Program-made: the position numbers and the translations under genes | The notes under the pieces: generated by a model | Databases searched by the model: none | What the model was told of the DNA's origin: nothing | What the model saw: only the letters and a program-made list of their open reading frames with translations | Part shown: piece by piece, positions 1-64,000 of the stretch | Layout: each line of letters starts with the position of its first letter | How positions within the stretch are numbered: position 1 is the first letter of the stretch | Origin: an uncultured delta proteobacterium | GTDB taxonomy: Bacteria; Desulfobacterota; BSN033; UBA1163 | NCBI GenBank assembly: GCA_963708295.1 | Contig: CAVPSJ010000017.1 | Coordinates: 64,001 to 128,000, forward strand | DNA: 64,000 nucleotides | Reading direction: 5' to 3'

Positions 1-256
1 TGGCCAAAGAGGCCATGAGAAGGGTGAAAGGCAGTACGATGACCACGAGCACCAACAGGGTCATGATGAGAGCGGAGAGGATCTCCCTTTTTCTCAAGAG
101 GCTTCGAAGTTTCTTATGGACAGGATATAAGACCATGGCCAGGAGAATGGCCCATACGATGGAAGAGAGAAAGGGGGAGAGGATTTGATAGAGGAGATAG
201 ATGGAGAGGAAAGTGAGGAAGAGGATGAAGATAAGAAAGATATGTTCCCTTTTCAT
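1..256 (-). CDS. AI-2E/PerM family membrane transporter, N-terminal part (runs off the window start)
   Basis: Manual translation from ATG at 256 gives MKREHIFLIFILFLTFLSIYLLYQILSPFLSSIVWAILLAMVLYPVHKKL...LSALIMTLLVLVVIVLP, the typical AI-2E N-terminus (PF..i.wA..la....P). GAGG RBS upstream. Not in the ORF track. Confidence 0.8.
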   Translation of the reverse strand, partial: MKREHIFLIFILFLTFLSIYLLYQILSPFLSSIVWAILLAMVLYPVHKKLRSLLRKREILSALIMTLLVLVVIVLPFTLLMASLA

Positions 257-279
257 TTCTTACCTCGACGGTAAAACAT

Positions 280-717
280 TTATCCTTTTGAACGAACGAG
301 AAGGATGGGCGTCTCAGCCCGGATGATGACTTTGTGGGCTGTACTCCCAAGTACCCACCGAGTAATTCCGGATCGGCCATGGGTGCACATGACGATCAGG
401 TCCGCTCCAACCTCTTTGGCAAAGTCGATGATCTCCGCGGCCACCTGCTGCCCTGTCTTCACCATCAACGTCACCCTGAAACCCCTCTTTTTCAATTCCT
501 CAGCGACGGTCGCAAGATACTTCTCGACCGCTTCCTTTTGCTTTTCATCAACGATCAGAGGCGTCACCAGTTCCGGCGATCCATAGATAGGCATAAAAGG
601 AACCACCTGAAATAGAACAATTTCAGCTTCGAAGAACTTGGCCAGCTTTTCGGCTTCTTCTAAGCCCCTTTTTGCCAAATCCGACCCGTCCAAAGGAACT
701 AAAATTTTTTTATACAT
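280..717 (-). CDS. Universal stress protein (UspA family)
   Basis: MYKKILVPLDGS start; ADLIVMCTHGRSG and LGSTAHKV motifs; GGAGG RBS. Confidence 0.95.
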   Translation of the reverse strand: MYKKILVPLDGSDLAKRGLEEAEKLAKFFEAEIVLFQVVPFMPIYGSPELVTPLIVDEKQKEAVEKYLATVAEELKKRGFRVTLMVKTGQQVAAEIIDFAKEVGADLIVMCTHGRSGITRWVLGSTAHKVIIRAETPILLVRSKG

Positions 718-1195
718 ACCCCACCTCCGTCACGGCTTTTGAATGATTTATATCAATTTTACTCGGTCAAAGCAACAGAAAAGAAGATTCGAGGCGCAGG
801 AAAGGATTGCGAAATATGGATCAGATTTCTTGATAATGGCCAGTCGAACTATCGAAATTACCGATTTGACATCTCTGGGTTTTCCAGGTATCTGTTTTCA
901 GTAACCTTTCTTAACTAACGATGGGAGATTTCAACGTGAAAAAAGCCCCAATGCCCTTTTCTCTTAGATGAAGGGCCGCATTCGGCCTGAAGAGACCTAG
1001 GTTAGGTCTCCGGTTTAACAGAAGGAGAGAGAGAAAAGGGGCGTCCCTCACTTTTTTCTAACCCTTTGCTTCCTCAATTCCTTGCCCATCTCTTCCTCCT
1101 GACTTTTGCCTAATACGAGTTGCCTATGATTTAATGCAATGTCCTTAACATGTATAAACTGAACTAATTTAAATAAACGAGGAGAGAGGTGCCGT

Positions 1196-1696
1196 ATGGA
1201 AATCAAAAAAAGTGCTTTGTTTGTTTGTCTGTCTATCGGCTTGGCCTTTTTGGCAGTAACAGGGACGGCATGGGCCGCCGACAAGGAGTTGGAGAACGAA
1301 AAGATTGCGGTAAAATTCGGAAGAGAGGTCGATCGAGGCGGATACAAGGTGGTCACCACGCAAGAATTGAAAAGTTGGATTGATCAGAAGAAAGACATGC
1401 TGATCGTCGATACCATGCCGCCAGACAGCTTTAAGAAGCAGCACATCCCCGGTGCTGTCAACTTTGAACTTCAGAGGCCGGAGTTGACGCAGATGAGCGA
1501 GAAAATGCGGGATGACTTCGAAAAATTACTTGGACCGAACAAAGAGCGGACGATCGTCTTCTATTGTGGATTTACCGACTGCGAACGGAGCCACAACGGA
1601 GCCATGTGGGCGACGAAGTTCGGTTACAAGAATGCTTACCGGCAGCCGGGCGGCATCAAGGGGTGGCTTGAAGCAGGCTACCCGGTAGAAAAGTAG
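1196..1696 (+). CDS. Periplasmic rhodanese-like sulfurtransferase
   Basis: Signal peptide (…TGTAWA); IVDTMP, HIPGA, IVFYCGFTDCERS active-site loop, GGIKGW. Confidence 0.9.
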   Translation: MEIKKSALFVCLSIGLAFLAVTGTAWAADKELENEKIAVKFGREVDRGGYKVVTTQELKSWIDQKKDMLIVDTMPPDSFKKQHIPGAVNFELQRPELTQMSEKMRDDFEKLLGPNKERTIVFYCGFTDCERSHNGAMWATKFGYKNAYRQPGGIKGWLEAGYPVEK

Positions 1697-1865
1697 TTCG
1701 ATTTTTCCGTATAAATATTTTCTCGGTATTTGAACCACATCTTGGAGGCGAGACATCGTTTCCGGTTGTTTCGATCAATTCCTTTTTTCGACATGAGACG
1801 GGAGGCAAACGAGGGCCTGGGAATTCAACAAGCGGACGAGATGGAATCAACAGAGGAGAGAGAAT

Positions 1866-2456
1866 ATGAAAGAGATCGATTGTAGAGGAATGGCATGTCC
1901 TCAGCCTGTGGTTTCGACCAAACAGGCGTTGGATCAACTGAAAGAGGGAGAGATGATTGTCATCGTGGACAATGCCTCCTCCCGCGACAATGTGGAACGA
2001 TTTGTTCGAAGTCAGGGATGTACAGCGGAAATTAAGGAGAGTGGCCAGGATTTTTATATTCATGTTCGAAAGACCGACGGAAAGACGGAAGAAAAGACGA
2101 ATCTGTCTGAAGGGAAAGGGAAAAAAATCGTCGTTTACATCAACTCTCATCTTCTTGGAAGTGGAGATGAGGCGTTGGGGACTTTCTTAATGAAGGCATT
2201 TTTGAAGACCCTTCTCGATATGGGGACGAAGCCCCAGCGTTTGATCTTAGTCAATAGCGGCGTCCAATTGGCGGCAGGGGATTCCAAGGTGTTAGAGTCA
2301 CTCCAGGGATTCGCGGGGAAAGGGGTGGAGATTGTCTGCTGCGGAACCTGCGTCGATTTTTACGAGCTGAAGGGGAAGACGAAGGTCGGGGTCATTTCAA
2401 ATATGTACGACATTATTCAGTCTATGATCGATGCCGATAGTGTGATTAGGCCATAA
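1866..2456 (+). CDS. yedF: Selenium metabolism protein YedF (TusA/SirA domain plus DsrE-like domain)
   Basis: IDCRGMACPQP TusA motif; GDEALG..LMKAFL, NSGV and CGTC motifs; adjacent to selD. Confidence 0.9.
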   Translation: MKEIDCRGMACPQPVVSTKQALDQLKEGEMIVIVDNASSRDNVERFVRSQGCTAEIKESGQDFYIHVRKTDGKTEEKTNLSEGKGKKIVVYINSHLLGSGDEALGTFLMKAFLKTLLDMGTKPQRLILVNSGVQLAAGDSKVLESLQGFAGKGVEIVCCGTCVDFYELKGKTKVGVISNMYDIIQSMIDADSVIRP

Positions 2457-2595
2457 TGACTTAGAAAAGGGTTGCAGAACCCTTGATTCTTTCCCGGTAA
2501 AGAGGATTTTGGACGGGAATGAAAAGAACATTTATTTTATCGGTTGGATGTGATAGCCTAGACTTATAATTTGTTTTATCTGAGCGGAGAAAAGA

Positions 2596-3636
2596 ATGGA
2601 TGAAGTTCGACTGACTTCGAAGGTGAAGAAAGCGGGTTGAGCCGCTAAACTGGGTCCAGAGGATCTGGATCAGGTCCTGAAAGGATTGCCGATCCCGAAG
2701 AATCCGAGGGTTCTGGTGGGGCTGGATACGTCGGACGATGCCGGGGTCTATCAATTGAATGAGGAGGTCGCCCTGGTTCAGACGGTCGACTTCTTCACTC
2801 CGATTGTGGACGATCCCTTCACCTTCGGCCAGATCGCTGTGGCCAACGCCCTGAGTGACGTCTATGCCATGGGAGGAACTCCCCTCACGGGTATGAACCT
2901 GGTGGCCTTTCCCATCAAGACCCTCTCTCCTTCGATTTTGAAAAACATCCTGCTTGGAGGCCTTTCAAAGATGGAGGAGGCAGGCGTGGCTTTAGTGGGG
3001 GGCCATTCGATCGACGACCCGGAGATCAAATACGGCCTGGCGGTCACAGGCGTGGTCCATCCGAATAAAATCCTGACCAATGCCAAAGCAAAAACTGGGG
3101 ACAGATTGGTTTTGACAAAACCTCTCGGCACGGGGATCATCTCCACAGCCCTCAAAGCCGGGATGGCTTCGGAGGAGGCGATCCGGAAGAGCGTGGAGAG
3201 CATGGGGGCTCTTAATCGGGCAGCGTCCGAATGGATGAAGAAATTCGGAGCCCATGCCTGTACGGATATCACAGGGTTCAGTTTCATCGGCCATGCGTTA
3301 GAGATGGCTATCGCAAGCCAGGTGGGGATGGTGGTACAATCAAAGGCTGTTCCCGTCTTTCTGGAAGCCGTGGAATATGCGAAATTGGGGTTGATCCCCG
3401 GAGGGGCATCTTCGAATCGAGATTTTTTCTCCTGCCGGGTTGACGTTGATTCCGGCGTCCCCGCCCTTTTAGTCGATCTCTTTTATGATCCTCAGACATC
3501 GGGCGGTCTCCTGATTTCGTTGCCTCCCGGCGAGGCGGAGGAATACGTAGCCACGCTCAAAATAGAAAAGAATGTGGATGCCTCAATCGTGGGCGAAGTC
3601 GTGAAAGAACCTCCCGGGAAAATTCGGATTCTCTAA
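2596..3636 (+). CDS. selD: Selenide,water dikinase SelD, selenocysteine-containing
   Basis: ATG 2596 reads MDEVRLTSKVKKAG-UGA(2638-2640)-AAKLGP in frame with the 2686 ORF (DDAGVY, TVDFFTP, ANALSDVYAMGG, GGHS, DPQTSGGLL). The UGA is at the catalytic Cys/Sec position. Confidence 0.95.
2650..2673 (+). promoter_or_regulatory. Candidate bacterial SECIS hairpin for the selD UGA
   Basis: CTGGGTCCAGA-GGA-TCTGGATCAG stem-loop begins 10 nt after the in-frame UGA and has a G-containing apical loop. Confidence 0.65.
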
Positions 3637-3769
3637 TTTTCTTTCCTCAGACCACTCTTGTGGTTGGAAGAGGATTGCAGTAACATGGAGATTGAGATTC
3701 GGGCTCGGCCCATTCGGACGAGTGAAGAGATCCGTGAGGCCAGAAGAACAAGGGGAAGGGAGAAAGTCG

Positions 3770-4009
3770 ATGCAGATTGAAGTAAAATTGTTTGCCACGC
3801 TGCGCGATTATCTCCCGAAAGGAAGCAGCCGTTTTTCCTGTAAGATGGAGGTGGATGACTCTACTCGGGTTCAGGATATTTTATCTCGGCTCAAAATACC
3901 CGAAGAGATGCCCAAGATTATATTGATCAACGGCGTTCATGGGAAGAGGGAGCAGGGGTTAAAGGATGGGGACGTCCTGAGCATCTTTCCTCCTGTCGCA
4001 GGAGGCTAA
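3770..4009 (+). CDS. MoaD/ThiS family sulfur carrier protein
   Basis: MQIEVKLFATLR…LKDGDVLSIFPPVAGG with C-terminal di-glycine; ATG 3770 preferred over the longer ORF start. Confidence 0.9.
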   Translation: MQIEVKLFATLRDYLPKGSSRFSCKMEVDDSTRVQDILSRLKIPEEMPKIILINGVHGKREQGLKDGDVLSIFPPVAGG

Positions 4010-4014
4010 CGGAT

Positions 4015-4132
4015 GGTTCAATGACAAATGCCAAGGTTCAAATGACAAATGAAATCCAAAGCTCAAATATTAGATATTTTTGATTTTCAATTTGACATTC
4101 CTTTGATATTTGGATTTTGAAATTTGGATTTA
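4015..4132. repeat. Intergenic 7-nt-period inverted repeat array (CAAATGA / TTTGGAT type)
   Basis: Left arm caatgacaaatgccaaggttcaaatgacaaatgaaatccaaagctcaaat; right arm tttgacattcctttgatatttggattttgaaatttggattt. Confidence 0.75.
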
Positions 4133-4160
4133 ACAAACGGGCGGGATGCAACTTATATAG

Positions 4161-5913
4161 TTACTTCCGTTTTCCTTTGAGCTCCCGAATCTTCTTTTGC
4201 AGCCTTTCCTTCTGATCTGATTTGGGATCCAATTTCAAAGCCTTTTCGTAAAACTCGATGGCTTTATCGACCCGGCTCAGTTTAACGTAACCGTCAGCCA
4301 GATGTTCTGAGATCGTGGAATCGTCTGGAGTCAACTGGTTCGCTTTCTCAAGCTCGGTCACGGCTTTCTTGTAGTCCCCAAGCTTGTAATAGACCCAACC
4401 CAAGCTATCGGTGATGTAGCCCATATTGGGTTTCAATTCCATCGCCTTCTGGATCAGTTTCAAGGCCTCCTCCAGTTGGAGGCCCCGCTCGGAATACGAA
4501 TAGCCGAGATAGTTGAGGGCATCGGCATGATTCGGGTTAAGCCGAAGGACTTCTTTCATCTCGGCGACCATCTTATCATACTCCCCCATCTTATCGTAGA
4601 GCGTACCGATTTGAAAATGGATTCCCTCGCTCTTTTGAATCTTCTCAAGCCCTTTCTTCAGGGCGGCCAAGGCCTTTCCCAGCTGGTTTTCTTTTTCAAA
4701 GACCTCGGCGAGCAATAAGTAAAGGTCTTCCTCGCCCGGTTTGGCCTGGACCGATTCTTCCAGGATTCGGATACCCTCTCCGGTCTTGTTCTGTTTCTTC
4801 AGGATGAGGAAGATATTTCTCCTCGAATCCGCGAAGAGATCCGACTCGGGAGGGATCTTCTTGAACTCTGAGAGGGCCTGATCCAGGGTTTCTCTCTCCA
4901 CATAGGCCGCTCCCAAATAATATCGTGCCCGATCGTCCTTGGGATTCGCGGCGAGGACAAAATTGAATTCCAAAATCGCCTGGTCGAATTTGCCCTGTTC
5001 TAAATAGATCAAACCCATCTTCGTACGGATATTGAGATCGTCTGAATCGCTCTTTTGCATCTGTCGAAACTGGTCCAATGCCTCGTCAAACTTCTTCTCC
5101 TTGAGAAAAATCCGGCCGAGTCGGTCTCTGGCCCTTTTATTGTCCGGGTCGAGATTCAGGATCTTCTGGTAAACCTCTGCTGCCTTTTCAGGTTCATTCT
5201 GGATCTCATAGGTCAACCCCAAATCCAACAGGACGGAGGTCATATTGGGTTCGATCGCCAGTGCCTTCAAGAAATATTGTTTCGCCAGTTCATAAGATTT
5301 TGTCCGGATATAAATTCTGCCCAGGGCATAAAGGCCCATCACAGAGTCGGGTTCAACGGCGAGGAATTCTTTAAGGGTCTGGATGGCCTGATCATGCTGC
5401 TGGATCTCTTCGTAGAGGGAACTGAGAAAGAGGTGACTTTCCCGATGTTGAGGGTTGATCTGCAGTACTTTCTTGTAGGAGGCAATGGCTAAGGGATACT
5501 TCTTGAGGATGGAATACAGCCCGCCCAGGAGTAAATGGGCAGGGACATGGTCCGGATCGTCCAGAAGGGCGGTATTGCACTCTTCGATCGCCTCGTTCAA
5601 AAGGCCTTTCTGAACGTAAAGGGTGGCCAATTCAACGTGCAAAGAAGGCTCTTTGGCATCCCGGGCGATCGCTTCTTTGAGAGCCTCAATCGCTTCATCA
5701 ACTTTTCCGTTCCGCAATTTCAGCTGGGAGAGGAGAAAGTAGTAATAAGCACGGGGATTTGAAGACGAAGGTCTCTTTTGAGCTACTTCGGGTTTTTTTG
5801 GAGCGGGCCAGTGCGGGTGAAGCTTGCTTTTGAAACTCGAGCCTTCCAGCACAAGCCCCCAAAAAGAATAGAAATAATGAAACAACGAAGACTTTGACGA
5901 AGGGTCGTTCCAT
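4161..5913 (-). CDS. TPR-repeat lipoprotein (frameshifted near its 5' end)
   Basis: Many TPRs ending in ALNYLGYS…ITDSLGWVYYK. A lipoprotein signal (MERPFVKVFVVSLFLFFLGAC) lies in another frame from ATG 5913, implying an indel at about 5790-5840. Confidence 0.85.
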
Positions 5914-5944
5914 CCTTAAAAAATAACAGACTTTGGTCATAAAG

Positions 5945-6670
5945 TCAAAAACTCGAATTCGACCTTAAAAGGTTTTCCAGGGCATCCGAAGCAGCGTAAC
6001 CCTCCACCATTTTCCCATTTTGAAAGAGAAGCGTGGGGGTGGATTCGACGAGGAGACGCTTTCCCAGTTGCATATTCCTATCGATGGGACTCGTATCGCA
6101 CGAGGAGGGGGAAAATTCTTTCCCCTCGTGGGCTTCTTCCAGCGCCTTCAATCTACCTTGTGAACACCAGATGGCCTTGGCCTTCTCATAGGAAGCAGGG
6201 GTCAAAGGGTATAAAAAGAAGAAGACTTGCAGGTCCTCGATCAGCTTCAGCTCTTGATGCAGCTGCGAACAAAAATGGCATTGGGGATCCGTAAATACAT
6301 AAAGTTTTCGTTTCCCCTGTCCCATGGAAATGGCATTCTCGAGGGGAAGGGTGGAAATATCTACCCTTCGGAAGTCTTTTAATCGCTCTCGAATAATATC
6401 CCTTTTCGTTTGGCGATCCAATATCCGGCCGTGGACGATGAATCTCAGGGTTCTATCGATATAAATAATCGTCCTTTCTTGACCGATCTCCATGACCACC
6501 TCCCAGAACCCTTCCAGGGGCGCCTCCTTGATTTCCAAGATTCTAAATTCCGTCTTAATGAATTCCTTTAAGAGAGGGGAGGCCTCTTCGCTTGTGAGAG
6601 CAAGGGACTTCCCAAAAGGGAGGAAGATCAAGAAAGAAAACAGAGTTAGCGTCATCATCATTCGCTTCAT
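5945..6670 (-). CDS. dsbC: DsbC family thiol:disulfide isomerase
   Basis: Signal peptide from ATG 6670 (GGAGG RBS), N-terminal dimerisation region, VFTDPQCHFC and STPT cis-Pro motifs. Confidence 0.85.
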   Translation of the reverse strand: MKRMMMTLTLFSFLIFLPFGKSLALTSEEASPLLKEFIKTEFRILEIKEAPLEGFWEVVMEIGQERTIIYIDRTLRFIVHGRILDRQTKRDIIRERLKDFRRVDISTLPLENAISMGQGKRKLYVFTDPQCHFCSQLHQELKLIEDLQVFFFLYPLTPASYEKAKAIWCSQGRLKALEEAHEGKEFSPSSCDTSPIDRNMQLGKRLLVESTPTLLFQNGKMVEGYAASDALENLLRSNSSF

Positions 6671-6982
6671 GATAAAACCTCCTGATGCCATTATAGCTTT
6701 TTGGATAATAAAGAATAAAGATCCGTTTATTTTTCTCATTTCCGTGTCTTTTTTTTTATGAAGTTGTAACGGGCTAATATTATCATCATTTCCTAGTTTT
6801 CCTCCATTTCCTTTGAGCCATTCTTGACTGCGGGTCCAGTCCCGGCCCTTTTCAGAAGATGAATTCAAGAGTGGGGAGATGAGAATAAAGACGTAAGGGG
6901 GGTGACGGCGGTTTCAGGGTGAGTTCCTTAGCAACTAACCATGAGTCGATCGAGGTCGTTTATAACATCGATGAAAAGAAAA

Positions 6983-8329
6983 TCAATTGGCCTGTCCCTT
7001 TTTTTCGAACCGATACAGGGTTCTTGGGTTTACCCTTAGGATTTCTGAAGCGATTCTTTTGTTTCCCCCGACCTCCTTGAGTATTTCTTTTATATATTCG
7101 GACTTGATATCCTCCAAGGACTTCCGATCCTTCACTCCTCTTTTAATCATTTCCGTAAACCCTTCCGTCATCTCTTTCGGAAAGTCATTGGGACCCAACG
7201 GATCCTGATCGGTCATGATCACAGCCCTTGCGATGGCATTTTCCAATTCTCTGACGTTCCCCGGCCAATGATATTCCAAAAGGAGCTTCATTGCTTCTTT
7301 TGAAATCCCATGGATGTCCTTCTTGGCCTCTTTCGAATAGAGATCGAGAAAATGGTGGGCGAGCAACGGGATATCTTCTTTTCTGTCTTTCAGATCGGGA
7401 AGAAAAATGGGGAAAACATGAAGGCGATAGAAGAGGTCTTCCCGAAATTTTCCCTTCTTCATATTTTCTTCCAGATTTTCGTTAGTGGCAGCGATCATTC
7501 GGACATCGATTTTGGTTCTCTCCGTGCTCCCCACCTTCATCAACTCCTTCTCCTGAAGGACTCTTAGAAGTTTGACCTGAACAGAGGGAAGGATCGTGGA
7601 GATTTCGTCCAGGAAAAGTGTCCCTCCGCTGGCCTCTTCGAATAAACCCTTCTTCGCCTGGATCGCGCCGGTGAAGGCACCTTTGGTATGGCCGAAAAGT
7701 TCACTCTCTACCAACGTTTCAGGGATCGCCCCACAATTAAAGGGGATAAAAGCCCGGTCCGCCCTTGGGCTGTTATAATGGATGGCCTTCGCCACCAATT
7801 CTTTACCGGTTCCGCTCCCTCCGTAGATGATCACTGTACTGCTTCCAAGGGCAACCTTTTCAATCAGAGAAAAGACCTCCTGCATCTTCTTGCTTTTTCC
7901 GATGATGTTGTGAAATTCAAATTTCTTCTTCACTTCCATCCTCAGGAGCCTATTCTCTTTGAGGAGGAGGCTTTCTTTTTGGGCCTTGGAGATATGGATG
8001 AGGAGGTCATTGAAGTTAACGGGCTTGGTAATGTAATCATTTGCCCCTATCTTCATGGCCTCCACGGCTGTCTCGATCGATCCATAGGCGGTCATGAGGA
8101 TGACCATCACCTCGGGTCTCGTTCCTTTGATGGCTTTCAGGAGTTCGAGGCCGTCCATCTCGGGCATCTTCAGGTCGGTCAATACGAGATCGAAGACATC
8201 CTTTTCCATCTTCTCAATGGCCTCGAGACCGCTTTGAGCGACTTCTACATCATATCCTCCCATCTTGGAAAGACCTTTTCTAACGACGTCCCGGACAAGG
8301 GTTTCATCATCGACGACCAATATTTTCAT
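6983..8329 (-). CDS. Sigma-54-dependent response regulator (NtrC/AtoC/ZraR family)
   Basis: REC domain, GGSGTGKE Walker A, GAFTGA, TLFLDEI, WPGNVREL, C-terminal HTH. Confidence 0.95.
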   Translation of the reverse strand: MKILVVDDETLVRDVVRKGLSKMGGYDVEVAQSGLEAIEKMEKDVFDLVLTDLKMPEMDGLELLKAIKGTRPEVMVILMTAYGSIETAVEAMKIGANDYITKPVNFNDLLIHISKAQKESLLLKENRLLRMEVKKKFEFHNIIGKSKKMQEVFSLIEKVALGSSTVIIYGGSGTGKELVAKAIHYNSPRADRAFIPFNCGAIPETLVESELFGHTKGAFTGAIQAKKGLFEEASGGTLFLDEISTILPSVQVKLLRVLQEKELMKVGSTERTKIDVRMIAATNENLEENMKKGKFREDLFYRLHVFPIFLPDLKDRKEDIPLLAHHFLDLYSKEAKKDIHGISKEAMKLLLEYHWPGNVRELENAIARAVIMTDQDPLGPNDFPKEMTEGFTEMIKRGVKDRKSLEDIKSEYIKEILKEVGGNKRIASEILRVNPRTLYRFEKKGQAN

Positions 8330-8435
8330 CGCTTCTGCATCAGACTCCTTTCCGGCGGTATTTTAACCAGAAATGGGTTTTTAAATCAATGGAAAACATT
8401 TTTTGAGAATTCTTCATTCCAAGTTTTTCGGCGGA

Positions 8436-8536
8436 GTGGACCCATTCGGCGGCGCACGCTCGGCTCTGAGTTCAATCGAGGGGCTCGGGTTGAAGGCAAG
8501 CCCAGACTTTTCAGGCCGGGGAGTCGAAGGGTTGAC
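8436..8536. repeat. Small palindromic REP/MITE-like element between divergent regulators
   Basis: Imperfect terminal inverted repeat GTGGACCCATTCGGC … AGTCGAAGGGTTGAC enclosing further hairpins. Confidence 0.5.
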
Positions 8537-8603
8537 TGTTTGTCAATTTCTTATTAAATATATCGTTGTAAGAACCCAGGGGAATCCCGGAAAGGGGGCG
8601 GTC

Positions 8604-9656
8604 GTGGAAGACCAAATTCTCATTGTGGATGACGAAAAGATAATCTGCAGTGTCATCGCTCAAAGGCTGACCAGAGAGGGATATTCGTGCGTCACAGCCC
8701 AGAACGGGAAGGAAGCCTTCGAATATTTTTGCAGGGGAAATTTTTCTCTGGTCATTTCGGATATCCGGATGCCCGAAAAGGATGGTTTGGAGCTCCTGAG
8801 GCTTGTGAAGGCAGTGCGACCGAACATGAAGTTCATCATCATGACCGCCTATGCAGAGATCGATGTCGCCGTTGAAGCGATGCACCTGGGAGCGAATGAC
8901 CTCCTCCTCAAGCCCTTCGAATTGGAGCTTGTCGTCTTCAGCGTGAAAAAAGCCCTTGAGCAGAAGAAGATGGAGGAGGAGCTCGAGTCTTATCACAAAA
9001 ATCTGAAGAAATTGGTGGCAGAGAGGACCGCGAAGCTTCAAGAGGCTTATCATACGTTGAAGAAAGCCCATCTGGATTCGGTCAAGGTTCTGGCAGAGGC
9101 GATCGATGCCAAAGACCCCTACACACGAGGCCACTCCGACCGGGTGAGGCAGATGAGTTTGCAGATTGCCGCTTCTCTGGGATTTACCGAGGAGAGAATG
9201 GAGATTCTGGAATACGGAGCCCTCCTCCATGATATCGGCAAGATTGGGATTAAAGATGAGATTCTCCGGAAACCGGAAGCCCTGAGCGCCGAAGAGTATC
9301 AGACGATTCGGGAGCATCCGTTGATCGGCGTAAAGATCGTGGAAGGGGTTGAGTTTTTCAAGGATAAGATCCCCATGATTCGTCATCACCATGAACAATT
9401 TGACGGAAAGGGATATCCGGATGGTTTGGCGGGGGAAGCCATTCCCCTTGAGGCGAGGATCATCGCCGTTCCCGATGCTTTCGATGCCATGGCCAGCCTG
9501 AGACCCCACCGGAGGACCAGGTCCCTTGAAGACGTCCTTTCGGAAATGGAACAATACGGGGGACGACAATTTGACCCAAGGATTTTGGAAATCTTCCTGC
9601 GGGAAAAAGTTTACGGATGTTTGATTCGTTCTCCCTTATCCGGTTCGTTTGCGTAG
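8604..9656 (+). CDS. Response regulator with HD-GYP phosphodiesterase domain (RpfG-like)
   Basis: REC domain (ILIVDDE, ISDIRMP); DPYTRGHS, LLHDIGKIG, HHEQFDGKGYPDGL; probable GTG start at 8604. Confidence 0.93.
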   Translation: MEDQILIVDDEKIICSVIAQRLTREGYSCVTAQNGKEAFEYFCRGNFSLVISDIRMPEKDGLELLRLVKAVRPNMKFIIMTAYAEIDVAVEAMHLGANDLLLKPFELELVVFSVKKALEQKKMEEELESYHKNLKKLVAERTAKLQEAYHTLKKAHLDSVKVLAEAIDAKDPYTRGHSDRVRQMSLQIAASLGFTEERMEILEYGALLHDIGKIGIKDEILRKPEALSAEEYQTIREHPLIGVKIVEGVEFFKDKIPMIRHHHEQFDGKGYPDGLAGEAIPLEARIIAVPDAFDAMASLRPHRRTRSLEDVLSEMEQYGGRQFDPRILEIFLREKVYGCLIRSPLSGSFA

Positions 9657-9663
9657 AGGAAAG

Positions 9664-10446
9664 ATGGTTTTTGTATTGGGGATTGATATCGGGTCAGCTT
9701 CATCCAAGGGAATCGTTCTGGGGGATCAAGGCCCCGTGGGTTCTTTTGAGTGCCCTTCAGGGGGGGACTTCAAGCGGACGGCTGAGAGTTTGAGAAGGGA
9801 GCTGCTTTCCCGGGCCGGGATCTCGGCCAGTGATATTTCTCGAACGATCGCGACCGGATTTGGCTCAAAACTGGTCACTTTTGCGGATGACGTCAAGCCG
9901 GATATCGTCTGCCAGGCCGAGGGGGTTGCTTCCGTTTTTCTTTCTGTGAGGACCGTCATCGATGTGGGAGATCTTTACACCAAGGTTCTCCGCGTTGATG
10001 GAACGGGAGCCGTCCATCGTTTTCTGTTAAGCGGAAAGTGCGCTGGCGGGAGCGGCAGAATCCTTCAGGTCATTGCTAATGTTCTCCGGCTCAAGGTAGA
10101 GGAGATCGGCGAGTTGTCTTTGAAATCAAAAAAGAGAGTTGAGTTTAACACGGGGTGTGCCGTTTTTGCCGAGTCAGAGGCCATCTCCCGGCTCTCCCAG
10201 GAGGTCGCCCAAGAAGACCTTCTGGCAGGCATCCATAGAGCTCTTGCGGCCCAGATCAACAGTCTGGCGGAGAGATTAGGCGTGGAACAGGACGTGGCCA
10301 TGGTCGGCGGCGGCGCAAGAGACGTAGGTCTTGTCCATGCCTTAAGGGAGGCGAGAGGCCATGACATTCTCGTGCCGCCCGAGCCTCATATGACGGCTGC
10401 ATTGGGAGCGGCGCTGATCGCCATGGAAAGCTTAGCAGGCCGGTGA
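9664..10446 (+). CDS. ASKHA-type ATP-dependent activase (HgdC / BzdP-like subunit)
   Basis: LGIDIGS, IATGFG, VIDVG, KCAGGSG, GCAVFAESE, VGGGA, AALGAAL. Confidence 0.9.
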   Translation: MVFVLGIDIGSASSKGIVLGDQGPVGSFECPSGGDFKRTAESLRRELLSRAGISASDISRTIATGFGSKLVTFADDVKPDIVCQAEGVASVFLSVRTVIDVGDLYTKVLRVDGTGAVHRFLLSGKCAGGSGRILQVIANVLRLKVEEIGELSLKSKKRVEFNTGCAVFAESEAISRLSQEVAQEDLLAGIHRALAAQINSLAERLGVEQDVAMVGGGARDVGLVHALREARGHDILVPPEPHMTAALGAALIAMESLAGR

Positions 10447-10683
10447 AAAACGCCCATCTGCTGCGATCCGGTCCGCTCACCTTCTCGCGGGCATGCCAAG
10501 AAGTTGTGACTTATTCGTCACAACGTCACCCCCTTATCCTTCCCCGTATCAAAGCACGGGGCAGGTTTGTTGCCGCAGGGTGTAGGGAACGGTTTCAAAC
10601 CGTTCCCGATGAAAGATTTCGGGAGCCTGGCATCTGGGCATTTTTGACCAGCCCGGAAAGAATAACTTTTTAAACGACCTGCT
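10434..10683. mobile_element. MITE-like non-autonomous element, copy 1, with nested palindromes
   Basis: Imperfect TIRs AGCAGGCCGGTGAAAAA / TTTTTAAACGACCTGCT; CTTAG at both borders; shares GCCCATCTGC and GCATCTGGGCATT blocks with 21006-21157. Confidence 0.6.
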
Positions 10684-10804
10684 TAGAGCAATAAGATTGA
10701 AACATAAGGCCAAATCATTGTATATTTCTCTTAGTCAGTCGACGCATATACCCCTTTAAAGATCGGACGCATTCAACGGATAGATTGTAAAAAGGAGATG
10801 CTCG

Positions 10805-11966
10805 ATGAGCAGAAAACAGGGCAGCATTTTTGAAACGGTGGAAGCCTATTACGGGGATTACGGGGTCAGGGCAAGGGAGCTGAAGAAGGAGGGGAAACAA
10901 TTTATCGGCTATATCTGTTCCTTTGTTCCTCTGGAAATGATCTCCGCTTCCGGCTGTATCCCTTTTCGGGTGAGAGGGAATGTTCATGAGCCTATTACAA
11001 AAGGGGATACCCTTCTCGAAACCATTGTGTGCCCTTATTACCGGAGCATCTTCGACCTCTCGGTAAAGGGAAAATATGACTTTCTCTCTGGATTGGTCAT
11101 CCCTCACGGATGCGACAGCATGGTGCGGAGTTTCGCCACCTGGAGTTATTCTCTGCCTTATTCCTATTTTCACTTTGTCAACATTCCAACGGTTTGTGTC
11201 GAATCGTCCTTTGAATTCTTCGACGCAGAGCTAAACACCTTCAGGAAAAGTCTGGAGAAGTTTACCGGAAGAGCGATCACGGACGCGGATCTAAAAGAAG
11301 CCATCCGAATCCATAATGAAAGCAGGGACAAGGTCAGAGCTCTCTATGAATTCAGAAAGGCAGATCCGCCTCTCCTCTCGGGAAGGGAATTAACGATGGT
11401 GCTCACGGTCGGATCCAGTCTGCCCATTGCCGAAGCCAATCGATTGTTGGATCAGGTCTTGGCGGAAATCGGGAAAAGAGGGAAATCCCCTCTTCAGAAA
11501 GGTCCCCGTATATTCATTGACGGCGCCTGCCTCGATAACATTGAATTGATCAAGCTCGTGGAAGAACTCGGGGGCAATGTGGTGGCGGATACGATATGCA
11601 ACGGGGCCAGGGATCACTTTCCGAAGACGGATGAAGGGGGAGATCCCATCGATGCGCTGAGCCGGCGGTATTTGGAGAGAATCAATTGCCCCAAGACGTA
11701 CAGGGAGAACAAGACGGGGACCTTTGAAGGAGATATGGCCTCCCGATTTGGCGATATCGGAGCCTATACGAAGGAGTTTAAGGTGGAAGGCGCCATTCTT
11801 TACGTCTACAAATATTGTGACCCTTTCGGCTTTGAAGTCCCCGCACGAAAAGCCTACTACCAATCCATCGCATGTCCCCCTTCTTTGCCTGGAGGATGTC
11901 TATTCTGCGGGGACGATGGGTCAACTCCGGACGAGGATTCAGGCCTTTTTGGAGATGATCGGCTGA
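10805..11966 (+). CDS. 2-hydroxyacyl-CoA dehydratase / class I benzoyl-CoA reductase subunit (BzdN-like), frameshifted at about 11870
   Basis: GYICSFVPLEMI, CPY, PHGCDS, KYCDPFGF. The family C-terminus (LEDVYS…GQLRTRIQAFLEMIG) is in the 11724-11966 frame. Confidence 0.85.
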
Positions 11967-11989
11967 AAAGGGTAAAGGAGGATGAAGTC

Positions 11990-13392
11990 ATGGCTGAGGA
12001 ACAAAAAGAAGCAAAACCAAAAAAGAGGATGACGGCAACCCAGGCCGCTGCTTCCATCGGTCCCATGGTCAAGGAGTTTATTACGGGTACCCTTCGGGCA
12101 CGGGCAGAGGGAAAACAGAAATTAGCCTATACCTTTATCGTCTGCCATCATGAGGAGATCTTCCGGGCCATGGATGTCATCCCTTTGTGGACAGAGAATT
12201 TTGCCGGTATCTGCGGGGCAAAGAGAGACGCGGAAAGATTCCTTCAGAGAGCGGAGTCTCTGGGCCTTTCCCGCTCTTTGTGCACCTATGCCCTTTGCGG
12301 GATCGGTTTTGACCAATGGAGGGAAGAATTGGGCCAGATGCCTCCGGATGCTCCGTGGGGGGGACAGGCAAGGCCTGACTTCATGATATCCAGCGGGCAG
12401 ATCCTCTGTGATCCGAGATCCAAGTGGTATCAGGCCTCCCAGCAGTTTATGCCCGATGTGCCCATCTACAATATAGACCTTCCCTATCCTCTGTTTCAGA
12501 GGGATCGAGATCACCGGGACGTCTGGGGCTACTACCACAAGTATATCGTCAAGCAATTGCGCGGGCTGGTGGCCTTTCTCGAAGAGCAGACTGGAAAGAA
12601 GATGGATTATGATCGCCTCAGAGAGTTGGTTGATCTGAGCGATCGAACCTGGAACCTGATCGAAGAAACCTATAGCCTCCGAAAGGCTGTCCCTTGCCCC
12701 ATGGGGACAGGCGATGCCATGAATACCATGGTGCCCATCAACTTTATGATGGCCACCCAGAAGGCTTATGATTTTTTTGCAGACCTCAAAAAGGAATTAG
12801 AGGAAAAAATCGCCAAGGGAGAAGGAGAGGTTCAGGAAGAGAAATACAGACTCATGTGGGGAGGCGGATTGCCTTCCTGGTTTGCCCTGACCGATTTCAA
12901 TTACTTCAACAGCAAGGGGGCTTCGTTCCCTGTGGAAACGACCTATCGCATGGTTGCTCCCCTCGACGAGATGGAACTCCCGGAGACAAAGGATCCCATT
13001 GAGCACCTCGCATGGAGATGGCTCGGATACTGGACGTTCTGGTACGATCGGGCCAAGAAACGGCCGGGATCAGAACCCGATGTGGAACGCCTCATCCACT
13101 GGATCGAAGAATACAAGATTGATGGAATCGTGATGCACGAAGCCTTTTCGTGTCGAACCTGGCATGTGGGCCTCATTTGGCAGTTGCATCAACTGGCGAA
13201 AATATACAAACCCATCCCTGTCTTTGTCATCGGAAAGGATGGAAAGAAGGAAAAGGTTTACAGAGAATTCCTTCGTTGATTTTGGAAAGTGATATCATTG
13301 ATATCACCTCCTATTCGGAAGAAGATACAAGGAATAAGATTGATGCCTTCATCGAAACCCTGGAATCCAATCGATTAAGCAAGGCAGCCTGA
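11990..13392 (+). CDS. 2-hydroxyacyl-CoA dehydratase / class I benzoyl-CoA reductase subunit (BzdO-like), frameshifted at about 13270
   Basis: Own RBS (AAGGAGG) and ATG 11990; SLCTYA, ILCDPRSKWY, IDGIVMHEAFSCR. The C-terminus PSLILESDIID…IDAFIETL is in the 13150-13392 frame. Confidence 0.85.
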
Positions 13393-13429
13393 CTCTGGAT
13401 CGCCGAGAACCGAACAAGATCTGCGATCA

Positions 13430-13580
13430 CAAATTCTAAAATGCAAATTTCAGATTCCAAGTAAATTCCAATTTCCAATTCCAAGTGACCGAAAGATTAT
13501 CTGAGATCTTCAATTTTGGTCATTCCTGCCTGCGCGAACCCTGCCTTGCGGACGAAGGCAGGTGCTTGGTATTCGGTGCT
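13430..13580. repeat. Intergenic 7-nt-period inverted repeat array with a nested CCTGCC…GGCAGG palindrome
   Basis: aaattctaaaatgcaaatttcagattccaag…ttccaatttccaattccaagtgacc / ttttggtcatt[cctgcc…ggcagg 13525-13562]tgcttggtattcggtgctt. Confidence 0.7.
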
Positions 13581-13641
13581 TCCAGATTGACTTCAAAGCG
13601 ACGGATAACAGGAAGGTCTCCCCTCTGAATCCGAGGTTGAA

Positions 13642-14486
13642 TTGAAGCCGTATTTTGCGGGCATTGATGTCGGTTCGACGATGACGAAGGCGGTGATTCT
13701 GAATCATGGGATCATCGCTTCGATCATCGGCCCTACAGGTCCGGAGCAGCGCCGGCTCGCGAACAAGGTCATGGAAGCGGCACTTAGGAAGGCGGCTCTA
13801 CCGTTCCAGGCCATCACCTACATTGTCGCTACGGGTTACGGCAGGATCAACGTCCCGTTTGCCGATAAGCAGTTCACAGAGATCACGTGTCATGCCAAGG
13901 GCATCATCCATCTTTTCCCTGAAGCCAGGACCGTCATTGATATCGGAGGTCAGGATGTTAAGGCAATCAGGATAGACGCTAACGGCAAGACCGTTGATTT
14001 TGTGATGAATGACAAGTGCGCAGCCGGTAGCGGCCGATTTATAGAAGTGATTGCCGATACCCTCGGGGTCTCTCTGGATGAAGTGGGCGACTTATCTCTG
14101 CAAAGCAAGAATCCCGCAAAGATAAGCAACATCTGCACCCTATGGGCCCAGCAAGAGGTCGCAGCCAGTTTGGCACAAGGGGTACCCATTTCTGATCTGC
14201 TTGCGGGGGTCCATCATTCACTCGCAGACAGGATCGGCAGAATGGTCAACAGGTTAAGGGTGGAGGAGGCGATTATTCTGACAGGGGGAGGTGCCAAGAA
14301 TAAGGGTCTCCTGAGAGCCCTTTCCGAACAATTGGGCCATGAGATTCTGGTGCCCGAAGAGCCTTTGATCACCGGAGCCCTGGGTGCTGCTCTGCTGGGA
14401 AAAGAGATCGTGGAAAAGGCCGAGACAGAACAATACCTCCGCTAAAAACAAAAGAACGAATCTTAGAGCAAATCGAAATCCTTTGA
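13642..14486 (+). CDS. ASKHA-type activase (HgdC / BzdQ-like subunit)
   Basis: AGIDVGST, ATGYGR, EITCHAKG, VIDIGGQD, MNDKCAAGSG, TGGGAKN. The ORF stops at 14445, but a plausible tail (PLKTKERILEQIEIL) continues in another frame to 14486. Confidence 0.9.
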
Positions 14487-14511
14487 CGCACTCCATTTTG
14501 CCTTTTTTTTC

Positions 14512-14539
14512 TTGACAAAAAATGAATATTTGTTAGACT
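14512..14539 (+). promoter_or_regulatory. Putative sigma70 promoter of cytochrome c3
   Basis: TTGACA-16 nt-TAGACT with a TGn extended -10. Confidence 0.6.
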
Positions 14540-14599
14540 TTTTGGTCTAAAGAATTAAGAGGGGGAATCAGATCTTGGGGGAAAGGGGGTGAGACAATA

Positions 14600-14971
14600 A
14601 TGAAAAAAGGGTTGATTAGTATGGGAATCCTCGCAGGTTTCCTGCTCTCCATCCTGATGGTGAGTGGTGCTTTTGCTGCTAAAGACGTGATCACCTTTGA
14701 TGTTCCTCAGGGAAAGGTGACATTCCACCACAAGAAGCATGCCGAAACGCTGAAGATCGATTGCATAAAATGCCATCATACCTGGAAGAAGGGCGAGACA
14801 ACGGGAAAGTTGTGCGTAGACTGCCATAAGGACAAGGACGAGGGAAAGACTCTTTCGGCAAAGAATGCGTTCCATCAGGATTGCTACAAGGGTTGCCATA
14901 CCGAGGCCAAGAAAGCCAGCAAACCTGCCGGGCCGACAGTGTGCACCCAGTGCCACGTGAAGGCGAAGTAG
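14600..14971 (+). CDS. Tetraheme cytochrome c3 (class III)
   Basis: Signal peptide; V.F.H..H; heme motifs CIKCHH, CVDCH, CYKGCH (CX3CH), CTQCH. Confidence 0.92.
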   Translation: MKKGLISMGILAGFLLSILMVSGAFAAKDVITFDVPQGKVTFHHKKHAETLKIDCIKCHHTWKKGETTGKLCVDCHKDKDEGKTLSAKNAFHQDCYKGCHTEAKKASKPAGPTVCTQCHVKAK

Positions 14972-15010
14972 TAAGCTGAAATTTTCTGTCGCCTGCGAAC
15001 AGGCAAATTG

Positions 15011-15046
15011 AAAAGGGGTAGTTCCAAAAAGGAGCTACCCCTTTTT
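15011..15046 (+). terminator. Rho-independent terminator
   Basis: AGGGGTAGTTCC-aaaaa-GGAGCTACCCCT followed by a T-run and preceded by an A-run. Confidence 0.85.
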
Positions 15047-15048
15047 GC

Positions 15049-15077
15049 TTGACAGTAGATAAAAGGATATGTTAAAT
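15049..15077 (+). promoter_or_regulatory. Putative sigma70 promoter of resB
   Basis: TTGACA-17 nt-TTAAAT. Confidence 0.5.
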
Positions 15078-15162
15078 ATTTCAAGTACTTCCCTGCCAGT
15101 CATATTTCACTTCAGGCCGGATTAAAATTTGTCTGTGATAATAGGATCGATCAAAGGATACT

Positions 15163-16733
15163 ATGAAAGAATCGAAAGACGCAGCTAAAGTGAAAGAAAG
15201 CGGATTCCTTTCCATCATCTATGACCTTTTCCGGTCACTCAAACTTACCATTTCTCTCCTCATTCTACTTGCCATCCTTTCCATCATCGGCACGCTGATC
15301 ACACAGAATGCCACCCGTCCGGAATATATTCAGCGATACGGGATCGGCCTGTATGAGGTGTTGAACTTTTTCAACCTCTTCGATATGTACCATTCCTGGT
15401 GGTTCAGCGCCATTCTCTTGCTCCTCGTGATCAATTTGATCACCTGCTCTGTCCATCGCCTCCCGGGGATCCTGAGCCAGATTTCTCGCGGAGTCAGGAG
15501 AATTGGAAGATTAGATGCTCAAGACCCTTCCTTATGTGGAGAAGATCCGAATTCAGAATCCGACAAAGAAGGAGGAGGATATCCAGTCTTCCTTGAAGAA
15601 ATGGTTTAAGAACTGGGAGACGGATCGAGACAGAAACAGCCATCACGCTCTTCTCAGAAAAGGGAAGGTTCTCCAGATTGGGGGTCCCCATCACCCATTT
15701 AAGCATTCTGATCATCCTGATCGGAGGAATTCTTGGGTTCCCTCTACGGATTCAAAGGATCATGTCAATATCCTGGAAGGGGAAACGGTGGATCAGATTT
15801 TTCTGAGGACAAAAGATGAGAGAGATCTCCAAGCCGCTTGATTTCTCCGTGCGATGCGATGATTTCAAGATCACCTATTACGACCTTCCCGGGAAGAAAA
15901 GAAAAACATGTAAAGGAATATACAAGCCTCATCACGATTCTTGAAAACGGAAAAGAGGTTTTGAAAAAGACCGTTCAGGTCAATCATCCCCTTCACTATA
16001 AAGGGTTGGCTTTCTATCAAGCCAATTATGGAGCCATTCACGATGTCACCTTGGGAATTCAGTGGAAGGATAAAAAGGAAAAGACAACTTTTAAAGTCCT
16101 TGAGGGAAATACGGTTCCGGTCCCGAATATCCAATGACTTGATTCGGGTACTGCAATATGAACACTCAAGTCCACAACTTCGGGGAAGGAGTTCAGGTGG
16201 TCCTGTTCAAGCCCAACCAGGAACCACGCCCCTTTTGGTTATTGAAAGCCTTTCCGAAATTTGACGAGCAGAGGAAGGATGAGTTCGTCCTCACCTTTGA
16301 AGGGGATGCTCCAAGGGAATATACGGGACTTTCGGTGACGAAAGATCCTGGAGTCTGGGTGGTCTGGATCGGGTGCGGCCTGATGATTTTCGGCTTCATT
16401 GTCTCCTTCTTCTTCTCCCATCAGAGGGTTTGGGTAAGAATTCCAAAAAGCCCGGCAGGAGAGATTGTTTTGGCCGGTTCCGCCAACAAGAACCGGGTAG
16501 GTTTTGAAAAGACCTTTGGTGAATTGGTGGAGGAGATTCGTAAAGGAGGTTCGGAGTTCGGAGCTAAAGAGTTATCCATTTTTTGGGAAATTACGAATCC
16601 TCGAAGCGGTTATGAAACGCTGAGTTTACCCAGCCCATCCTCCCCGCTGGACGCGAGAAGATTTGCCCGAAAGGGAAAAGACCTTGCCTTTTTTGGAAAT
16701 GCGGTGCAATATATTCGAAACCATCTACTTTAA
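15163..16733 (+). CDS. resB: Cytochrome c biogenesis protein ResB/Ccs1 (system II), broken by several indels
   Basis: Fragments: SLKLTI…IIGTLI.Q, FDMYHSWWF…NLITCS; VNHPLHYKGLAFYQ; YTGLSVTKDPGVWVVWIG…FFFSHQRVW. Confidence 0.85.
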
Positions 16734-16828
16734 CCCCTCACCCTATCCCTCCCCCCTTGCTTGCCTGCCCAGCCCTCGGTCGGGACCGGGGCCGGTAGGC
16801 AGAAGGGAGTGGGGAAAGATGAGAGGGA
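16731..16828. repeat. CCCTCACCCT…GAGAGGG-type hairpin with a nested CCTGCC…GGCAG element
   Basis: cccctcaccctatccctcccccc…[cctgccc…ggtaggcag 16764-16802]…gggagtggggaaagatgagaggg. Confidence 0.55.
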
Positions 16829-16839
16829 AGGGAGGAGCT

Positions 16840-17127
16840 ATGAACAAGGCTGAGCTCATTACGAAGGTTTCAGAGAAGGCGAACGTGACACAAAAGGTCG
16901 CCAAGGTCATTGTCGACACCCTTTTTGACGGGATGAAGGAAAGTCTCGAGAAGGGGGAACGAATCGAGATCAGAGGATTTGGAAGCTTTGTGGTGAGAAA
17001 TTACGGTGGCTACAAAGGCCGAAACCCGAAGACCGGGGAGATCGTAGATGTCCCTCCGAAGAAGCTCCCTTTCTTTAAGGTTGGAAAAGAACTGAAAGAG
17101 ATGGTGAACACACCGGGTGAAGGTTAA
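16840..17127 (+). CDS. ihfB: Integration host factor beta-like / HU family DNA-binding protein
   Basis: MNKAELI…ERIEIRGFGSF…GRNPKTGE…PFFKVGKELKE; GGAGG RBS before ATG 16840. Confidence 0.85.
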   Translation: MNKAELITKVSEKANVTQKVAKVIVDTLFDGMKESLEKGERIEIRGFGSFVVRNYGGYKGRNPKTGEIVDVPPKKLPFFKVGKELKEMVNTPGEG

Positions 17128-17153
17128 CACGTTCCGAGAAATCCGGTTATTGA

Positions 17154-18216
17154 CTACTCAAGGCTCTTCCAGTACCGTTTCTGTATTTCCTTCAATTGAA
17201 GGAGGGATTTCTCGATTCGGGGATAATCCACTTTCTCTTTTTCGAGCAGGTCGTCTCTTCTCGAGAGGAGAGGCCTGAGAAAGCTCTTCCAAGACGGCCT
17301 TCACAGACCGTCTCTGGCTCGCCACATTGTAGCCACCCTCAAGGGTGAGCACCAGTTTTCCTTGAGCAGTGGCTCCTGCGATCTCCATCAGGATTTGCGT
17401 CATCCTTGCGTATCCCTTTTCCGATACGTCCATTCCACCCAGGGGATCGTTGTAATGGGTGTCAAACCCGGCTGATACCAAGATCAGCTGGGGTTGGTAT
17501 TCCAGGGCAATGGGCTTGAGCAATTTTTCGAAAATGTTTCCATAATCCGCATCACCCGCTCCTGTCGGGAGAGGGACGTTCACGGTGAACCCCTCCCCCT
17601 TCCCTTTGCCTACCTCCGTTGCCCCCCCTGTCCCTGGATAGAAGAAGCCATAGCGATGAGTGGAGAAATAGAGGACCTGGGGATCTTCATAGAAGGAATC
17701 CTGGGTTCCATTGCCGTGGTGGACATCCCAGTCCACGATTAAAATCCTCTGTAGAGAGAAATTCTGGAGGGCATATCGAGCGCCGATCGCAACATTGTTG
17801 AAGAGACAGAATCCCATGGCCCTGTCCTTCTCAGCATGATGGCCCGGAGGTCGCACCAGCGCAAACCCGTTATTGAGTTTCTCCTGCATCACAACCTTGA
17901 TCAACTCCAGGAGGCCTCCGGCAGCCCACAGGGCAGTCTCGTACGACTTTGCACACGTGGAGGTGTCCATGTCGAGTCGGACAGAGGGCTTGCCCGCCGT
18001 TGAGGCAACGAGATCGACATAAGCAGGAGAGTGGATCATCTCTATCTCCTCGCGGGTGGCCAGGCGGGGCTTCACCTTCCCCAGGGGCCGCCCCTTCATT
18101 TCCTCCTCCTCAAGCATGTGATAAATCTCCTGAAGTCGCTCCGGACTCTCCGGATGACCAGGGTCCATCACGTGCTCCAAATACCTCCGATCCTTAACAA
18201 CCCCCGTTCGGTTCAT
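17154..18216 (-). CDS. Histone deacetylase family (acetylpolyamine/lysine deacetylase-like) protein
   Basis: GHPESPERL, RPPGHHA, GFCLFNN, DWDVHHGNGTQ, SAGFD, LEGGY. The likely true C-terminus (…QKRYWKSLE) follows an indel near 17255. Confidence 0.93.
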
Positions 18217-18445
18217 CTAATCTCCCCATGCTTCAAAGAAAAAGATAATTTTCTCAAAGGATTTAACTCAGCCTATCTTTTTTGTCATTTCTTGTCAAGA
18301 TGACCGATTTTACTAAGTCTTATTCTTACCGGAGGATGACCTTAACCATTCTGAGCAAAATCGGGGGATACAACATCCTTCGGTGAATCGCTCCGTCAGT
18401 AACAAACCTATCCTAAGGGGTCAAAAGATAAGAGAAATAGGTCGC

Positions 18446-18472
18446 AACCCCTCGCTTTCAGGCGGAGGGGTT
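18446..18472. repeat. Hairpin resembling an IS200/IS605 end
   Basis: AACCCCTC-gctttcaggcg-GAGGGGTT; no transposase nearby. Confidence 0.35.
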
Positions 18473-19030
18473 CTATGAAAAGCCCCCGTGTGGCAAGGGC
18501 ATAAAATACTTTTGACATTTTTATGCAAATTTAGTAAACGATTACGGATATTCAGAAGTTCGACGTTTTAGAGGTTACGGTAAGGATGCCCTTTAGCAAA
18601 GGGCCAGGTCATCGATGGTTTTTCCCCCGCAGGCCGGGGAAATTTCCTTTTCCTTTATCTGAAGATATCGGACCCACCGTGGGTGGCCTGCGATATTATG
18701 ACTCCGGGAGCAGGGTGGAACCAGGTGAGTGTAAAGACGAAGTGCCGTTTTGGATCACCATTGGTCGAAATCCAAAGATCTCCGGAAGAACATACGCTTA
18801 CGATTATCCGGATGCGAATACCGGAAACAATATCGCCGGGAGAACGATGAATTATCTAATTCGTTGTCCACGTTAGGATTAGGGGAACGGAAAATCGGAT
18901 GGGGGGAGAAAGAGGGTTAGGCTTTCTCCATCTTTTGGGCCGCAACAAACAGTATTGGTCTTGAAGAATGCCCTTATTTTTTTGGGATCGGTCAGAATTG
19001 AAGCAGAGCGCAAATAAGAGGAGGAGGAAA

Positions 19031-19477
19031 GTGAAGACAACAAGAATTTTTGCAATGATGGCTGCAGCGGTTTTGATCATGGTGTGGTCTCACATGATTT
19101 TTGCCGAGGAGAAGTCCATTGCACTGCCAGTAAGAACAAAGGTTGAGAAGTTGGGTTCAGGGCACTTCAAGTTCAAACTTCCAAGTGGGCGGATTGTGGA
19201 GGTGAAAGGCTATTCGAAAGGCAGTGGTACGACGGCTTTGATTGGCGATTCCAGAATATATGATCGCACGGGAAAATTGATAGCTTCGGCAAAACAGGGG
19301 ATGCTGAAAGGCGGCCCGACACCTAAAGAGTTTATAAAAGAGAGCAAAAATTCTGTGAAGATTGACGATGACGTAATATGGCTCCCTGCCACGATCACAT
19401 TTCAAGCCGTCGAAATGAAGAGGAAGCAGGGTGTGAATGGTTTAAGCCCTCAGCCCGATCCACCGGGCAAGAAATAG
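19031..19477 (+). CDS. Secreted hypothetical protein with C-terminal PQPDPP motif
   Basis: GAGGAGG RBS, GTG start, signal peptide (…SHMIFA/EEK), ends GLSPQPDPPGKK. Confidence 0.7.
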   Translation: MKTTRIFAMMAAAVLIMVWSHMIFAEEKSIALPVRTKVEKLGSGHFKFKLPSGRIVEVKGYSKGSGTTALIGDSRIYDRTGKLIASAKQGMLKGGPTPKEFIKESKNSVKIDDDVIWLPATITFQAVEMKRKQGVNGLSPQPDPPGKK

Positions 19478-19572
19478 AGTGGTAGACCTTTAATGGAAAA
19501 TAATGGATCATTTGAACCTTTTCGAAAGAGGTTGCCATATACAGGTGAACAGACCTGATGGGAGGTGGAGTT

Positions 19573-19812
19573 ATGAAAACCCCCATATGCGTCAAGCTCG
19601 AGACGCCTGGCGGAAGCCTTGCGGAACAAACACATCCTGGAATTGGGGTGACCGCAACCGGGCCTATCCTTGTGAGGTTCAAATCAGTGAAACATGCCAA
19701 ACCCGGGACGTATGAGGTGAAAGCGATGCTCCTGACCAAAGAATGCAGGGAGCCGTTGAAGCAGGCGAAGGCCCCTCTCCGGGTGGAACGGGTGATCGTT
19801 AGAGCGCCATAG
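19573..19812 (+). CDS. Small hypothetical protein
   Basis: GGAGG RBS, ATG 19573, 79 aa, co-oriented with the upstream gene. Confidence 0.55.
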   Translation: MKTPICVKLETPGGSLAEQTHPGIGVTATGPILVRFKSVKHAKPGTYEVKAMLLTKECREPLKQAKAPLRVERVIVRAP

Positions 19813-20018
19813 GCGTTCTAGAAAGGAACCCGGGAAGGTGCTACCGGGTCATGACGCTTTTCCCAGAAGAAAATCACTTTTGCTTTGAGACGATAAAAGA
19901 AGTAAAATGGCCTGAAAGGTTATGCGGGCCCGTCCGCGTGTCAGCGACCGAAGAGCATGAAGTTTTGGGATCATGCGCTGCGCTTCCCTGCTGAATGCAG
20001 CACATCATAACCAGAGAG

Positions 20019-21005
20019 ATGCCTGCCAATCTCACCCCCCAATACTTAGACGCAGAGCTCAAGTTCAAGCAAGCGAAGACCACCCCGGAGAAGATAAAAG
20101 CTCTCGAAGTCATGATGGCCGTCATCCCAAAGCATAAGGGGACGGAGAGACTTCGCGGACAGCTCAAGAGCCGGATGGCTAAATTAAAGGAGGAACTCCA
20201 GAGGAAACCTGCTGTCGGAAAGGCAGAGCAGGCCTACAACATTAAGAGAGAGGGAGCCGCTCAGGTTGTTCTTTTGGGGCTTCCCAATTCCGGCAAATCA
20301 AGCGTTTTTTCCCGAATCACCCATGCCTCTTCCGAGGTGGCCGACTACCCGTTCACCACACAGAAACCCATCCCCGGAATGATGACGTTTGAAAATCTGC
20401 AGATTCAGCTGGTGGACACTCCACCGGTTCAAATGGATCATATCGAACCCGGATTCCCAAACCTCATCCGAAGCGCGGATGGTCTTCTTTTCCTGGTTGA
20501 CCTGACCGAAGATCCGATCTTCCAGATGGAGATCCTCCTGGAGGAATTGAATAGAATGAAAATAAGGGTGGCCGGGAAAGGACCCCGCCCCTTCCCGGAT
20601 GCGGGATGGATCTCTCTTCGAGCGCTCCTTGTCGGAAACAAATGTGAGATTAAAAACACCATGGAGGCCTACCGGAGATTTGAGGACCATTTTCGAGACG
20701 CCTTTCCCATCCTGCCTATTTCCGTCGAGGGAGGAATGAATCTTGACGAATTGAGGAAAGAGATTTATCAAATCCTGAACATCCTCCGGGTCTATACCAA
20801 AACCCCGGGAAAAGAAGCAGATCGGACGGAACCTGTTATTCTGAAAAAGGGGAGCACGGTGGAAGAGGTCGCCCTCTCCGTTCACAAGGATTTTGTTGCC
20901 AATCTTCGATATGCAAAGGTCTGGGGGTCTGGAAAATTTGACGGCCAGAGGGTGAAGCGGAATTATGTCGTGAACGAGGGGGATGTGATCGAGCTACATC
21001 TCTAA
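20019..21005 (+). CDS. DRG/Obg-family GTPase with C-terminal TGS domain
   Basis: MPANL, PKHKGTE, GLPNSGKS, YPFTT, IQLVDTPP, RVYTK, YAKVWGS. Confidence 0.9.
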   Translation: MPANLTPQYLDAELKFKQAKTTPEKIKALEVMMAVIPKHKGTERLRGQLKSRMAKLKEELQRKPAVGKAEQAYNIKREGAAQVVLLGLPNSGKSSVFSRITHASSEVADYPFTTQKPIPGMMTFENLQIQLVDTPPVQMDHIEPGFPNLIRSADGLLFLVDLTEDPIFQMEILLEELNRMKIRVAGKGPRPFPDAGWISLRALLVGNKCEIKNTMEAYRRFEDHFRDAFPILPISVEGGMNLDELRKEIYQILNILRVYTKTPGKEADRTEPVILKKGSTVEEVALSVHKDFVANLRYAKVWGSGKFDGQRVKRNYVVNEGDVIELHL

Positions 21006-21157
21006 CAGGCTGCTGAAAAAAGCCCATCTGCGGCGTTCCCCTCATCCTTCGTCGTTGCGGCGTACCTCGAAGTACGCCTCACTCCTCAGGATTTTGGGCG
21101 CCTTGCATCTGGGCATTCTTGAGCAGCCTGCAAAGAATGACTTTTCCGGCAAACTGC
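21006..21157. mobile_element. MITE-like non-autonomous element, copy 2
   Basis: CAGGCTGCTGAAAAA … TTCTTGAGCAGCCTG inverted ends; internal GGCGTAC/GTACGCC hairpin; homologous to 10434-10683. Confidence 0.65.
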
Positions 21158-21167
21158 TGATGCCTCG

Positions 21168-21260
21168 TGGAATATCGGAATCATGGAGCATTGGAATAGT
21201 GAATTTAGAAAAGTTAGAATTGAGGTGTTACTATTCCAGTCATCCAACACGCCATCATCC
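21168..21260. repeat. 8-nt-period inverted repeat array (TGGAATAN / TTCCA type)
   Basis: tggaatat cggaatca tggagcat tggaatag … ctattccagtcatccaacacgccatcatcc. Confidence 0.6.
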
Positions 21261-21261
21261 C

Positions 21262-22128
21262 ATGGCTAATAAAACAACGAATCTTGTGACTCGGAGACTT
21301 TTTTTAAGACTTCTTTTGGGGCTTCCCCTACTCTCTCCTTTTCGCCTCCATGTTCCGGAGACATGGGCCTATCTTCCTTCCCGCCCAGGCAAAGAAAACA
21401 GGACCTCCATCGGTCAATTTTTCGAAGGAGAAGAACTTCAGTATGAAATTGGGCTCTGGGTGTTTCAGAAAGTGGCCGTGGGAAAAATAAGCTTCGAGGA
21501 AACGGGCAAAAAAGGCCGTTATCTGTCCACCCTTCAGGGGGAGACGTCGAGCGTCCTGGGATTTCCGGCACGTTATCGAATGGACATTTATCGCTCCATC
21601 ATGGAAGAAATGGACGGGGGGAAACGGCTGCGATCCATTTCCTTCGAAGAAGACGTGAAAATCGGAAGCAAGCGGAGGAGGCGAACCCACTTCCTCGATT
21701 ACCAGAAGCGAAAATGGATTCAAATCAGGCAAAGAAATGACGGTCCCAAGACAAGGGAAGAAACGGAGATCCCTCCGGGGATGGTCTACGACGATTTCGT
21801 CACCGCCACTTATAACTTCCGTTATGGCGCTTACGGGGAGATTGAGAGAGGGAAAACGTACAGGGTAGCTACTTTTCCAAAAAAAGGGGCGACCAGTTAT
21901 GAAGTGAGAGTGGCTTCCAGAGAGGAGGAAGAGAAGAAAAGGAAATCTGAGAGATCGAAGGAGGGTAAAGAATTTCTTCTTAAACTCCTTCTGGATGCAG
22001 AACTCACCCATTCCAAAGAGGGTCTGATTGAGGGGTGGTTATCGAAAGAGCTCTATCCCGTTGAAGGGAAGATCAAGGATGTGATCTTCTTCGGGGACGT
22101 GAAAGGAACGCTGATTAAGAAGATTTAA
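21262..22128 (+). CDS. DUF3108-like exported protein with Tat-like signal
   Basis: TRRLFL twin-arginine motif after ATG 21262; GEELQYEIG and beta-rich body. Confidence 0.65.
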   Translation: MANKTTNLVTRRLFLRLLLGLPLLSPFRLHVPETWAYLPSRPGKENRTSIGQFFEGEELQYEIGLWVFQKVAVGKISFEETGKKGRYLSTLQGETSSVLGFPARYRMDIYRSIMEEMDGGKRLRSISFEEDVKIGSKRRRRTHFLDYQKRKWIQIRQRNDGPKTREETEIPPGMVYDDFVTATYNFRYGAYGEIERGKTYRVATFPKKGATSYEVRVASREEEEKKRKSERSKEGKEFLLKLLLDAELTHSKEGLIEGWLSKELYPVEGKIKDVIFFGDVKGTLIKKI

Positions 22129-22180
22129 TTCCGGGTGTGGATCTTAAAATCATTAACTTAGATCGGCGGACCCAAGCCTT

Positions 22181-22705
22181 CTACTCCAGGATCGCCCGCC
22201 TCCCTTCGACGATCTTCGACTTCTCTTTCTTCAGCCTGCAAAACCTAACCCATCTCAGCGAGAGCGGATAGGCAACGACACTGAGGAGACTGCAGAGAAT
22301 CAAGGAGCCGATCAGAAAAGACATCAGGAGCCCCCATTGGGAGGTGATAGAACCCCAGAAAATCGAACTCATAAATCCTCGGTCCATTCCCAGTTGAAAA
22401 ACTTCTTTGAGTGTCGACCACTCCATCCGGAATCCCGTTACCCCCATTCCTACCCATGTGGCCATCATATAAAAGGGAACGAACCACCAGGGGCTATTCG
22501 TCCAGACTCCGAGAAGAATGGCCACCCGATTGAAACCGAACAGAAACGCGAAGGCTAAACCCAGGAGGGTGTGAAGGCCTAAGAAAGGCGAGAAACCGAG
22601 AAAGATCCCAATGGAATAGGCCAGCGCAGTTCTTTCAGGCGAGTCTTCGATATGCAGAAGTTTCTTAACGAGATCTTTGATAGAAGTCATTCTCCTGTCA
22701 GTCAA
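22181..22705 (-). CDS. DUF2062 membrane protein
   Basis: DSPERTALAYSIGIFLGFSPFLGLHT…WTNSPW. Confidence 0.85.
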   Translation of the reverse strand: MTDRRMTSIKDLVKKLLHIEDSPERTALAYSIGIFLGFSPFLGLHTLLGLAFAFLFGFNRVAILLGVWTNSPWWFVPFYMMATWVGMGVTGFRMEWSTLKEVFQLGMDRGFMSSIFWGSITSQWGLLMSFLIGSLILCSLLSVVAYPLSLRWVRFCRLKKEKSKIVEGRRAILE

Positions 22706-22732
22706 CCTGCCGCCTTATTTCTTAACCTTCCT

Positions 22733-23446
22733 TCACCGCATATGCAACATGGGGATGCGATGACCGAAATAGAGACACTTGCCCGAAAAGAAACAAAGAT
22801 CACAAGAGGGTTTCCTTGCCTTGCAGACCGACCTTCCAAATCGGATCAGGTTAAGGTGCAGGGACAAGGACTTTTTCCTTGGGATGAGAGGGCTCATCCA
22901 TTCATGAGCCTTTTCCGCATCCATCCTGTCTGGAATGAAACCGAGGCGCTTCCCGATCCGAAGGATATGAGTATCCACCGGAAAGGCCTCTCTTCCCAGG
23001 CCGAATAATAAAAGACAGTGAAGCGTTTTAGGACCGACGCCTTTCAGCGGGCCGATCGTGTCCTTGATTTCTTCTGAGTCCATCCTTCTCAAAAAGGAGA
23101 GACTCAATTTCCCCTGCCGTTTTTTGATCCAGTGAAGAATTTCACGGATGCGTCTCGCCTTCTGCACAGCCAGCCCACCCTCTCGGATAGCTGAAACGGT
23201 CCTTTTCATTTTCGCTTCGAGGACATCCTCCCAGCGGGGAAATCGTGTTTTCAATTTCTGATAAGCTTTGTCTCGATTTTGGTCGGTGGTATTCTGGGAA
23301 AGAATGGTCTCAATGAGAATATCGACGGGATTACCCGGAGGGGTCCTCCGGGGGATGCCATATTCCTTTTCGAGAAGGAGAGTGATTTTACTTAGCTTCG
23401 TCCTTAAAGGCTTACGTTCCAGCCATGACCTTTTTAATCTTCTCAC
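22733..23446 (-). CDS. Endonuclease III (HhH-GPD) family DNA glycosylase
   Basis: TILSQNTTD, LKGVGPKT, FPVDTHI, CKARKPSCDLCFFSGKC 4Fe-4S motif; start uncertain. Confidence 0.9.
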   Translation of the reverse strand: MRRLKRSWLERKPLRTKLSKITLLLEKEYGIPRRTPPGNPVDILIETILSQNTTDQNRDKAYQKLKTRFPRWEDVLEAKMKRTVSAIREGGLAVQKARRIREILHWIKKRQGKLSLSFLRRMDSEEIKDTIGPLKGVGPKTLHCLLLFGLGREAFPVDTHILRIGKRLGFIPDRMDAEKAHEWMSPLIPRKKSLSLHLNLIRFGRSVCKARKPSCDLCFFSGKCLYFGHRIPMLHMR

Positions 23447-24620
23447 TCAATTTTCCCTTAAGAAAATCCTTCATTCGTTCTTTCACCTTTTCGACAAAAC
23501 CTTGATAGGTTTCGTTTCCTTCCAGTACTTGTACGTAAATTTCCCCAAGCTCCGGATAGCGCTTCAGGGTTCCGTAGGCCAATTTCGTAAAACGAAAAAC
23601 GATATGAGAGAGAGCAAGCGCCCATTTCAGGTTCTCGCAGATGTCCAGATGAACGGCCTTTTGATAAAAATCAGAAGGAACGATTCCTTCTTTTTTCCAT
23701 TCCAGGATCGATTCGGCAGCCAGCATTCCGCTCCGAACGGCATAGTAGATTCCCTCTCCCTGGAGAGGGTCCATCAGATGGGCTGCATCCCCGACGAGGA
23801 GAAACCTTCCCTGCGAGACCTTCTGTCTCTCATCGTAAAAAGAGGGGAGGAGATGGCCCATCACTTTTCCTGGCTCCCCTTCCGGGAGATAGCTTAGTCC
23901 TTTGACGAAGGATTTGAAGTAATGGCGGGGGTTCATTTTCTTGGTCTCTCTAAACATTCCGCCGATACCGATGGAGAGCCATTCCTTTTTTGGGAATACC
24001 CAACCATATCCGTTCGGAACGCTCCCGAAATCCAGGTGGACGAACTTAAGCTCCTCTTTCGGAAAAGGAATGGATGAGTTGAAGGGAGTCTCGCTCTCGA
24101 CGGCAATCCCGTATCCGCCGTTCTTCTGCGGCCGCAAGGATAAAAACCTGGCCACCATGCTTTCTGATCCATCTGCTCCGATCAGGACCTGGCAGCGGAA
24201 TTTCATCCCACTGGCCAATTCTACGTTCACCCCATCGGCCCTTTCTCCGACTTTGGTCACCTTCTCCCCGTCCAGTACCTTCGTGCCAGCCTCCAGCGCC
24301 CTGTTGATGAGAAAATGATCAAAACGATCCCTCATGACCAGAAATGCGATTGGGTTTCTAGATTCGATGAAAAAGGGATCTTCCGAACAATAGGTGAATT
24401 TTGCTCCATAGATGGTGTTCTCAATGACCGGACTCAGATCAAAGCCGAGCAAGCGAACCGTTTTGGCGGAAAGGCAACCCCCGCAGGGTTTGTATCTGGG
24501 GAGCCGTTCCTTCTCGATCAGGAGCGTTTTCACCCCGGCCTCGGCACAAAGCCTTGCCGCCGTTGATCCCCCCGGCCCTCCGCCCACGACAATGACATCA
24601 TAGTCCGGATTCATGTCCAT
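23412..24620 (-). CDS. Geranylgeranyl reductase family flavoprotein
   Basis: VVGGGPGGS, PRYKPCGG, IGADG, GYGWVFPK, VGDAAHLMDPLQGEGIYYA. Confidence 0.9.
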   Translation of the reverse strand: MDMNPDYDVIVVGGGPGGSTAARLCAEAGVKTLLIEKERLPRYKPCGGCLSAKTVRLLGFDLSPVIENTIYGAKFTYCSEDPFFIESRNPIAFLVMRDRFDHFLINRALEAGTKVLDGEKVTKVGERADGVNVELASGMKFRCQVLIGADGSESMVARFLSLRPQKNGGYGIAVESETPFNSSIPFPKEELKFVHLDFGSVPNGYGWVFPKKEWLSIGIGGMFRETKKMNPRHYFKSFVKGLSYLPEGEPGKVMGHLLPSFYDERQKVSQGRFLLVGDAAHLMDPLQGEGIYYAVRSGMLAAESILEWKKEGIVPSDFYQKAVHLDICENLKWALALSHIVFRFTKLAYGTLKRYPELGEIYVQVLEGNETYQGFVEKVKERMKDFLKGKLSEKIKKVMAGT

Positions 24621-24674
24621 GATTCTAAGCTAATTTGAGCAAAATTACCACGAAATCCAGATTTGTCAACACTC

Positions 24675-25724
24675 TCATTTTATCATCTGAGCAACATATT
24701 CGCCGATGGCAGGGGCAGCCGTCAGCCCCGGAGACTCAATCCCCAGGAGATGGACCCTCCCCTTCTCTTGCTTCTGTATCACAAAATCTTCTTGCAATTC
24801 GCCGTGATAGTAGACCTTCGGGCGATTGCCCGAATAGCCTGGATAGATCTTGTGGGCGTTAAAATCAGGGATCAAGGTGAGGGCCCCTTTCTCGAATTCT
24901 TCACGGGGCGTCGTCACCTCATAATCCTCTTTATTCCTTGCTTTGATACCCGAAGGGCCGATCAGGGTTTCTTCTCCAAGCGTCCGAGTCAGGTGGATTC
25001 CAAGCGTGTGGGGAGAATCAGGAACAGGATAGACCAGCCCTCGGATGATCTCTTCGGTCGTATTATAATAATCCCCCTTGTGGGGAGTGATTACGTATCC
25101 CTCGAGGCCGCACATCGCTGCGATGGTGTCGCTGTGAAGGCCTGCGGCGTTGATGATGATCTCCGTCTCCATTTTACCCCGGGTCGTGGTGAGGGTATTA
25201 TGATCGTCAACGGATAGGGCCTTGCATTGCTTTACGACCGTTACCCCCGATTCTTTCAGGGCCCTTTCGATCATTCTCATGTAGCCGGCCATGTCAAGAA
25301 TTCCGGTTTCAGGAGAGCAGAGGGCGGCTAAGCACCTCACCCTGGGCTCGATCTTTTGAGCCTCGGCCCCATCGATGAGCCTCAAATTTTCCACGCCGTT
25401 TTCATCCCCTCGCTTCTTAAGGTCCTCCAGTGCCTTCAATTCGGCATGAACCAGGGCGACGATGAGCTTGCCGCATTTTCGATGGGGGATGTCGTGGTTC
25501 TTCAGGAATTCATAGGTCAAATGGCGGCCTCGAACACATAATCGGGCCTTGAGGGACCCCTGAGGATAATAGATGCCTCCATGAATGACGCCGCTGTTTC
25601 GTGTGCTCGTGTGTTCCCCTAAGGCCTTCTCCTTTTCCAGGAGAAAAACTTCTTTTCCCCCTTGCGCCAAACGATAGGCGATGCAGCATCCGACGATGCC
25701 ACCGCCGATCACAGCAATCCCCAT
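24675..25724 (-). CDS. FAD-dependent oxidoreductase (L-2-hydroxyglutarate oxidase-like)
   Basis: IGGGIVG, TSTRNSGVIHGGIYY, INAAGL, VYPVP, LGIH, GIESPGLTA. Confidence 0.88.
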   Translation of the reverse strand: MGIAVIGGGIVGCCIAYRLAQGGKEVFLLEKEKALGEHTSTRNSGVIHGGIYYPQGSLKARLCVRGRHLTYEFLKNHDIPHRKCGKLIVALVHAELKALEDLKKRGDENGVENLRLIDGAEAQKIEPRVRCLAALCSPETGILDMAGYMRMIERALKESGVTVVKQCKALSVDDHNTLTTTRGKMETEIIINAAGLHSDTIAAMCGLEGYVITPHKGDYYNTTEEIIRGLVYPVPDSPHTLGIHLTRTLGEETLIGPSGIKARNKEDYEVTTPREEFEKGALTLIPDFNAHKIYPGYSGNRPKVYYHGELQEDFVIQKQEKGRVHLLGIESPGLTAAPAIGEYVAQMIK

Positions 25725-25991
25725 GGATTGTTTCCTTTCAAGAAATGAATTGTGGCTGGTTAGCTATCCTCGAACAATAAGAATCACAACAGTTCCCGTC
25801 TTCCCCTAAATTTATATCATAACTCTCTGGATCATTTATATCATTTTTTGTTTTTCGGCCTAAACATGGACACCTGCGAACCTATTCAAGGGTCAAGGCA
25901 TGTTGTTCAAGGTGATCAAATCCCTCAGTGATGAGTTCGAGTAATCTAAATGTAACCTCAAGGGCAAATTTTCTCAGCATAATTATGAAAT

Positions 25992-26022
25992 CCCCCTTTA
26001 TCCCCCTTTGCCAAAAGGGGGA
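25992..26022. repeat. CCCCCTTT…AAAGGGGG REP-like hairpin
   Basis: ccccctttatccccctttgccaaaaggggga. Confidence 0.5.
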
Positions 26023-26107
26023 TGAGAATACCCGAGACTGAGGGGGCTACTGTTCAAGACTATCCCTCATTGGAAAAGGAGGATTCGTCAGGTATAATAA
26101 TAGAATT

Positions 26108-27442
26108 ATGAAAGAAACGGCCTGCCTTGTCAGTCTGGGATGTCCGAAGAACCTCGTCGATTCCGAAGTGATGCTTGGCCTGCTTTCGAAAGAAGGCCAT
26201 CCTTTGACGACCGATCCTTTGAAGGCTGAAATAATCATCGTCAACACGTGCTCCTTTATTGAGGAGTCGACGAAAGAGGCCGTTGAAACCATTCTTCAAC
26301 TCTCCCGTCTCAAGAAGGAAGGCCGCTGCCGTCTTCTGATCGTTTCCGGATGTCTTCCCCAGCGATATGGGAAAGTGTTGGAAAAAGAATTGCCCGAGGT
26401 GGACCTCTTCGTCGGCACCGGGGCGTTTCAAAACCTTCCCAAATTGTTGTCCCAGAAACAGAAACGGAAGAGTTACGTTCCCAAATCCGGTTTTCTCTAT
26501 AATGATAAGACACCTCGCATTCTCTCGACCCCTCCTTTTATCGCTTACCTGAAGATTGCGGAGGGCTGTTCGAATACATGCACCTTTTGCACCGTTCCGA
26601 AGATCAGGGGCAGATATCAAAGCAGAAAGCTCCGATCCATTCTGGAGGAGGCCAGAAGGCTTGCGGATCAAGGAGTTCAGGAACTCATCCTGATCGCCCA
26701 GGATACGACGGGTTACGGAAGAGACCTCCGGGATGGAACCAATTTGGAAAAGCTCCTGAAATCCCTCGTCAGGGTGGATGGGCTTCGCTGGATTCGAATG
26801 CTCTATTCCTACCCCAGGGCAGACCATTTCACGGACGGGCTTCTTGAACTCATCGCCCGGGAAGAAAAGATCTGTCCTTATCTTGACCTCCCCCTGCAGC
26901 ATATCGATGACGAAATCCTTAAACGGATGGGGCGAAGAACAAAGGGTGAAGAGATTCGGAATCTCTTCAAGAAGATTAGAGCCTTTGTTCCGGAAGTCAG
27001 CTTGCGTTCCTCATTGATCGTAGGCTTTCCGGGGGAAAAGGAAAGTCAATTCAAGGCCCTCCTGGATTTTGTGGAGGAGGCTCAGTTCGATCATGTCGGC
27101 GCCTTCAAATATTCTCCTGAAGAGGGAACGCCTGCTTCCCGACTTCCCCACCCCATTCCGGAGAGCGTGAGAGAGGAGCGTCTCAGAACCCTGATGCAGA
27201 TTCAGAAAAAGATCTCTCTCAAAAAATACAAGAAGATGGTCGGCCAGAAGAAGGTGGTTCTGGTCGAGGGGCCGCAGCAGGGACGGGGAATTCTCAGGGG
27301 GAGACTTCAAACCCAGGCTCCTGAGATTGATGGCTCCGTTCTCTTGAATGGAAAAGCGAAACCCGGCAACTGGGTGGAAGCCCGAATCACCCAGGCCCTC
27401 CCTTACGACCTGGTCGCCCAGATCGAGAAAGTCCTGCCTTGA
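26108..27442 (+). CDS. rimO: Ribosomal protein S12 methylthiotransferase RimO
   Basis: SLGCPKNLVDSE, NTCSFI, KIAEGCSNTCTFC radical SAM motif, QAPEIDG. Confidence 0.95.
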   Translation: MKETACLVSLGCPKNLVDSEVMLGLLSKEGHPLTTDPLKAEIIIVNTCSFIEESTKEAVETILQLSRLKKEGRCRLLIVSGCLPQRYGKVLEKELPEVDLFVGTGAFQNLPKLLSQKQKRKSYVPKSGFLYNDKTPRILSTPPFIAYLKIAEGCSNTCTFCTVPKIRGRYQSRKLRSILEEARRLADQGVQELILIAQDTTGYGRDLRDGTNLEKLLKSLVRVDGLRWIRMLYSYPRADHFTDGLLELIAREEKICPYLDLPLQHIDDEILKRMGRRTKGEEIRNLFKKIRAFVPEVSLRSSLIVGFPGEKESQFKALLDFVEEAQFDHVGAFKYSPEEGTPASRLPHPIPESVREERLRTLMQIQKKISLKKYKKMVGQKKVVLVEGPQQGRGILRGRLQTQAPEIDGSVLLNGKAKPGNWVEARITQALPYDLVAQIEKVLP

Positions 27443-27679
27443 ATCTTTAGATACCAGACTGGAATAAATGACCCATCCTATCGGAAGCGGTGTATGTCTA
27501 GCGAACGGGGAAATGACACTTGACACAATCAATCAAGAAGACCCTTCCCGCGGGTGACCGTTCCTCGTTCCACCATCTTCATGTGATGCCACCGCTGTAA
27601 CTCCTTTTGAACCAATAGGATCCTTCCCGCCTTCCAAGGGATATTCCCCCGAAGCCACATGCGGAAACTGCCTTTTCCC

Positions 27680-27708
27680 TTGACGGATATGGCAAAATGG
27701 GTTAGTTT
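27680..27708 (+). promoter_or_regulatory. Putative sigma70 promoter of lysS
   Basis: TTGACG-17 nt-TAGTTT. Confidence 0.45.
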
Positions 27709-27780
27709 GGAAAGTCTTAAGAAGTTATTAAATCTTAATGAGATTCATATCATAGACAAGGTTGCCTCGGAGCGGAGAAG

Positions 27781-29266
27781 ATGGACGAGACGAGTGAACT
27801 GATCCAGCAGAGGATCAAGAAACTGGAGGCCCTGAGAAAGGACGCAATCGATCCTTATCCAAATGATTTCAGGGTGACCCATACCTCCAGAGACCTTCAC
27901 GGGACCTATGGCTCGCTCTCTGATGAGGAGTTGAAATCAGTCGAAGAGACCTTCTGCCTCGCGGGTCGGATCATGGCCCTCCGTAACTTCGGGAAGGCCA
28001 GCTTTATCCAAATCCAGGACCGAAAGGGGAGAATCCAGGCTTACCTGCGAAAGGATTTTGTCGGCGATGCCGCTTTTCAACTTTTTAAAACACTCGATCT
28101 CGGAGATTTTATCGGGGTCGAGGGAAAAATCTTTCGGACGAAGACGGGTGAACTCACCCTCCAGGCTCAGAACTTCAAGCTTCTCGTGAAGTCTCTTCGG
28201 CCTCTTCCCGAGAAATGGCACGGTTTGACCGACATCGAAGCCCGTTATCGTCAACGTTATTTAGATCTGATTGTGAATCCCAGGGTCAAAGAGATTTTCC
28301 TCACGCGGAGCCAAGGCCATTCAAATGATTCGAGACTTCTTTACCCGCCGGGAATATACGGAGGTGGAGACTCCGATGCTTCACCCGATTCCCGGAGGCG
28401 CGACTGCCAAGCCTTTTAAGACCCACCATAATGCCCTCGACATGGAACTCTATCTGCGAGTCGCTCCCGAACTCTTCCTCAAACGATTAGTGATCGGAGG
28501 ACTCGAAAGGATCTTCGAGATCAATCGCTGTTTTCGGAACGAAGGGATCTCCACGCTGCACAATCCCGAATTCACCATGCTCGAGTTCTACCAGAGTTAT
28601 GCGACCTTTGAAGAGATGATCAAAATGACGGAGGAGCTTCTCTCCTCCATTGTCAAAGAAATTCATGGCGGACTCCACCTTCCCTACCAGGGGAGGGAGA
28701 TCGATTTCACCCCTCCGTGGAGAAGGATCCTCTACAAAGATTCGCTTTTGGAATATGGAAAGGTTGATCCGGTGATCATGAAGGAGCCCTCCCGCGCGAT
28801 CGAATTAGCCAAGAGCCTCGGCCTTGAACTGAGACGGGGAACCTCCCATGGGAAGGTTCTCGACGATCTCTTTAAGGAACTCGTCGAGCCCCATCTCGTT
28901 CAACCGACGTTTGTGACTCATTACCCCACCGAGGTCTCCCCCCTCTCCCGCCGGAACGGGAAGGATCCCGAGGTGGTCGATCGATTCGAGCTCTTCATCG
29001 CCGGGCGGGAAATCGCCAACGGTTTCTCTGAATTGAATGACCCTGTGGATCAACGGGAACGCTTTGTCCGGCAGCTGAAGGAGCGTGCCGATGAGGCCGA
29101 TGCGGTTCTCAACCTCGACGAGGACTTTCTTCGGGCTCTCGAATTCGGAATGCCTCCGACGGCCGGCGAAGGAATTGGGATTGATCGCTGGGTCATGCTC
29201 CTCACCGATGCGCCTTCCATCCGAGACGTCATCTTCTTCCCCTTACTTCGAACGGAGAAACCCTAA
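27781..29266 (+). CDS. lysS: Lysine--tRNA ligase, class II (one apparent extra base at about 28311)
   Basis: PLPEKWHGL…RYRQRYLDLI; ETPMLH..GGATAKPF, FRNEGIS, GMPPTAGEGIGIDR. Confidence 0.95.
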
Positions 29267-29372
29267 GGGATTGATCGGGGAATGAAGGGATTCGTTTCTT
29301 TGAAGTATTCAGGAGATTGAGGAAAAGGGGATATAACCCAAAATTCCTCAATTCTCAGATTCGGGAACCCAT

Positions 29373-30624
29373 ATGAAGTATGAGTGGTTTATCGGCCTGA
29401 GGTATCTCAAGGCCAAAAGAAAACAGACCTTCATCTCGATCATCACGATCATCTCCATCGTCGGGGTCGCCGTAGGGGTCATGGCCCTGATCATCGTTCT
29501 GGCCGTGATGAGCGGCTTCGAAAAGACCCTCAAGGAAAAAATCCTGGGTACCCAGGCCCACCTCGTTGTGCTAAAGGCCGGTCCGGAAGGCATGGATCAT
29601 TACGAAGAGGTGTTGAAACAGGTTCAGGAGGTGAAAGGCGTCGTCTCCGCCGCCCCGTTCATTTTCAATCAGGTCATGCTCTCATCAGAAGCCAATGTCA
29701 CCGGCGGGGTGGTAAAAGGCATCGATCCGGATCGAGTGGGAAAAGTCACCGAATTGGCCCACAACATGAAGACCGGCCGTCTTCAAGACCTGAAGGGAGA
29801 TGGCGACTTCTCCGGGCATTGTCCTCGGGGTGGAATTAGCGAAGCATCTCGGTGTCTCACTCAACGATGTAATCCAGGTGATCTCCCCTCTCGGGACCAT
29901 CACCCCCATGGGGATGATGCCCAAGATGAAGCGGTTTCGTGTCGTGGGCATCTTTTACTCGGGAATGTACGAGTATGACAACACCATGGCCTATCTTTCC
30001 ATCGGAGGGGCCCAGAAGTTCTTCGGCATGGGAGCTCGTGTCACGGGCATCGAGATCAAAACCATCGATCTCTATAAAGTGAAAGAGATCGGCAGGGCGA
30101 TCCGGAAAAAGCTGGGATTTCCTTTCTGGACCAAGGACTGGATGGAGATGAACAGAAATCTCTTCTCTGCCCTGAGGCTGGAGAAGATCGCCATGTTCAT
30201 CATTCTCGTCTTGATCGTTTTAGTGGCCGCCTTCAACATCATCTCCACGCTCATCATGGTGGTCATGGAGAAGCATAAGGATATTGCCATTCTAAAATCC
30301 ATGGGGGCCTCCTCCATGGGGATCTTGAAGATCTTTATCATCGAAGGCGGGGTGATCGGCGTCGTCGGAACATTCATCGGGGCGATGCTCGGGCTTTTGG
30401 CTGCCTTCAATTTGGAGAAGATCACAGGGTTTGTTGAAAACTTATTCGGATTTAAGATTCTTGCGAGCGATGTCTACTATATTGATAAACTCCCTTCCCA
30501 GGTGAATCCTGTCGATATCACACTGATCGTGATGACGGCGATTCTCATCAGTCTCCTGGCGACCCTGTATCCTTCCTGGAGGGCGTCGAAGCTCGACCCT
30601 GCCGAGGCACTGCGATATGAATAA
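29373..30624 (+). CDS. lolE: Lipoprotein-releasing ABC transporter permease LolC/E (indel at about 29810)
   Basis: FIGLRYLKAKRKQTFIS…VLAVMSGF; VAAFNIIS, IAILKSMGA, YPSWRASKLDPAEALRYE. Confidence 0.92.
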
Positions 30625-31796
30625 GAAAAAGATGTCTTTGAAGTCAAAGGCCCAGCTCGCCCTCTCGCGGGGGGAATGGAAAAAGGCGCTCGAATGCTTC
30701 CGGGGTCATTGCCTCAAGGAACCGAGGGACCTTCGGGCACGGCTCAAGGTAGCCGAACTGCTGGAGCGGTTGGGTCAGAAGGAAGAGGCCGTCCAGATGT
30801 TCCGAAAAGTGGCCGAGGGCTATGCTTCGGATGGTTTTATTCTTCAAGCCATCTCCGTCAACAAGATGATCTTAAGGATGAATCCTTCCTCGAAAGACGC
30901 GAGTGAACGGTTGGCGCAACTTTATTCGGAAAAAATCAGAGAGGCAAAACCCGCCCGTCCGTTTCCACCACTCCCGCTCTTCCCCGACCTCCAGAAGGAG
31001 GAACTCCAATCCTTCCTCTCCTATATCCGGAGCAAAACCTATCCCAAAGACGCCCTGGTCTGCCAAGAGGGAGAAGGAGGGGGATCCCTCTTCGTCATCA
31101 GTCGGGGAGAGGTCGCGATTTTCAAGCGGGCGCCGGGGGGGAGAGGGATCCGGGTTGGAAACCTCAAGGATGGGGATTTGTTCGGAGAGTTCGGGTTTTT
31201 CATCGATCAAAAAAGACACGCCACCGTCAAGACCATGACCACCTGTGAACTCCTGGAGATCTCCAGAAATGGATTCCGTGAGATGGTCAAGGTTCACCCG
31301 AGATTGAATGAGGTGCTCCAGAACCTTTTCAAAGAACGCGTACTGGACAACTTCCTCGCCCTCTCTCCTTTATTCTCTTCCCTCACTTTTGACGAAAGAA
31401 GGAAGGTGATGGAGCGGTTTCATCTTCGCCGGGCCCCGGAGGGGACCCTGCTCTTCAAGAGGGGGATCCTTCCGCCTCATCTTTATGGTGAGAAATGGAG
31501 AAGTGGAGATCTTTACTCAAAACGGTCGCGGGAAAAAAGTAAGATTGGCACTCCTGCAAAGCGGAAATATTTTCGGTGAGATCGGGCTTCTCTTCGACAG
31601 GCCCCGGATGGCCAGTGCGAGGACCACCCGTCCTACAAAATTGTTTGAAATCACCCAGGAGGATTTTAAAGCCTGCCTTCTCCAAATCCCCAGCCTTCGG
31701 GTGAAACTCAAAGCTGTTTCTCTGAAGCGCCTCTCTCGGACGAAGGAACTTCTTTCCCAAGAAGCCATTCAAAAGGCGAGGGAGGCGATGGTTTGA
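30617..31796 (+). CDS. TPR plus tandem cyclic-nucleotide-binding domain protein (indel at about 31460-31480)
   Basis: N-terminal TPR-like helices; GDLFGEFGF…RHATV and GNIFGEIGLL…RMASAR cNMP cassettes; overlaps both neighbours. Confidence 0.85.
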
Positions 31797-32467
31797 AAGA
31801 ATTGGTTGAAGTCCAGAAAATTTTTAAGTCCTATGGAAACGGAACCAAACGCGTGGAGGTTCTCAAGGGGGTCGATCTCGTTTTTTCTCGGGGAGAGAAG
31901 GCTGCCATCGTCGGTGCCTCCGGCGTTGGGAAGACAACCCTTCTTCATGTCCTGGGCACGCTCGATCGACCGACGGCCGGGAAGGTCCTCTTTGAGGGAA
32001 AGGACGTTTATACGCTGAATGAAAAGGATCTTGCCTTTTTTCGAAATCGAGAGATCGGATTTGTTTTTCAATTTCATCACCTCCTTCCCGAATTTACTGC
32101 CTTGGAAAATACGATGATGCCCTGTCTGATCCGAGGGATCTCGAAGGAGGAGGCCATTTCTCGGGCGGAAGCGATTCTCACTCTGGTGGGCCTCAAAGAA
32201 CGTGTCTCTCATAAACCGGGGGAACTGTCCGGAGGGGAACAGCAAAGGGTGGCCGTCGCGAGGGCGTTGGTTTTGGAGCCGAAAGTCCTGCTGGCGGATG
32301 AACCCACCGGAAACCTGGACACGAAAACAGGCGAGTCCGTCTTTGATCTTCTTCAGGAATTGAATCGGATCAAGGAGGTCACTCTCATTGTCGTGACCCA
32401 CAACTTAAAATTGGCTGAAAAACTGTCCCGCCAGATCCAGCTCATCGATGGAAAGGCACTGGGATAG
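31793..32467 (+). CDS. lolD: Lipoprotein-releasing ABC transporter ATPase LolD
   Basis: GASGVGKT, FVFQFHHLLPEF, LSGGEQQR, LADEPTGNLD. Confidence 0.95.
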   Translation: MKELVEVQKIFKSYGNGTKRVEVLKGVDLVFSRGEKAAIVGASGVGKTTLLHVLGTLDRPTAGKVLFEGKDVYTLNEKDLAFFRNREIGFVFQFHHLLPEFTALENTMMPCLIRGISKEEAISRAEAILTLVGLKERVSHKPGELSGGEQQRVAVARALVLEPKVLLADEPTGNLDTKTGESVFDLLQELNRIKEVTLIVVTHNLKLAEKLSRQIQLIDGKALG

Positions 32468-32598
32468 AGTGTGTCTCCTTTACAAAAGGAGCGGAATTTG
32501 ATATTTAAATGAAAATTTTGTCATCCCATCCGTTCCGCTACGTCAGTTGGCACAAGAGAATTCGTGTCCGAATTCAAAGAAGGGGAAGGAACTGACAG

Positions 32599-34845
32599 AT
32601 GCTCTCGAGGCAAATAGGTCTTGTCCTCCTCGTCCTTTCTCTTTTCATCGGGATCGGTGCCGGGGCCGAGGAGAACATCTATAAAATTATGATCTTAGGA
32701 AATGTAAAGGTTGAAGAAGGGGTTATCCGGGGGGCGATCAAGAGCCGGGAGGGAAGTCCCTTTTCTGTCGAAAAGACTCGTGAGGACCTACGATCCATCT
32801 TCGATTTGGGTTACTTCACCGATGTGCAGGTCGATATCAAACCGAGTCCTCAGGGAAAAGAAGTGATCTTCATCGTCGTGGAAAAGCCTTCGATCAAAAA
32901 TATCTTGATCAAGGGAAATGACAAGGTGAAGCTGGACGATATTAAAGAGAAGATGACCCTGACGCCGCGCTCTATCCTCAACCTCGAAAAGGTGAAAGAG
33001 AATTCGGAACAAATCCGGAAACTCTATTTCTCGAAAGGGTATTACGGGGTCAAGGTGGAAGACAAGGTCGACTATTTGGAAACCAATGAAGCCGTGATCA
33101 CGTTTGCGATCTCTGAAGGCCCGAAGGGGCATATCCAAAAAATCATCTTCAAAGGGAACAAGAAAATCAAGCCTTCCCAGTTGAGGAAGCTGATGGCGAC
33201 CAAACAGAGGAATATTCTTTCCATCATCACCAAGACCGGGACCTTAGATGAGGATATTCTTAAAAATGACCTTCAACTCCTGACGGCGTACTATTTTGAT
33301 CAGGGTTATCTCGACGCGAAGATCTCCGAACCCAAGATTGATCTTTCCAACCCGAAAAAGATCCGGATCGAGATCGGGATTGTGGAGGGACCTCAATACC
33401 ACCTTGGGAATATTGACTTCAAGGGGGATGTCCTCACCACCAAAGAAGCCCTCTTCAAGGTTCTCAAGATAAAGCGGGGGGATGTCTACAGCAACACGGT
33501 CATTCGAACGGAGGTCAATGCCCTCACAGAAAAATTTGCAAACCAAGGTTATGCCTATGTCGAGATCAACCCCGAAATGGCTGTGGACAACAAAAGTCTT
33601 TTGGTCCACCTTACCTTTGAAATTGAAAAGAAGAAACGTGTCTTTTACGAGAAGATTCAAGTGGTGGGGAATGCGAAGAGCCGTGATAAGGTGATCCGAA
33701 GGGAGCTCTCGGTGGCCGAGGGAGAACGTTACAACGCCGCCGAAATGAATAAGAGCCGTGACCGACTGAAAAAGACCGGATACTTCAAAGAGGTGGACTT
33801 CACCACCAGCCGTGGGAGCACTGAAGAAGAAATCAACCTCGACGTCAAGGTCGAGGAGGCCCCGACCGGTGCCGTCACATTCGGAATTGGATATAGTACA
33901 ATAGAAAGCGTGGTGGGCTCTGCTTCAATCTCCGATCGCAATCTTTTCGGTTTGGGTTACCAGGGTAGTCTGAGGTTCAACCTCGGATTTGAAACCCAAA
34001 CTGCCAGGTTAAGCTTTACGGATCCCTATTTTTTAGGATCTCGCTATGCCGCAGGGTTTGACCTCTATCATGAAAGAATAGAGTACTTTAATGAATATAA
34101 CTATAAAATTACAGGGGGGGATCTCCGTGTCGGAAGGTCATTGACCGAAAGCATTCGTGTGGACGCGATGTATAAATATGAGGTCATTGATGTTTATGAT
34201 GTGGCAGCGAATGCCTCTCTCACCATCCAACAACAGAGAGGGAAGGCGACGACAAGCGCCATCTCTATGACTCCCTCAATGGACACTCGTGACGACTATT
34301 TCAATCCTAGGCGGGGGGGGAAACACAGCCTTTTTATTCAAAACGCAGGGGGTCCCCTGGGAGGGGATAACTATTTCGTCAAGGTGCTGGGGCAGACCAG
34401 CTGGTTTTTCCCCTTACCTTTATACTCGACTCTCAACCTTCGCGCCCAGGCGGGGGTGATCGAAGCTTACAGTGGAAGAGTAGTCCCCATCTATGAAAAA
34501 TTCTTCGTCGGAGGGATCAGCACGGTTCGGGGTTTTGAATACGGAAGGGCGGGCCCGGTGGATATCAATGATGAGCCCATCGGTGGAAAAAAAATGGTGG
34601 TCTTCAATACGGAGCTGATCTTCCCCATCTCTCGAGAGCTCGGTATGCGGGGAGCATTATTCTTCGATGTCGGGAAGGGATTTAATAGATGGAGCGAGAT
34701 GTTCCCGCTGAGAATCGGTGTGGGACCTGGAATTCGCTGGTACTCTCCCTTCGGGCCGATCCATATCGATTTCGGTTTTAACCTCAACCCCAAAAAAGGG
34801 GAGAAAGGGCATGTGCTGGATTTTACAGCAGGGACCGTTTATTAA
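32599..34845 (+). CDS. bamA: Outer membrane protein assembly factor BamA
   Basis: POTRA repeats, RNLFGLG, VRGF, RWYSPFGP. Confidence 0.97.
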   Translation: MLSRQIGLVLLVLSLFIGIGAGAEENIYKIMILGNVKVEEGVIRGAIKSREGSPFSVEKTREDLRSIFDLGYFTDVQVDIKPSPQGKEVIFIVVEKPSIKNILIKGNDKVKLDDIKEKMTLTPRSILNLEKVKENSEQIRKLYFSKGYYGVKVEDKVDYLETNEAVITFAISEGPKGHIQKIIFKGNKKIKPSQLRKLMATKQRNILSIITKTGTLDEDILKNDLQLLTAYYFDQGYLDAKISEPKIDLSNPKKIRIEIGIVEGPQYHLGNIDFKGDVLTTKEALFKVLKIKRGDVYSNTVIRTEVNALTEKFANQGYAYVEINPEMAVDNKSLLVHLTFEIEKKKRVFYEKIQVVGNAKSRDKVIRRELSVAEGERYNAAEMNKSRDRLKKTGYFKEVDFTTSRGSTEEEINLDVKVEEAPTGAVTFGIGYSTIESVVGSASISDRNLFGLGYQGSLRFNLGFETQTARLSFTDPYFLGSRYAAGFDLYHERIEYFNEYNYKITGGDLRVGRSLTESIRVDAMYKYEVIDVYDVAANASLTIQQQRGKATTSAISMTPSMDTRDDYFNPRRGGKHSLFIQNAGGPLGGDNYFVKVLGQTSWFFPLPLYSTLNLRAQAGVIEAYSGRVVPIYEKFFVGGISTVRGFEYGRAGPVDINDEPIGGKKMVVFNTELIFPISRELGMRGALFFDVGKGFNRWSEMFPLRIGVGPGIRWYSPFGPIHIDFGFNLNPKKGEKGHVLDFTAGTVY

Positions 34846-34883
34846 TAAGCTTATGTCGATGTTAAACTTAACGGAGAGGAGAA

Positions 34884-35411
34884 ATGCAAATGCACGGAAA
34901 GAAGGTAAGTCTTGTCATAGGATTGATCTTATTGGGATGTCTTGGCTCAGCCTGGGCTGCAGACTTAAAAATTGCCTACATTGATATACAGAGAGCAATC
35001 AACGAGAGTAACGCCGGAAAGGAAGCAAAAAAAACGATTACCAAGGATGTCGAAAAATTTCAGCGTCTCATCGCAGACAGGCAGAAAGAACTTCAAACCA
35101 TGAAAGATTCTTTTGAGAAGCAAGCGCTCATGCTGACCCCGGATGCCCGGGCGAACAAAGAGAAGGAATATCAGAATAAGCTTCGGGAGTTCCAGAGGTG
35201 GGGGGAGGACACGCAGAATGAGATGAATCAGAAGCGAGTGGAGATGGAGCGACAAATCTCGGCTGCCCTCGTCAAGGTGATTCAAAAATTGGGAGCGGAC
35301 GAAGGTTATACGCTCATTTTAGAAAAGAACGAGACCATAGTGCTCTTCGGCTCCAAGACGATTGATATCACCGACCGGGCGATCAAAGCGTTTGACGCTC
35401 AGAAGAAATAA
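34884..35411 (+). CDS. skp: Skp/OmpH periplasmic chaperone
   Basis: Signal peptide, KIAYIDIQ, coiled coil, IDITD; follows bamA. Confidence 0.93.
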   Translation: MQMHGKKVSLVIGLILLGCLGSAWAADLKIAYIDIQRAINESNAGKEAKKTITKDVEKFQRLIADRQKELQTMKDSFEKQALMLTPDARANKEKEYQNKLREFQRWGEDTQNEMNQKRVEMERQISAALVKVIQKLGADEGYTLILEKNETIVLFGSKTIDITDRAIKAFDAQKK

Positions 35412-35419
35412 GGGCGCAC

Positions 35420-35540
35420 TAAGTTCCAAGCTCCAATTCACAAATCATTTACGATGGACTAAAATTCAAGATTTCAAACGCAAGGGTTTCGATCCTCCGG
35501 GTGGTAAATTGATTTGGGAGGTGTGGCTTGGAATTTTCAA
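35420..35540. repeat. Intergenic 7-nt-period inverted repeat array
   Basis: aagttccaagctccaattcacaaatc…aaattcaagatttcaaac / aaattgatttgggaggtgtggcttggaattt. Confidence 0.6.
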
Positions 35541-35578
35541 ACCATTTTGATGAACCCCATGAAAGGGGACAAGGTACC

Positions 35579-36631
35579 ATGAAGAAACGTCTTAAAGATC
35601 TGGCGGAGTGGGTGGACGGGACAGTCGTTGGAGATGGGGAGATGGAGATCTCCGGAGTGGCAGCCATTGAAGAAGCCCAACCTGGAGAGATCACCTTCAT
35701 TGCCCATCCAAAATACCTTCCGTATCTCAGCAAAACCAACGCCTCTGCCGTCATTGTATCGAAAGAGGTGACGCAAGCGGACAAGTCTCTTCTTTGCGTG
35801 ATGAATCCCCAATTAGCCTTTGCCAGAGTCCTCACCCTTTTTTCACTCAAACTTTCCCAGCCAAAGGGGATTGATCCCAAGGCCTGGATTAGCCCCACAG
35901 CAAGATTGGGGAAAGACGTAACTGTCTTTCCTTTCGTCTATATTGGCGACCGTTGCTCGATTGGAGATCGGGTCACCCTTTATCCCGGAGTTTCCGTGAG
36001 CGAGGACTCTTCCATCGAAGAAGACTCAATCCTTTACTCCAATGTCTCGGTCTATCCAGGGACGATCATCGGAAAACGGGTTATACTGCATAGCGGAGTC
36101 GTGGTCGGAGGTGACGGATTCGCGTATGTGAAAGAAGGAAAGAGCAATGTGAAGATCCCACAAGTCGGTATCGTTGAAATTGAAGATGATGTCGAGATCG
36201 GTGCCAACACGACGATTGACCGGGCCACGCTGGGCAAGACGATCATCCGAAGAGGGGTGAAGATCGATAACCTCGTCATGGTGGCTCACAATGTAGTGAT
36301 CGGTGAAGACTCCATCATCGTCGCTCAAGTGGGAATTGCGGGCTCAACGAAGATCGGGAGCAATGTCACTTTGGCTGGACAGGTGGGGGTGGCCGGCCAT
36401 GTTGAAATCGGAGAGAATGCGATGGTAGGCGCCCAAGCCGGGGTGATCCATGACCTACCCGGAAACCAGGGGTACCACGGAAGTCCCGCTCTGCCTCAGC
36501 GTGAATATATCCGGGCCATCACCTCCCTTCCGAAACTACCGGAGATGAGAAAGACACTTCTCGACCTTGAGAAGCGCCTCCAAAAGGTGGAAGGAGCCCT
36601 CTCTTTAGAAGGAAAGGAAAAGGAGAAGTAA
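35579..36631 (+). CDS. lpxD: UDP-3-O-acyl-glucosamine N-acyltransferase LpxD
   Basis: Hexapeptide repeats, [25 protein letters not shown]. Confidence 0.96.
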
Positions 36632-37069
36632 ATGATAGAGATCAATGAAATCATGAAAGTTCTTCCCCATGCCTACCCATTTTTGTTGGTGGATCGGATT
36701 GTGGAGATCGAGCCCGAAAAACGGATCGTCGGAATTAAGAATGTCACTTACAATGAACCCTTCTTCCCCGGCCATTTTCCAGGTCGACCCATCATGCCGG
36801 GGGTCCTCATCGTGGAAGCCATGGCTCAGGCCGCGGGCGTCCTCGTCTTTAAGTCCTTACCGGAAGAGAAGTACGGACAGGCAGTCTTTTTTCTGGGGAT
36901 CGACAATGTCCGGTTTAGAAAACCCGTGATTCCTGGAGACCAACTTCGGCTCGAGGTGGAAATCACGAAACATCGTCAAGCCATCTGGGGATTTAAGGGC
37001 AAAGCTCTGGTCGACGGGAAACTGGTTGCTGAAGCAGAACTCTTGGCCATGATGGGGGAGGAAAAATGA
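36632..37069 (+). CDS. fabZ: 3-hydroxyacyl-ACP dehydratase FabZ
   Basis: [33 protein letters not shown]. Confidence 0.97.
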
Positions 37070-37839
37070 TTCATCCAACTGCCCTCGTCGACCCAAAAGC
37101 TGAAATTGGTGAAAATGTCGATATCGGTCCCTACTCTGTGATTGAGAAGAGAGTCTCCCTCGGTGAGGGGACGAAGATTGGCCCCCATGTCGTCGTCAGA
37201 GAGGGAACTCAATTTGGAAGGCAATGTCAAATCTATCAATTCTGCTCCATTGGGGAAGCGCCTCAGGCCACTGCGTACAGGGGAGAGCCCACCCTCCTGC
37301 AGGTGGGGGATCATAATATCATTCGGGAGTATGTTACCCTCCATCGAGGGTCTGTAAAAGGGGGCGGAAGAACCGTTCTTGGAAATGAGAACTTTATCAT
37401 GGCCTACTCCCACGTCGCCCACGATTGTCAGATTGGAAACCATGTGGTGATGGCCAATGGAGCAACGTTGGCAGGACACATCCTCATCGAAGATCATGCG
37501 ATTATCGGCGGACTGTCTGCGATCCATCAATTCTGCCGGGTCGGCACGTATGCGATTATCAGCGGTTTAACCGGCATCAGTCAGGATATTCCTCCCTATA
37601 TGATGGCCGCTGGAGACCGAGCGAAGCTCTTCGGACTCAACACCATCGGGCTCAAACGGGCCATGTTCTCAGAGGAGACGCTGAAGGCCCTGAAAAAGGC
37701 CTACCGCATCATTTTTCGCTCCTGTCTGACACTGGAGAAATCGATGAAGAATATAGAGGAGGATGACATCTTTCAGATCCCGGAGGTCCAGCATCTCCTC
37801 CAGTTTATTCAACATTCGAAGAGGGGGATCTGCCGTTAA
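37066..37839 (+). CDS. lpxA: Acyl-ACP--UDP-GlcNAc O-acyltransferase LpxA
   Basis: IHPTA, HVAHDC, LAGH, HQFCRVG, SKRGI. Confidence 0.96.
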
Positions 37840-38805
37840 GTGGAAAAACTCAAGGTCGGAGTCGTCGGTGTCGGTTACTTTGGCCAATTCCACGCAGAGA
37901 AGTATTCCAAGGTTGAAGACGTGGAACTGGTCGGCGTGGCCGATGCGGATGAATCCCGCGCGAGAGAAATTGCCAAACGATACCGAACCCAGCCTTTCTT
38001 CCGTTATGCTGACCTTTTCCGGAAAGTCCAGGCGGTCACCATCGCCGTCCCCACCCCCTTCCACTACTCCGTAACGAGAGAGTGCTTCCTGCAAGGGGTC
38101 GATGTGTTGCTTGAAAAACCCATCTCCAGTACGCTTGAGGAAGCGGATGAATTGATCCGCTTATCGGAATCAAAAGGCTTGATCTTTCAAATCGGTCATT
38201 TGGAACGGTTCAACGGAGCTTTGTCCACCATCGAAGGGAAGGTGCGACATCCATGGTTTATCGAATGTCATCGGCTGGGTCCTTTCTCAGGGAGGGGAAC
38301 CGAAGTCGATGTCGTATTGGACTTGATGGTTCATGATCTCGATATTCTTTTGAGCCTCGTGGACACAAAGGTGAAGGAACTCCGGGCCATGGGTATCCCC
38401 GTTCTCACCCACACCTCGGACATTGCCAATGCCCGTATTGAATTCGAAAATGGATGTACAGCCAGCTTGACCGCAAGCCGAGTTTCTGAAGAAAAGATTC
38501 GGAAAACCCGGGTCTTTCAGGCGGATGGAATCCTTTCCATCGACTACATTTTGCAAAAACTCTCCTTCTCAAGAAAGGCGGTTTCTCCCGGAAAGAAGAA
38601 GATGCCAGAGATGGTCACCGAAGAGGTCCCGGTCAAGAAGGTCGATCTTCTGGAGAGGGAGATTCACTCCTTTCTTGAGAGCGTGAGAAATCGCAAGAGG
38701 CCCCGGGTCTCAGGAACAGACGGAAGGCAGGCATTAGAGCTGGCACTCCGGATCATCCGAAAGATCGATGATCAAAACGAAAAAAGGAGAGAGCGGGGCA
38801 GCTGA
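37840..38805 (+). CDS. Gfo/Idh/MocA oxidoreductase, GnnA-like (UDP-GlcNAc 3-dehydrogenase candidate)
   Basis: GVVGVGYFG..HA, LLEKP, GHLERFN, VVLDLMVHD; lies between lpxA and lpxB. Confidence 0.8.
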   Translation: MEKLKVGVVGVGYFGQFHAEKYSKVEDVELVGVADADESRAREIAKRYRTQPFFRYADLFRKVQAVTIAVPTPFHYSVTRECFLQGVDVLLEKPISSTLEEADELIRLSESKGLIFQIGHLERFNGALSTIEGKVRHPWFIECHRLGPFSGRGTEVDVVLDLMVHDLDILLSLVDTKVKELRAMGIPVLTHTSDIANARIEFENGCTASLTASRVSEEKIRKTRVFQADGILSIDYILQKLSFSRKAVSPGKKKMPEMVTEEVPVKKVDLLEREIHSFLESVRNRKRPRVSGTDGRQALELALRIIRKIDDQNEKRRERGS

Positions 38806-38808
38806 CGG

Positions 38809-39957
38809 ATGGAGTTGAAAAAGATCCTGTTGGTCGCTGGAGAAGCTTCGGGGGACCTCCATGGATCCCACCTGGTGGAGGCCATCCAACGTATTCACCC
38901 GGAAACACAGTTTTTGGGGGTTGGGGGAGAAGGGTTGAGGAGAGTGGGAATGAAACTCCTTTATCATTCTCAGTCCCTTTCTGTCGTGGGGATTACGGAA
39001 GTCTTCGCAAAGCTGGGGTCTATCTTAAAGGCCTTGCGGATATTGAAAGGGTCCCTTGAAAGGGAGAAACCGGATCTTGTCATCCTCATTGATTTTCCTG
39101 AATTTAATCTTCGGCTGGCAAGAATCGCCCATCGTAGAGGAATCCCCATTCTTTACTACATCAGTCCCCAGATATGGGCCTGGAGGCCCAGCAGGATTAA
39201 GCTGATTGCTCGGGTGGTGAAAAAAATGGTCGTTCTCTTCCCCTTTGAAGTCCCTCTTTATGAAGCCGCCGGGGTCGATGTGGAGTGGGTAGGTCATCCG
39301 CTGCTCGATATGGTGAAGCCAACCCTGTCCAAGGAAAGGGCGTTTGACCAATTTGGTCTGGATCCCAAACGAAGAACCGTGGGGTTACTCCCTGGAAGCC
39401 GATTCCACGAGATAGAAAGGCTTCTTCCTCCCCTGCTGGATTCGGCGCATCGCCTCTACAAAGAGATCCCCGATCTTCAGTTCGTCATTCCTCTCGCCCC
39501 CGGTATTCCCAGGACCACCTTGTCATCCCGGATGAAGAATGTTTCGGCACCCGTGAAGGTGGTGGAGGGTTTTACGTATGATGTGATGAACCTTTGTGAG
39601 CTTCTCATCACGGCATCGGGGACGGCCACGCTGGAAGGAGGAATTCTTGGAAAGCCGATGATCATTATTTATAAAGTTTCTATCCCGTCCTACTGGGTCG
39701 GCAGGGCTTTAATTCGAGTGAACCACATCGGCCTCGTCAATTTGGTGGCAGAAAAAGAAATCGCTCCGGAACTGATTCAGAAGGATGTCAATCCCCGGAG
39801 GATTGCCGATGAGGCATTTCGTATCTTAAAGGACCCCCTCTTGAGTCGAAAGATGTCGGAATCGATGGGAGAGGTTCGTCAGAAACTTGGGGAGCCCGGA
39901 GCGGCACAACGAGCCGCCCGCATCGTTTGTTCGATGTTATCGGAGCCGAAATCTTGA
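38809..39957 (+). CDS. lpxB: Lipid-A-disaccharide synthase LpxB
   Basis: VAGEASGD, IDFPEFN, SPQIWAWR, LLPGSR, ASGTATLE. Confidence 0.97.
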   Translation: MELKKILLVAGEASGDLHGSHLVEAIQRIHPETQFLGVGGEGLRRVGMKLLYHSQSLSVVGITEVFAKLGSILKALRILKGSLEREKPDLVILIDFPEFNLRLARIAHRRGIPILYYISPQIWAWRPSRIKLIARVVKKMVVLFPFEVPLYEAAGVDVEWVGHPLLDMVKPTLSKERAFDQFGLDPKRRTVGLLPGSRFHEIERLLPPLLDSAHRLYKEIPDLQFVIPLAPGIPRTTLSSRMKNVSAPVKVVEGFTYDVMNLCELLITASGTATLEGGILGKPMIIIYKVSIPSYWVGRALIRVNHIGLVNLVAEKEIAPELIQKDVNPRRIADEAFRILKDPLLSRKMSESMGEVRQKLGEPGAAQRAARIVCSMLSEPKS

Positions 39958-40068
39958 TCACTATGATCGGGTGAAGAATCAGGATGATCAAGATACCTGG
40001 AAATCAGGCTTGATGCTGATCCCTCGTTCATCGCCTGGTCCTCTGATGCCGTGATGGCTTGATCCGTT
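39956..40068. repeat. Degenerate ATCAGG/CCTGAT-type short-period inverted repeat array
   Basis: gatcgggtgaagaatcaggatgatcaagatacctggaaatcagg / ctgatccc…cctggtcctctgatgccgtgatggcttgatcc. Confidence 0.5.
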
Positions 40069-40083
40069 CAGTAAAGGACGAAA

Positions 40084-41925
40084 ATGTCAATCTACCGCAG
40101 ACTTCTTGAATTCGTTAAACCCTATTGGTTCAAATTGGTCCTTGCCGTTATTTGTATGATCTTTGTCTCCCTTCTGACCTCTCTGACCGCATGGCTTTTT
40201 AAACCCGTCGTGGACGGTGTTTTTTTCAAGAAAGAAGCGGTTTCTTCAGTAACGATTCCAACGTTTGTAAATGATTTGATCGTATACTTTCATCTTGAAG
40301 GACTCTTACTCAAAAAGGGCGCGGAGATGCTCCGTTTACTCCCCTTTGTCCTTATCCTTCTTTTCTTGTTAAAGGGGATTTTCAATTACGGCCAGTATTA
40401 TTTCATGAATTTTGTGGGACAGAAGATCATTGCGGATATCCGGGAGAAACTCTATAACCATCTCCAAACCCTCTCTCTCTCCTTTTTTACAAAGACCCCG
40501 ACCGGCATCATCATTTCCCGGATCACCAATGATGTGACACTGGTTCAAGGGGCGGTCTCCAGCGCCGCGGCGGGTATTTTCAAAGATATCTTTACCTTTT
40601 TCGGCCTCGTTGTTGTTGCCTTTCTTCAAAGCTGGGAGTTGGCCATTATCTTTTACATTATCTCCCCGTTGGCCTTTATCCCTATCAGAGTTTTTGGAAA
40701 AAGGATGCGAAAATTCTCCCGGAAGGGACAGCAGCGAATGGGCTCGATTACGACCTTCCTCCATGAAACCATTACCGGAAACCGGATTGTGAAGGCCTTC
40801 AACATGGAAGAGTATGAAAAGAAACGCTTCGCTGAAGAGAATCACCGGTTATTCAAGACCTTCCTCCAACGGATAAAAGTTCGAGCACTCAATACTCCCC
40901 TGATGGAATTATTAGGAGGGATTGCGGGGGCCATTATCATCTGGCTGGGCGGTCGTATGATCATGCAAGGAGATATCACTCCGGGAGGGTTTGGCTCATT
41001 CCTGCTGGCCGTGATGATGTGCTATGCCCCCATACGGAATTTGAGCAAAGTCAACCTCGAAATCCAGGAGGGTCTGGCGGGAGCCACCCGGGTTTTTGAA
41101 CTTCTCGATACCCCCCCGGACATCGAAGATGAAGAAGCTGCGATTTTTCTTCCACCTATTTCCAAAGGGATCGACTTTCAAAAAATTACCTTCAAATATG
41201 AAGAGGAAATCGTTCTCAAAGATATTTTTCTCCACGTGAAGGCAGGGGACGTCATTGCCTTGGTCGGCATGAGTGGAGCCGGCAAAACCTCTCTCGTGAA
41301 CCTTCTGCCTCGTTTCTATGACGTGGACCAAGGCCAAATCCTCATCGATGGGCATGACATTCGAAAGGTGAACCTCAAATCCCTCAGGAATCAGATTGGC
41401 TTGGTCACGCAGCAAACGATCCTCTTTAATGACACGGCCCGGAATAATATTGCCTATGGAGATCAGAATTGCTCCGATCAGGAGATCATTGGAGCAGCCA
41501 AGGCCGCCAATGCCCATGACTTCATCCAGAGATTGCCCCAGGGGTACGAGACGATCATCGGCGAGCAGGGGGTCAAGCTCTCCGGAGGGGAGCGTCAGCG
41601 CATCTCCATCGCCAGGGCTCTCTTGAAGAATGCCCCTATTTTGATTTTGGACGAAGCCACCTCTTCTCTGGATTCTGATTCCGAGGCAGAAGTCCAAAAG
41701 GCATTAGACGAGTTGATGAAGGGCAGAACGGTCCTTGTCATCGCCCATCGACTTTCAACGGTACGCAATGCCCACCGGATCATTGTTCTTTCTGAAGGCC
41801 GGATTGTAGAGCAAGGGACCCATGAGGAATTGATGACCCTCGACGGGGAATATCGACGTCTCTATGATCTTCAGTTCAAAGAGGGTGGGAGAGTACACGC
41901 GGCGGCGAAGCCCAAGGTCTATTAA
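40084..41925 (+). CDS. msbA: Lipid A flippase MsbA
   Basis: ABC TMD plus NBD (GMSGAGKT, LSGGERQR, LDEATSSLD); lipid A operon context. Confidence 0.92.
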   Translation: MSIYRRLLEFVKPYWFKLVLAVICMIFVSLLTSLTAWLFKPVVDGVFFKKEAVSSVTIPTFVNDLIVYFHLEGLLLKKGAEMLRLLPFVLILLFLLKGIFNYGQYYFMNFVGQKIIADIREKLYNHLQTLSLSFFTKTPTGIIISRITNDVTLVQGAVSSAAAGIFKDIFTFFGLVVVAFLQSWELAIIFYIISPLAFIPIRVFGKRMRKFSRKGQQRMGSITTFLHETITGNRIVKAFNMEEYEKKRFAEENHRLFKTFLQRIKVRALNTPLMELLGGIAGAIIIWLGGRMIMQGDITPGGFGSFLLAVMMCYAPIRNLSKVNLEIQEGLAGATRVFELLDTPPDIEDEEAAIFLPPISKGIDFQKITFKYEEEIVLKDIFLHVKAGDVIALVGMSGAGKTSLVNLLPRFYDVDQGQILIDGHDIRKVNLKSLRNQIGLVTQQTILFNDTARNNIAYGDQNCSDQEIIGAAKAANAHDFIQRLPQGYETIIGEQGVKLSGGERQRISIARALLKNAPILILDEATSSLDSDSEAEVQKALDELMKGRTVLVIAHRLSTVRNAHRIIVLSEGRIVEQGTHEELMTLDGEYRRLYDLQFKEGGRVHAAAKPKVY

Positions 41926-42028
41926 TTTCGATTGCGGAGTGCGGATTGCAGGGTGCGGAATAAACTCCGAAATCCGCATCCCCCAGCCTGCCAAAGAAAT
42001 TGTTCGGCGGGCAGGCGAATTCCAAAAT
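41925..42028. repeat. 7-nt-period (TGCGGAN / TCCGCA) inverted array with a nested GCCTGCC…GGCAGGC element
   Basis: ttgcggagtgcggattgcagggtgcggaat / actccgaaatccgcatcccca[gcctgcc…ggcaggc 41986-42016]gaattccaaaat. Confidence 0.7.
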
Positions 42029-42036
42029 AAACAAGG

Positions 42037-42729
42037 ATGTTTCTTAAAACTCTGAAGAAAAAACTGGTGTCTTGGTTGGGTCCGTGGTTAGCCTTCTGGA
42101 CCATTCAGATTTTGTCCTGGACGATGCAGTTTGACGAAGTCAATCCAGAGATCCCGGGACGGTTCTGGGAAAAGGGAATTCCAGCCATCGGGGCTTTCTG
42201 GCATGGAAGGCTATTGATGATGCCGATCGTCTATAAAGGAAAGGATTTAAGTTTCCTTGTCTCTTCCCATCGGGATGGCCAGGTGGTGGGAAAGGCCCTA
42301 CGACGGTTCGGTTTCCATGCCATCCTGGGTTCGACCACCCGAAAGGGTTTCTCGGGGTTCAAACAAATGGTCAAGGCTCATGGGTCCGATATCGCCATCG
42401 TCCCCGATGGCCCGAGGGGACCCCGCTGCCGGGTGCAAATTGGCGTGATTGAGTTGGCCAAACTGACGGGAAGGGCTGTGGTTCCATTGACTTTCAGCGC
42501 CTCGAAAAGGAAGATCTTTAACACCTGGGATCGGTTTCTCCTCCCCTATCCTTTTTCAAAAGGGGTGTTTATGTGGGGAGAGCCGATCGAGGTGGATCCG
42601 CAGGGAGACCGGTCCCATCTTGAGGAGAAAAGAATCCTTTTAGAAAATCGTCTCAACGAATTGACTGAAAGGGCAGACCATTTTTTCGACAAAAGCAATG
42701 CCAAATGCCAAAATCCAAATGACAACTGA
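42037..42729 (+). CDS. DUF374 lysophospholipid acyltransferase family (LpxJ-like)
   Basis: AFWHGR, VSSHRDG, GST, VPDGPRGP, WDRFLLPYPF; between msbA and waaA. Confidence 0.85.
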   Translation: MFLKTLKKKLVSWLGPWLAFWTIQILSWTMQFDEVNPEIPGRFWEKGIPAIGAFWHGRLLMMPIVYKGKDLSFLVSSHRDGQVVGKALRRFGFHAILGSTTRKGFSGFKQMVKAHGSDIAIVPDGPRGPRCRVQIGVIELAKLTGRAVVPLTFSASKRKIFNTWDRFLLPYPFSKGVFMWGEPIEVDPQGDRSHLEEKRILLENRLNELTERADHFFDKSNAKCQNPNDN

Positions 42730-43025
42730 ATGCGCAAAAATGGCCAAAATTTGAAGAGATAATTCTGGAATAACGGAATAGTGGAATCATGTAAGAGAAT
42801 CAAAGAATTTCTTGTTTAACTCAGTATTCCAGTGTTCCATCATTCCATTCTTCTCCGTTTCTCTTTGGCATTTGAGCTTTGGATTTGCTTTGACCGGCAA
42901 GTGCTCCGTCCCGCCAAAGCGGGATCGGCGGGGTCAAGTCGATAAGACCCGACCACGGGGGGCACCATATGAATGAAAATACCTTGCCGGGAAACTTCAC
43001 ATTTGAGATTTGTCATTTGACATTC
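42696..43025. repeat. Nested composite: 7-mer inverted array, 8-mer inverted array and a CCGGCAAG…CTTGCCGG element
   Basis: Outer caaatgccaaaatccaaatgac / tttggcatttgagctttggattt…tttgagatttgtcatttgacatt; inner tggaataacggaatagtggaat / tattccagtgttccatcattccat; TIR element at 42894-42990. Confidence 0.75.
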
Positions 43026-43043
43026 TAATCTCCCGATAATTGA

Positions 43044-44351
43044 ATGTTCTACCACCTCTACAATATCCTGCTCACGTTGCTTCTCATTCTTGCAAGTCCT
43101 TATCTTCTCTTCAGGAGCCTTTTCCAGGAGAAGTTTCGACGGGCATTGGCTCAACGGCTGGGATTTTATCAAAGCCCCTCCTTCCAAAGGCCCATTTGGG
43201 TCCACGCCGCATCGGTCGGAGAAGTATTCTGCTCCATTCCTCTTCTGAAGAAGATTAAGAAGGAGTTTCCCCTTTCAAAGATTGTTTTGACGACGATCAC
43301 CTCTACGGGGAATGAGACAGCTAAAACCCGCGTCCCTGAGGCCGACCGAGTCTTTTTCTTCCCGATCGACCATCCCCTCATCATTCAGCGAGCCATCAAA
43401 AAAATCCAGCCCGGGATTCTCCTCATTGCAGAGACAGAACTCTGGCCCAATTTGCTCCGGTCTTGCGGAGAAAAAGGAATCCCTGTGGCTCTCTTCAACG
43501 GGAGGATCTCCCCGAGGTCATTCCGACGTTACCTCCGCTTCAAATTCTTTTTCAAAGAATGCCTGGAATGCATCTCCCTTTTCTTGATGCAGACAGAGGA
43601 AGATCGAAAGCGGATTCTTGAGATCGGAGCGGAGTCTCAAAAAACAAGGACCGTGGGCAATTTGAAATTCGATCAGACCTTCCCTCCCTTCACCCCCGAA
43701 ACCCTGACGAGAACGGCAAGAACCCTCGGCCTTCACGGGACGGAGAAAATCCTTATCGCAGGGTCGACCCATTCCGGAGAAGAGGAGATCCTGGTAAGTC
43801 TTTACAAAGCGTTGAAAGAGATGAATCCCACGCTTGTCCTCATTCTTGCTCCGCGACATCTCGAACGGCTGGAAGAAGTGGAGGGGATCTTAAGAAGAGA
43901 GTCCGTCGCGTGGTCGAGGAAAACGACCCTTTCCCAGGATGCGGGTCGGTCGGATGAAGAACACCCTGAGGTGATCCTCCTCGATACGATGGGGGAGCTG
44001 ATGGGCATTTACGGCCTCGGGACATTGGTCTTTGTAGGCGGAAGTCTTGTCCCCGTCGGGGGCCATAATCCCCTCGAGCCCTTGTTTTTTGAAAAATGCG
44101 TCCTCTTCGGTCCCCATATGTTTAATTTCTTGGAAATCTCTACCCGTCTGATTGAGGAAAGAGGAGCCATCCAGGTATCCGGAAAAGAGGCCCTCTTCTC
44201 GCAACTGAAACGGCTCCTTTTTGACGAAGCGGCACGAAAAGAGGTGGGGCAAAAAGGCCATCAGTTTCTTCAGAAGCATCAGGGGGCAACAGAAAGAATG
44301 TTTGAGGAGATTCGACCCTTCCTAAACGATATTTCAGATTGCAGATTTTAG
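43044..44351 (+). CDS. waaA: Kdo transferase WaaA/KdtA
   Basis: WVHAASVGE, ETELWPN, GNLKFD, AGSTH, APRH, GGSL..VGGHNPLEP. Confidence 0.96.
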   Translation: MFYHLYNILLTLLLILASPYLLFRSLFQEKFRRALAQRLGFYQSPSFQRPIWVHAASVGEVFCSIPLLKKIKKEFPLSKIVLTTITSTGNETAKTRVPEADRVFFFPIDHPLIIQRAIKKIQPGILLIAETELWPNLLRSCGEKGIPVALFNGRISPRSFRRYLRFKFFFKECLECISLFLMQTEEDRKRILEIGAESQKTRTVGNLKFDQTFPPFTPETLTRTARTLGLHGTEKILIAGSTHSGEEEILVSLYKALKEMNPTLVLILAPRHLERLEEVEGILRRESVAWSRKTTLSQDAGRSDEEHPEVILLDTMGELMGIYGLGTLVFVGGSLVPVGGHNPLEPLFFEKCVLFGPHMFNFLEISTRLIEERGAIQVSGKEALFSQLKRLLFDEAARKEVGQKGHQFLQKHQGATERMFEEIRPFLNDISDCRF

Positions 44352-44406
44352 ATTTCAGATTGAAAAGGTGTTCAATTCGAAATTTGCGATTTGAAATTTG
44401 AAATTC
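44331..44406. repeat. 7-nt-period (ATTTCAG / TTGAAAT) inverted array
   Basis: atttcagattgcagattttagatttcagatt / aattcgaaatttgcgatttgaaatttgaaat. Confidence 0.75.
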
Positions 44407-44407
44407 A

Positions 44408-45481
44408 ATGATGCATCGGTTTGATCGATTCCTTTATCGAAAAGAGAAACCCCTTGGGGAGAGGATACTTCTCTTTCCTCTTTACCTCCTCTCTCTGCCC
44501 TATGGATGGATCGTTCGCACAAGATCCCTTCTCTATTCCCTTCAGCTATTGAAAACAAGGACGCTTTCTTGTCCGGTCATCAGTGTCGGCAACATCGCGG
44601 TAGGTGGAACAGGCAAGACCCCTTTGGTGATGGCTTTGGCAAAGGGGTTGATGAGCAGAGGGATATCCGTCGCCATTTTGAGTCGAGGGTATAAAAGAAC
44701 CAAGACCTCTGAACCGGTCGTGAGCGATGGGAGGAACCTCTTTCTCTCACCGGAGGAGTCAGGGGATGAACCCTTTCTGATGGCTCAGGCTTGCAAGGGG
44801 GTCCCTGTCCTCGTCGGGAAAAACCGATTTGCAAATGGCCGGATCGCTCTTCGACAATTTGATATCAAAGGGCTGCTCTTAGACGACGGATATCAGCACC
44901 TTCCCCTCCGTCGAGACCTCGACATTCTGCTCATCGACTCACGCCTTGGCTTTGGAGACGATCACCTTTTGCCAAGAGGAATTCTGAGAGAGCCTTTATC
45001 CCATCTTCGCAGGGCCCATCTATTCCTTCTCACCAAAGTCGAGGATCTTGAGGCCTCGCGATCCATCGAAACAAAAATCAATGAAATCCATCCCCGAGCA
45101 GACGTGTTTCACAGCCATTACCAGCCGATGAGTCTGGTAGATGCTCAAGGGGAGGAAGAAGAGCTTGATTCTCTGAAGGGAAAGAAGATTCTCGCTCTTT
45201 CCGGGATCGCTCACCCGGACTCCTTCTCCTCCCTTTTGAGGAGGTGCGGGGCGGAGATCGCGAACGAAGCGATCTTTCCGGATCACCATCTCTACCTGCC
45301 CAGAGATTTATCCTCCGTCAAAGAAAAAAGCAAAGGAATCGACTGGATTGTCACGACGGAGAAGGATATGTTAAAATTGCGGAGGTTGGGTATGGGCGAT
45401 CTTCCCATCCGGTCCCTTCGAATCGAAATGAAAATCTGGGAAGAGGAAGCGTTTTTTGAAAGGGTCATCTCGCTATTTTGA
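44408..45481 (+). CDS. lpxK: Tetraacyldisaccharide 4'-kinase LpxK
   Basis: VISVGNIAVGGTGKTP, LSRGY, GDEP, LDDGYQH, FPDHH, TTEKD. Confidence 0.96.
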   Translation: MMHRFDRFLYRKEKPLGERILLFPLYLLSLPYGWIVRTRSLLYSLQLLKTRTLSCPVISVGNIAVGGTGKTPLVMALAKGLMSRGISVAILSRGYKRTKTSEPVVSDGRNLFLSPEESGDEPFLMAQACKGVPVLVGKNRFANGRIALRQFDIKGLLLDDGYQHLPLRRDLDILLIDSRLGFGDDHLLPRGILREPLSHLRRAHLFLLTKVEDLEASRSIETKINEIHPRADVFHSHYQPMSLVDAQGEEEELDSLKGKKILALSGIAHPDSFSSLLRRCGAEIANEAIFPDHHLYLPRDLSSVKEKSKGIDWIVTTEKDMLKLRRLGMGDLPIRSLRIEMKIWEEEAFFERVISLF

Positions 45482-45501
45482 GAAGAAGAGGAGAGAAGAA
45501 G

Positions 45502-47028
45502 TTGAAAGCACAGGTCAAAATATTCGACACCACCCTCCGGGACGGAGAGCAATCCCCCGGGGCGACGATGAATGTAGCCGAAAAAGTGAGGATCGCCCAG
45601 CAGTTGGAGAAGCTGGGAGTCGATATCATCGAGGCCGGGTTCCCTATTTCCTCTCAGGGGGACTTTGAAGCGGTCAGGACGATTTCGAGAACGATCATCC
45701 ATTCAGAGGTAGCTGCTTTGGCCAGAGCAAATCCCCAGGATATCGACCGGGCCTGGGAAGCGGTCAAGGGGGCCAAATTTCCCCGGCTTCATACGTTCAT
45801 CTCGACCTCCGATATCCATCTCAAGCATCAGCTCAAAAAATCAAAAGAGGAGGTGATTCGGATTGCCTCCCAGTCCGTGGCCAGGGCAAAACGGCTAACT
45901 CCGAATGTCGAATTTTCAGCCATGGATGCCACCCGAAGCGATGTGAAGTTTCTGGCCGCAGTGACCGAAGCGGCGATCCGCGCGGGGGCAACCACCATTA
46001 ACATCCCTGATACCGTCGGTTACGGGATTCCCTCCGAGTTTGGAGCATTGATTCAAACCCTCCGGCAAACGGTGAAAGGGATTGACAGGATTACGCTAAG
46101 CGTTCACTGTCACAATGATCTTGGTCTGGCCGTTGCCAATTCTCTTGCTGCCGTTCAGAACGGCGTCAGACAGGTGGAGTGTACCATCAACGGAATCGGG
46201 GAAAGGGCAGGGAATACCTCCCTCGAAGAAGTCGTCATGACCATCCGAACACGAAAGGATCTCTTCCCGTTCTTTACCCGTGTGAATCCGAAGCATATCT
46301 TTGCCACCAGCCGTTTGGTCTCGAAGATCACCGGCATGGTCGTTCAGCCCAACAAGGCCGTGGTCGGCTCGAATGCCTTTGCCCATGAGTCCGGGATTCA
46401 TCAGGATGGTGTCCTCAAGGAAAAGGAGACCTATGAGATCATGACACCGAAGTCGGTGGGAATCCCGAAATCCTCCCTTGTCCTGGGAAAACTCTCCGGG
46501 CGGCACGCTTTCAAAGAGAGGCTGAAAGAATTGGGATTCCGGCTCTCGGAGGATGATTTTGGCCTGGCCTTCAACCGCTTCAAAGAACTTGCGGACAAGA
46601 AGCGTGAAATCTATGACGAGGATATTGAGTCGATCGTGGTAGAGGAGATCCTCCGGATGCCCCGGCGCTATAAACTCATCTATCTCAACGTCATTGCAGG
46701 AAACATCACCATTCCAACGGCGACTGTGAAGATGGAGGTGGATGGGAAGCTGATGCAGGAGGCAGGTTTTGGCGATGGGCCGGTGGACGCCCTGTTCAAG
46801 ACGATCAAAAAAATCACCCGGACGAAGTCGAAACTCCTCCAATTCGCCATCAATGCGATCACCGGGGGAACCGAAGCCCAGGGAGAGGTGACCGTGAGGC
46901 TGCAGGAAAAGGGTCAGACCGTCATGGGACAGGGGGCAGATACGGACGTCATCGTGGCCAGTGCGAAGGCCTACATCAATGCCCTGAATAAAATAGAGTT
47001 CAAAAAACAGATACGGGTGAGATTATAA
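45502..47028 (+). CDS. leuA: 2-isopropylmalate synthase
   Basis: [37 protein letters not shown], regulatory C-terminal domain. Confidence 0.96.
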
Positions 47029-48314
47029 TGGCGACCATTCATCCAATGACGATCACAGAAAAAATACTCGCCTCTCATGCCAAGAAAAGAGAGGTTTCCC
47101 CAGGCGACCTGATCGATGGCCGTGTCGATCTGGCCCTCGGAAACGATATCACCGCTCCTCTGGCTATCCAGGCCTTCGAGGAGATGGGTGCGAAAAAGGT
47201 ATTCCACCGGGATCGTGTCGTCTTAGTCCCCGATCATTTCGCGCCTGCCAAAGACATCCTTTCCGCGGAACAATGCAAAGTCCTCAGAAATTTTGCAAGG
47301 GCCCATCGTCTTACCCACTATTTTGAAATTGGGGAATGCGGGATCGAGCATGCCCTTCTCCCTGAAAAGGGGCTGGTTCTACCGGGGGAGGTGGTCATCG
47401 GAGCGGACAGTCATACCTGTACCTATGGCGCCCTCGGGGCCTTCTCAACCGGAGTGGGCAGCACGGACCTTGCGGCGGTGATGGCCACGGGGAGGCTTTG
47501 GTTCAAGGTTCCGGAGAGCATCAAGTTCATCTTTTACGGAAAGGTCAACCCGTGGGTCTCCGGCAAAGATCTGATTCTCTTTACGATCGGGCAGATCGGC
47601 GTTGATGGAGCCCTCTATCAGGCCATGGAATTTACCGGAGAGACGATCCGGACGCTGCCCATGGAGGGTCGATTCACCATGGCCAATATGGCGGTCGAAG
47701 CCGGGGGGAAATCCGGCATTTTTGATCCCGACCCAATAACCCTCCAGTACGTCAAGAAGAGGGCCGCGAGGCCTTATAAGCTCTACCATAGTGATCCGGA
47801 TGCCAAATACAAAAAGGTATATGAATATGATGCCTCAAGAATCCATCCCCAGGTTTCTCTTCCTCACATTCCTTCGAACAGCAAAGATGTAAAGAAGATT
47901 GGAAAGATCGAGATCGATCAGGTGGTCATCGGCTCCTGTACCAACGGCCGTCTCGAAGACCTCCGGGTGGCGGCAAGGATATTGAAGGGGAAAAAGATTG
48001 CTCCTTCATTGCGACTGATCGTCATTCCTGCCACTCAAGAGGTCTACCGTCAGGCTTTGAAGGAGGGGCTGTTGGAAATATTCCTGTCGGCAGGCGCTGT
48101 CATCAGTCCGCCTACCTGTGGCCCTTGCCTCGGGGGCTATATGGGCGTCTTGGCAGAAGGGGAGAGGTCGTTGGCCACCACGAACCGTAATTTTCGGGGA
48201 AGGATGGGTCATGCCCAGAGCGAGGTCTATCTTGCAAGCCCCGCTGTGGCCGCCGCCAGCGCCGTCAAAGGAAGAATCTGTCATCCGGAAGAGGTCGTAA
48301 GAAAGAGGGGATGA
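47028..48314 (+). CDS. leuC: 3-isopropylmalate dehydratase large subunit
   Basis: [31 protein letters not shown]. Confidence 0.95.
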
Positions 48315-48349
48315 GGATCAAGAATTCAAGTCGTCAAATAAATGGTCGA

Positions 48350-48640
48350 TTAAGCACTAAACTCGAAGCACGGGCGAAGCATCCCGAAGGGATCAATCCG
48401 AAACAGTTTAAACTCTAAACACCAAGCTCTAAACCCTAAGCAAATCCAAAATCTAAAACTTAAAAGTATACGGTTTGGAGTTTTGTGCTTTGGATATTTG
48501 AGTTTGCCCGCCCTGTTAAGTATGGGATGAGTTATTTCTGGCTTGATTTTCTTGAGTCCTCCGAAAAAGTGAGATCATTGATCTCATACAGATTTCCTTA
48601 ACAGGGTAAAAGCTTAGGATTTCGAGTTTAGAGTTTGACA
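48350..48640. repeat. 7-nt-period (AAACTCT / AGAGTTT) inverted array with a nested TIR element
   Basis: aagcactaaactcgaag…aaactctaaacaccaagctctaaaccctaag / tttggagttttgtgctttggatatttgagttt…ggatttcgagtttagagtt; CCCTGTTAAG…CTTAACAGGG at 48511-48606. Confidence 0.75.
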
Positions 48641-48690
48641 GGGGTTCCAAATTTCTTAAGATAAAAAATTCGTGAGCAGAGGAAACAACG

Positions 48691-49194
48691 ATGAAGTTAA
48701 ACGGAAGAGCTTGGAAATTCGGATCCGATGTTGACACCGACGCAATCATTCCCGCCCGCTATCTCAATCAGACGGATCCTGGAGAGCTTGCCAGACATGC
48801 AATGGAGGATGAGCGACCCGAATTTGTTCGGGAAGTCAAGAAGGGAGACATCCTTGTGGCCGAAAAGAATTTCGGCTGCGGTTCTTCCCGGGAACATGCT
48901 CCCCTCGCTTTGAAGGCAACGGGGATCTCTTGCGTGATCGCAGAGACCTTTGCGCGCATTTTCTACCGGAATGGATTTAACCAGGGACTTCCCCTCCTGG
49001 AATCCCTTGAGGCGTCGAAGGAAATAAAGGACGGAGATCTGGTTCAAGTGGATCTGACGACAGGAGAGATCTTCGACCTGACACAGCAGAAAAAATATTT
49101 TTCAAAACCCATCCCACCGTTTATGCAGGAACTGATAGAGGATGGGGGATTGATCCTTCACCTCCGAAAAAGGGGGTTGAAGGGAAATAAATAA
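48691..49194 (+). CDS. leuD: 3-isopropylmalate dehydratase small subunit
   Basis: VDTDAIIPARYL, NFGCGSSREHA, FARIFYRN. Confidence 0.95.
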   Translation: MKLNGRAWKFGSDVDTDAIIPARYLNQTDPGELARHAMEDERPEFVREVKKGDILVAEKNFGCGSSREHAPLALKATGISCVIAETFARIFYRNGFNQGLPLLESLEASKEIKDGDLVQVDLTTGEIFDLTQQKKYFSKPIPPFMQELIEDGGLILHLRKRGLKGNK

Positions 49195-49458
49195 AGCCCA
49201 ACCCATCCCAGGCCCGCCTGTGAGATATCGACCTTTCTTCTGAAGATCGGATCAAGCCTCGGTATAAAAGCAAAGAGACTGAAGTCTCCCCTGCCTTGAA
49301 GATTCAAACGTAACAAGTTTGAATGACGTTAGGACAAAATTGCAAGAAAATTGACAAAAACGGTCCTTGCCTGGCATCAAACCCGTTATCTCAACCTGCC
49401 TATCCTCATATTCATAAATAATTACGGATGCTTATATAAGATGTGGCATAGACAAGAG

Positions 49459-49474
49459 TGGCATAGAAAATGCA
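49459..49474 (+). promoter_or_regulatory. Sigma-54 (-24/-12) promoter
   Basis: TGGCATAGAAAATGCA, GG-N10-GC spacing, about 95 nt upstream of ATG 49569. Confidence 0.7.
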
Positions 49475-49568
49475 ATATTTTAACCCCGTTGAATCCATTG
49501 GACTGCATCTTTATGGAACCTATCTGCTTTTCACCGCAACCCATCTCAAACTCTAGGAGGAAAGGGGT

Positions 49569-50018
49569 ATGAATTACACAAAAACCGTTCTGTTAATCGT
49601 GTTGCTGCTCGTCGTGGGGGCTTGCTCTCCGAAGATCTATGGTACGGTCCAACTCCTGGACCCAAACCTGCAGCCGATTCTGCCTGCGAAGGAAAGTCCG
49701 CAAGGGACCGTGGTGAACATGATCAACACGACAACAACCCTTGAGAAAGCGTCCGGAGCCACCGTATCGGACGGAGAGGGTAAATTCAAGTCGGGTAAGG
49801 ATTACATTATTCCGGGAGTCTATAAAGTTGAAGCCAACAGAATCGGCTACATGACGGAGACGCAGACCGTCAAGATCAAGAAGTTCGGGTCGAAGAAAGT
49901 GGAGTTCAAGCTCAAGAAGATCCCGGAGGGGAACCGCAAGTCCATCGAAGGTTCCAAGTCGGACGAAGATAAGATTGTCAACCCGGGCGAGGTCAATATC
50001 CAGCCGCCCACGATGTAA
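49569..50018 (+). CDS. Lipoprotein with carboxypeptidase-regulatory-like beta-sandwich
   Basis: Lipobox VGAC; G.V…SDGEGKF…PGVYKVEANRIGY..ET..V. Confidence 0.8.
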   Translation: MNYTKTVLLIVLLLVVGACSPKIYGTVQLLDPNLQPILPAKESPQGTVVNMINTTTTLEKASGATVSDGEGKFKSGKDYIIPGVYKVEANRIGYMTETQTVKIKKFGSKKVEFKLKKIPEGNRKSIEGSKSDEDKIVNPGEVNIQPPTM

Positions 50019-50098
50019 GCAGATCACTAAAATCCGGGTTCCCACAGGGAGTCGTGGCTGCTCCACTTCTAAAAAGCAGCTTTCCCAGGAGGTCTCTT

Positions 50099-52672
50099 AT
50101 GATGAAGCACGCGATCAGGACGGTTCTTGTGATGTTTGGGGCATTTTCGCTGTTTTCGTGTTCGGGCGAAAACCTGGAACTCAAGGTGAAAGCCCGCCTG
50201 GACGGCGAGCCGGCAGCTCAAGCCAAGGTCATGGTGGACAACGAGGAGCAGGGCCTCACCGGCACGGACGGGATCTTTTCAAAGATCTTAAAGAAGAAAC
50301 CGGGGGTTGAGGTTGAGATCGTTGTCTCCAAGGAGATGCCAGGATACCGAATCCAGCCCTGGAAGGGTAAGTTCGTCATGAAGCTGCCCAAGTCGGGTAC
50401 GATAGACGTGTATGCATTCGACGCGGACCTTGCAGCCACACGATATGTCACGGTCACGGCCACCGAAAAGGGGGCACCTATTGCGGACGCTATCGTCAGG
50501 GTAGCGGGAAAAGAAGTGGGCAAGACGGACGCGCAGGGGGTATTTGTGTACGAGTATAAGACCCTGCCAAAGTCGGGCGCAGACCTCACGGTGACCAAAT
50601 CGGGGTATGCAACATGGCGCAAGACCGGCAAGCTGGAGCCCGGCGAGAAACTCGAAGCCGCACTCAGCAAGCGTGTGGTTGTCACGATCAACACGCTCAT
50701 GGAGGAGTACGGCCAGTCGAATGGCATCCCGGGGATCGCCGTGAATATCAACCATAAGGAAGTAGGCAAGACGGATACCAAAGGCGTCCTTATCTACAAG
50801 TATGACGGCGAAACAGGCAGGAAGGTTCCCCTGACGCTTTCTGCCCCTGGGTACATCCCTGAAACCTGGAAGACCTCGATTGTTCTGGGGGGCGAGGTGA
50901 CTATCCAGCGTTATTTCTACCCCATCACCCCCAGGCCGATTCGCGCGGGGATCTACCGGTTCGTGAGCAACACCCCGAGCGCCGACCTCAAAGAGGTGCT
51001 CAACCAGACCGAGGCGTCGGTGGCTGCGCAACTGTTTAAGTACAGCTGTTTCCGCGAGGTACCGTCCCAGACGCTCCAGGCAGAGATGAAGCAAGCAAAA
51101 TTGAGCATTGAAAAGCTCGCTACAAAGGGGTGGCACGAGACGCCCCTCAAAAAGACAGTAGACATGATCATCCTCGGAAGCGTTGCCAAGGATGAGAAAG
51201 GTTTGCTGATCGAGACGAAGTTTCACACCTCGGGCGGAAAGCTCATCCTGAGCCACATCGCCCGGGCCAAGAACATCGGCGACCTCAACAGCGCAGCAAA
51301 GGAGACGGCCAACGCCGTGCTTGAGCGCTTTCCTTTCGAAGGCACGGTGGTTTCCTCCGAGGGCGAACGGTATCGGATTAACCTCGGTAAATCAGGGTAC
51401 CGGATTGCCAAGGGGACAGACTTTACACTGATGGCCCCCCGTCTCGCAGAGACAGGAAAGGTATCAGGCTACCGCGAGACCGGAAGGCTTAGGGTGAAGA
51501 AGGCCGAAGAAAGCGCTTCGTGGACCGAAATCGAAGAACTGAAAAAAGATGAAAAGATCACGATCGGCGACCGCGTGGTTCGTCGTGTCTATCGCGAAGG
51601 CGAAGAAGAGGCCAGCCGCAACACGTTCATCCTCTCGGCAAAGGGCGGCCTGCCACCGGATGCTTCCCCCCTTGCAGCCGTGAATATCTATGTGAACGAT
51701 GAGTGGCTCGGGTCGACAGGAACGGATGGCAAGGCCGAGGTCCCCGTGCGTCTCAACAAGAGCTTTACGCTGATGCTCTACCGGCACGGATACCAGCCAG
51801 TGACCGAAAGGCTGAAGATCGAAAAGAGCAAAGACGTGAAGGAATTTGTGCTCGCCGTCAACAATGCGATATTCAAGATCGACTCCGAGCCGTCCTCTGC
51901 CGGTGTCTTCGTGGACGGTGAAAAGATCGGACAGACGCCGATCCTTGACGGGAAGCCGGTGAGCCTGGGTTTCCATACGGTCAAAGTCTCTGTGGGCGGG
52001 GACTTCCGAGACTGGGAAGAGGTGGTGGAGTTCTCCAGGAAAGAAGAGGATCGAACGGGCGACCGAAAGATCTTCCTGCCTAAAGACTACCTCAAGATCG
52101 GCCAGCGGGCCCAACAGAAGGGCGATCTCGAAGGAGCGGTCCAGGCCTACAAGAGCACCGAGAAAGGGCACCCGGACTACTCCGAGGCCCATCACCGATT
52201 GGCGCAGATCTACCTCGACGAGAAGGGCGACTACGACGCCGCCACCAGGGAATTCGAGAATGTTCTCTCGCTGCCCGAAAACCAGCAGTTGATCTACAAG
52301 CAGTTTTCAGTGGCCTTCATGAACCTGGGGCATGCGTACTATGAGAAGGGAAATGCCCTCGTACAGAGGGACAAGGAGGCGGCTGCTCAGAATTTCGCTA
52401 AGGCGGTCCAGAATCTACAAATCGCAAAGCAGAACACACGTTTTTTCCCGACCGTGCACTATGACGAGGCCGTGCATGACACCTACTACTATACGGCTCT
52501 CTCTTACCACAAACTCTATCTGATCACGCGGAAGAACAACCTTCTGAACAACGCGAATCTCGCGTGGCGGGAATACTTCGATTTTTTCCCTCGAAAGCTT
52601 GAGGGAAATGGTGCCTTTGAGAAAACCAAGGAAGGGGCGCAGAAATACTGGGATCAGATCAAAAATCTGTAA
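50099..52672 (+). CDS. Large lipoprotein: repeated beta-sandwich/PEGA modules, CsgG/TolB-N-like and FlgT-C-like core, C-terminal TPRs
   Basis: Lipobox LFSC after AGGAGG RBS; five V.V..(E).G.T..(G/P) modules including the PEGA-like IDSEPSSAGVFVDGEKIGQTP; FEGTVVS..GE.YRINLG…IGDRVV; TPR helices. Confidence 0.8.
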   Translation: MMKHAIRTVLVMFGAFSLFSCSGENLELKVKARLDGEPAAQAKVMVDNEEQGLTGTDGIFSKILKKKPGVEVEIVVSKEMPGYRIQPWKGKFVMKLPKSGTIDVYAFDADLAATRYVTVTATEKGAPIADAIVRVAGKEVGKTDAQGVFVYEYKTLPKSGADLTVTKSGYATWRKTGKLEPGEKLEAALSKRVVVTINTLMEEYGQSNGIPGIAVNINHKEVGKTDTKGVLIYKYDGETGRKVPLTLSAPGYIPETWKTSIVLGGEVTIQRYFYPITPRPIRAGIYRFVSNTPSADLKEVLNQTEASVAAQLFKYSCFREVPSQTLQAEMKQAKLSIEKLATKGWHETPLKKTVDMIILGSVAKDEKGLLIETKFHTSGGKLILSHIARAKNIGDLNSAAKETANAVLERFPFEGTVVSSEGERYRINLGKSGYRIAKGTDFTLMAPRLAETGKVSGYRETGRLRVKKAEESASWTEIEELKKDEKITIGDRVVRRVYREGEEEASRNTFILSAKGGLPPDASPLAAVNIYVNDEWLGSTGTDGKAEVPVRLNKSFTLMLYRHGYQPVTERLKIEKSKDVKEFVLAVNNAIFKIDSEPSSAGVFVDGEKIGQTPILDGKPVSLGFHTVKVSVGGDFRDWEEVVEFSRKEEDRTGDRKIFLPKDYLKIGQRAQQKGDLEGAVQAYKSTEKGHPDYSEAHHRLAQIYLDEKGDYDAATREFENVLSLPENQQLIYKQFSVAFMNLGHAYYEKGNALVQRDKEAAAQNFAKAVQNLQIAKQNTRFFPTVHYDEAVHDTYYYTALSYHKLYLITRKNNLLNNANLAWREYFDFFPRKLEGNGAFEKTKEGAQKYWDQIKNL

Positions 52673-52692
52673 GGCCTTCGGGAGGAGGGTAG

Positions 52693-53874
52693 GTGAAGGC
52701 TAAGAGAGACTACCGAGCTCTGGGTTGGATTCTGATTTTTTTGTCGTTTTTCGGCGTGTATGCGGGAATGGCTGACGAACTTCCACCGGTCCCGACGATG
52801 ACGGACCAGAAGCCTGAACTGATTGAGCCCTGGTTCGTCCGACCTTTGGTCAAGATCGAGTCGGGGCGAAATGACTCGAACCCTGCCTGGTCGCCCCGCG
52901 GTGTGTTCGTGGCCTTTGAGCGGAGCGTCGGCGACAAGAAGGAGATCCACATTACCCTTTCTGACGGGACGCCGATCCAAACTGTTTATTTCATGCTTTC
53001 CGACGGGAACAAGGAGACGAAGTTCTTTCTCCCCGGGGTGTCCGAGGAGACGAGCTACAACGCAGGAATCACCTGGGCGCCCGATCAATGCCGGTTCGTC
53101 TACATGAGCAACGGCGGGGAAGGCAACTACGATATTTACCTTCAGGACCTCGGGATCAAGGTCCCAGTACGGCTGACAGACCACAAGGAAAAGGACGGAC
53201 AGGCTGACTGGTCTCCGGTATCCGACCGTCTCGTCTTCGTATCCGGCCGCACCGGCAACGGCGACATCTATCTCCTGGATCTCAAGACCCGCGGTCTGAC
53301 GCGGCTGACCCAGGGAGGCGAGGCCTATCTCTACCCCCGGTGGTCTCCCGATGGCAAGCGGCTCGTGATGATGCGGGGCAGCAGTGAGAACCATAACATC
53401 CTCATGATCAATGATCCTGCAAGACCGACGGAGTCCCAACAAATACTCACGACCTGGCCTTACGACGACCTACGGCCCACCTGGTCGCCCGATGGGAAAA
53501 AGATCGCCTTCTACTCGAACTACAACCCCGAAGGCGATCCCAGGATATGGTCGATCGTTGTGATCGCGGCAGACGGGTCAGATCCCACCGAAGGAGAGGG
53601 GCTCGCTGCAAAGATCGTGGCGACGGACGTCATTCCGGACGTTGAGGTGGGGCCGTCGTGGATGCCGGACAGCAGCCGGATCGTCTTCGTGAAGAATGAC
53701 CGGCGGGAATATAACCCGATCTATGTCGCCGACCTGAAACAGAAGACGATCCTTCCACTCAAAACCGACACCAAAATGAACCATGATATTACATGTTCTT
53801 CGGACGGGACGATCGCTTTCCGCGCTCAGGTTGACCAGTGGGATCAGGTCTTCCTGATGAAACTGAAGGACTGA
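52693..53874 (+). CDS. TolB-like PD40 beta-propeller, exported
   Basis: Signal peptide; repeated P.WSPDG..I.F motifs (PAWSPRG, WAPDQ, WSPVS, PRWSPDG, PTWSPDG, PSWMPDS). Confidence 0.9.
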   Translation: MKAKRDYRALGWILIFLSFFGVYAGMADELPPVPTMTDQKPELIEPWFVRPLVKIESGRNDSNPAWSPRGVFVAFERSVGDKKEIHITLSDGTPIQTVYFMLSDGNKETKFFLPGVSEETSYNAGITWAPDQCRFVYMSNGGEGNYDIYLQDLGIKVPVRLTDHKEKDGQADWSPVSDRLVFVSGRTGNGDIYLLDLKTRGLTRLTQGGEAYLYPRWSPDGKRLVMMRGSSENHNILMINDPARPTESQQILTTWPYDDLRPTWSPDGKKIAFYSNYNPEGDPRIWSIVVIAADGSDPTEGEGLAAKIVATDVIPDVEVGPSWMPDSSRIVFVKNDRREYNPIYVADLKQKTILPLKTDTKMNHDITCSSDGTIAFRAQVDQWDQVFLMKLKD

Positions 53875-53888
53875 TAGGAATTCTGGGT

Positions 53889-55382
53889 ATGAGACGTCTT
53901 GGGTTCCTCCTTTCATCGGTCATTCTGATGGCTGCGGCTCACGCCTTTGCCGCCGACGACGTGGTGACCCGTGCGATGAAGCTATACGAAAAGCGGCATT
54001 ATCAATGAGGCGGCAAGGAGCCTCCGCTGCGGAGGGCGCTTCCATCGAGCAAGGCAAGAAGGGAAGCGCAAACCTTGTCCTCGGCATGATCTATTTTAAG
54101 AACGCTGTGCTCCATCGCGAGCTTTATCAGGCGGCAGTGGCGGCGTCGCAGGACTACCTGAAGAAGCTGTCGGCCGCCCAGGGCAAAGACCGGAGCCGTT
54201 TTGTAGACCTCTACTTCGGCGAGGCGCTGGTCGAGTCGGGCAAGCCGGGTGTTGCAGCAAATCATCTGAAAAGATTTTCACAGGGCAATGGGGTTGAGTC
54301 GCGGTACCGGGCGATCGCTCAAGTCTGCCTTGGGCTCGGCTACTACCGGAACAATGAAGCCTCAAAGGGAACCGAGCTCTGGGGAGGGATTGATGCCTCT
54401 GACCTGGAAGTGAAGGCCGAACTCGCCTCTGCCTACAGCAAGGCTGGCCTTAAGGAAAAAGACCCATCCGTGATGGCAGAGGGTATCCTCTCAGAGATAA
54501 AGAGGTCCTCCAAACCCGTTTCGATGCGGATGATGAAGAACCTGATCGCCATCTACGCCCGGGGATCGGGATCCGTTGAAAAAGGCCTGGATCTGCTCGA
54601 GCATTCAGATTTAAGAGCCTTTTCGTACCGGGAGGTCCTGGGAAAATCCAAGGTGATCCATTTCTATGACCTTTCCCTACTCAACGATATGGCCACCCTT
54701 TATGGCCGGGCGAGTGTGGGCTGCCTGGAGAAGGCTGCTGCCGACCCGAAGGTGAGGGATGCGGCAGAGTTCCATCTCGGTCAGGCCTACGCGTTTTTCG
54801 GTTCGGTCGAGCAATCTTCAAAAGTCATCGCATCATTCGTGGCCACATCGCAGATGCCCGAGCAGTACAAGGACCGGTTCCGGGTGTGGCAGGGTGCCAA
54901 CCTTTACGCAAGAAACCGGCAGAGCGATGCCATAGGCGTGTGGGATGAGCTGTTGCGAAAGCAACCCGAGGACCGGGACCTGATCGCGGAGGTCCTTTTT
55001 GCATGCGGCCGGATGAAGGCCGAATGCCCGAAAGTGCTCCACAAGGCCACTGAGCTGGTCGAGGCGGGAGAAAGCAAGAAGCTGTCTTTACTGAACATCG
55101 CTATCGGCAAGTACCTTCTCTCCAAACTGGGATGATGCCCGGGCGGTCTCGTACCTGGAGGCCGGCCGCGACAAAAGCAATAAGAATAAGATTGAGTCGA
55201 ACGACCCGGCGATGCTCGTGAGTCTTGCCGATGCGTACTACCGGACCAAGAAATTTTCCGAGGCCCTCGAGATCTATTTCGAAATGAGCAAGCACTTTCC
55301 CGAAGTGCGCCAGATCCAGGAGGCGATGCAGGGCGTTTACGCCATCGAGCACAAGAGCGCAGGAGACGTCAAGATCAACTGA
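53889..55382 (+). CDS. Exported TPR/alpha-helical repeat protein (indels at about 54005, 54028 and 55128)
   Basis: Manual: MRRLGFLLSSVILMAAAHAFA signal from ATG 53889 joins the 54005-55135 ORF and continues …LADAYYRTKKFSEALEIY…SAGDVKIN* at 55382. Confidence 0.75.
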
Positions 55383-55395
55383 TGACAGATCATGG

Positions 55396-55482
55396 GGAAT
55401 TCGGGCTGCGGAAAGAACCCAAGCGGACTCCTGATTGTTACCCGTTCCGCATTCGGCATTCCGGATTCCGAATTCCGAATTT
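55396..55482. repeat. 7-nt-period (TTCCGNA) inverted array
   Basis: gaattcgggctgcggaa / ttccgcattcggcattccggattccgaattccgaatt. Confidence 0.65.
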
Positions 55483-55498
55483 TGATGAGGAGGTCATT

Positions 55499-57115
55499 AT
55501 GAAACGCATACTGGTCATTCTGCTTCTTTTCGTGGCCGCCGCTTTGACGGCGTTCACTGCTGCCGAGGCAGGCCGGAAAAAGGACAACAGGCCGGACGGA
55601 GGCAGCCTGAATTATGGGGAATACGGCAGGCCGGCGACCCTCGACCCCATCACGAGCAACGAGATGATCTCGCTGCGCCTTACGGAACTCATCTTCAACG
55701 GCCTGGTCGGGATCAACGAGAAACAGGAGATCGTCCCGGAGCTTGCAGAAAGATGGGACCGTTCTGCCGACAGCCGAACCTACACCTTTTTTCTCCGGAA
55801 GGACGTGATGTGGCATCCGAAAGAAGGTGAAGAGCCCAAGCCGTTTACGGCGGAGGACGTCATTTTCACCTACAAGATCATGATGCATCCGAGGACCATT
55901 ACCCCCCTCAAGGTGAGGTATGAGTTCATCAACGCGGTTGAAAAACTTGATGATTATACCGTCAAGTTTACGCTGAAACGGCCGATCCTGAACGCCCTAG
56001 CCAAGTTCAGCTTCAAGGTGATTCCGAAACACGGGCCGAGCAACCCCCTCTACCTCACCCGGGAAGATCCGTTCGTACGGAACCCCATCGGGACCGGCCC
56101 CTATCTTTTGAAGAACATCACGGCCGAGCGTGAAATCGTCCTCGCTGCGAATGAAAACTACTTCAAGGGAAGACCGCATGTCGACAGGTTCATCGCCAAG
56201 CCCTTCGCGGACCAGAACATCATGACCCAGGCGCTGATGTTCAATGCGATCGACATGATCGTCCTCGTTAATCCCCGGGACATCCCCGAGATTCAGGGAG
56301 ACAAACGGTTCATCCTTCAGCCATACAACGCGCTTTCGTACTCGTTCTTCGGGTATAACATCCGAAGTCCCCTTCTCGCGGATAAGCGTGTGCGCAAAGC
56401 CTTTACCCACGCCGTGAACCGGCAGGAGATGCTCGACTCGTTCTTCAACGGCCAGGGAACCATCATCTCCGGACCTTTTGCACCCGGGAGCTGGGCTTAT
56501 AACCTCGATGTGCAGCCTGTGCCGTTTGATCCCGAAAAGGCAAAGACCCTTCTACAGGAAGCCGGCTTCACCCGCGGTGCTGACGGATTCATGCAGAAGG
56601 ACGGCAAACGGTTGGCACTGACGCTGAAAGTCCCGATCGAGAAAGAGAGCGAGGCCGTGAAGCGTGTGGTGCTTGCATTCAAGAACTACCTTAAGAACGT
56701 CGGTGCGGACATCAAGGTGGAGTTCAAGGAGTGGCAGGCCTGGAAGGAAGACGTCTTCTTCGAGCACGATTTCGACATCATCTTCGCCATATGGGTCTTT
56801 GACGACTCGGCGGACATCTCGTCGCTCTTCCATTCCGGCGAGATCGGTGCCTGGAAGAACAATTTCGGCGGATACTCCAACCCGGAAGTGGACGGCTTGA
56901 TCAACGAGAGCAAGCTGACGCTCGACCACGAGAAGCGGCGCACAATCAACCGGAAGCTCCATGCAATCCTGGCTGAGGAAAACCCTTACACCTTCCTCTG
57001 GACGCTCACCAACTACGGGGCATACCACAAGAAGGTAAGGCGCGTGGCCATCCATCCGTACAAGTTCTTCTCGTACGCGGATGATTGGTTCATCGAGGAG
57101 AAGGATCAAAAATAA
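55499..57115 (+). CDS. Peptide/nickel-type ABC transporter substrate-binding protein (OppA/AppA-like, SBP family 5)
   Basis: Signal peptide; TLDP, IFNGLV..PELAE.W, FTAEDVIFT, PIGTGPY, DKRVRKA, NFGGYSNPEVD. Confidence 0.93.
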   Translation: MKRILVILLLFVAAALTAFTAAEAGRKKDNRPDGGSLNYGEYGRPATLDPITSNEMISLRLTELIFNGLVGINEKQEIVPELAERWDRSADSRTYTFFLRKDVMWHPKEGEEPKPFTAEDVIFTYKIMMHPRTITPLKVRYEFINAVEKLDDYTVKFTLKRPILNALAKFSFKVIPKHGPSNPLYLTREDPFVRNPIGTGPYLLKNITAEREIVLAANENYFKGRPHVDRFIAKPFADQNIMTQALMFNAIDMIVLVNPRDIPEIQGDKRFILQPYNALSYSFFGYNIRSPLLADKRVRKAFTHAVNRQEMLDSFFNGQGTIISGPFAPGSWAYNLDVQPVPFDPEKAKTLLQEAGFTRGADGFMQKDGKRLALTLKVPIEKESEAVKRVVLAFKNYLKNVGADIKVEFKEWQAWKEDVFFEHDFDIIFAIWVFDDSADISSLFHSGEIGAWKNNFGGYSNPEVDGLINESKLTLDHEKRRTINRKLHAILAEENPYTFLWTLTNYGAYHKKVRRVAIHPYKFFSYADDWFIEEKDQK

Positions 57116-57164
57116 GTTCAAAGTTTAAGGCTTAAAGTCCAAAGTTCAAAATGATTGTCTAACC

Positions 57165-58130
57165 ATGAAGCTTTCGGCGGTTCGGCCCATTGCCATGGTG
57201 CTGTCCAGGGAGTTGATGATCACGGCGCTTCTGCTTCTGGGCGTGAGCTTCGTGGTCTTCATCATCCTCTTTGTGTCGCCCGGAGACCCTTTCAGCGTTC
57301 TCCTCGAAGGGCAACTTTCGACAGCAGAAGTCAGGGAAGGGGTGCGCGAAGCCATGGGCGTCTCCCGATCGTGGTACATGCAGTACCTGTCCTGGCTCGC
57401 GGGTATGCTGGCAGGCAACTTCGGCACTTCGATTCGGATGGGTTTGCCGGTCCTCCCTGAAGTGCTGCGCGTTGGGTTCAACACCCTCCTCCTGACCCTC
57501 GGGTCGCTCATCATTACCCTATTGATCGCCGTGCCCATCGCCCTCTATTCCGCCGTCCGGGGAACCGACAAGATCTCGTGGCCCCTAACGATGTTCTCCT
57601 ACGTCATCTCTGCCCTGCCGGTGTTTTGGCTGGGGTACATTGTTATCTATTTCTTTACGCACAAACTCGGTCTTTTTCCGCTTGCTTTCGGTTTCTCGAG
57701 TGGGGGGCAGAAATATCGCTGGCTCTATCAGCTCCTCCCGATTTTCGTGCTGGGGGTGGGGAACGGTACGATCAGCGAGGTCATCCGATTTCTTCGGCAG
57801 GAGATGGGCAGGGTGATAGCCGAAGACTACATTCGCACGGCTCGGGCCAAAGGCGCCTCGGTCTGGAGACATTCATTCAAGGAAGGCTTGCTCATACCCG
57901 TGACGGAGATCGTTGCCTCCAAGATTCCCTTCATCCTCGGCGGCGCCGTCATCGTCGAGCAGGTGTTCAACTGGCCCGGCATGGGCAGGATGGCGTGGCA
58001 GGCGGCACAGGATCGGGATTACCCGGTGATCATGGGCATTGCTATCCTTGCCGCGATCCTTGTCCGCATGGGCAGCCTGTTCCAGAGCGTGGTGTACGTC
58101 ATCGTGAACCCGAGGGCCTCCAAGGAATAG
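57165..58130 (+). CDS. Opp/Dpp ABC permease, B-type
   Basis: PGDP, QYLSWL..GNFG.S, LPVFWLG, DYIRTARAKG, VEQVFNWPGMG, RDYPVI. Confidence 0.93.
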   Translation: MKLSAVRPIAMVLSRELMITALLLLGVSFVVFIILFVSPGDPFSVLLEGQLSTAEVREGVREAMGVSRSWYMQYLSWLAGMLAGNFGTSIRMGLPVLPEVLRVGFNTLLLTLGSLIITLLIAVPIALYSAVRGTDKISWPLTMFSYVISALPVFWLGYIVIYFFTHKLGLFPLAFGFSSGGQKYRWLYQLLPIFVLGVGNGTISEVIRFLRQEMGRVIAEDYIRTARAKGASVWRHSFKEGLLIPVTEIVASKIPFILGGAVIVEQVFNWPGMGRMAWQAAQDRDYPVIMGIAILAAILVRMGSLFQSVVYVIVNPRASKE

Positions 58131-58157
58131 CGTCATTGTGGGATGCGGAACCTGAAA

Positions 58158-58328
58158 AAATTTCAAATAACAAAAAGATTTGCTGACGGATTTATCATCC
58201 GCGAAGTTTGAAAATTATCCAGGATGATCCTTTCCCTTGACGAGGAGGATCGAGGCGGGGATGGCCAAAAACAAGCTGCAAACAAACGCGAAATTGAAAT
58301 TGTGAATTTGGATATTATTTGGAATTTG
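58158..58328. repeat. 7-nt-period inverted array with a nested hairpin inside the ABC operon
   Basis: aaatttcaaataacaaa / aaattgaaattgtgaatttggatattatttggaatttg enclosing atcctttcccttgacgaggaggat. Confidence 0.55.
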
Positions 58329-58330
58329 CT

Positions 58331-59224
58331 ATGAAGCACTATTCCCAAATACCCGGTGAGATCAGCGACCTCTCGGACCAGCCGTTCTGGAAAAAAGCGG
58401 ATGCGGTCGATCTGGCTTATGTCGGCTACGGGCTGCTCATCGTCACCCTCGTCGTGGTATCTTACCTTCTCGGCTCGTTCAACCTCCTGCCCCGGGATCC
58501 GCAGGAGATCGACCTTGGGCTCTTGATGGCGCGACCAGGGACGGAAGGCCACCTCCTTGGCACGGACTTCATGGGTCGGGATATGCTCTCGCGACTCATT
58601 GTAGGCATCCAGGCCTACTTCCTGCCCGGCCTGCTGGCGATCTTTATTGCGCTCTTTTTCGGTACGGTGCTCGGTGTGGCTGCCGGCTACCGGGGTGGCA
58701 AGTTCGACACGGGCATTACCTATTTCACCAACCTCGTCGATTCCTTCCCACGTCTCGTGCTCATCCTGCTTGTGATCGCTGCCTTCAAACCCGATATCTA
58801 CTACATCATGGGGGTCGTCGGCTTCACGAGTGTTCCGGTCGTGACGTCGCTCATCAAGGGCAAGATCCAGTTTCTGAAAGAGAAGAATTTCATCGAGGCC
58901 GACGTCGCCCTGGGTCTGCCAACGAGCACCATTATCCTGAAGCATGTCCTCTGGCACAATTGCCGGTCGCTCCTCATCATCCAGGCGACGCTCGGCATGG
59001 CCGAAGCCATCCTGATGGAGACGTCGCTCAGTTACCTCGGCTTCGGCGTGCAGGAGCCCACGCCCTCTTGGGGCAATATGGTGCAGTCGGGCGCCAACTA
59101 TTTCATGCAAGGGAAGTTTTGGCCATCCACGGCTCCGTCGCTCGCCATCCTGCTCACGATCCTTGGGTTCCACATGCTCGGCGATGGGCTGAATAACATC
59201 CTGGAAGGCAAGAGGCACGCATGA
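58331..59224 (+). CDS. Opp/Dpp ABC permease, C-type
   Basis: HLLGTDFMGRDMLSRL, FIEAD.ALG, E.SLSYLGFG..PTPSWG.M, LGDGL. Confidence 0.93.
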   Translation: MKHYSQIPGEISDLSDQPFWKKADAVDLAYVGYGLLIVTLVVVSYLLGSFNLLPRDPQEIDLGLLMARPGTEGHLLGTDFMGRDMLSRLIVGIQAYFLPGLLAIFIALFFGTVLGVAAGYRGGKFDTGITYFTNLVDSFPRLVLILLVIAAFKPDIYYIMGVVGFTSVPVVTSLIKGKIQFLKEKNFIEADVALGLPTSTIILKHVLWHNCRSLLIIQATLGMAEAILMETSLSYLGFGVQEPTPSWGNMVQSGANYFMQGKFWPSTAPSLAILLTILGFHMLGDGLNNILEGKRHA

Positions 59225-60321
59225 CAACGGCGCCGATCCTGAAGATAGAAGACCTTCGCACCTACTTCTATTCCCGCAGCAGGCAGGCCTTCATTCGCTC
59301 CGTGGACGGGGTCAGCCTGGAGATTGCGAAAGGGGAGACCCTCGGCCTTGTCGGCGAAAGCGGCAGCGGTAAAAGTATCACTGCCCTGTCGGTCATGGGG
59401 CTGATCAGCGCCGGGCCTGGCGTGATCAGCGGAAAAATCGGGTTCAGGTCGGACCGGAGCCAAAAGGATTTGCTTCGGGATCTGAAAGACTTCGTTAAGC
59501 TTACGATGAGAGACGGTAGGATCATGGATGTGAGCAAGGACGTTCTGGGATGGGAACGAAACACGGAGCGCACCATGAAGAAGTTGCGCGGCAAGGAGAT
59601 TGCGATGATCTTCCAGAACCCCAAATCCTGCCTCAATCCCTTCACGCCCGTGGGAAAACAGATTACCGAGGCGATCCGGCTCCATACCTCCGCAAAAGCC
59701 GAGCCGGCGGCCAGGGAGCGTGCGCTCACCTGGCTTGACCGCGTGAAGATGGATTCCCCCCGCCTCCGGTTCGACAATTATCCTTACGGTCTCTCGGGCG
59801 GCATGTGCCAGCGGGCCATGATCGCCATGGCCCTGGCATGCGAGCCGTCACTCCTGATTGCAGACGAGCCGACGACGGGCCTCGACGCCACGATCCAGTC
59901 AAAGATCGTGGACCTCCTTGCCGAGCTCAAGTCAGAACTTGGCGTCACCACCCTGCTGATCAGCCATGACATCAGCATGATCTCCCGTCTCTCCGACAGG
60001 GTTGCCGTCATGTATGGCGGCACCGTTTGCGATTACGGACCGGCAAGGTCGATCCTGTCGACAGGGTTAGAATCGAAGCATCCGTATACATCGGCGCTCC
60101 TCGCGTCCATTCCGAGCGCCAAGAACATCAAAGAAAAGGGATATCTCCAGGCCATTGAGGGAGATGTGCTCGACACCATCAATATCCCTGAGGGATGCCG
60201 GTTCTACAGCCGATGCAACCGGGTGACGGAGAAGATTCGTGAGAAATGCGCAAGTCATGAACCTGACCTTCGAGAGATAGAGTCGGGACACAAGGTAAGG
60301 TGCTGGTTGTATTTTGATTAA
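59221..60321 (+). CDS. Opp/Dpp ABC ATPase, D-type
   Basis: GESGSGKS, IFQNP, LSGGMCQR, IADEPTT, HPYT..LL, GCRF..RC…VRCW. Confidence 0.95.
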   Translation: MTTAPILKIEDLRTYFYSRSRQAFIRSVDGVSLEIAKGETLGLVGESGSGKSITALSVMGLISAGPGVISGKIGFRSDRSQKDLLRDLKDFVKLTMRDGRIMDVSKDVLGWERNTERTMKKLRGKEIAMIFQNPKSCLNPFTPVGKQITEAIRLHTSAKAEPAARERALTWLDRVKMDSPRLRFDNYPYGLSGGMCQRAMIAMALACEPSLLIADEPTTGLDATIQSKIVDLLAELKSELGVTTLLISHDISMISRLSDRVAVMYGGTVCDYGPARSILSTGLESKHPYTSALLASIPSAKNIKEKGYLQAIEGDVLDTINIPEGCRFYSRCNRVTEKIREKCASHEPDLREIESGHKVRCWLYFD

Positions 60322-60543
60322 ACCTTCGGCTAGATTGACGAGCCTTACCGGGAACACTCCCGGAGTCTTGTCATGCGGGTTTCATTGGGATGGAATGGGT
60401 TATTGACGATTTTATGTATAGGGAATTTCAGCTAAGTTGGGGATCGCAGTGCTTCACGCTTAAAAGGTTCCGCAATAAAGCTCTTTCAGTGTCCCCGGCA
60501 AGTCTCGCCAGGGGTTTATTGCAACATTAGGATGAGAGTTCTT

Positions 60544-61554
60544 ATGCCGAAGACGATTCTCGAGGTCACTGACCTCAAGAAACATTTTACCTATGGGAAA
60601 GGCCTCTTTTCCTCCCTCAAGGACCAGCAGCCGTTCATCCCTGCGGTGGACGGGGTAAGCTTTTACCTCAAGGAGAATGAGACGATGGGACTGGTCGGCG
60701 AATCCGGCTGCGGCAAGACAACCATCGGCCGGACTGTTTTGAGGCTTGAAAAACCGACCTCCGGTCAAATCATCTTCGACGGAAAGGACATCACGCGCGT
60801 TCCGACCCATGAACTCCGGCAGCTTCGGAGCCAGATGCAGATGATTTTCCAGGACCTGGATGCAGCCCTCAATCCCAAGATGCGCATCCGCGATATTCTC
60901 TCCGAAGCGATCACCGTCCATCACCCGATCAGCGATGCCGAGGTGGAGAAGCGCATCAACGAGCTGCTCGAGCAGGTGAACCTTAAAAAGAGCAAGCTTT
61001 CCAACTTTCCCCACGAGCTCTCGGGCGGCGAAAAGCGGAGGGTCGGCGTGGCGCGTGTGCTTTCCGTTGGAGCCAAGTTTATTGTCGCCGACGAGCCCAC
61101 GAGTGCCCTCGACGTCTCCATCCAGGCGCAGGTTGTAAACCTGCTCCTAGACCTTCAACGGAGACTCGGACTCTCCTACCTCTTCATCTCTCACGACCTT
61201 CGGGTGGTAGAACTCGTCAGCCATAAGGTCGCGGTGATGTACCTGGGCAAGATCGTGGAGATCGGTCTTTCCGACCGCATTGCGAACAGAGCCAGTCACC
61301 CCTACACCCATATCCTCTGGTCTTCTCTGGCCGAAAAACAGAGCAGGGAGGCTGCCCGGACGGCGAGGAGCGTCCAGGCAGGTCAATGGGGTGTGTTTGA
61401 TTTCGAGCGGCCCGTTGCCGGCTGCCGTTTTGCCCCGCGCTGTCCGGTCTATGAGTCCACGGGGAAGCCGGAGGTTTGTATTGCCCCTTTCAGCGAACCG
61501 CAGTTGAAGGAGATCGGCGAAGCCCATCAGGTCGCCTGCCACTTCCCGCTGTAG
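60544..61554 (+). CDS. Opp/Dpp ABC ATPase, F-type
   Basis: GESGCGKT, QMIFQD, PHELSGG, DEPTSALDVSIQAQ, GCRFAPRC…VACH. Confidence 0.95.
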   Translation: MPKTILEVTDLKKHFTYGKGLFSSLKDQQPFIPAVDGVSFYLKENETMGLVGESGCGKTTIGRTVLRLEKPTSGQIIFDGKDITRVPTHELRQLRSQMQMIFQDLDAALNPKMRIRDILSEAITVHHPISDAEVEKRINELLEQVNLKKSKLSNFPHELSGGEKRRVGVARVLSVGAKFIVADEPTSALDVSIQAQVVNLLLDLQRRLGLSYLFISHDLRVVELVSHKVAVMYLGKIVEIGLSDRIANRASHPYTHILWSSLAEKQSREAARTARSVQAGQWGVFDFERPVAGCRFAPRCPVYESTGKPEVCIAPFSEPQLKEIGEAHQVACHFPL

Positions 61555-61618
61555 CAAGAGAGCAAATTCATACCTCAAAATTGACGGGAGCTTTAAGCGC
61601 GTTGACCGGAGAGGGGGG

Positions 61619-61840
61619 CTAAACAGAAGTAATCTTAACCTTTCTTCTTCGATAACCTACCGGGATGAAGTCGTCCTTCTCTTTTTCTTCAATCTTTTTC
61701 AACCAAAGATCCATAAGGATCTTTCTTTTCTCCTCGTCCCTTTTTGACCGCTTCCGATATCTCCCCATTCCTAGCTGTTCTCTCAACAGAAGAAATTCTA
61801 CTGGGGACTCTTCTTCATACTTTTTTATTCTATGCTTCAT
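61619..61840 (-). CDS. Small charged hypothetical protein
   Basis: 73 aa ORF with AGGTGG RBS; no recognisable motif. Confidence 0.45.
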   Translation of the reverse strand: MKHRIKKYEEESPVEFLLLREQLGMGRYRKRSKRDEEKRKILMDLWLKKIEEKEKDDFIPVGYRRRKVKITSV

Positions 61841-61981
61841 AAGCCCACCTTTTTCTTCAATTCGATGTATTTTAGCAATCCAATCAATTTCTTACAAGGA
61901 AAAGGACAAAAATTGCTTTGAAATTTCGAACTTTATATAAGATAATTCATTGAAAATCAGATTACCCCAGATACCCCAGAG

Positions 61982-64000
61982 ATGAAAGACGCATTTATAG
62001 CCATTCATGGTCATTTCTACCAGCCTCCCCGGGAAAACCCCTGGCTCGAAATCATCGAGACCGAGGAAAGCGCCCATCCCTTCCATGACTGGAACGAACG
62101 GATCACCCTGGAGTGCTACCGGCCCAATGCTCATGCCCGGGTCCTGGATGGAAAAGGCAAGATTCTGGAGATCGTCAATAATTATTCTTCGATCAGTTTC
62201 AATTTCGGCCCCACGCTTCTCCCCTGGCTGGAGAGGCGTTTTCCTTCGGTCTATCAGAAGATCCTTGAGGCGGACCGGGAAGGGTTGAAGCGATTTGGCC
62301 ATGGGAATGCCATCGCGCAGGTTTTTAACCACATCATCATGCCTTTGGCCAATGACAGGGATAAAGAGACAGAGGTTCTCTGGGGAACGGCCGATTTTGA
62401 AAAACGGTTTCATCGTAAGCCCGAGGCCCTGTGGCTTCCTGAAACAGCGGTCAACTATGCCACCCTTCGGACATTGGTCAAGTATGGGATGCGCTATCTC
62501 ATCCTGAGCCCCTTTCAGGCGTCGAGGGCAAAATCCTTCGGAGGGAGAAAGTGGACGGATGTATCGCAAGGCCGGATCGATACGACGCGACCTTACCGGT
62601 GTTTTATGAAAGACGCATCCGGCAAAAAGCTCTTAGATCAGTTCATCGACATCTTTTTTTACAACGGTACCGTTTCAAGGGAGATTGCCTTCGGGGATCT
62701 CTTAAAAGACGGCAATGCCCTCTGCGATCGATTTTCCCAATTCTACCAGCAGTCGAAGGAAAAACCTCAATTGATTCACATCGCGACGGATGGCGAGACC
62801 TACGGGCACCACATGAAATTTGGAGAGATGGGCCTGGCCTATGCGTTGGCCAAAGGCTTTCCAGCAAGGGGTTTTGAGCTGGTGAATTACGCGGCTTTTT
62901 TGAAGCGATTTCCTCCTGTCCACGAAGTGGAAATTGATGAGGGGCCGAAGGGAGAGGGAACCTCCTGGAGCTGTGCGCATGGTGTGGGGAGATGGAAAGA
63001 GAATTGTGGGTGCAGCACCGGAGGAGAGCCCGGATGGAATCAGGAATGGAGAAGACCCCTGCGGGAAGCTCTGGATCTTCTACGGGACGAGCTGAGCCGT
63101 GTTTTTGAGAGAGAAGGGGAAGGGATATTTCAAGATGTGTGGCAGGCTAGAAATGGATATATTGAAGTGATCCTCAACCGGTCTCCGGAGAAGGTCGAGA
63201 GCTTTTTTGAGCAATATGGGGTAAAAGGGCTCGATGAAAAGGGCAGGCTCAAAGGGCTCAAGCTCCTGGAAATGCAGAGGCACGCCTTACAGATGTATAC
63301 GAGTTGTGGCTGGTTTTTTGTCGACCTGTCAGGAATCGAAACGATCATCGTCCTTCAACATGCATCCAGGGCCATCCAGCTGGCCGCAGACTGGACAGGT
63401 GAAGAGATTGAGAGGACATTTGTTCAACATTTGTCGGAAGCCAGGAGCAATGTTCCTGAGATGGGAAAGGGCGATCAAGTTTACGAGCGTTTGGCAAAAC
63501 CGAAATGGGTCACGCCCGAAAAAGTGGTAAACCACTTTGCCATCACCTCCCTGTCGGATAGCGGGGACGGAGAGAAGAATGTCTTTTCGTATCGGGTGGA
63601 GAAGATTCACTACGAAAAAATGGAGGACGAAGAGAATTTGTCGGTCGTAGGCCAGGTGAGGGTCACCGGCGAAATCATTCCAGAGCCCAAAGAATTTCTC
63701 TTTGGATTGATTCCCTCCAAGAAAGAGGTTTTTCGGACCTGGATCCTGGAAAAGAAAGAAGGACTCGATTTTAGGACCTTAGAAGAGAAGGCACAAGAGA
63801 ACTTTGGCAAAGGTGAAGAAGAAATGGCCCGGGTTCTTACTTCACTCCTCGGGAATCGCATTTTCACCATTAAAGATACTTTTAAAGAGGAAAGACAAGC
63901 GATCTTTCGGAAACTCATCCAAGAAGAATTTGACGAACACTGCCAGATTTACGCTGACCTTTTCGACAGGACGAAGCAGGCGGTCGAGGCGTTATCCAGA
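61982..64000 (+). CDS. Glycoside hydrolase family 57 / DUF3536 protein (partial, runs off the window end)
   Basis: Manual: MKDAFIAIHGHFYQPPRENPW…HDWNERIT.ECY; NFGPTLL, WLPETA, ATDGETYGHH, SWSCAHGVGRW, MYTSCGWF. Absent from the ORF track because it has no stop in the window. Confidence 0.92.
   Translation, partial: MKDAFIAIHGHFYQPPRENPWLEIIETEESAHPFHDWNERITLECYRPNAHARVLDGKGKILEIVNNYSSISFNFGPTLLPWLERRFPSVYQKILEADREGLKRFGHGNAIAQVFNHIIMPLANDRDKETEVLWGTADFEKRFHRKPEALWLPETAVNYATLRTLVKYGMRYLILSPFQASRAKSFGGRKWTDVSQGRIDTTRPYRCFMKDASGKKLLDQFIDIFFYNGTVSREIAFGDLLKDGNALCDRFSQFYQQSKEKPQLIHIATDGETYGHHMKFGEMGLAYALAKGFPARGFELVNYAAFLKRFPPVHEVEIDEGPKGEGTSWSCAHGVGRWKENCGCSTGGEPGWNQEWRRPLREALDLLRDELSRVFEREGEGIFQDVWQARNGYIEVILNRSPEKVESFFEQYGVKGLDEKGRLKGLKLLEMQRHALQMYTSCGWFFVDLSGIETIIVLQHASRAIQLAADWTGEEIERTFVQHLSEARSNVPEMGKGDQVYERLAKPKWVTPEKVVNHFAITSLSDSGDGEKNVFSYRVEKIHYEKMEDEENLSVVGQVRVTGEIIPEPKEFLFGLIPSKKEVFRTWILEKKEGLDFRTLEEKAQENFGKGEEEMARVLTSLLGNRIFTIKDTFKEERQAIFRKLIQEEFDEHCQIYADLFDRTKQAVEALSR

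Follow-up and report, generated by a model that had tools for sequence, protein, structure and literature searches.

A conserved nine-gene envelope module with an Opp-type ABC transporter and candidate cyclic-dinucleotide control in uncultured bacteria

Results

Organisation and distribution of the operon

What purpose would four genes for exported proteins serve in front of a complete Opp-type ABC transporter? The question is raised by a nine-gene operon (genes A to I) in the window, the 64,000-nt stretch of DNA analysed here (Table 1). The content and common orientation that an earlier note had assigned to these genes were borne out. The close spacing it described holds for most of the operon, the exceptions being the F-G and H-I junctions, where ~190-210 nt separate the genes.

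Table 1. Features of the operon and its upstream region in the window.
Feature	Coordinates	Strand	Basis
Operon, nine genes A-I	49569-61554	+	co-oriented genes
Conserved upstream element; candidate binding site (enhancer) of a sigma-54 activator	49332..49366	+	conservation
Sigma-54-type -24/-12 promoter, TGGCA-N7-TGCA	49459..49474	+	sequence; conservation in relatives
A, 149-aa lipoprotein: one beta-sandwich and a near-invariant C-terminal tail	49569..50018	+	weak CarboxypepD_reg match (Pfam)
B, 856/857-aa lipoprotein scaffold	50099..52672	+	AlphaFold2, Foldseek, Pfam
C, 393-aa exported TolB-like beta-propeller	52693..53874	+	PD40, E 2e-33 (Pfam)
D, ~495-aa exported TPR solenoid, frame broken in the window's assembly	53889..55382	+	comparison with relatives
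E, 538-aa family-5 solute-binding protein, separate AppA-like clade	55499..57115	+	Pfam SBP_bac_5, tree
F, OppB-type permease	57165..58130	+	Pfam, NCBIfam, alignment
G, OppC-type permease	58319..59224	+	Pfam, NCBIfam, alignment
H, OppD-type ATPase, catalytic motifs intact	59221..60321	+	motifs conserved over 50 sequences
I, OppF-type ATPase, catalytic motifs intact	60532..61554	+	motifs conserved over 41 sequences

Gene order was compared over five phyla in 80 genome loci, of which 42 are complete, and was not violated in any of them. The flanks vary from locus to locus, and no neighbours are conserved beyond the level of a lineage. Accessory and transporter trees are congruent: B and E share 22 of 29 splits, a figure inflated by kinship, against at most 2 for random trees. 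Occurrence is nevertheless patchy, with the module present in 3/401 genomes of the host phylum. The nine genes thus appear, from sequence comparison, to move as one unit between distant bacterial groups.

The carriers, which include Nitrospirota, Desulfobacterota, Rokubacteria, Gallionellaceae and Acidiferrobacterales among others, are uncultured bacteria of groundwater, sediment and soil; no cultured carrier is named among the matches listed. No description of the module was found in the literature searched. The fixed order and congruent trees, together with the fact that none of the listed named-family cut-offs was reached, strongly support the proposal that this is a dedicated, conserved and uncharacterised unit.

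The exported proteins A to D

Both predicted lipoboxes are real, and serine follows the cysteine in the window's A and B, as had been noted before. Aspartate at position +2 was absent from all homologues examined (67/67 for A and 63/63 for B), and the lipoboxes suggest that both proteins are lipid-anchored in the outer membrane. The most conserved part of A is its C-terminal tail, with a column identity of 0.93 versus 0.72 for the body and just 4 variable columns in the alignment. A glycine and a proline in this tail are invariant both in the main clade and in a second, more distant clade (see below), and are the only positions common to the two.

B is a multidomain protein that comprises, in order, three beta-sandwiches, an alpha/beta core with a small barrel, two further sandwiches (PEGA) and a TPR end (AlphaFold2 model: pLDDT 88.9, pTM 0.61). 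Foldseek matched the model to FlgT, the H-ring protein of Vibrio (PDB 3w1e, 8z5n), at E 6e-11 and 2e-10, with a low whole-chain TM and without residue ranges. The FlgT_C profile reached at best 26.2 bits in B homologues, under its cut-off of 27, while the window's own B core gave no significant match to a FlgT-like profile and no match in a PDB sequence search. VIA structure searches with B returned lists occupied by its TPR part. The model is suggestive of a FlgT-like alpha/beta core and barrel, here placed inside an 856-aa lipoprotein. An FHA domain, implied by some JGI names for B, was rejected: neither B nor 18 homologues gave a Pfam FHA match, and the long forms of B carry a Pro/Lys-rich linker instead. 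A search with B against plasmids gave no match.

The description of C as a TolB-like propeller stands as regards its PD40 fold; at 137 bits, however, C is under the TolB cut-off of 343, and neither a TolB N-domain nor a peptidase domain was matched. D had been described as a secreted TPR protein, but in the window it is not a single open frame. Compared with loci L014, L016 and L027, it has one additional base near each of 54002, 54027 and 55129, which splits the gene into three pieces. Contigs of close relatives lack these bases, D is uninterrupted in 64/72 related loci, and a frame change was seen in 1/15 genes compared. The broken frame may reflect an assembly error or a recent gene loss. 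Intact D from L014 was modelled with a pLDDT of 92.5, and fold searches returned generic helical repeats only.

The binding protein and its transporter

By Pfam, E to I have the composition of a PepT importer such as AppABCDF, Opp or Dpp, with a family-5 protein, two BPD_transp_1 permeases and two ATPases bearing an oligo_HPY tail. The Walker A, Q-loop, LSGG, Walker B and H-loop motifs are all conserved in H and I. The present operon differs from these systems in that four exported partners always precede the transporter genes and in that E forms a separate AppA-like clade in the phylogeny. Against the NCBIfam families OppA, DppA, NikA, SapA, GsiB and Opp4A, E scored at best 212 bits versus a cut-off of 650. 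None of the NCBIfam cut-offs was reached by E to I among the families listed, which were the best 25 of 181 for H and the best 25 of 186 for I.

The best PDB match of E is Bacillus subtilis AppA (1xoc, E 2e-69). E proteins of the operon are 34% identical to housekeeping AppA-like proteins, and their mean identity across phyla is 80%, versus 64% for the housekeeping proteins within one phylum. We take Asp154 and Arg373 of AppA to be the residues that anchor the free peptide ends. Where the housekeeping relatives keep Glu and Arg, E has Ala or Arg and Val/Ile/Leu, respectively, in both operon clades; the alignment to 1xoc moves the Asp-equivalent by two residues, and E is still non-acidic there. 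By these end-anchoring residues, E would not be a general oligopeptide binder of the AppA type.

Promoter and riboswitch

A GG-N10-GC promoter had been proposed for the operon, and the sequence agrees: GG occupies 49460-61 and GC 49472-73. The promoter recurs with identical spacing in the aligned loci L016, L024, L025 and L027. Its TGGCA-N7-TGCA motif occurs 149 times in the 9.9 Mb genome with both strands counted (0.006 per 400 nt), and rpoN was found in the host genome. A sigma-54-like motif precedes 14/68 A genes, compared with a mean of 1.8 and a maximum of 7 in shuffled sequences. The upstream element is conserved in 5/5 close relatives aligned, and its 12-base core is unique in the genome. 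Contigs from one RNA library cover 29/30 bins, and one crosses the C-D junction, although such contigs are proof of neither transcription nor co-transcription.

No GEMM-I riboswitch was found in the window. In relatives, GEMM-I (Rfam RF01051) exceeded the gathering score upstream of A in 9/13 loci, and the GEMM-I pattern precedes A in 30/67. The base at the position that we take to be equivalent to G20, mapped from the Rfam consensus, is an adenine in 27 of these 30. In all 27 of these leaders a terminator overlaps the 3' end of the aptamer, which points to a ligand-ON switch, and the leaders are candidate cGAMP-type (GEMM-Ib) riboswitches. Ser-type (Hypr) GGDEF proteins were present in 18/19 tested riboswitch-bearing genomes versus 2/29 others, a contrast confounded with phylum. 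The base at G20, terminator-based ON control and Ser-type GGDEF in the same genomes all recall the cGAMP regulon of Geobacter. The candidate synthase, however, is GAF-GGDEF-like (the GAF domain being assigned by eye), whereas GacA of Geobacter is a REC-GGDEF protein. One caution concerns selectivity: G20A variants of GEMM-I are described as able to be bispecific (PMC6140456).

A transporter-less version

A distant version of the operon retains A, B, C and E, has no adjoining transporter genes and gains a gene for a PilZ protein. Its hosts are probably Bdellovibrionota. In this second clade the gene directly after E encodes the PilZ protein in all nine loci where that gene is complete (~6 distinct organisms), and in three loci B adjoins PilZ without A, C and E. 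C looks lipidated in this clade. In the tree, E of the main operon and E of the transporter-less version form one distinct binding-protein clade. Since housekeeping AppA-like genes are often located away from their permease genes, E of the second clade may work with permeases whose genes lie in another part of the genome.

Discussion

Joint travel of the nine genes, together with a candidate switch in many relatives for the signals that control surface life, points to an undescribed envelope machine and away from a nutrient importer of the usual kind. The reading preferred here, to which we give a probability of roughly 0.45, is that of a mobile, cyclic-dinucleotide-controlled machine for life on surfaces, in which E has one fixed ligand, possibly the C-terminal tail of A. 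The module would be switched on during surface life. B would act as an extended, jointed scaffold, and its FlgT-like core probably associates with other copies of itself. C and D, judging from their folds, may serve as peptide-binding adaptors. E would take one fixed ligand, not mixed food peptides, a view favoured by its high conservation across phyla and by the replaced end-anchoring positions. The best candidate is the near-invariant tail of A, which either E or the propeller C would hold. The ABC set could then import the tail peptide after its release, or spend ATP on resetting E, and in this way drive the structure's assembly, turnover or feedback.

The riboswitch and PilZ links lend support to the earlier suggestion of a surface structure served by an ABC system. 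In Geobacter, cGAMP is reported to drive a transient surface-associated state, and the regulon targets named in the available part of that report are cytochromes, pili genes, transpeptidases and hypotheticals, the present module not being among them (PMC6456294). Several observations run against the preferred reading. The transporter of the main clade is complete and catalytically intact, as for a true importer; the window's own copy combines a missing riboswitch with a broken D; and all nine GGDEF motifs found in the window's genome are Asp-type. The limited agreement of the A tails between the two clades, the weak profile scores of the FlgT-like core and the possibility of distant permeases in the second clade also count against it.

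A bolder version of the preferred reading, which we regard as doubtful, is a trans-envelope machine of a new category. In it, a binding protein of the importer type would clasp the C-terminal tail of a lipoprotein in the outer membrane, and an ABC ATPase, instead of importing nutrients, would work as the motor or release switch of a surface scaffold that is controlled by cGAMP or c-di-GMP. The version resembling Bdellovibrionota would keep the periplasmic core and answer to PilZ. A precedent for a module-derived ligand comes from YejABEF, although no sequence closeness of E to YejA was seen and we know of no scaffold genes in the Yej system. YejA of Escherichia coli is a family-5 protein described as selective for a self-derived peptide without defined end contacts (PMC10924461).

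The main rival, rather unlikely in our judgement, is a dedicated importer of one outside molecule such as a peptide signal, a metallophore or a polymer fragment. A to D would then act together at the outer membrane to capture the ligand and pass it on to E, and the CsgG/FlgT-like core of B might oligomerise to form the passage. A complete and intact ABC set and the extreme conservation of E, which fits a single ligand, both favour it, as does one weak CsgG match for the B core of locus L072 (E 0.011). However, the module is not accompanied by genes for a barrel receptor, an enzyme or the synthesis of a ligand. Control runs through a cyclic-dinucleotide riboswitch or sigma-54, no conserved nutrient regulator was seen in the flanks, and E of the second clade has no adjoining transporter genes. 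TonB receptor, Pal/TolA and peptidase families were absent from the nine products, as first noted, and a TonB-dependent (Sus-like) locus is not indicated, since neither barrel receptors nor degrading enzymes were found among the nine products or recurring neighbours. The first suggestion, that a molecule from outside is captured and taken up, loses weight from the lack of an accompanying pore or enzyme gene and from the second clade, but may yet hold.

It is improbable that the module assists a motility or pilus apparatus, in which B would resemble a FlgT H-ring around the base of a flagellum or type IV pilus. FlgT is among the top Foldseek matches of B, the second clade has PilZ, and its locus L122 lies a few genes away from fliK/flgD; gliding of Bdellovibrio is also reported to be under cGAMP control (PMC9140294). 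The main clade, on the other hand, has no conserved motility-gene neighbour. An obligatory flagellar link was rejected, as FlgH, of the flagellar L-ring, was found in just 14/51 carrier genomes (drafts that may be incomplete) and not in the host genome. A type IV pilus link does not discriminate, since PilM occurs in 48/51 carriers but also in 35/41 relatives, the majority of them without the module.

A Tol-Pal-like or quality-control system that maintains the outer membrane, in which the ABC transporter recycles envelope peptides, is less credible again. It would account for the propeller of C, the Foldseek matches of the B model to TolB entries and the chaperone-like TPR folds, but Pal, TolA, TolQ and TolR are absent from the unit and its conserved neighbours, and the patchy distribution is at odds with housekeeping. 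That an ordinary oligopeptide importer merely lies beside unrelated genes is hardly believable: five of five transporter genes are of the Opp/Dpp family, but synteny already contradicts this view, as do the congruent trees and the binding-protein clade common to the transporter-less version.

This analysis defines a conserved, transferable envelope module of uncultured groundwater, sediment and soil bacteria, linked to cyclic-dinucleotide signalling by two separate routes, both new: the GEMM-I riboswitch upstream in relatives and the transporter-less version with PilZ. If E does recognise a tail from within its own complex, structural or signalling work would fall to an Opp-type importer. More broadly, a candidate cGAMP system, combining Ser-type GGDEF with A-type GEMM-I riboswitches, is present in at least 18 Nitrospirota genomes. 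Among 30 riboswitches fetched, 10 were of the A-type; 4 of these lie upstream of this operon and 4 upstream of Big_2-repeat (Ig-repeat) lipoproteins.

A conserved nine-gene module

The nine-gene unit is a real, conserved and undescribed module. The nine co-oriented genes claimed in the earlier note are all present in the window in the same orientation, with the content it stated, as Pfam matches show. Its judgement that the system is uncharacterised also held: no known system matching the whole unit was found, and full-text literature searches, covering listings of mostly open-access papers, returned no published description.

Genes of the nine-gene operon in the window
Product	Position	Strand	Content
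A	49569-50018	+	beta-sandwich domain (Pfam); lipoprotein
B	50099-52672	+	beta-sandwich domains, PEGA, TPR (Pfam); lipoprotein
C	52693-53874	+	PD40 (Pfam)
D	53889-55382	+	TPR; three pieces
E	55499-57115	+	SBP_bac_5 (Pfam)
F	57165-58130	+	permease (Pfam)
G	58319-59224	+	permease (Pfam)
H	59221-60321	+	ATPase with oligo_HPY (Pfam)
I	60532-61554	+	ATPase with oligo_HPY (Pfam)

A genome scan with B confirmed 115 relatives. The best 80 of these, which were analysed, span Nitrospirota, Desulfobacterota, Rokubacteria and the beta- and gamma-proteobacteria, plus a single Gemmatimonadetes record. All nine genes occur in 42/80 loci; of the 38 partial loci, 36 run off the end of the contig or locus, and the other two have unrelated inserts downstream of F. 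Synteny of the accessory genes with the ABC genes extends across genomes, the order being kept in 80/80 loci examined without a break.

No flanking gene in the locus neighbourhoods is shared beyond single lineages. In the window, the module is flanked by waaA-lpxK-leuA-leuC-leuD (43044-49194; named by eye from translations) and a GH57/DUF3536 gene (61982-64000). The F-G gap is a hotspot of unrelated inserts of up to several kb (L019, L039, L043, L044, L066, L067, L022, L038), read by eye as toxin-antitoxin-like pairs, a peptidase-like gene and membrane proteins.

Predicted control by sigma-54 and cyclic dinucleotides

The promoter proposed for the operon was recovered as a -24/-12 motif starting at 49459, rare in the host genome (chance frequency 0.006 per 400 nt) and kept in four close relatives together with an upstream element. 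With rpoN also found in the host genome, the window copy is, on these sequence features, controlled by sigma-54. A sigma-54-like motif precedes 14/68 A genes (mean of shuffles, 1.8).

No Rfam element was found in the window. Among related loci, a c-di-GMP-I riboswitch (Rfam) lies directly upstream of A in 9/13, and a riboswitch pattern precedes the operon in 30/67, from a total of 37 matches in 2.6 Mb. The G20-equivalent position is an adenine in 27/30 of these pattern matches. Because an intrinsic terminator overlaps the aptamer 3' end in 27/27 of these A-type riboswitches, ligand binding should turn the operon on, and we infer ligand-ON control in the riboswitch loci. PMC6140456 and PMC5888326 describe adenine at this position as marking cGAMP riboswitches and rendering the Vibrio aptamer bispecific, and PMC9140294 describes cGAMP-making GGDEF enzymes as marked by Ser replacing PleD Asp344. 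Ser-type GGDEF proteins occur in 20/48 carrier genomes (single query), namely 18/19 with an A-type riboswitch versus 2/29 others, a comparison confounded by phylum. All 9/9 GGDEF motifs in the window's genome are Asp-type.

A conserved GGDEF protein with HLEGS, placing Ser at the specificity position, is found in 20 Nitrospirota-type genomes (L204-L230; e.g. L193:847-2052), often in two copies, and may represent a family of cGAMP synthases in this phylum. In eight Nitrospirota loci, the riboswitch and operon are preceded at a short distance by a receiver-GGDEF gene of the ordinary Asp type (L013:8219-9121, L022, L038, L039, L043, L044, L048, L051).

In five genomes, 30 of 52 riboswitch matches were examined, and 10/30 are of the same subtype as the operon riboswitch. 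Of these ten, four lie ahead of this operon and another four ahead of lipoproteins carrying at least five Big_2 repeats; the remaining two are upstream of a small lipoprotein plus a TIG-domain protein and of a large protein, respectively. A transient surface-associated state under cGAMP control is described for Geobacter in PMC6456294. The 4 Mb Nitrospirota genome of locus L013 (G430) has 27 c-di-GMP-I riboswitch matches, and GEMM-I aptamers in L017:4284-4425 and similar leaders carry a variable 50-60 nt hairpin in the second stem-loop.

The binding protein and a proposed function

The transporter is, by sequence, an Opp/Dpp family member outside every named subfamily, and E reached no named-family cut-off among the families listed. 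No product is better conserved than E, which averages 82% identity to the window copy over 34 loci; its mean identity across phyla is 80%, versus 64% for ten housekeeping AppA-like proteins of one phylum. Among solved structures, B. subtilis AppA is nearest to E; we take Asp154 and Arg373 of AppA to anchor the free ends of the peptide. Housekeeping AppA-like proteins have Glu and Arg at the equivalent positions, whereas the operon E proteins have neither. These features of E would fit a single fixed ligand that lacks two free ends. A precedent is YejA, which binds a self-derived peptide with no end contacts (PMC10924461).

Our preferred reading, with a probability of about 0.45, is an envelope machine that cyclic dinucleotides, or sigma-54 in the window, would turn on for surface life. 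A and B are its predicted anchors and C and D its predicted adaptors; E would bind one fixed ligand, probably a module peptide such as, putatively, the tail of A, and the ABC set may either import this ligand or reset E. That this is a new kind of machine is rather doubtful. All catalytic motifs are retained in both ATPases. The leading alternative, itself somewhat unlikely, is an importer dedicated to an external molecule.

Accessory proteins

The lipoboxes of A and B are conserved across homologues, and none of 67 A and 63 B homologues has Asp at +2. The E. coli +2 rule is the basis for calling outer-membrane lipoprotein sorting; by this rule, which may not hold in these phyla, we infer that A and B are sorted to the outer membrane. 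The last 19 residues of A are its best conserved part (0.93 vs 0.72).

In the B model (pLDDT 88.9, pTM 0.61), three predicted beta-sandwiches are followed by an alpha/beta core with a small barrel, after which come two further sandwiches and a terminal TPR region. FlgT takes Foldseek ranks 2 and 3 (E 6e-11 and 2e-10) with low whole-chain TM, surrounded by pilin-like and TolB entries, and Pfam support for FlgT is weak; the resemblance to FlgT is thus at most suggestive. A motility accessory is improbable, as FlgH is present in just 14/51 carriers, and PilM, although in 48/51, is also in 35/41 relatives. C shares the propeller with TolB, yet scores well under the TolB cut-off, and a Tol-Pal-like system is very improbable.

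The secreted TPR protein of the earlier note has its gene in the window, but not as one open frame: D is split into three pieces by single surplus bases near 54002, 54027 and 55129, as judged against three relatives. These bases are absent from close-relative contigs, and 64/72 loci with a D match have D as one uninterrupted frame of roughly 490-500 aa; the interruption may be an assembly error or a recent loss. Folded from the L014 sequence, D is a helical solenoid, and its last 84 residues are far better conserved than the remainder (0.81 vs 0.58).

A coiled-coil lipoprotein of ~210 aa lies upstream of A in four Desulfobacterota loci (L078:3-518, L081:3415-4041, L082, L084:8630-9265). One Nitrospiria locus has an extra small lipoprotein between A and B (L064:2935-3384) that resembles the first beta-sandwich of B.

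Distribution and inheritance

The distribution is patchy, with full-length matches in 6/41 near relatives, 3/401 genomes of the host phylum and 30/151 genomes of the phylum to which the Nitrospirota record L013 belongs. No cultured carrier is named among the matches listed. Window B nests with Nitrospirota sequences (support 99/96), and a single Desulfobacterota clade for B was rejected (p-AU 0.00014; group chosen after earlier trees, unrooted). Horizontal transfer of the module is likely from these trees, and its direction is at most suggested, the tree being unrooted. Accessory and transporter trees of 32 loci have 12-22/29 splits in common (random, at most 2), an agreement inflated by host kinship; that the genes are chance neighbours is hardly credible. 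Deeper B branches also exist (P0189, P0148, P0151, P0145), one cluster including a Spirochaetes member.

A distant second clade

Dozens of the best 150 profile-search matches are long-form B proteins of 900-1130 aa. At 19 metagenome loci, A-B-C-E precedes a gene for a PilZ protein bearing RxxxR and DxSxxG motifs. This gene comes after E in 9/9 loci that have it complete, representing about 6 distinct organisms, and the closest atlas cluster of its product is mostly Bdellovibrionota. No D, permease or ATPase is among the genes listed at these loci, an absence not to be over-read as housekeeping AppA-like genes often lack adjacent permeases too. The second-clade binding proteins are placed with E and apart from 11 housekeeping proteins (support 100/100, subject to a long-branch warning), and the Gly and Pro of the A tail are kept in both clades. 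In three loci B alone adjoins PilZ; the joint absence of A, C and E there fits a linked sub-module.

Second-clade loci likewise adjoin a waaA-like gene, probably by coincidence. Their first gene encodes a conserved membrane protein, unannotated and about 310-370 aa long, with the motif IYF[IVL]D (L122:7923-9524, L117:7902-9541, L126:8910-9872). An SH3-like lipoprotein often comes next, and the membrane protein is retained even in loci lacking A, C and E.
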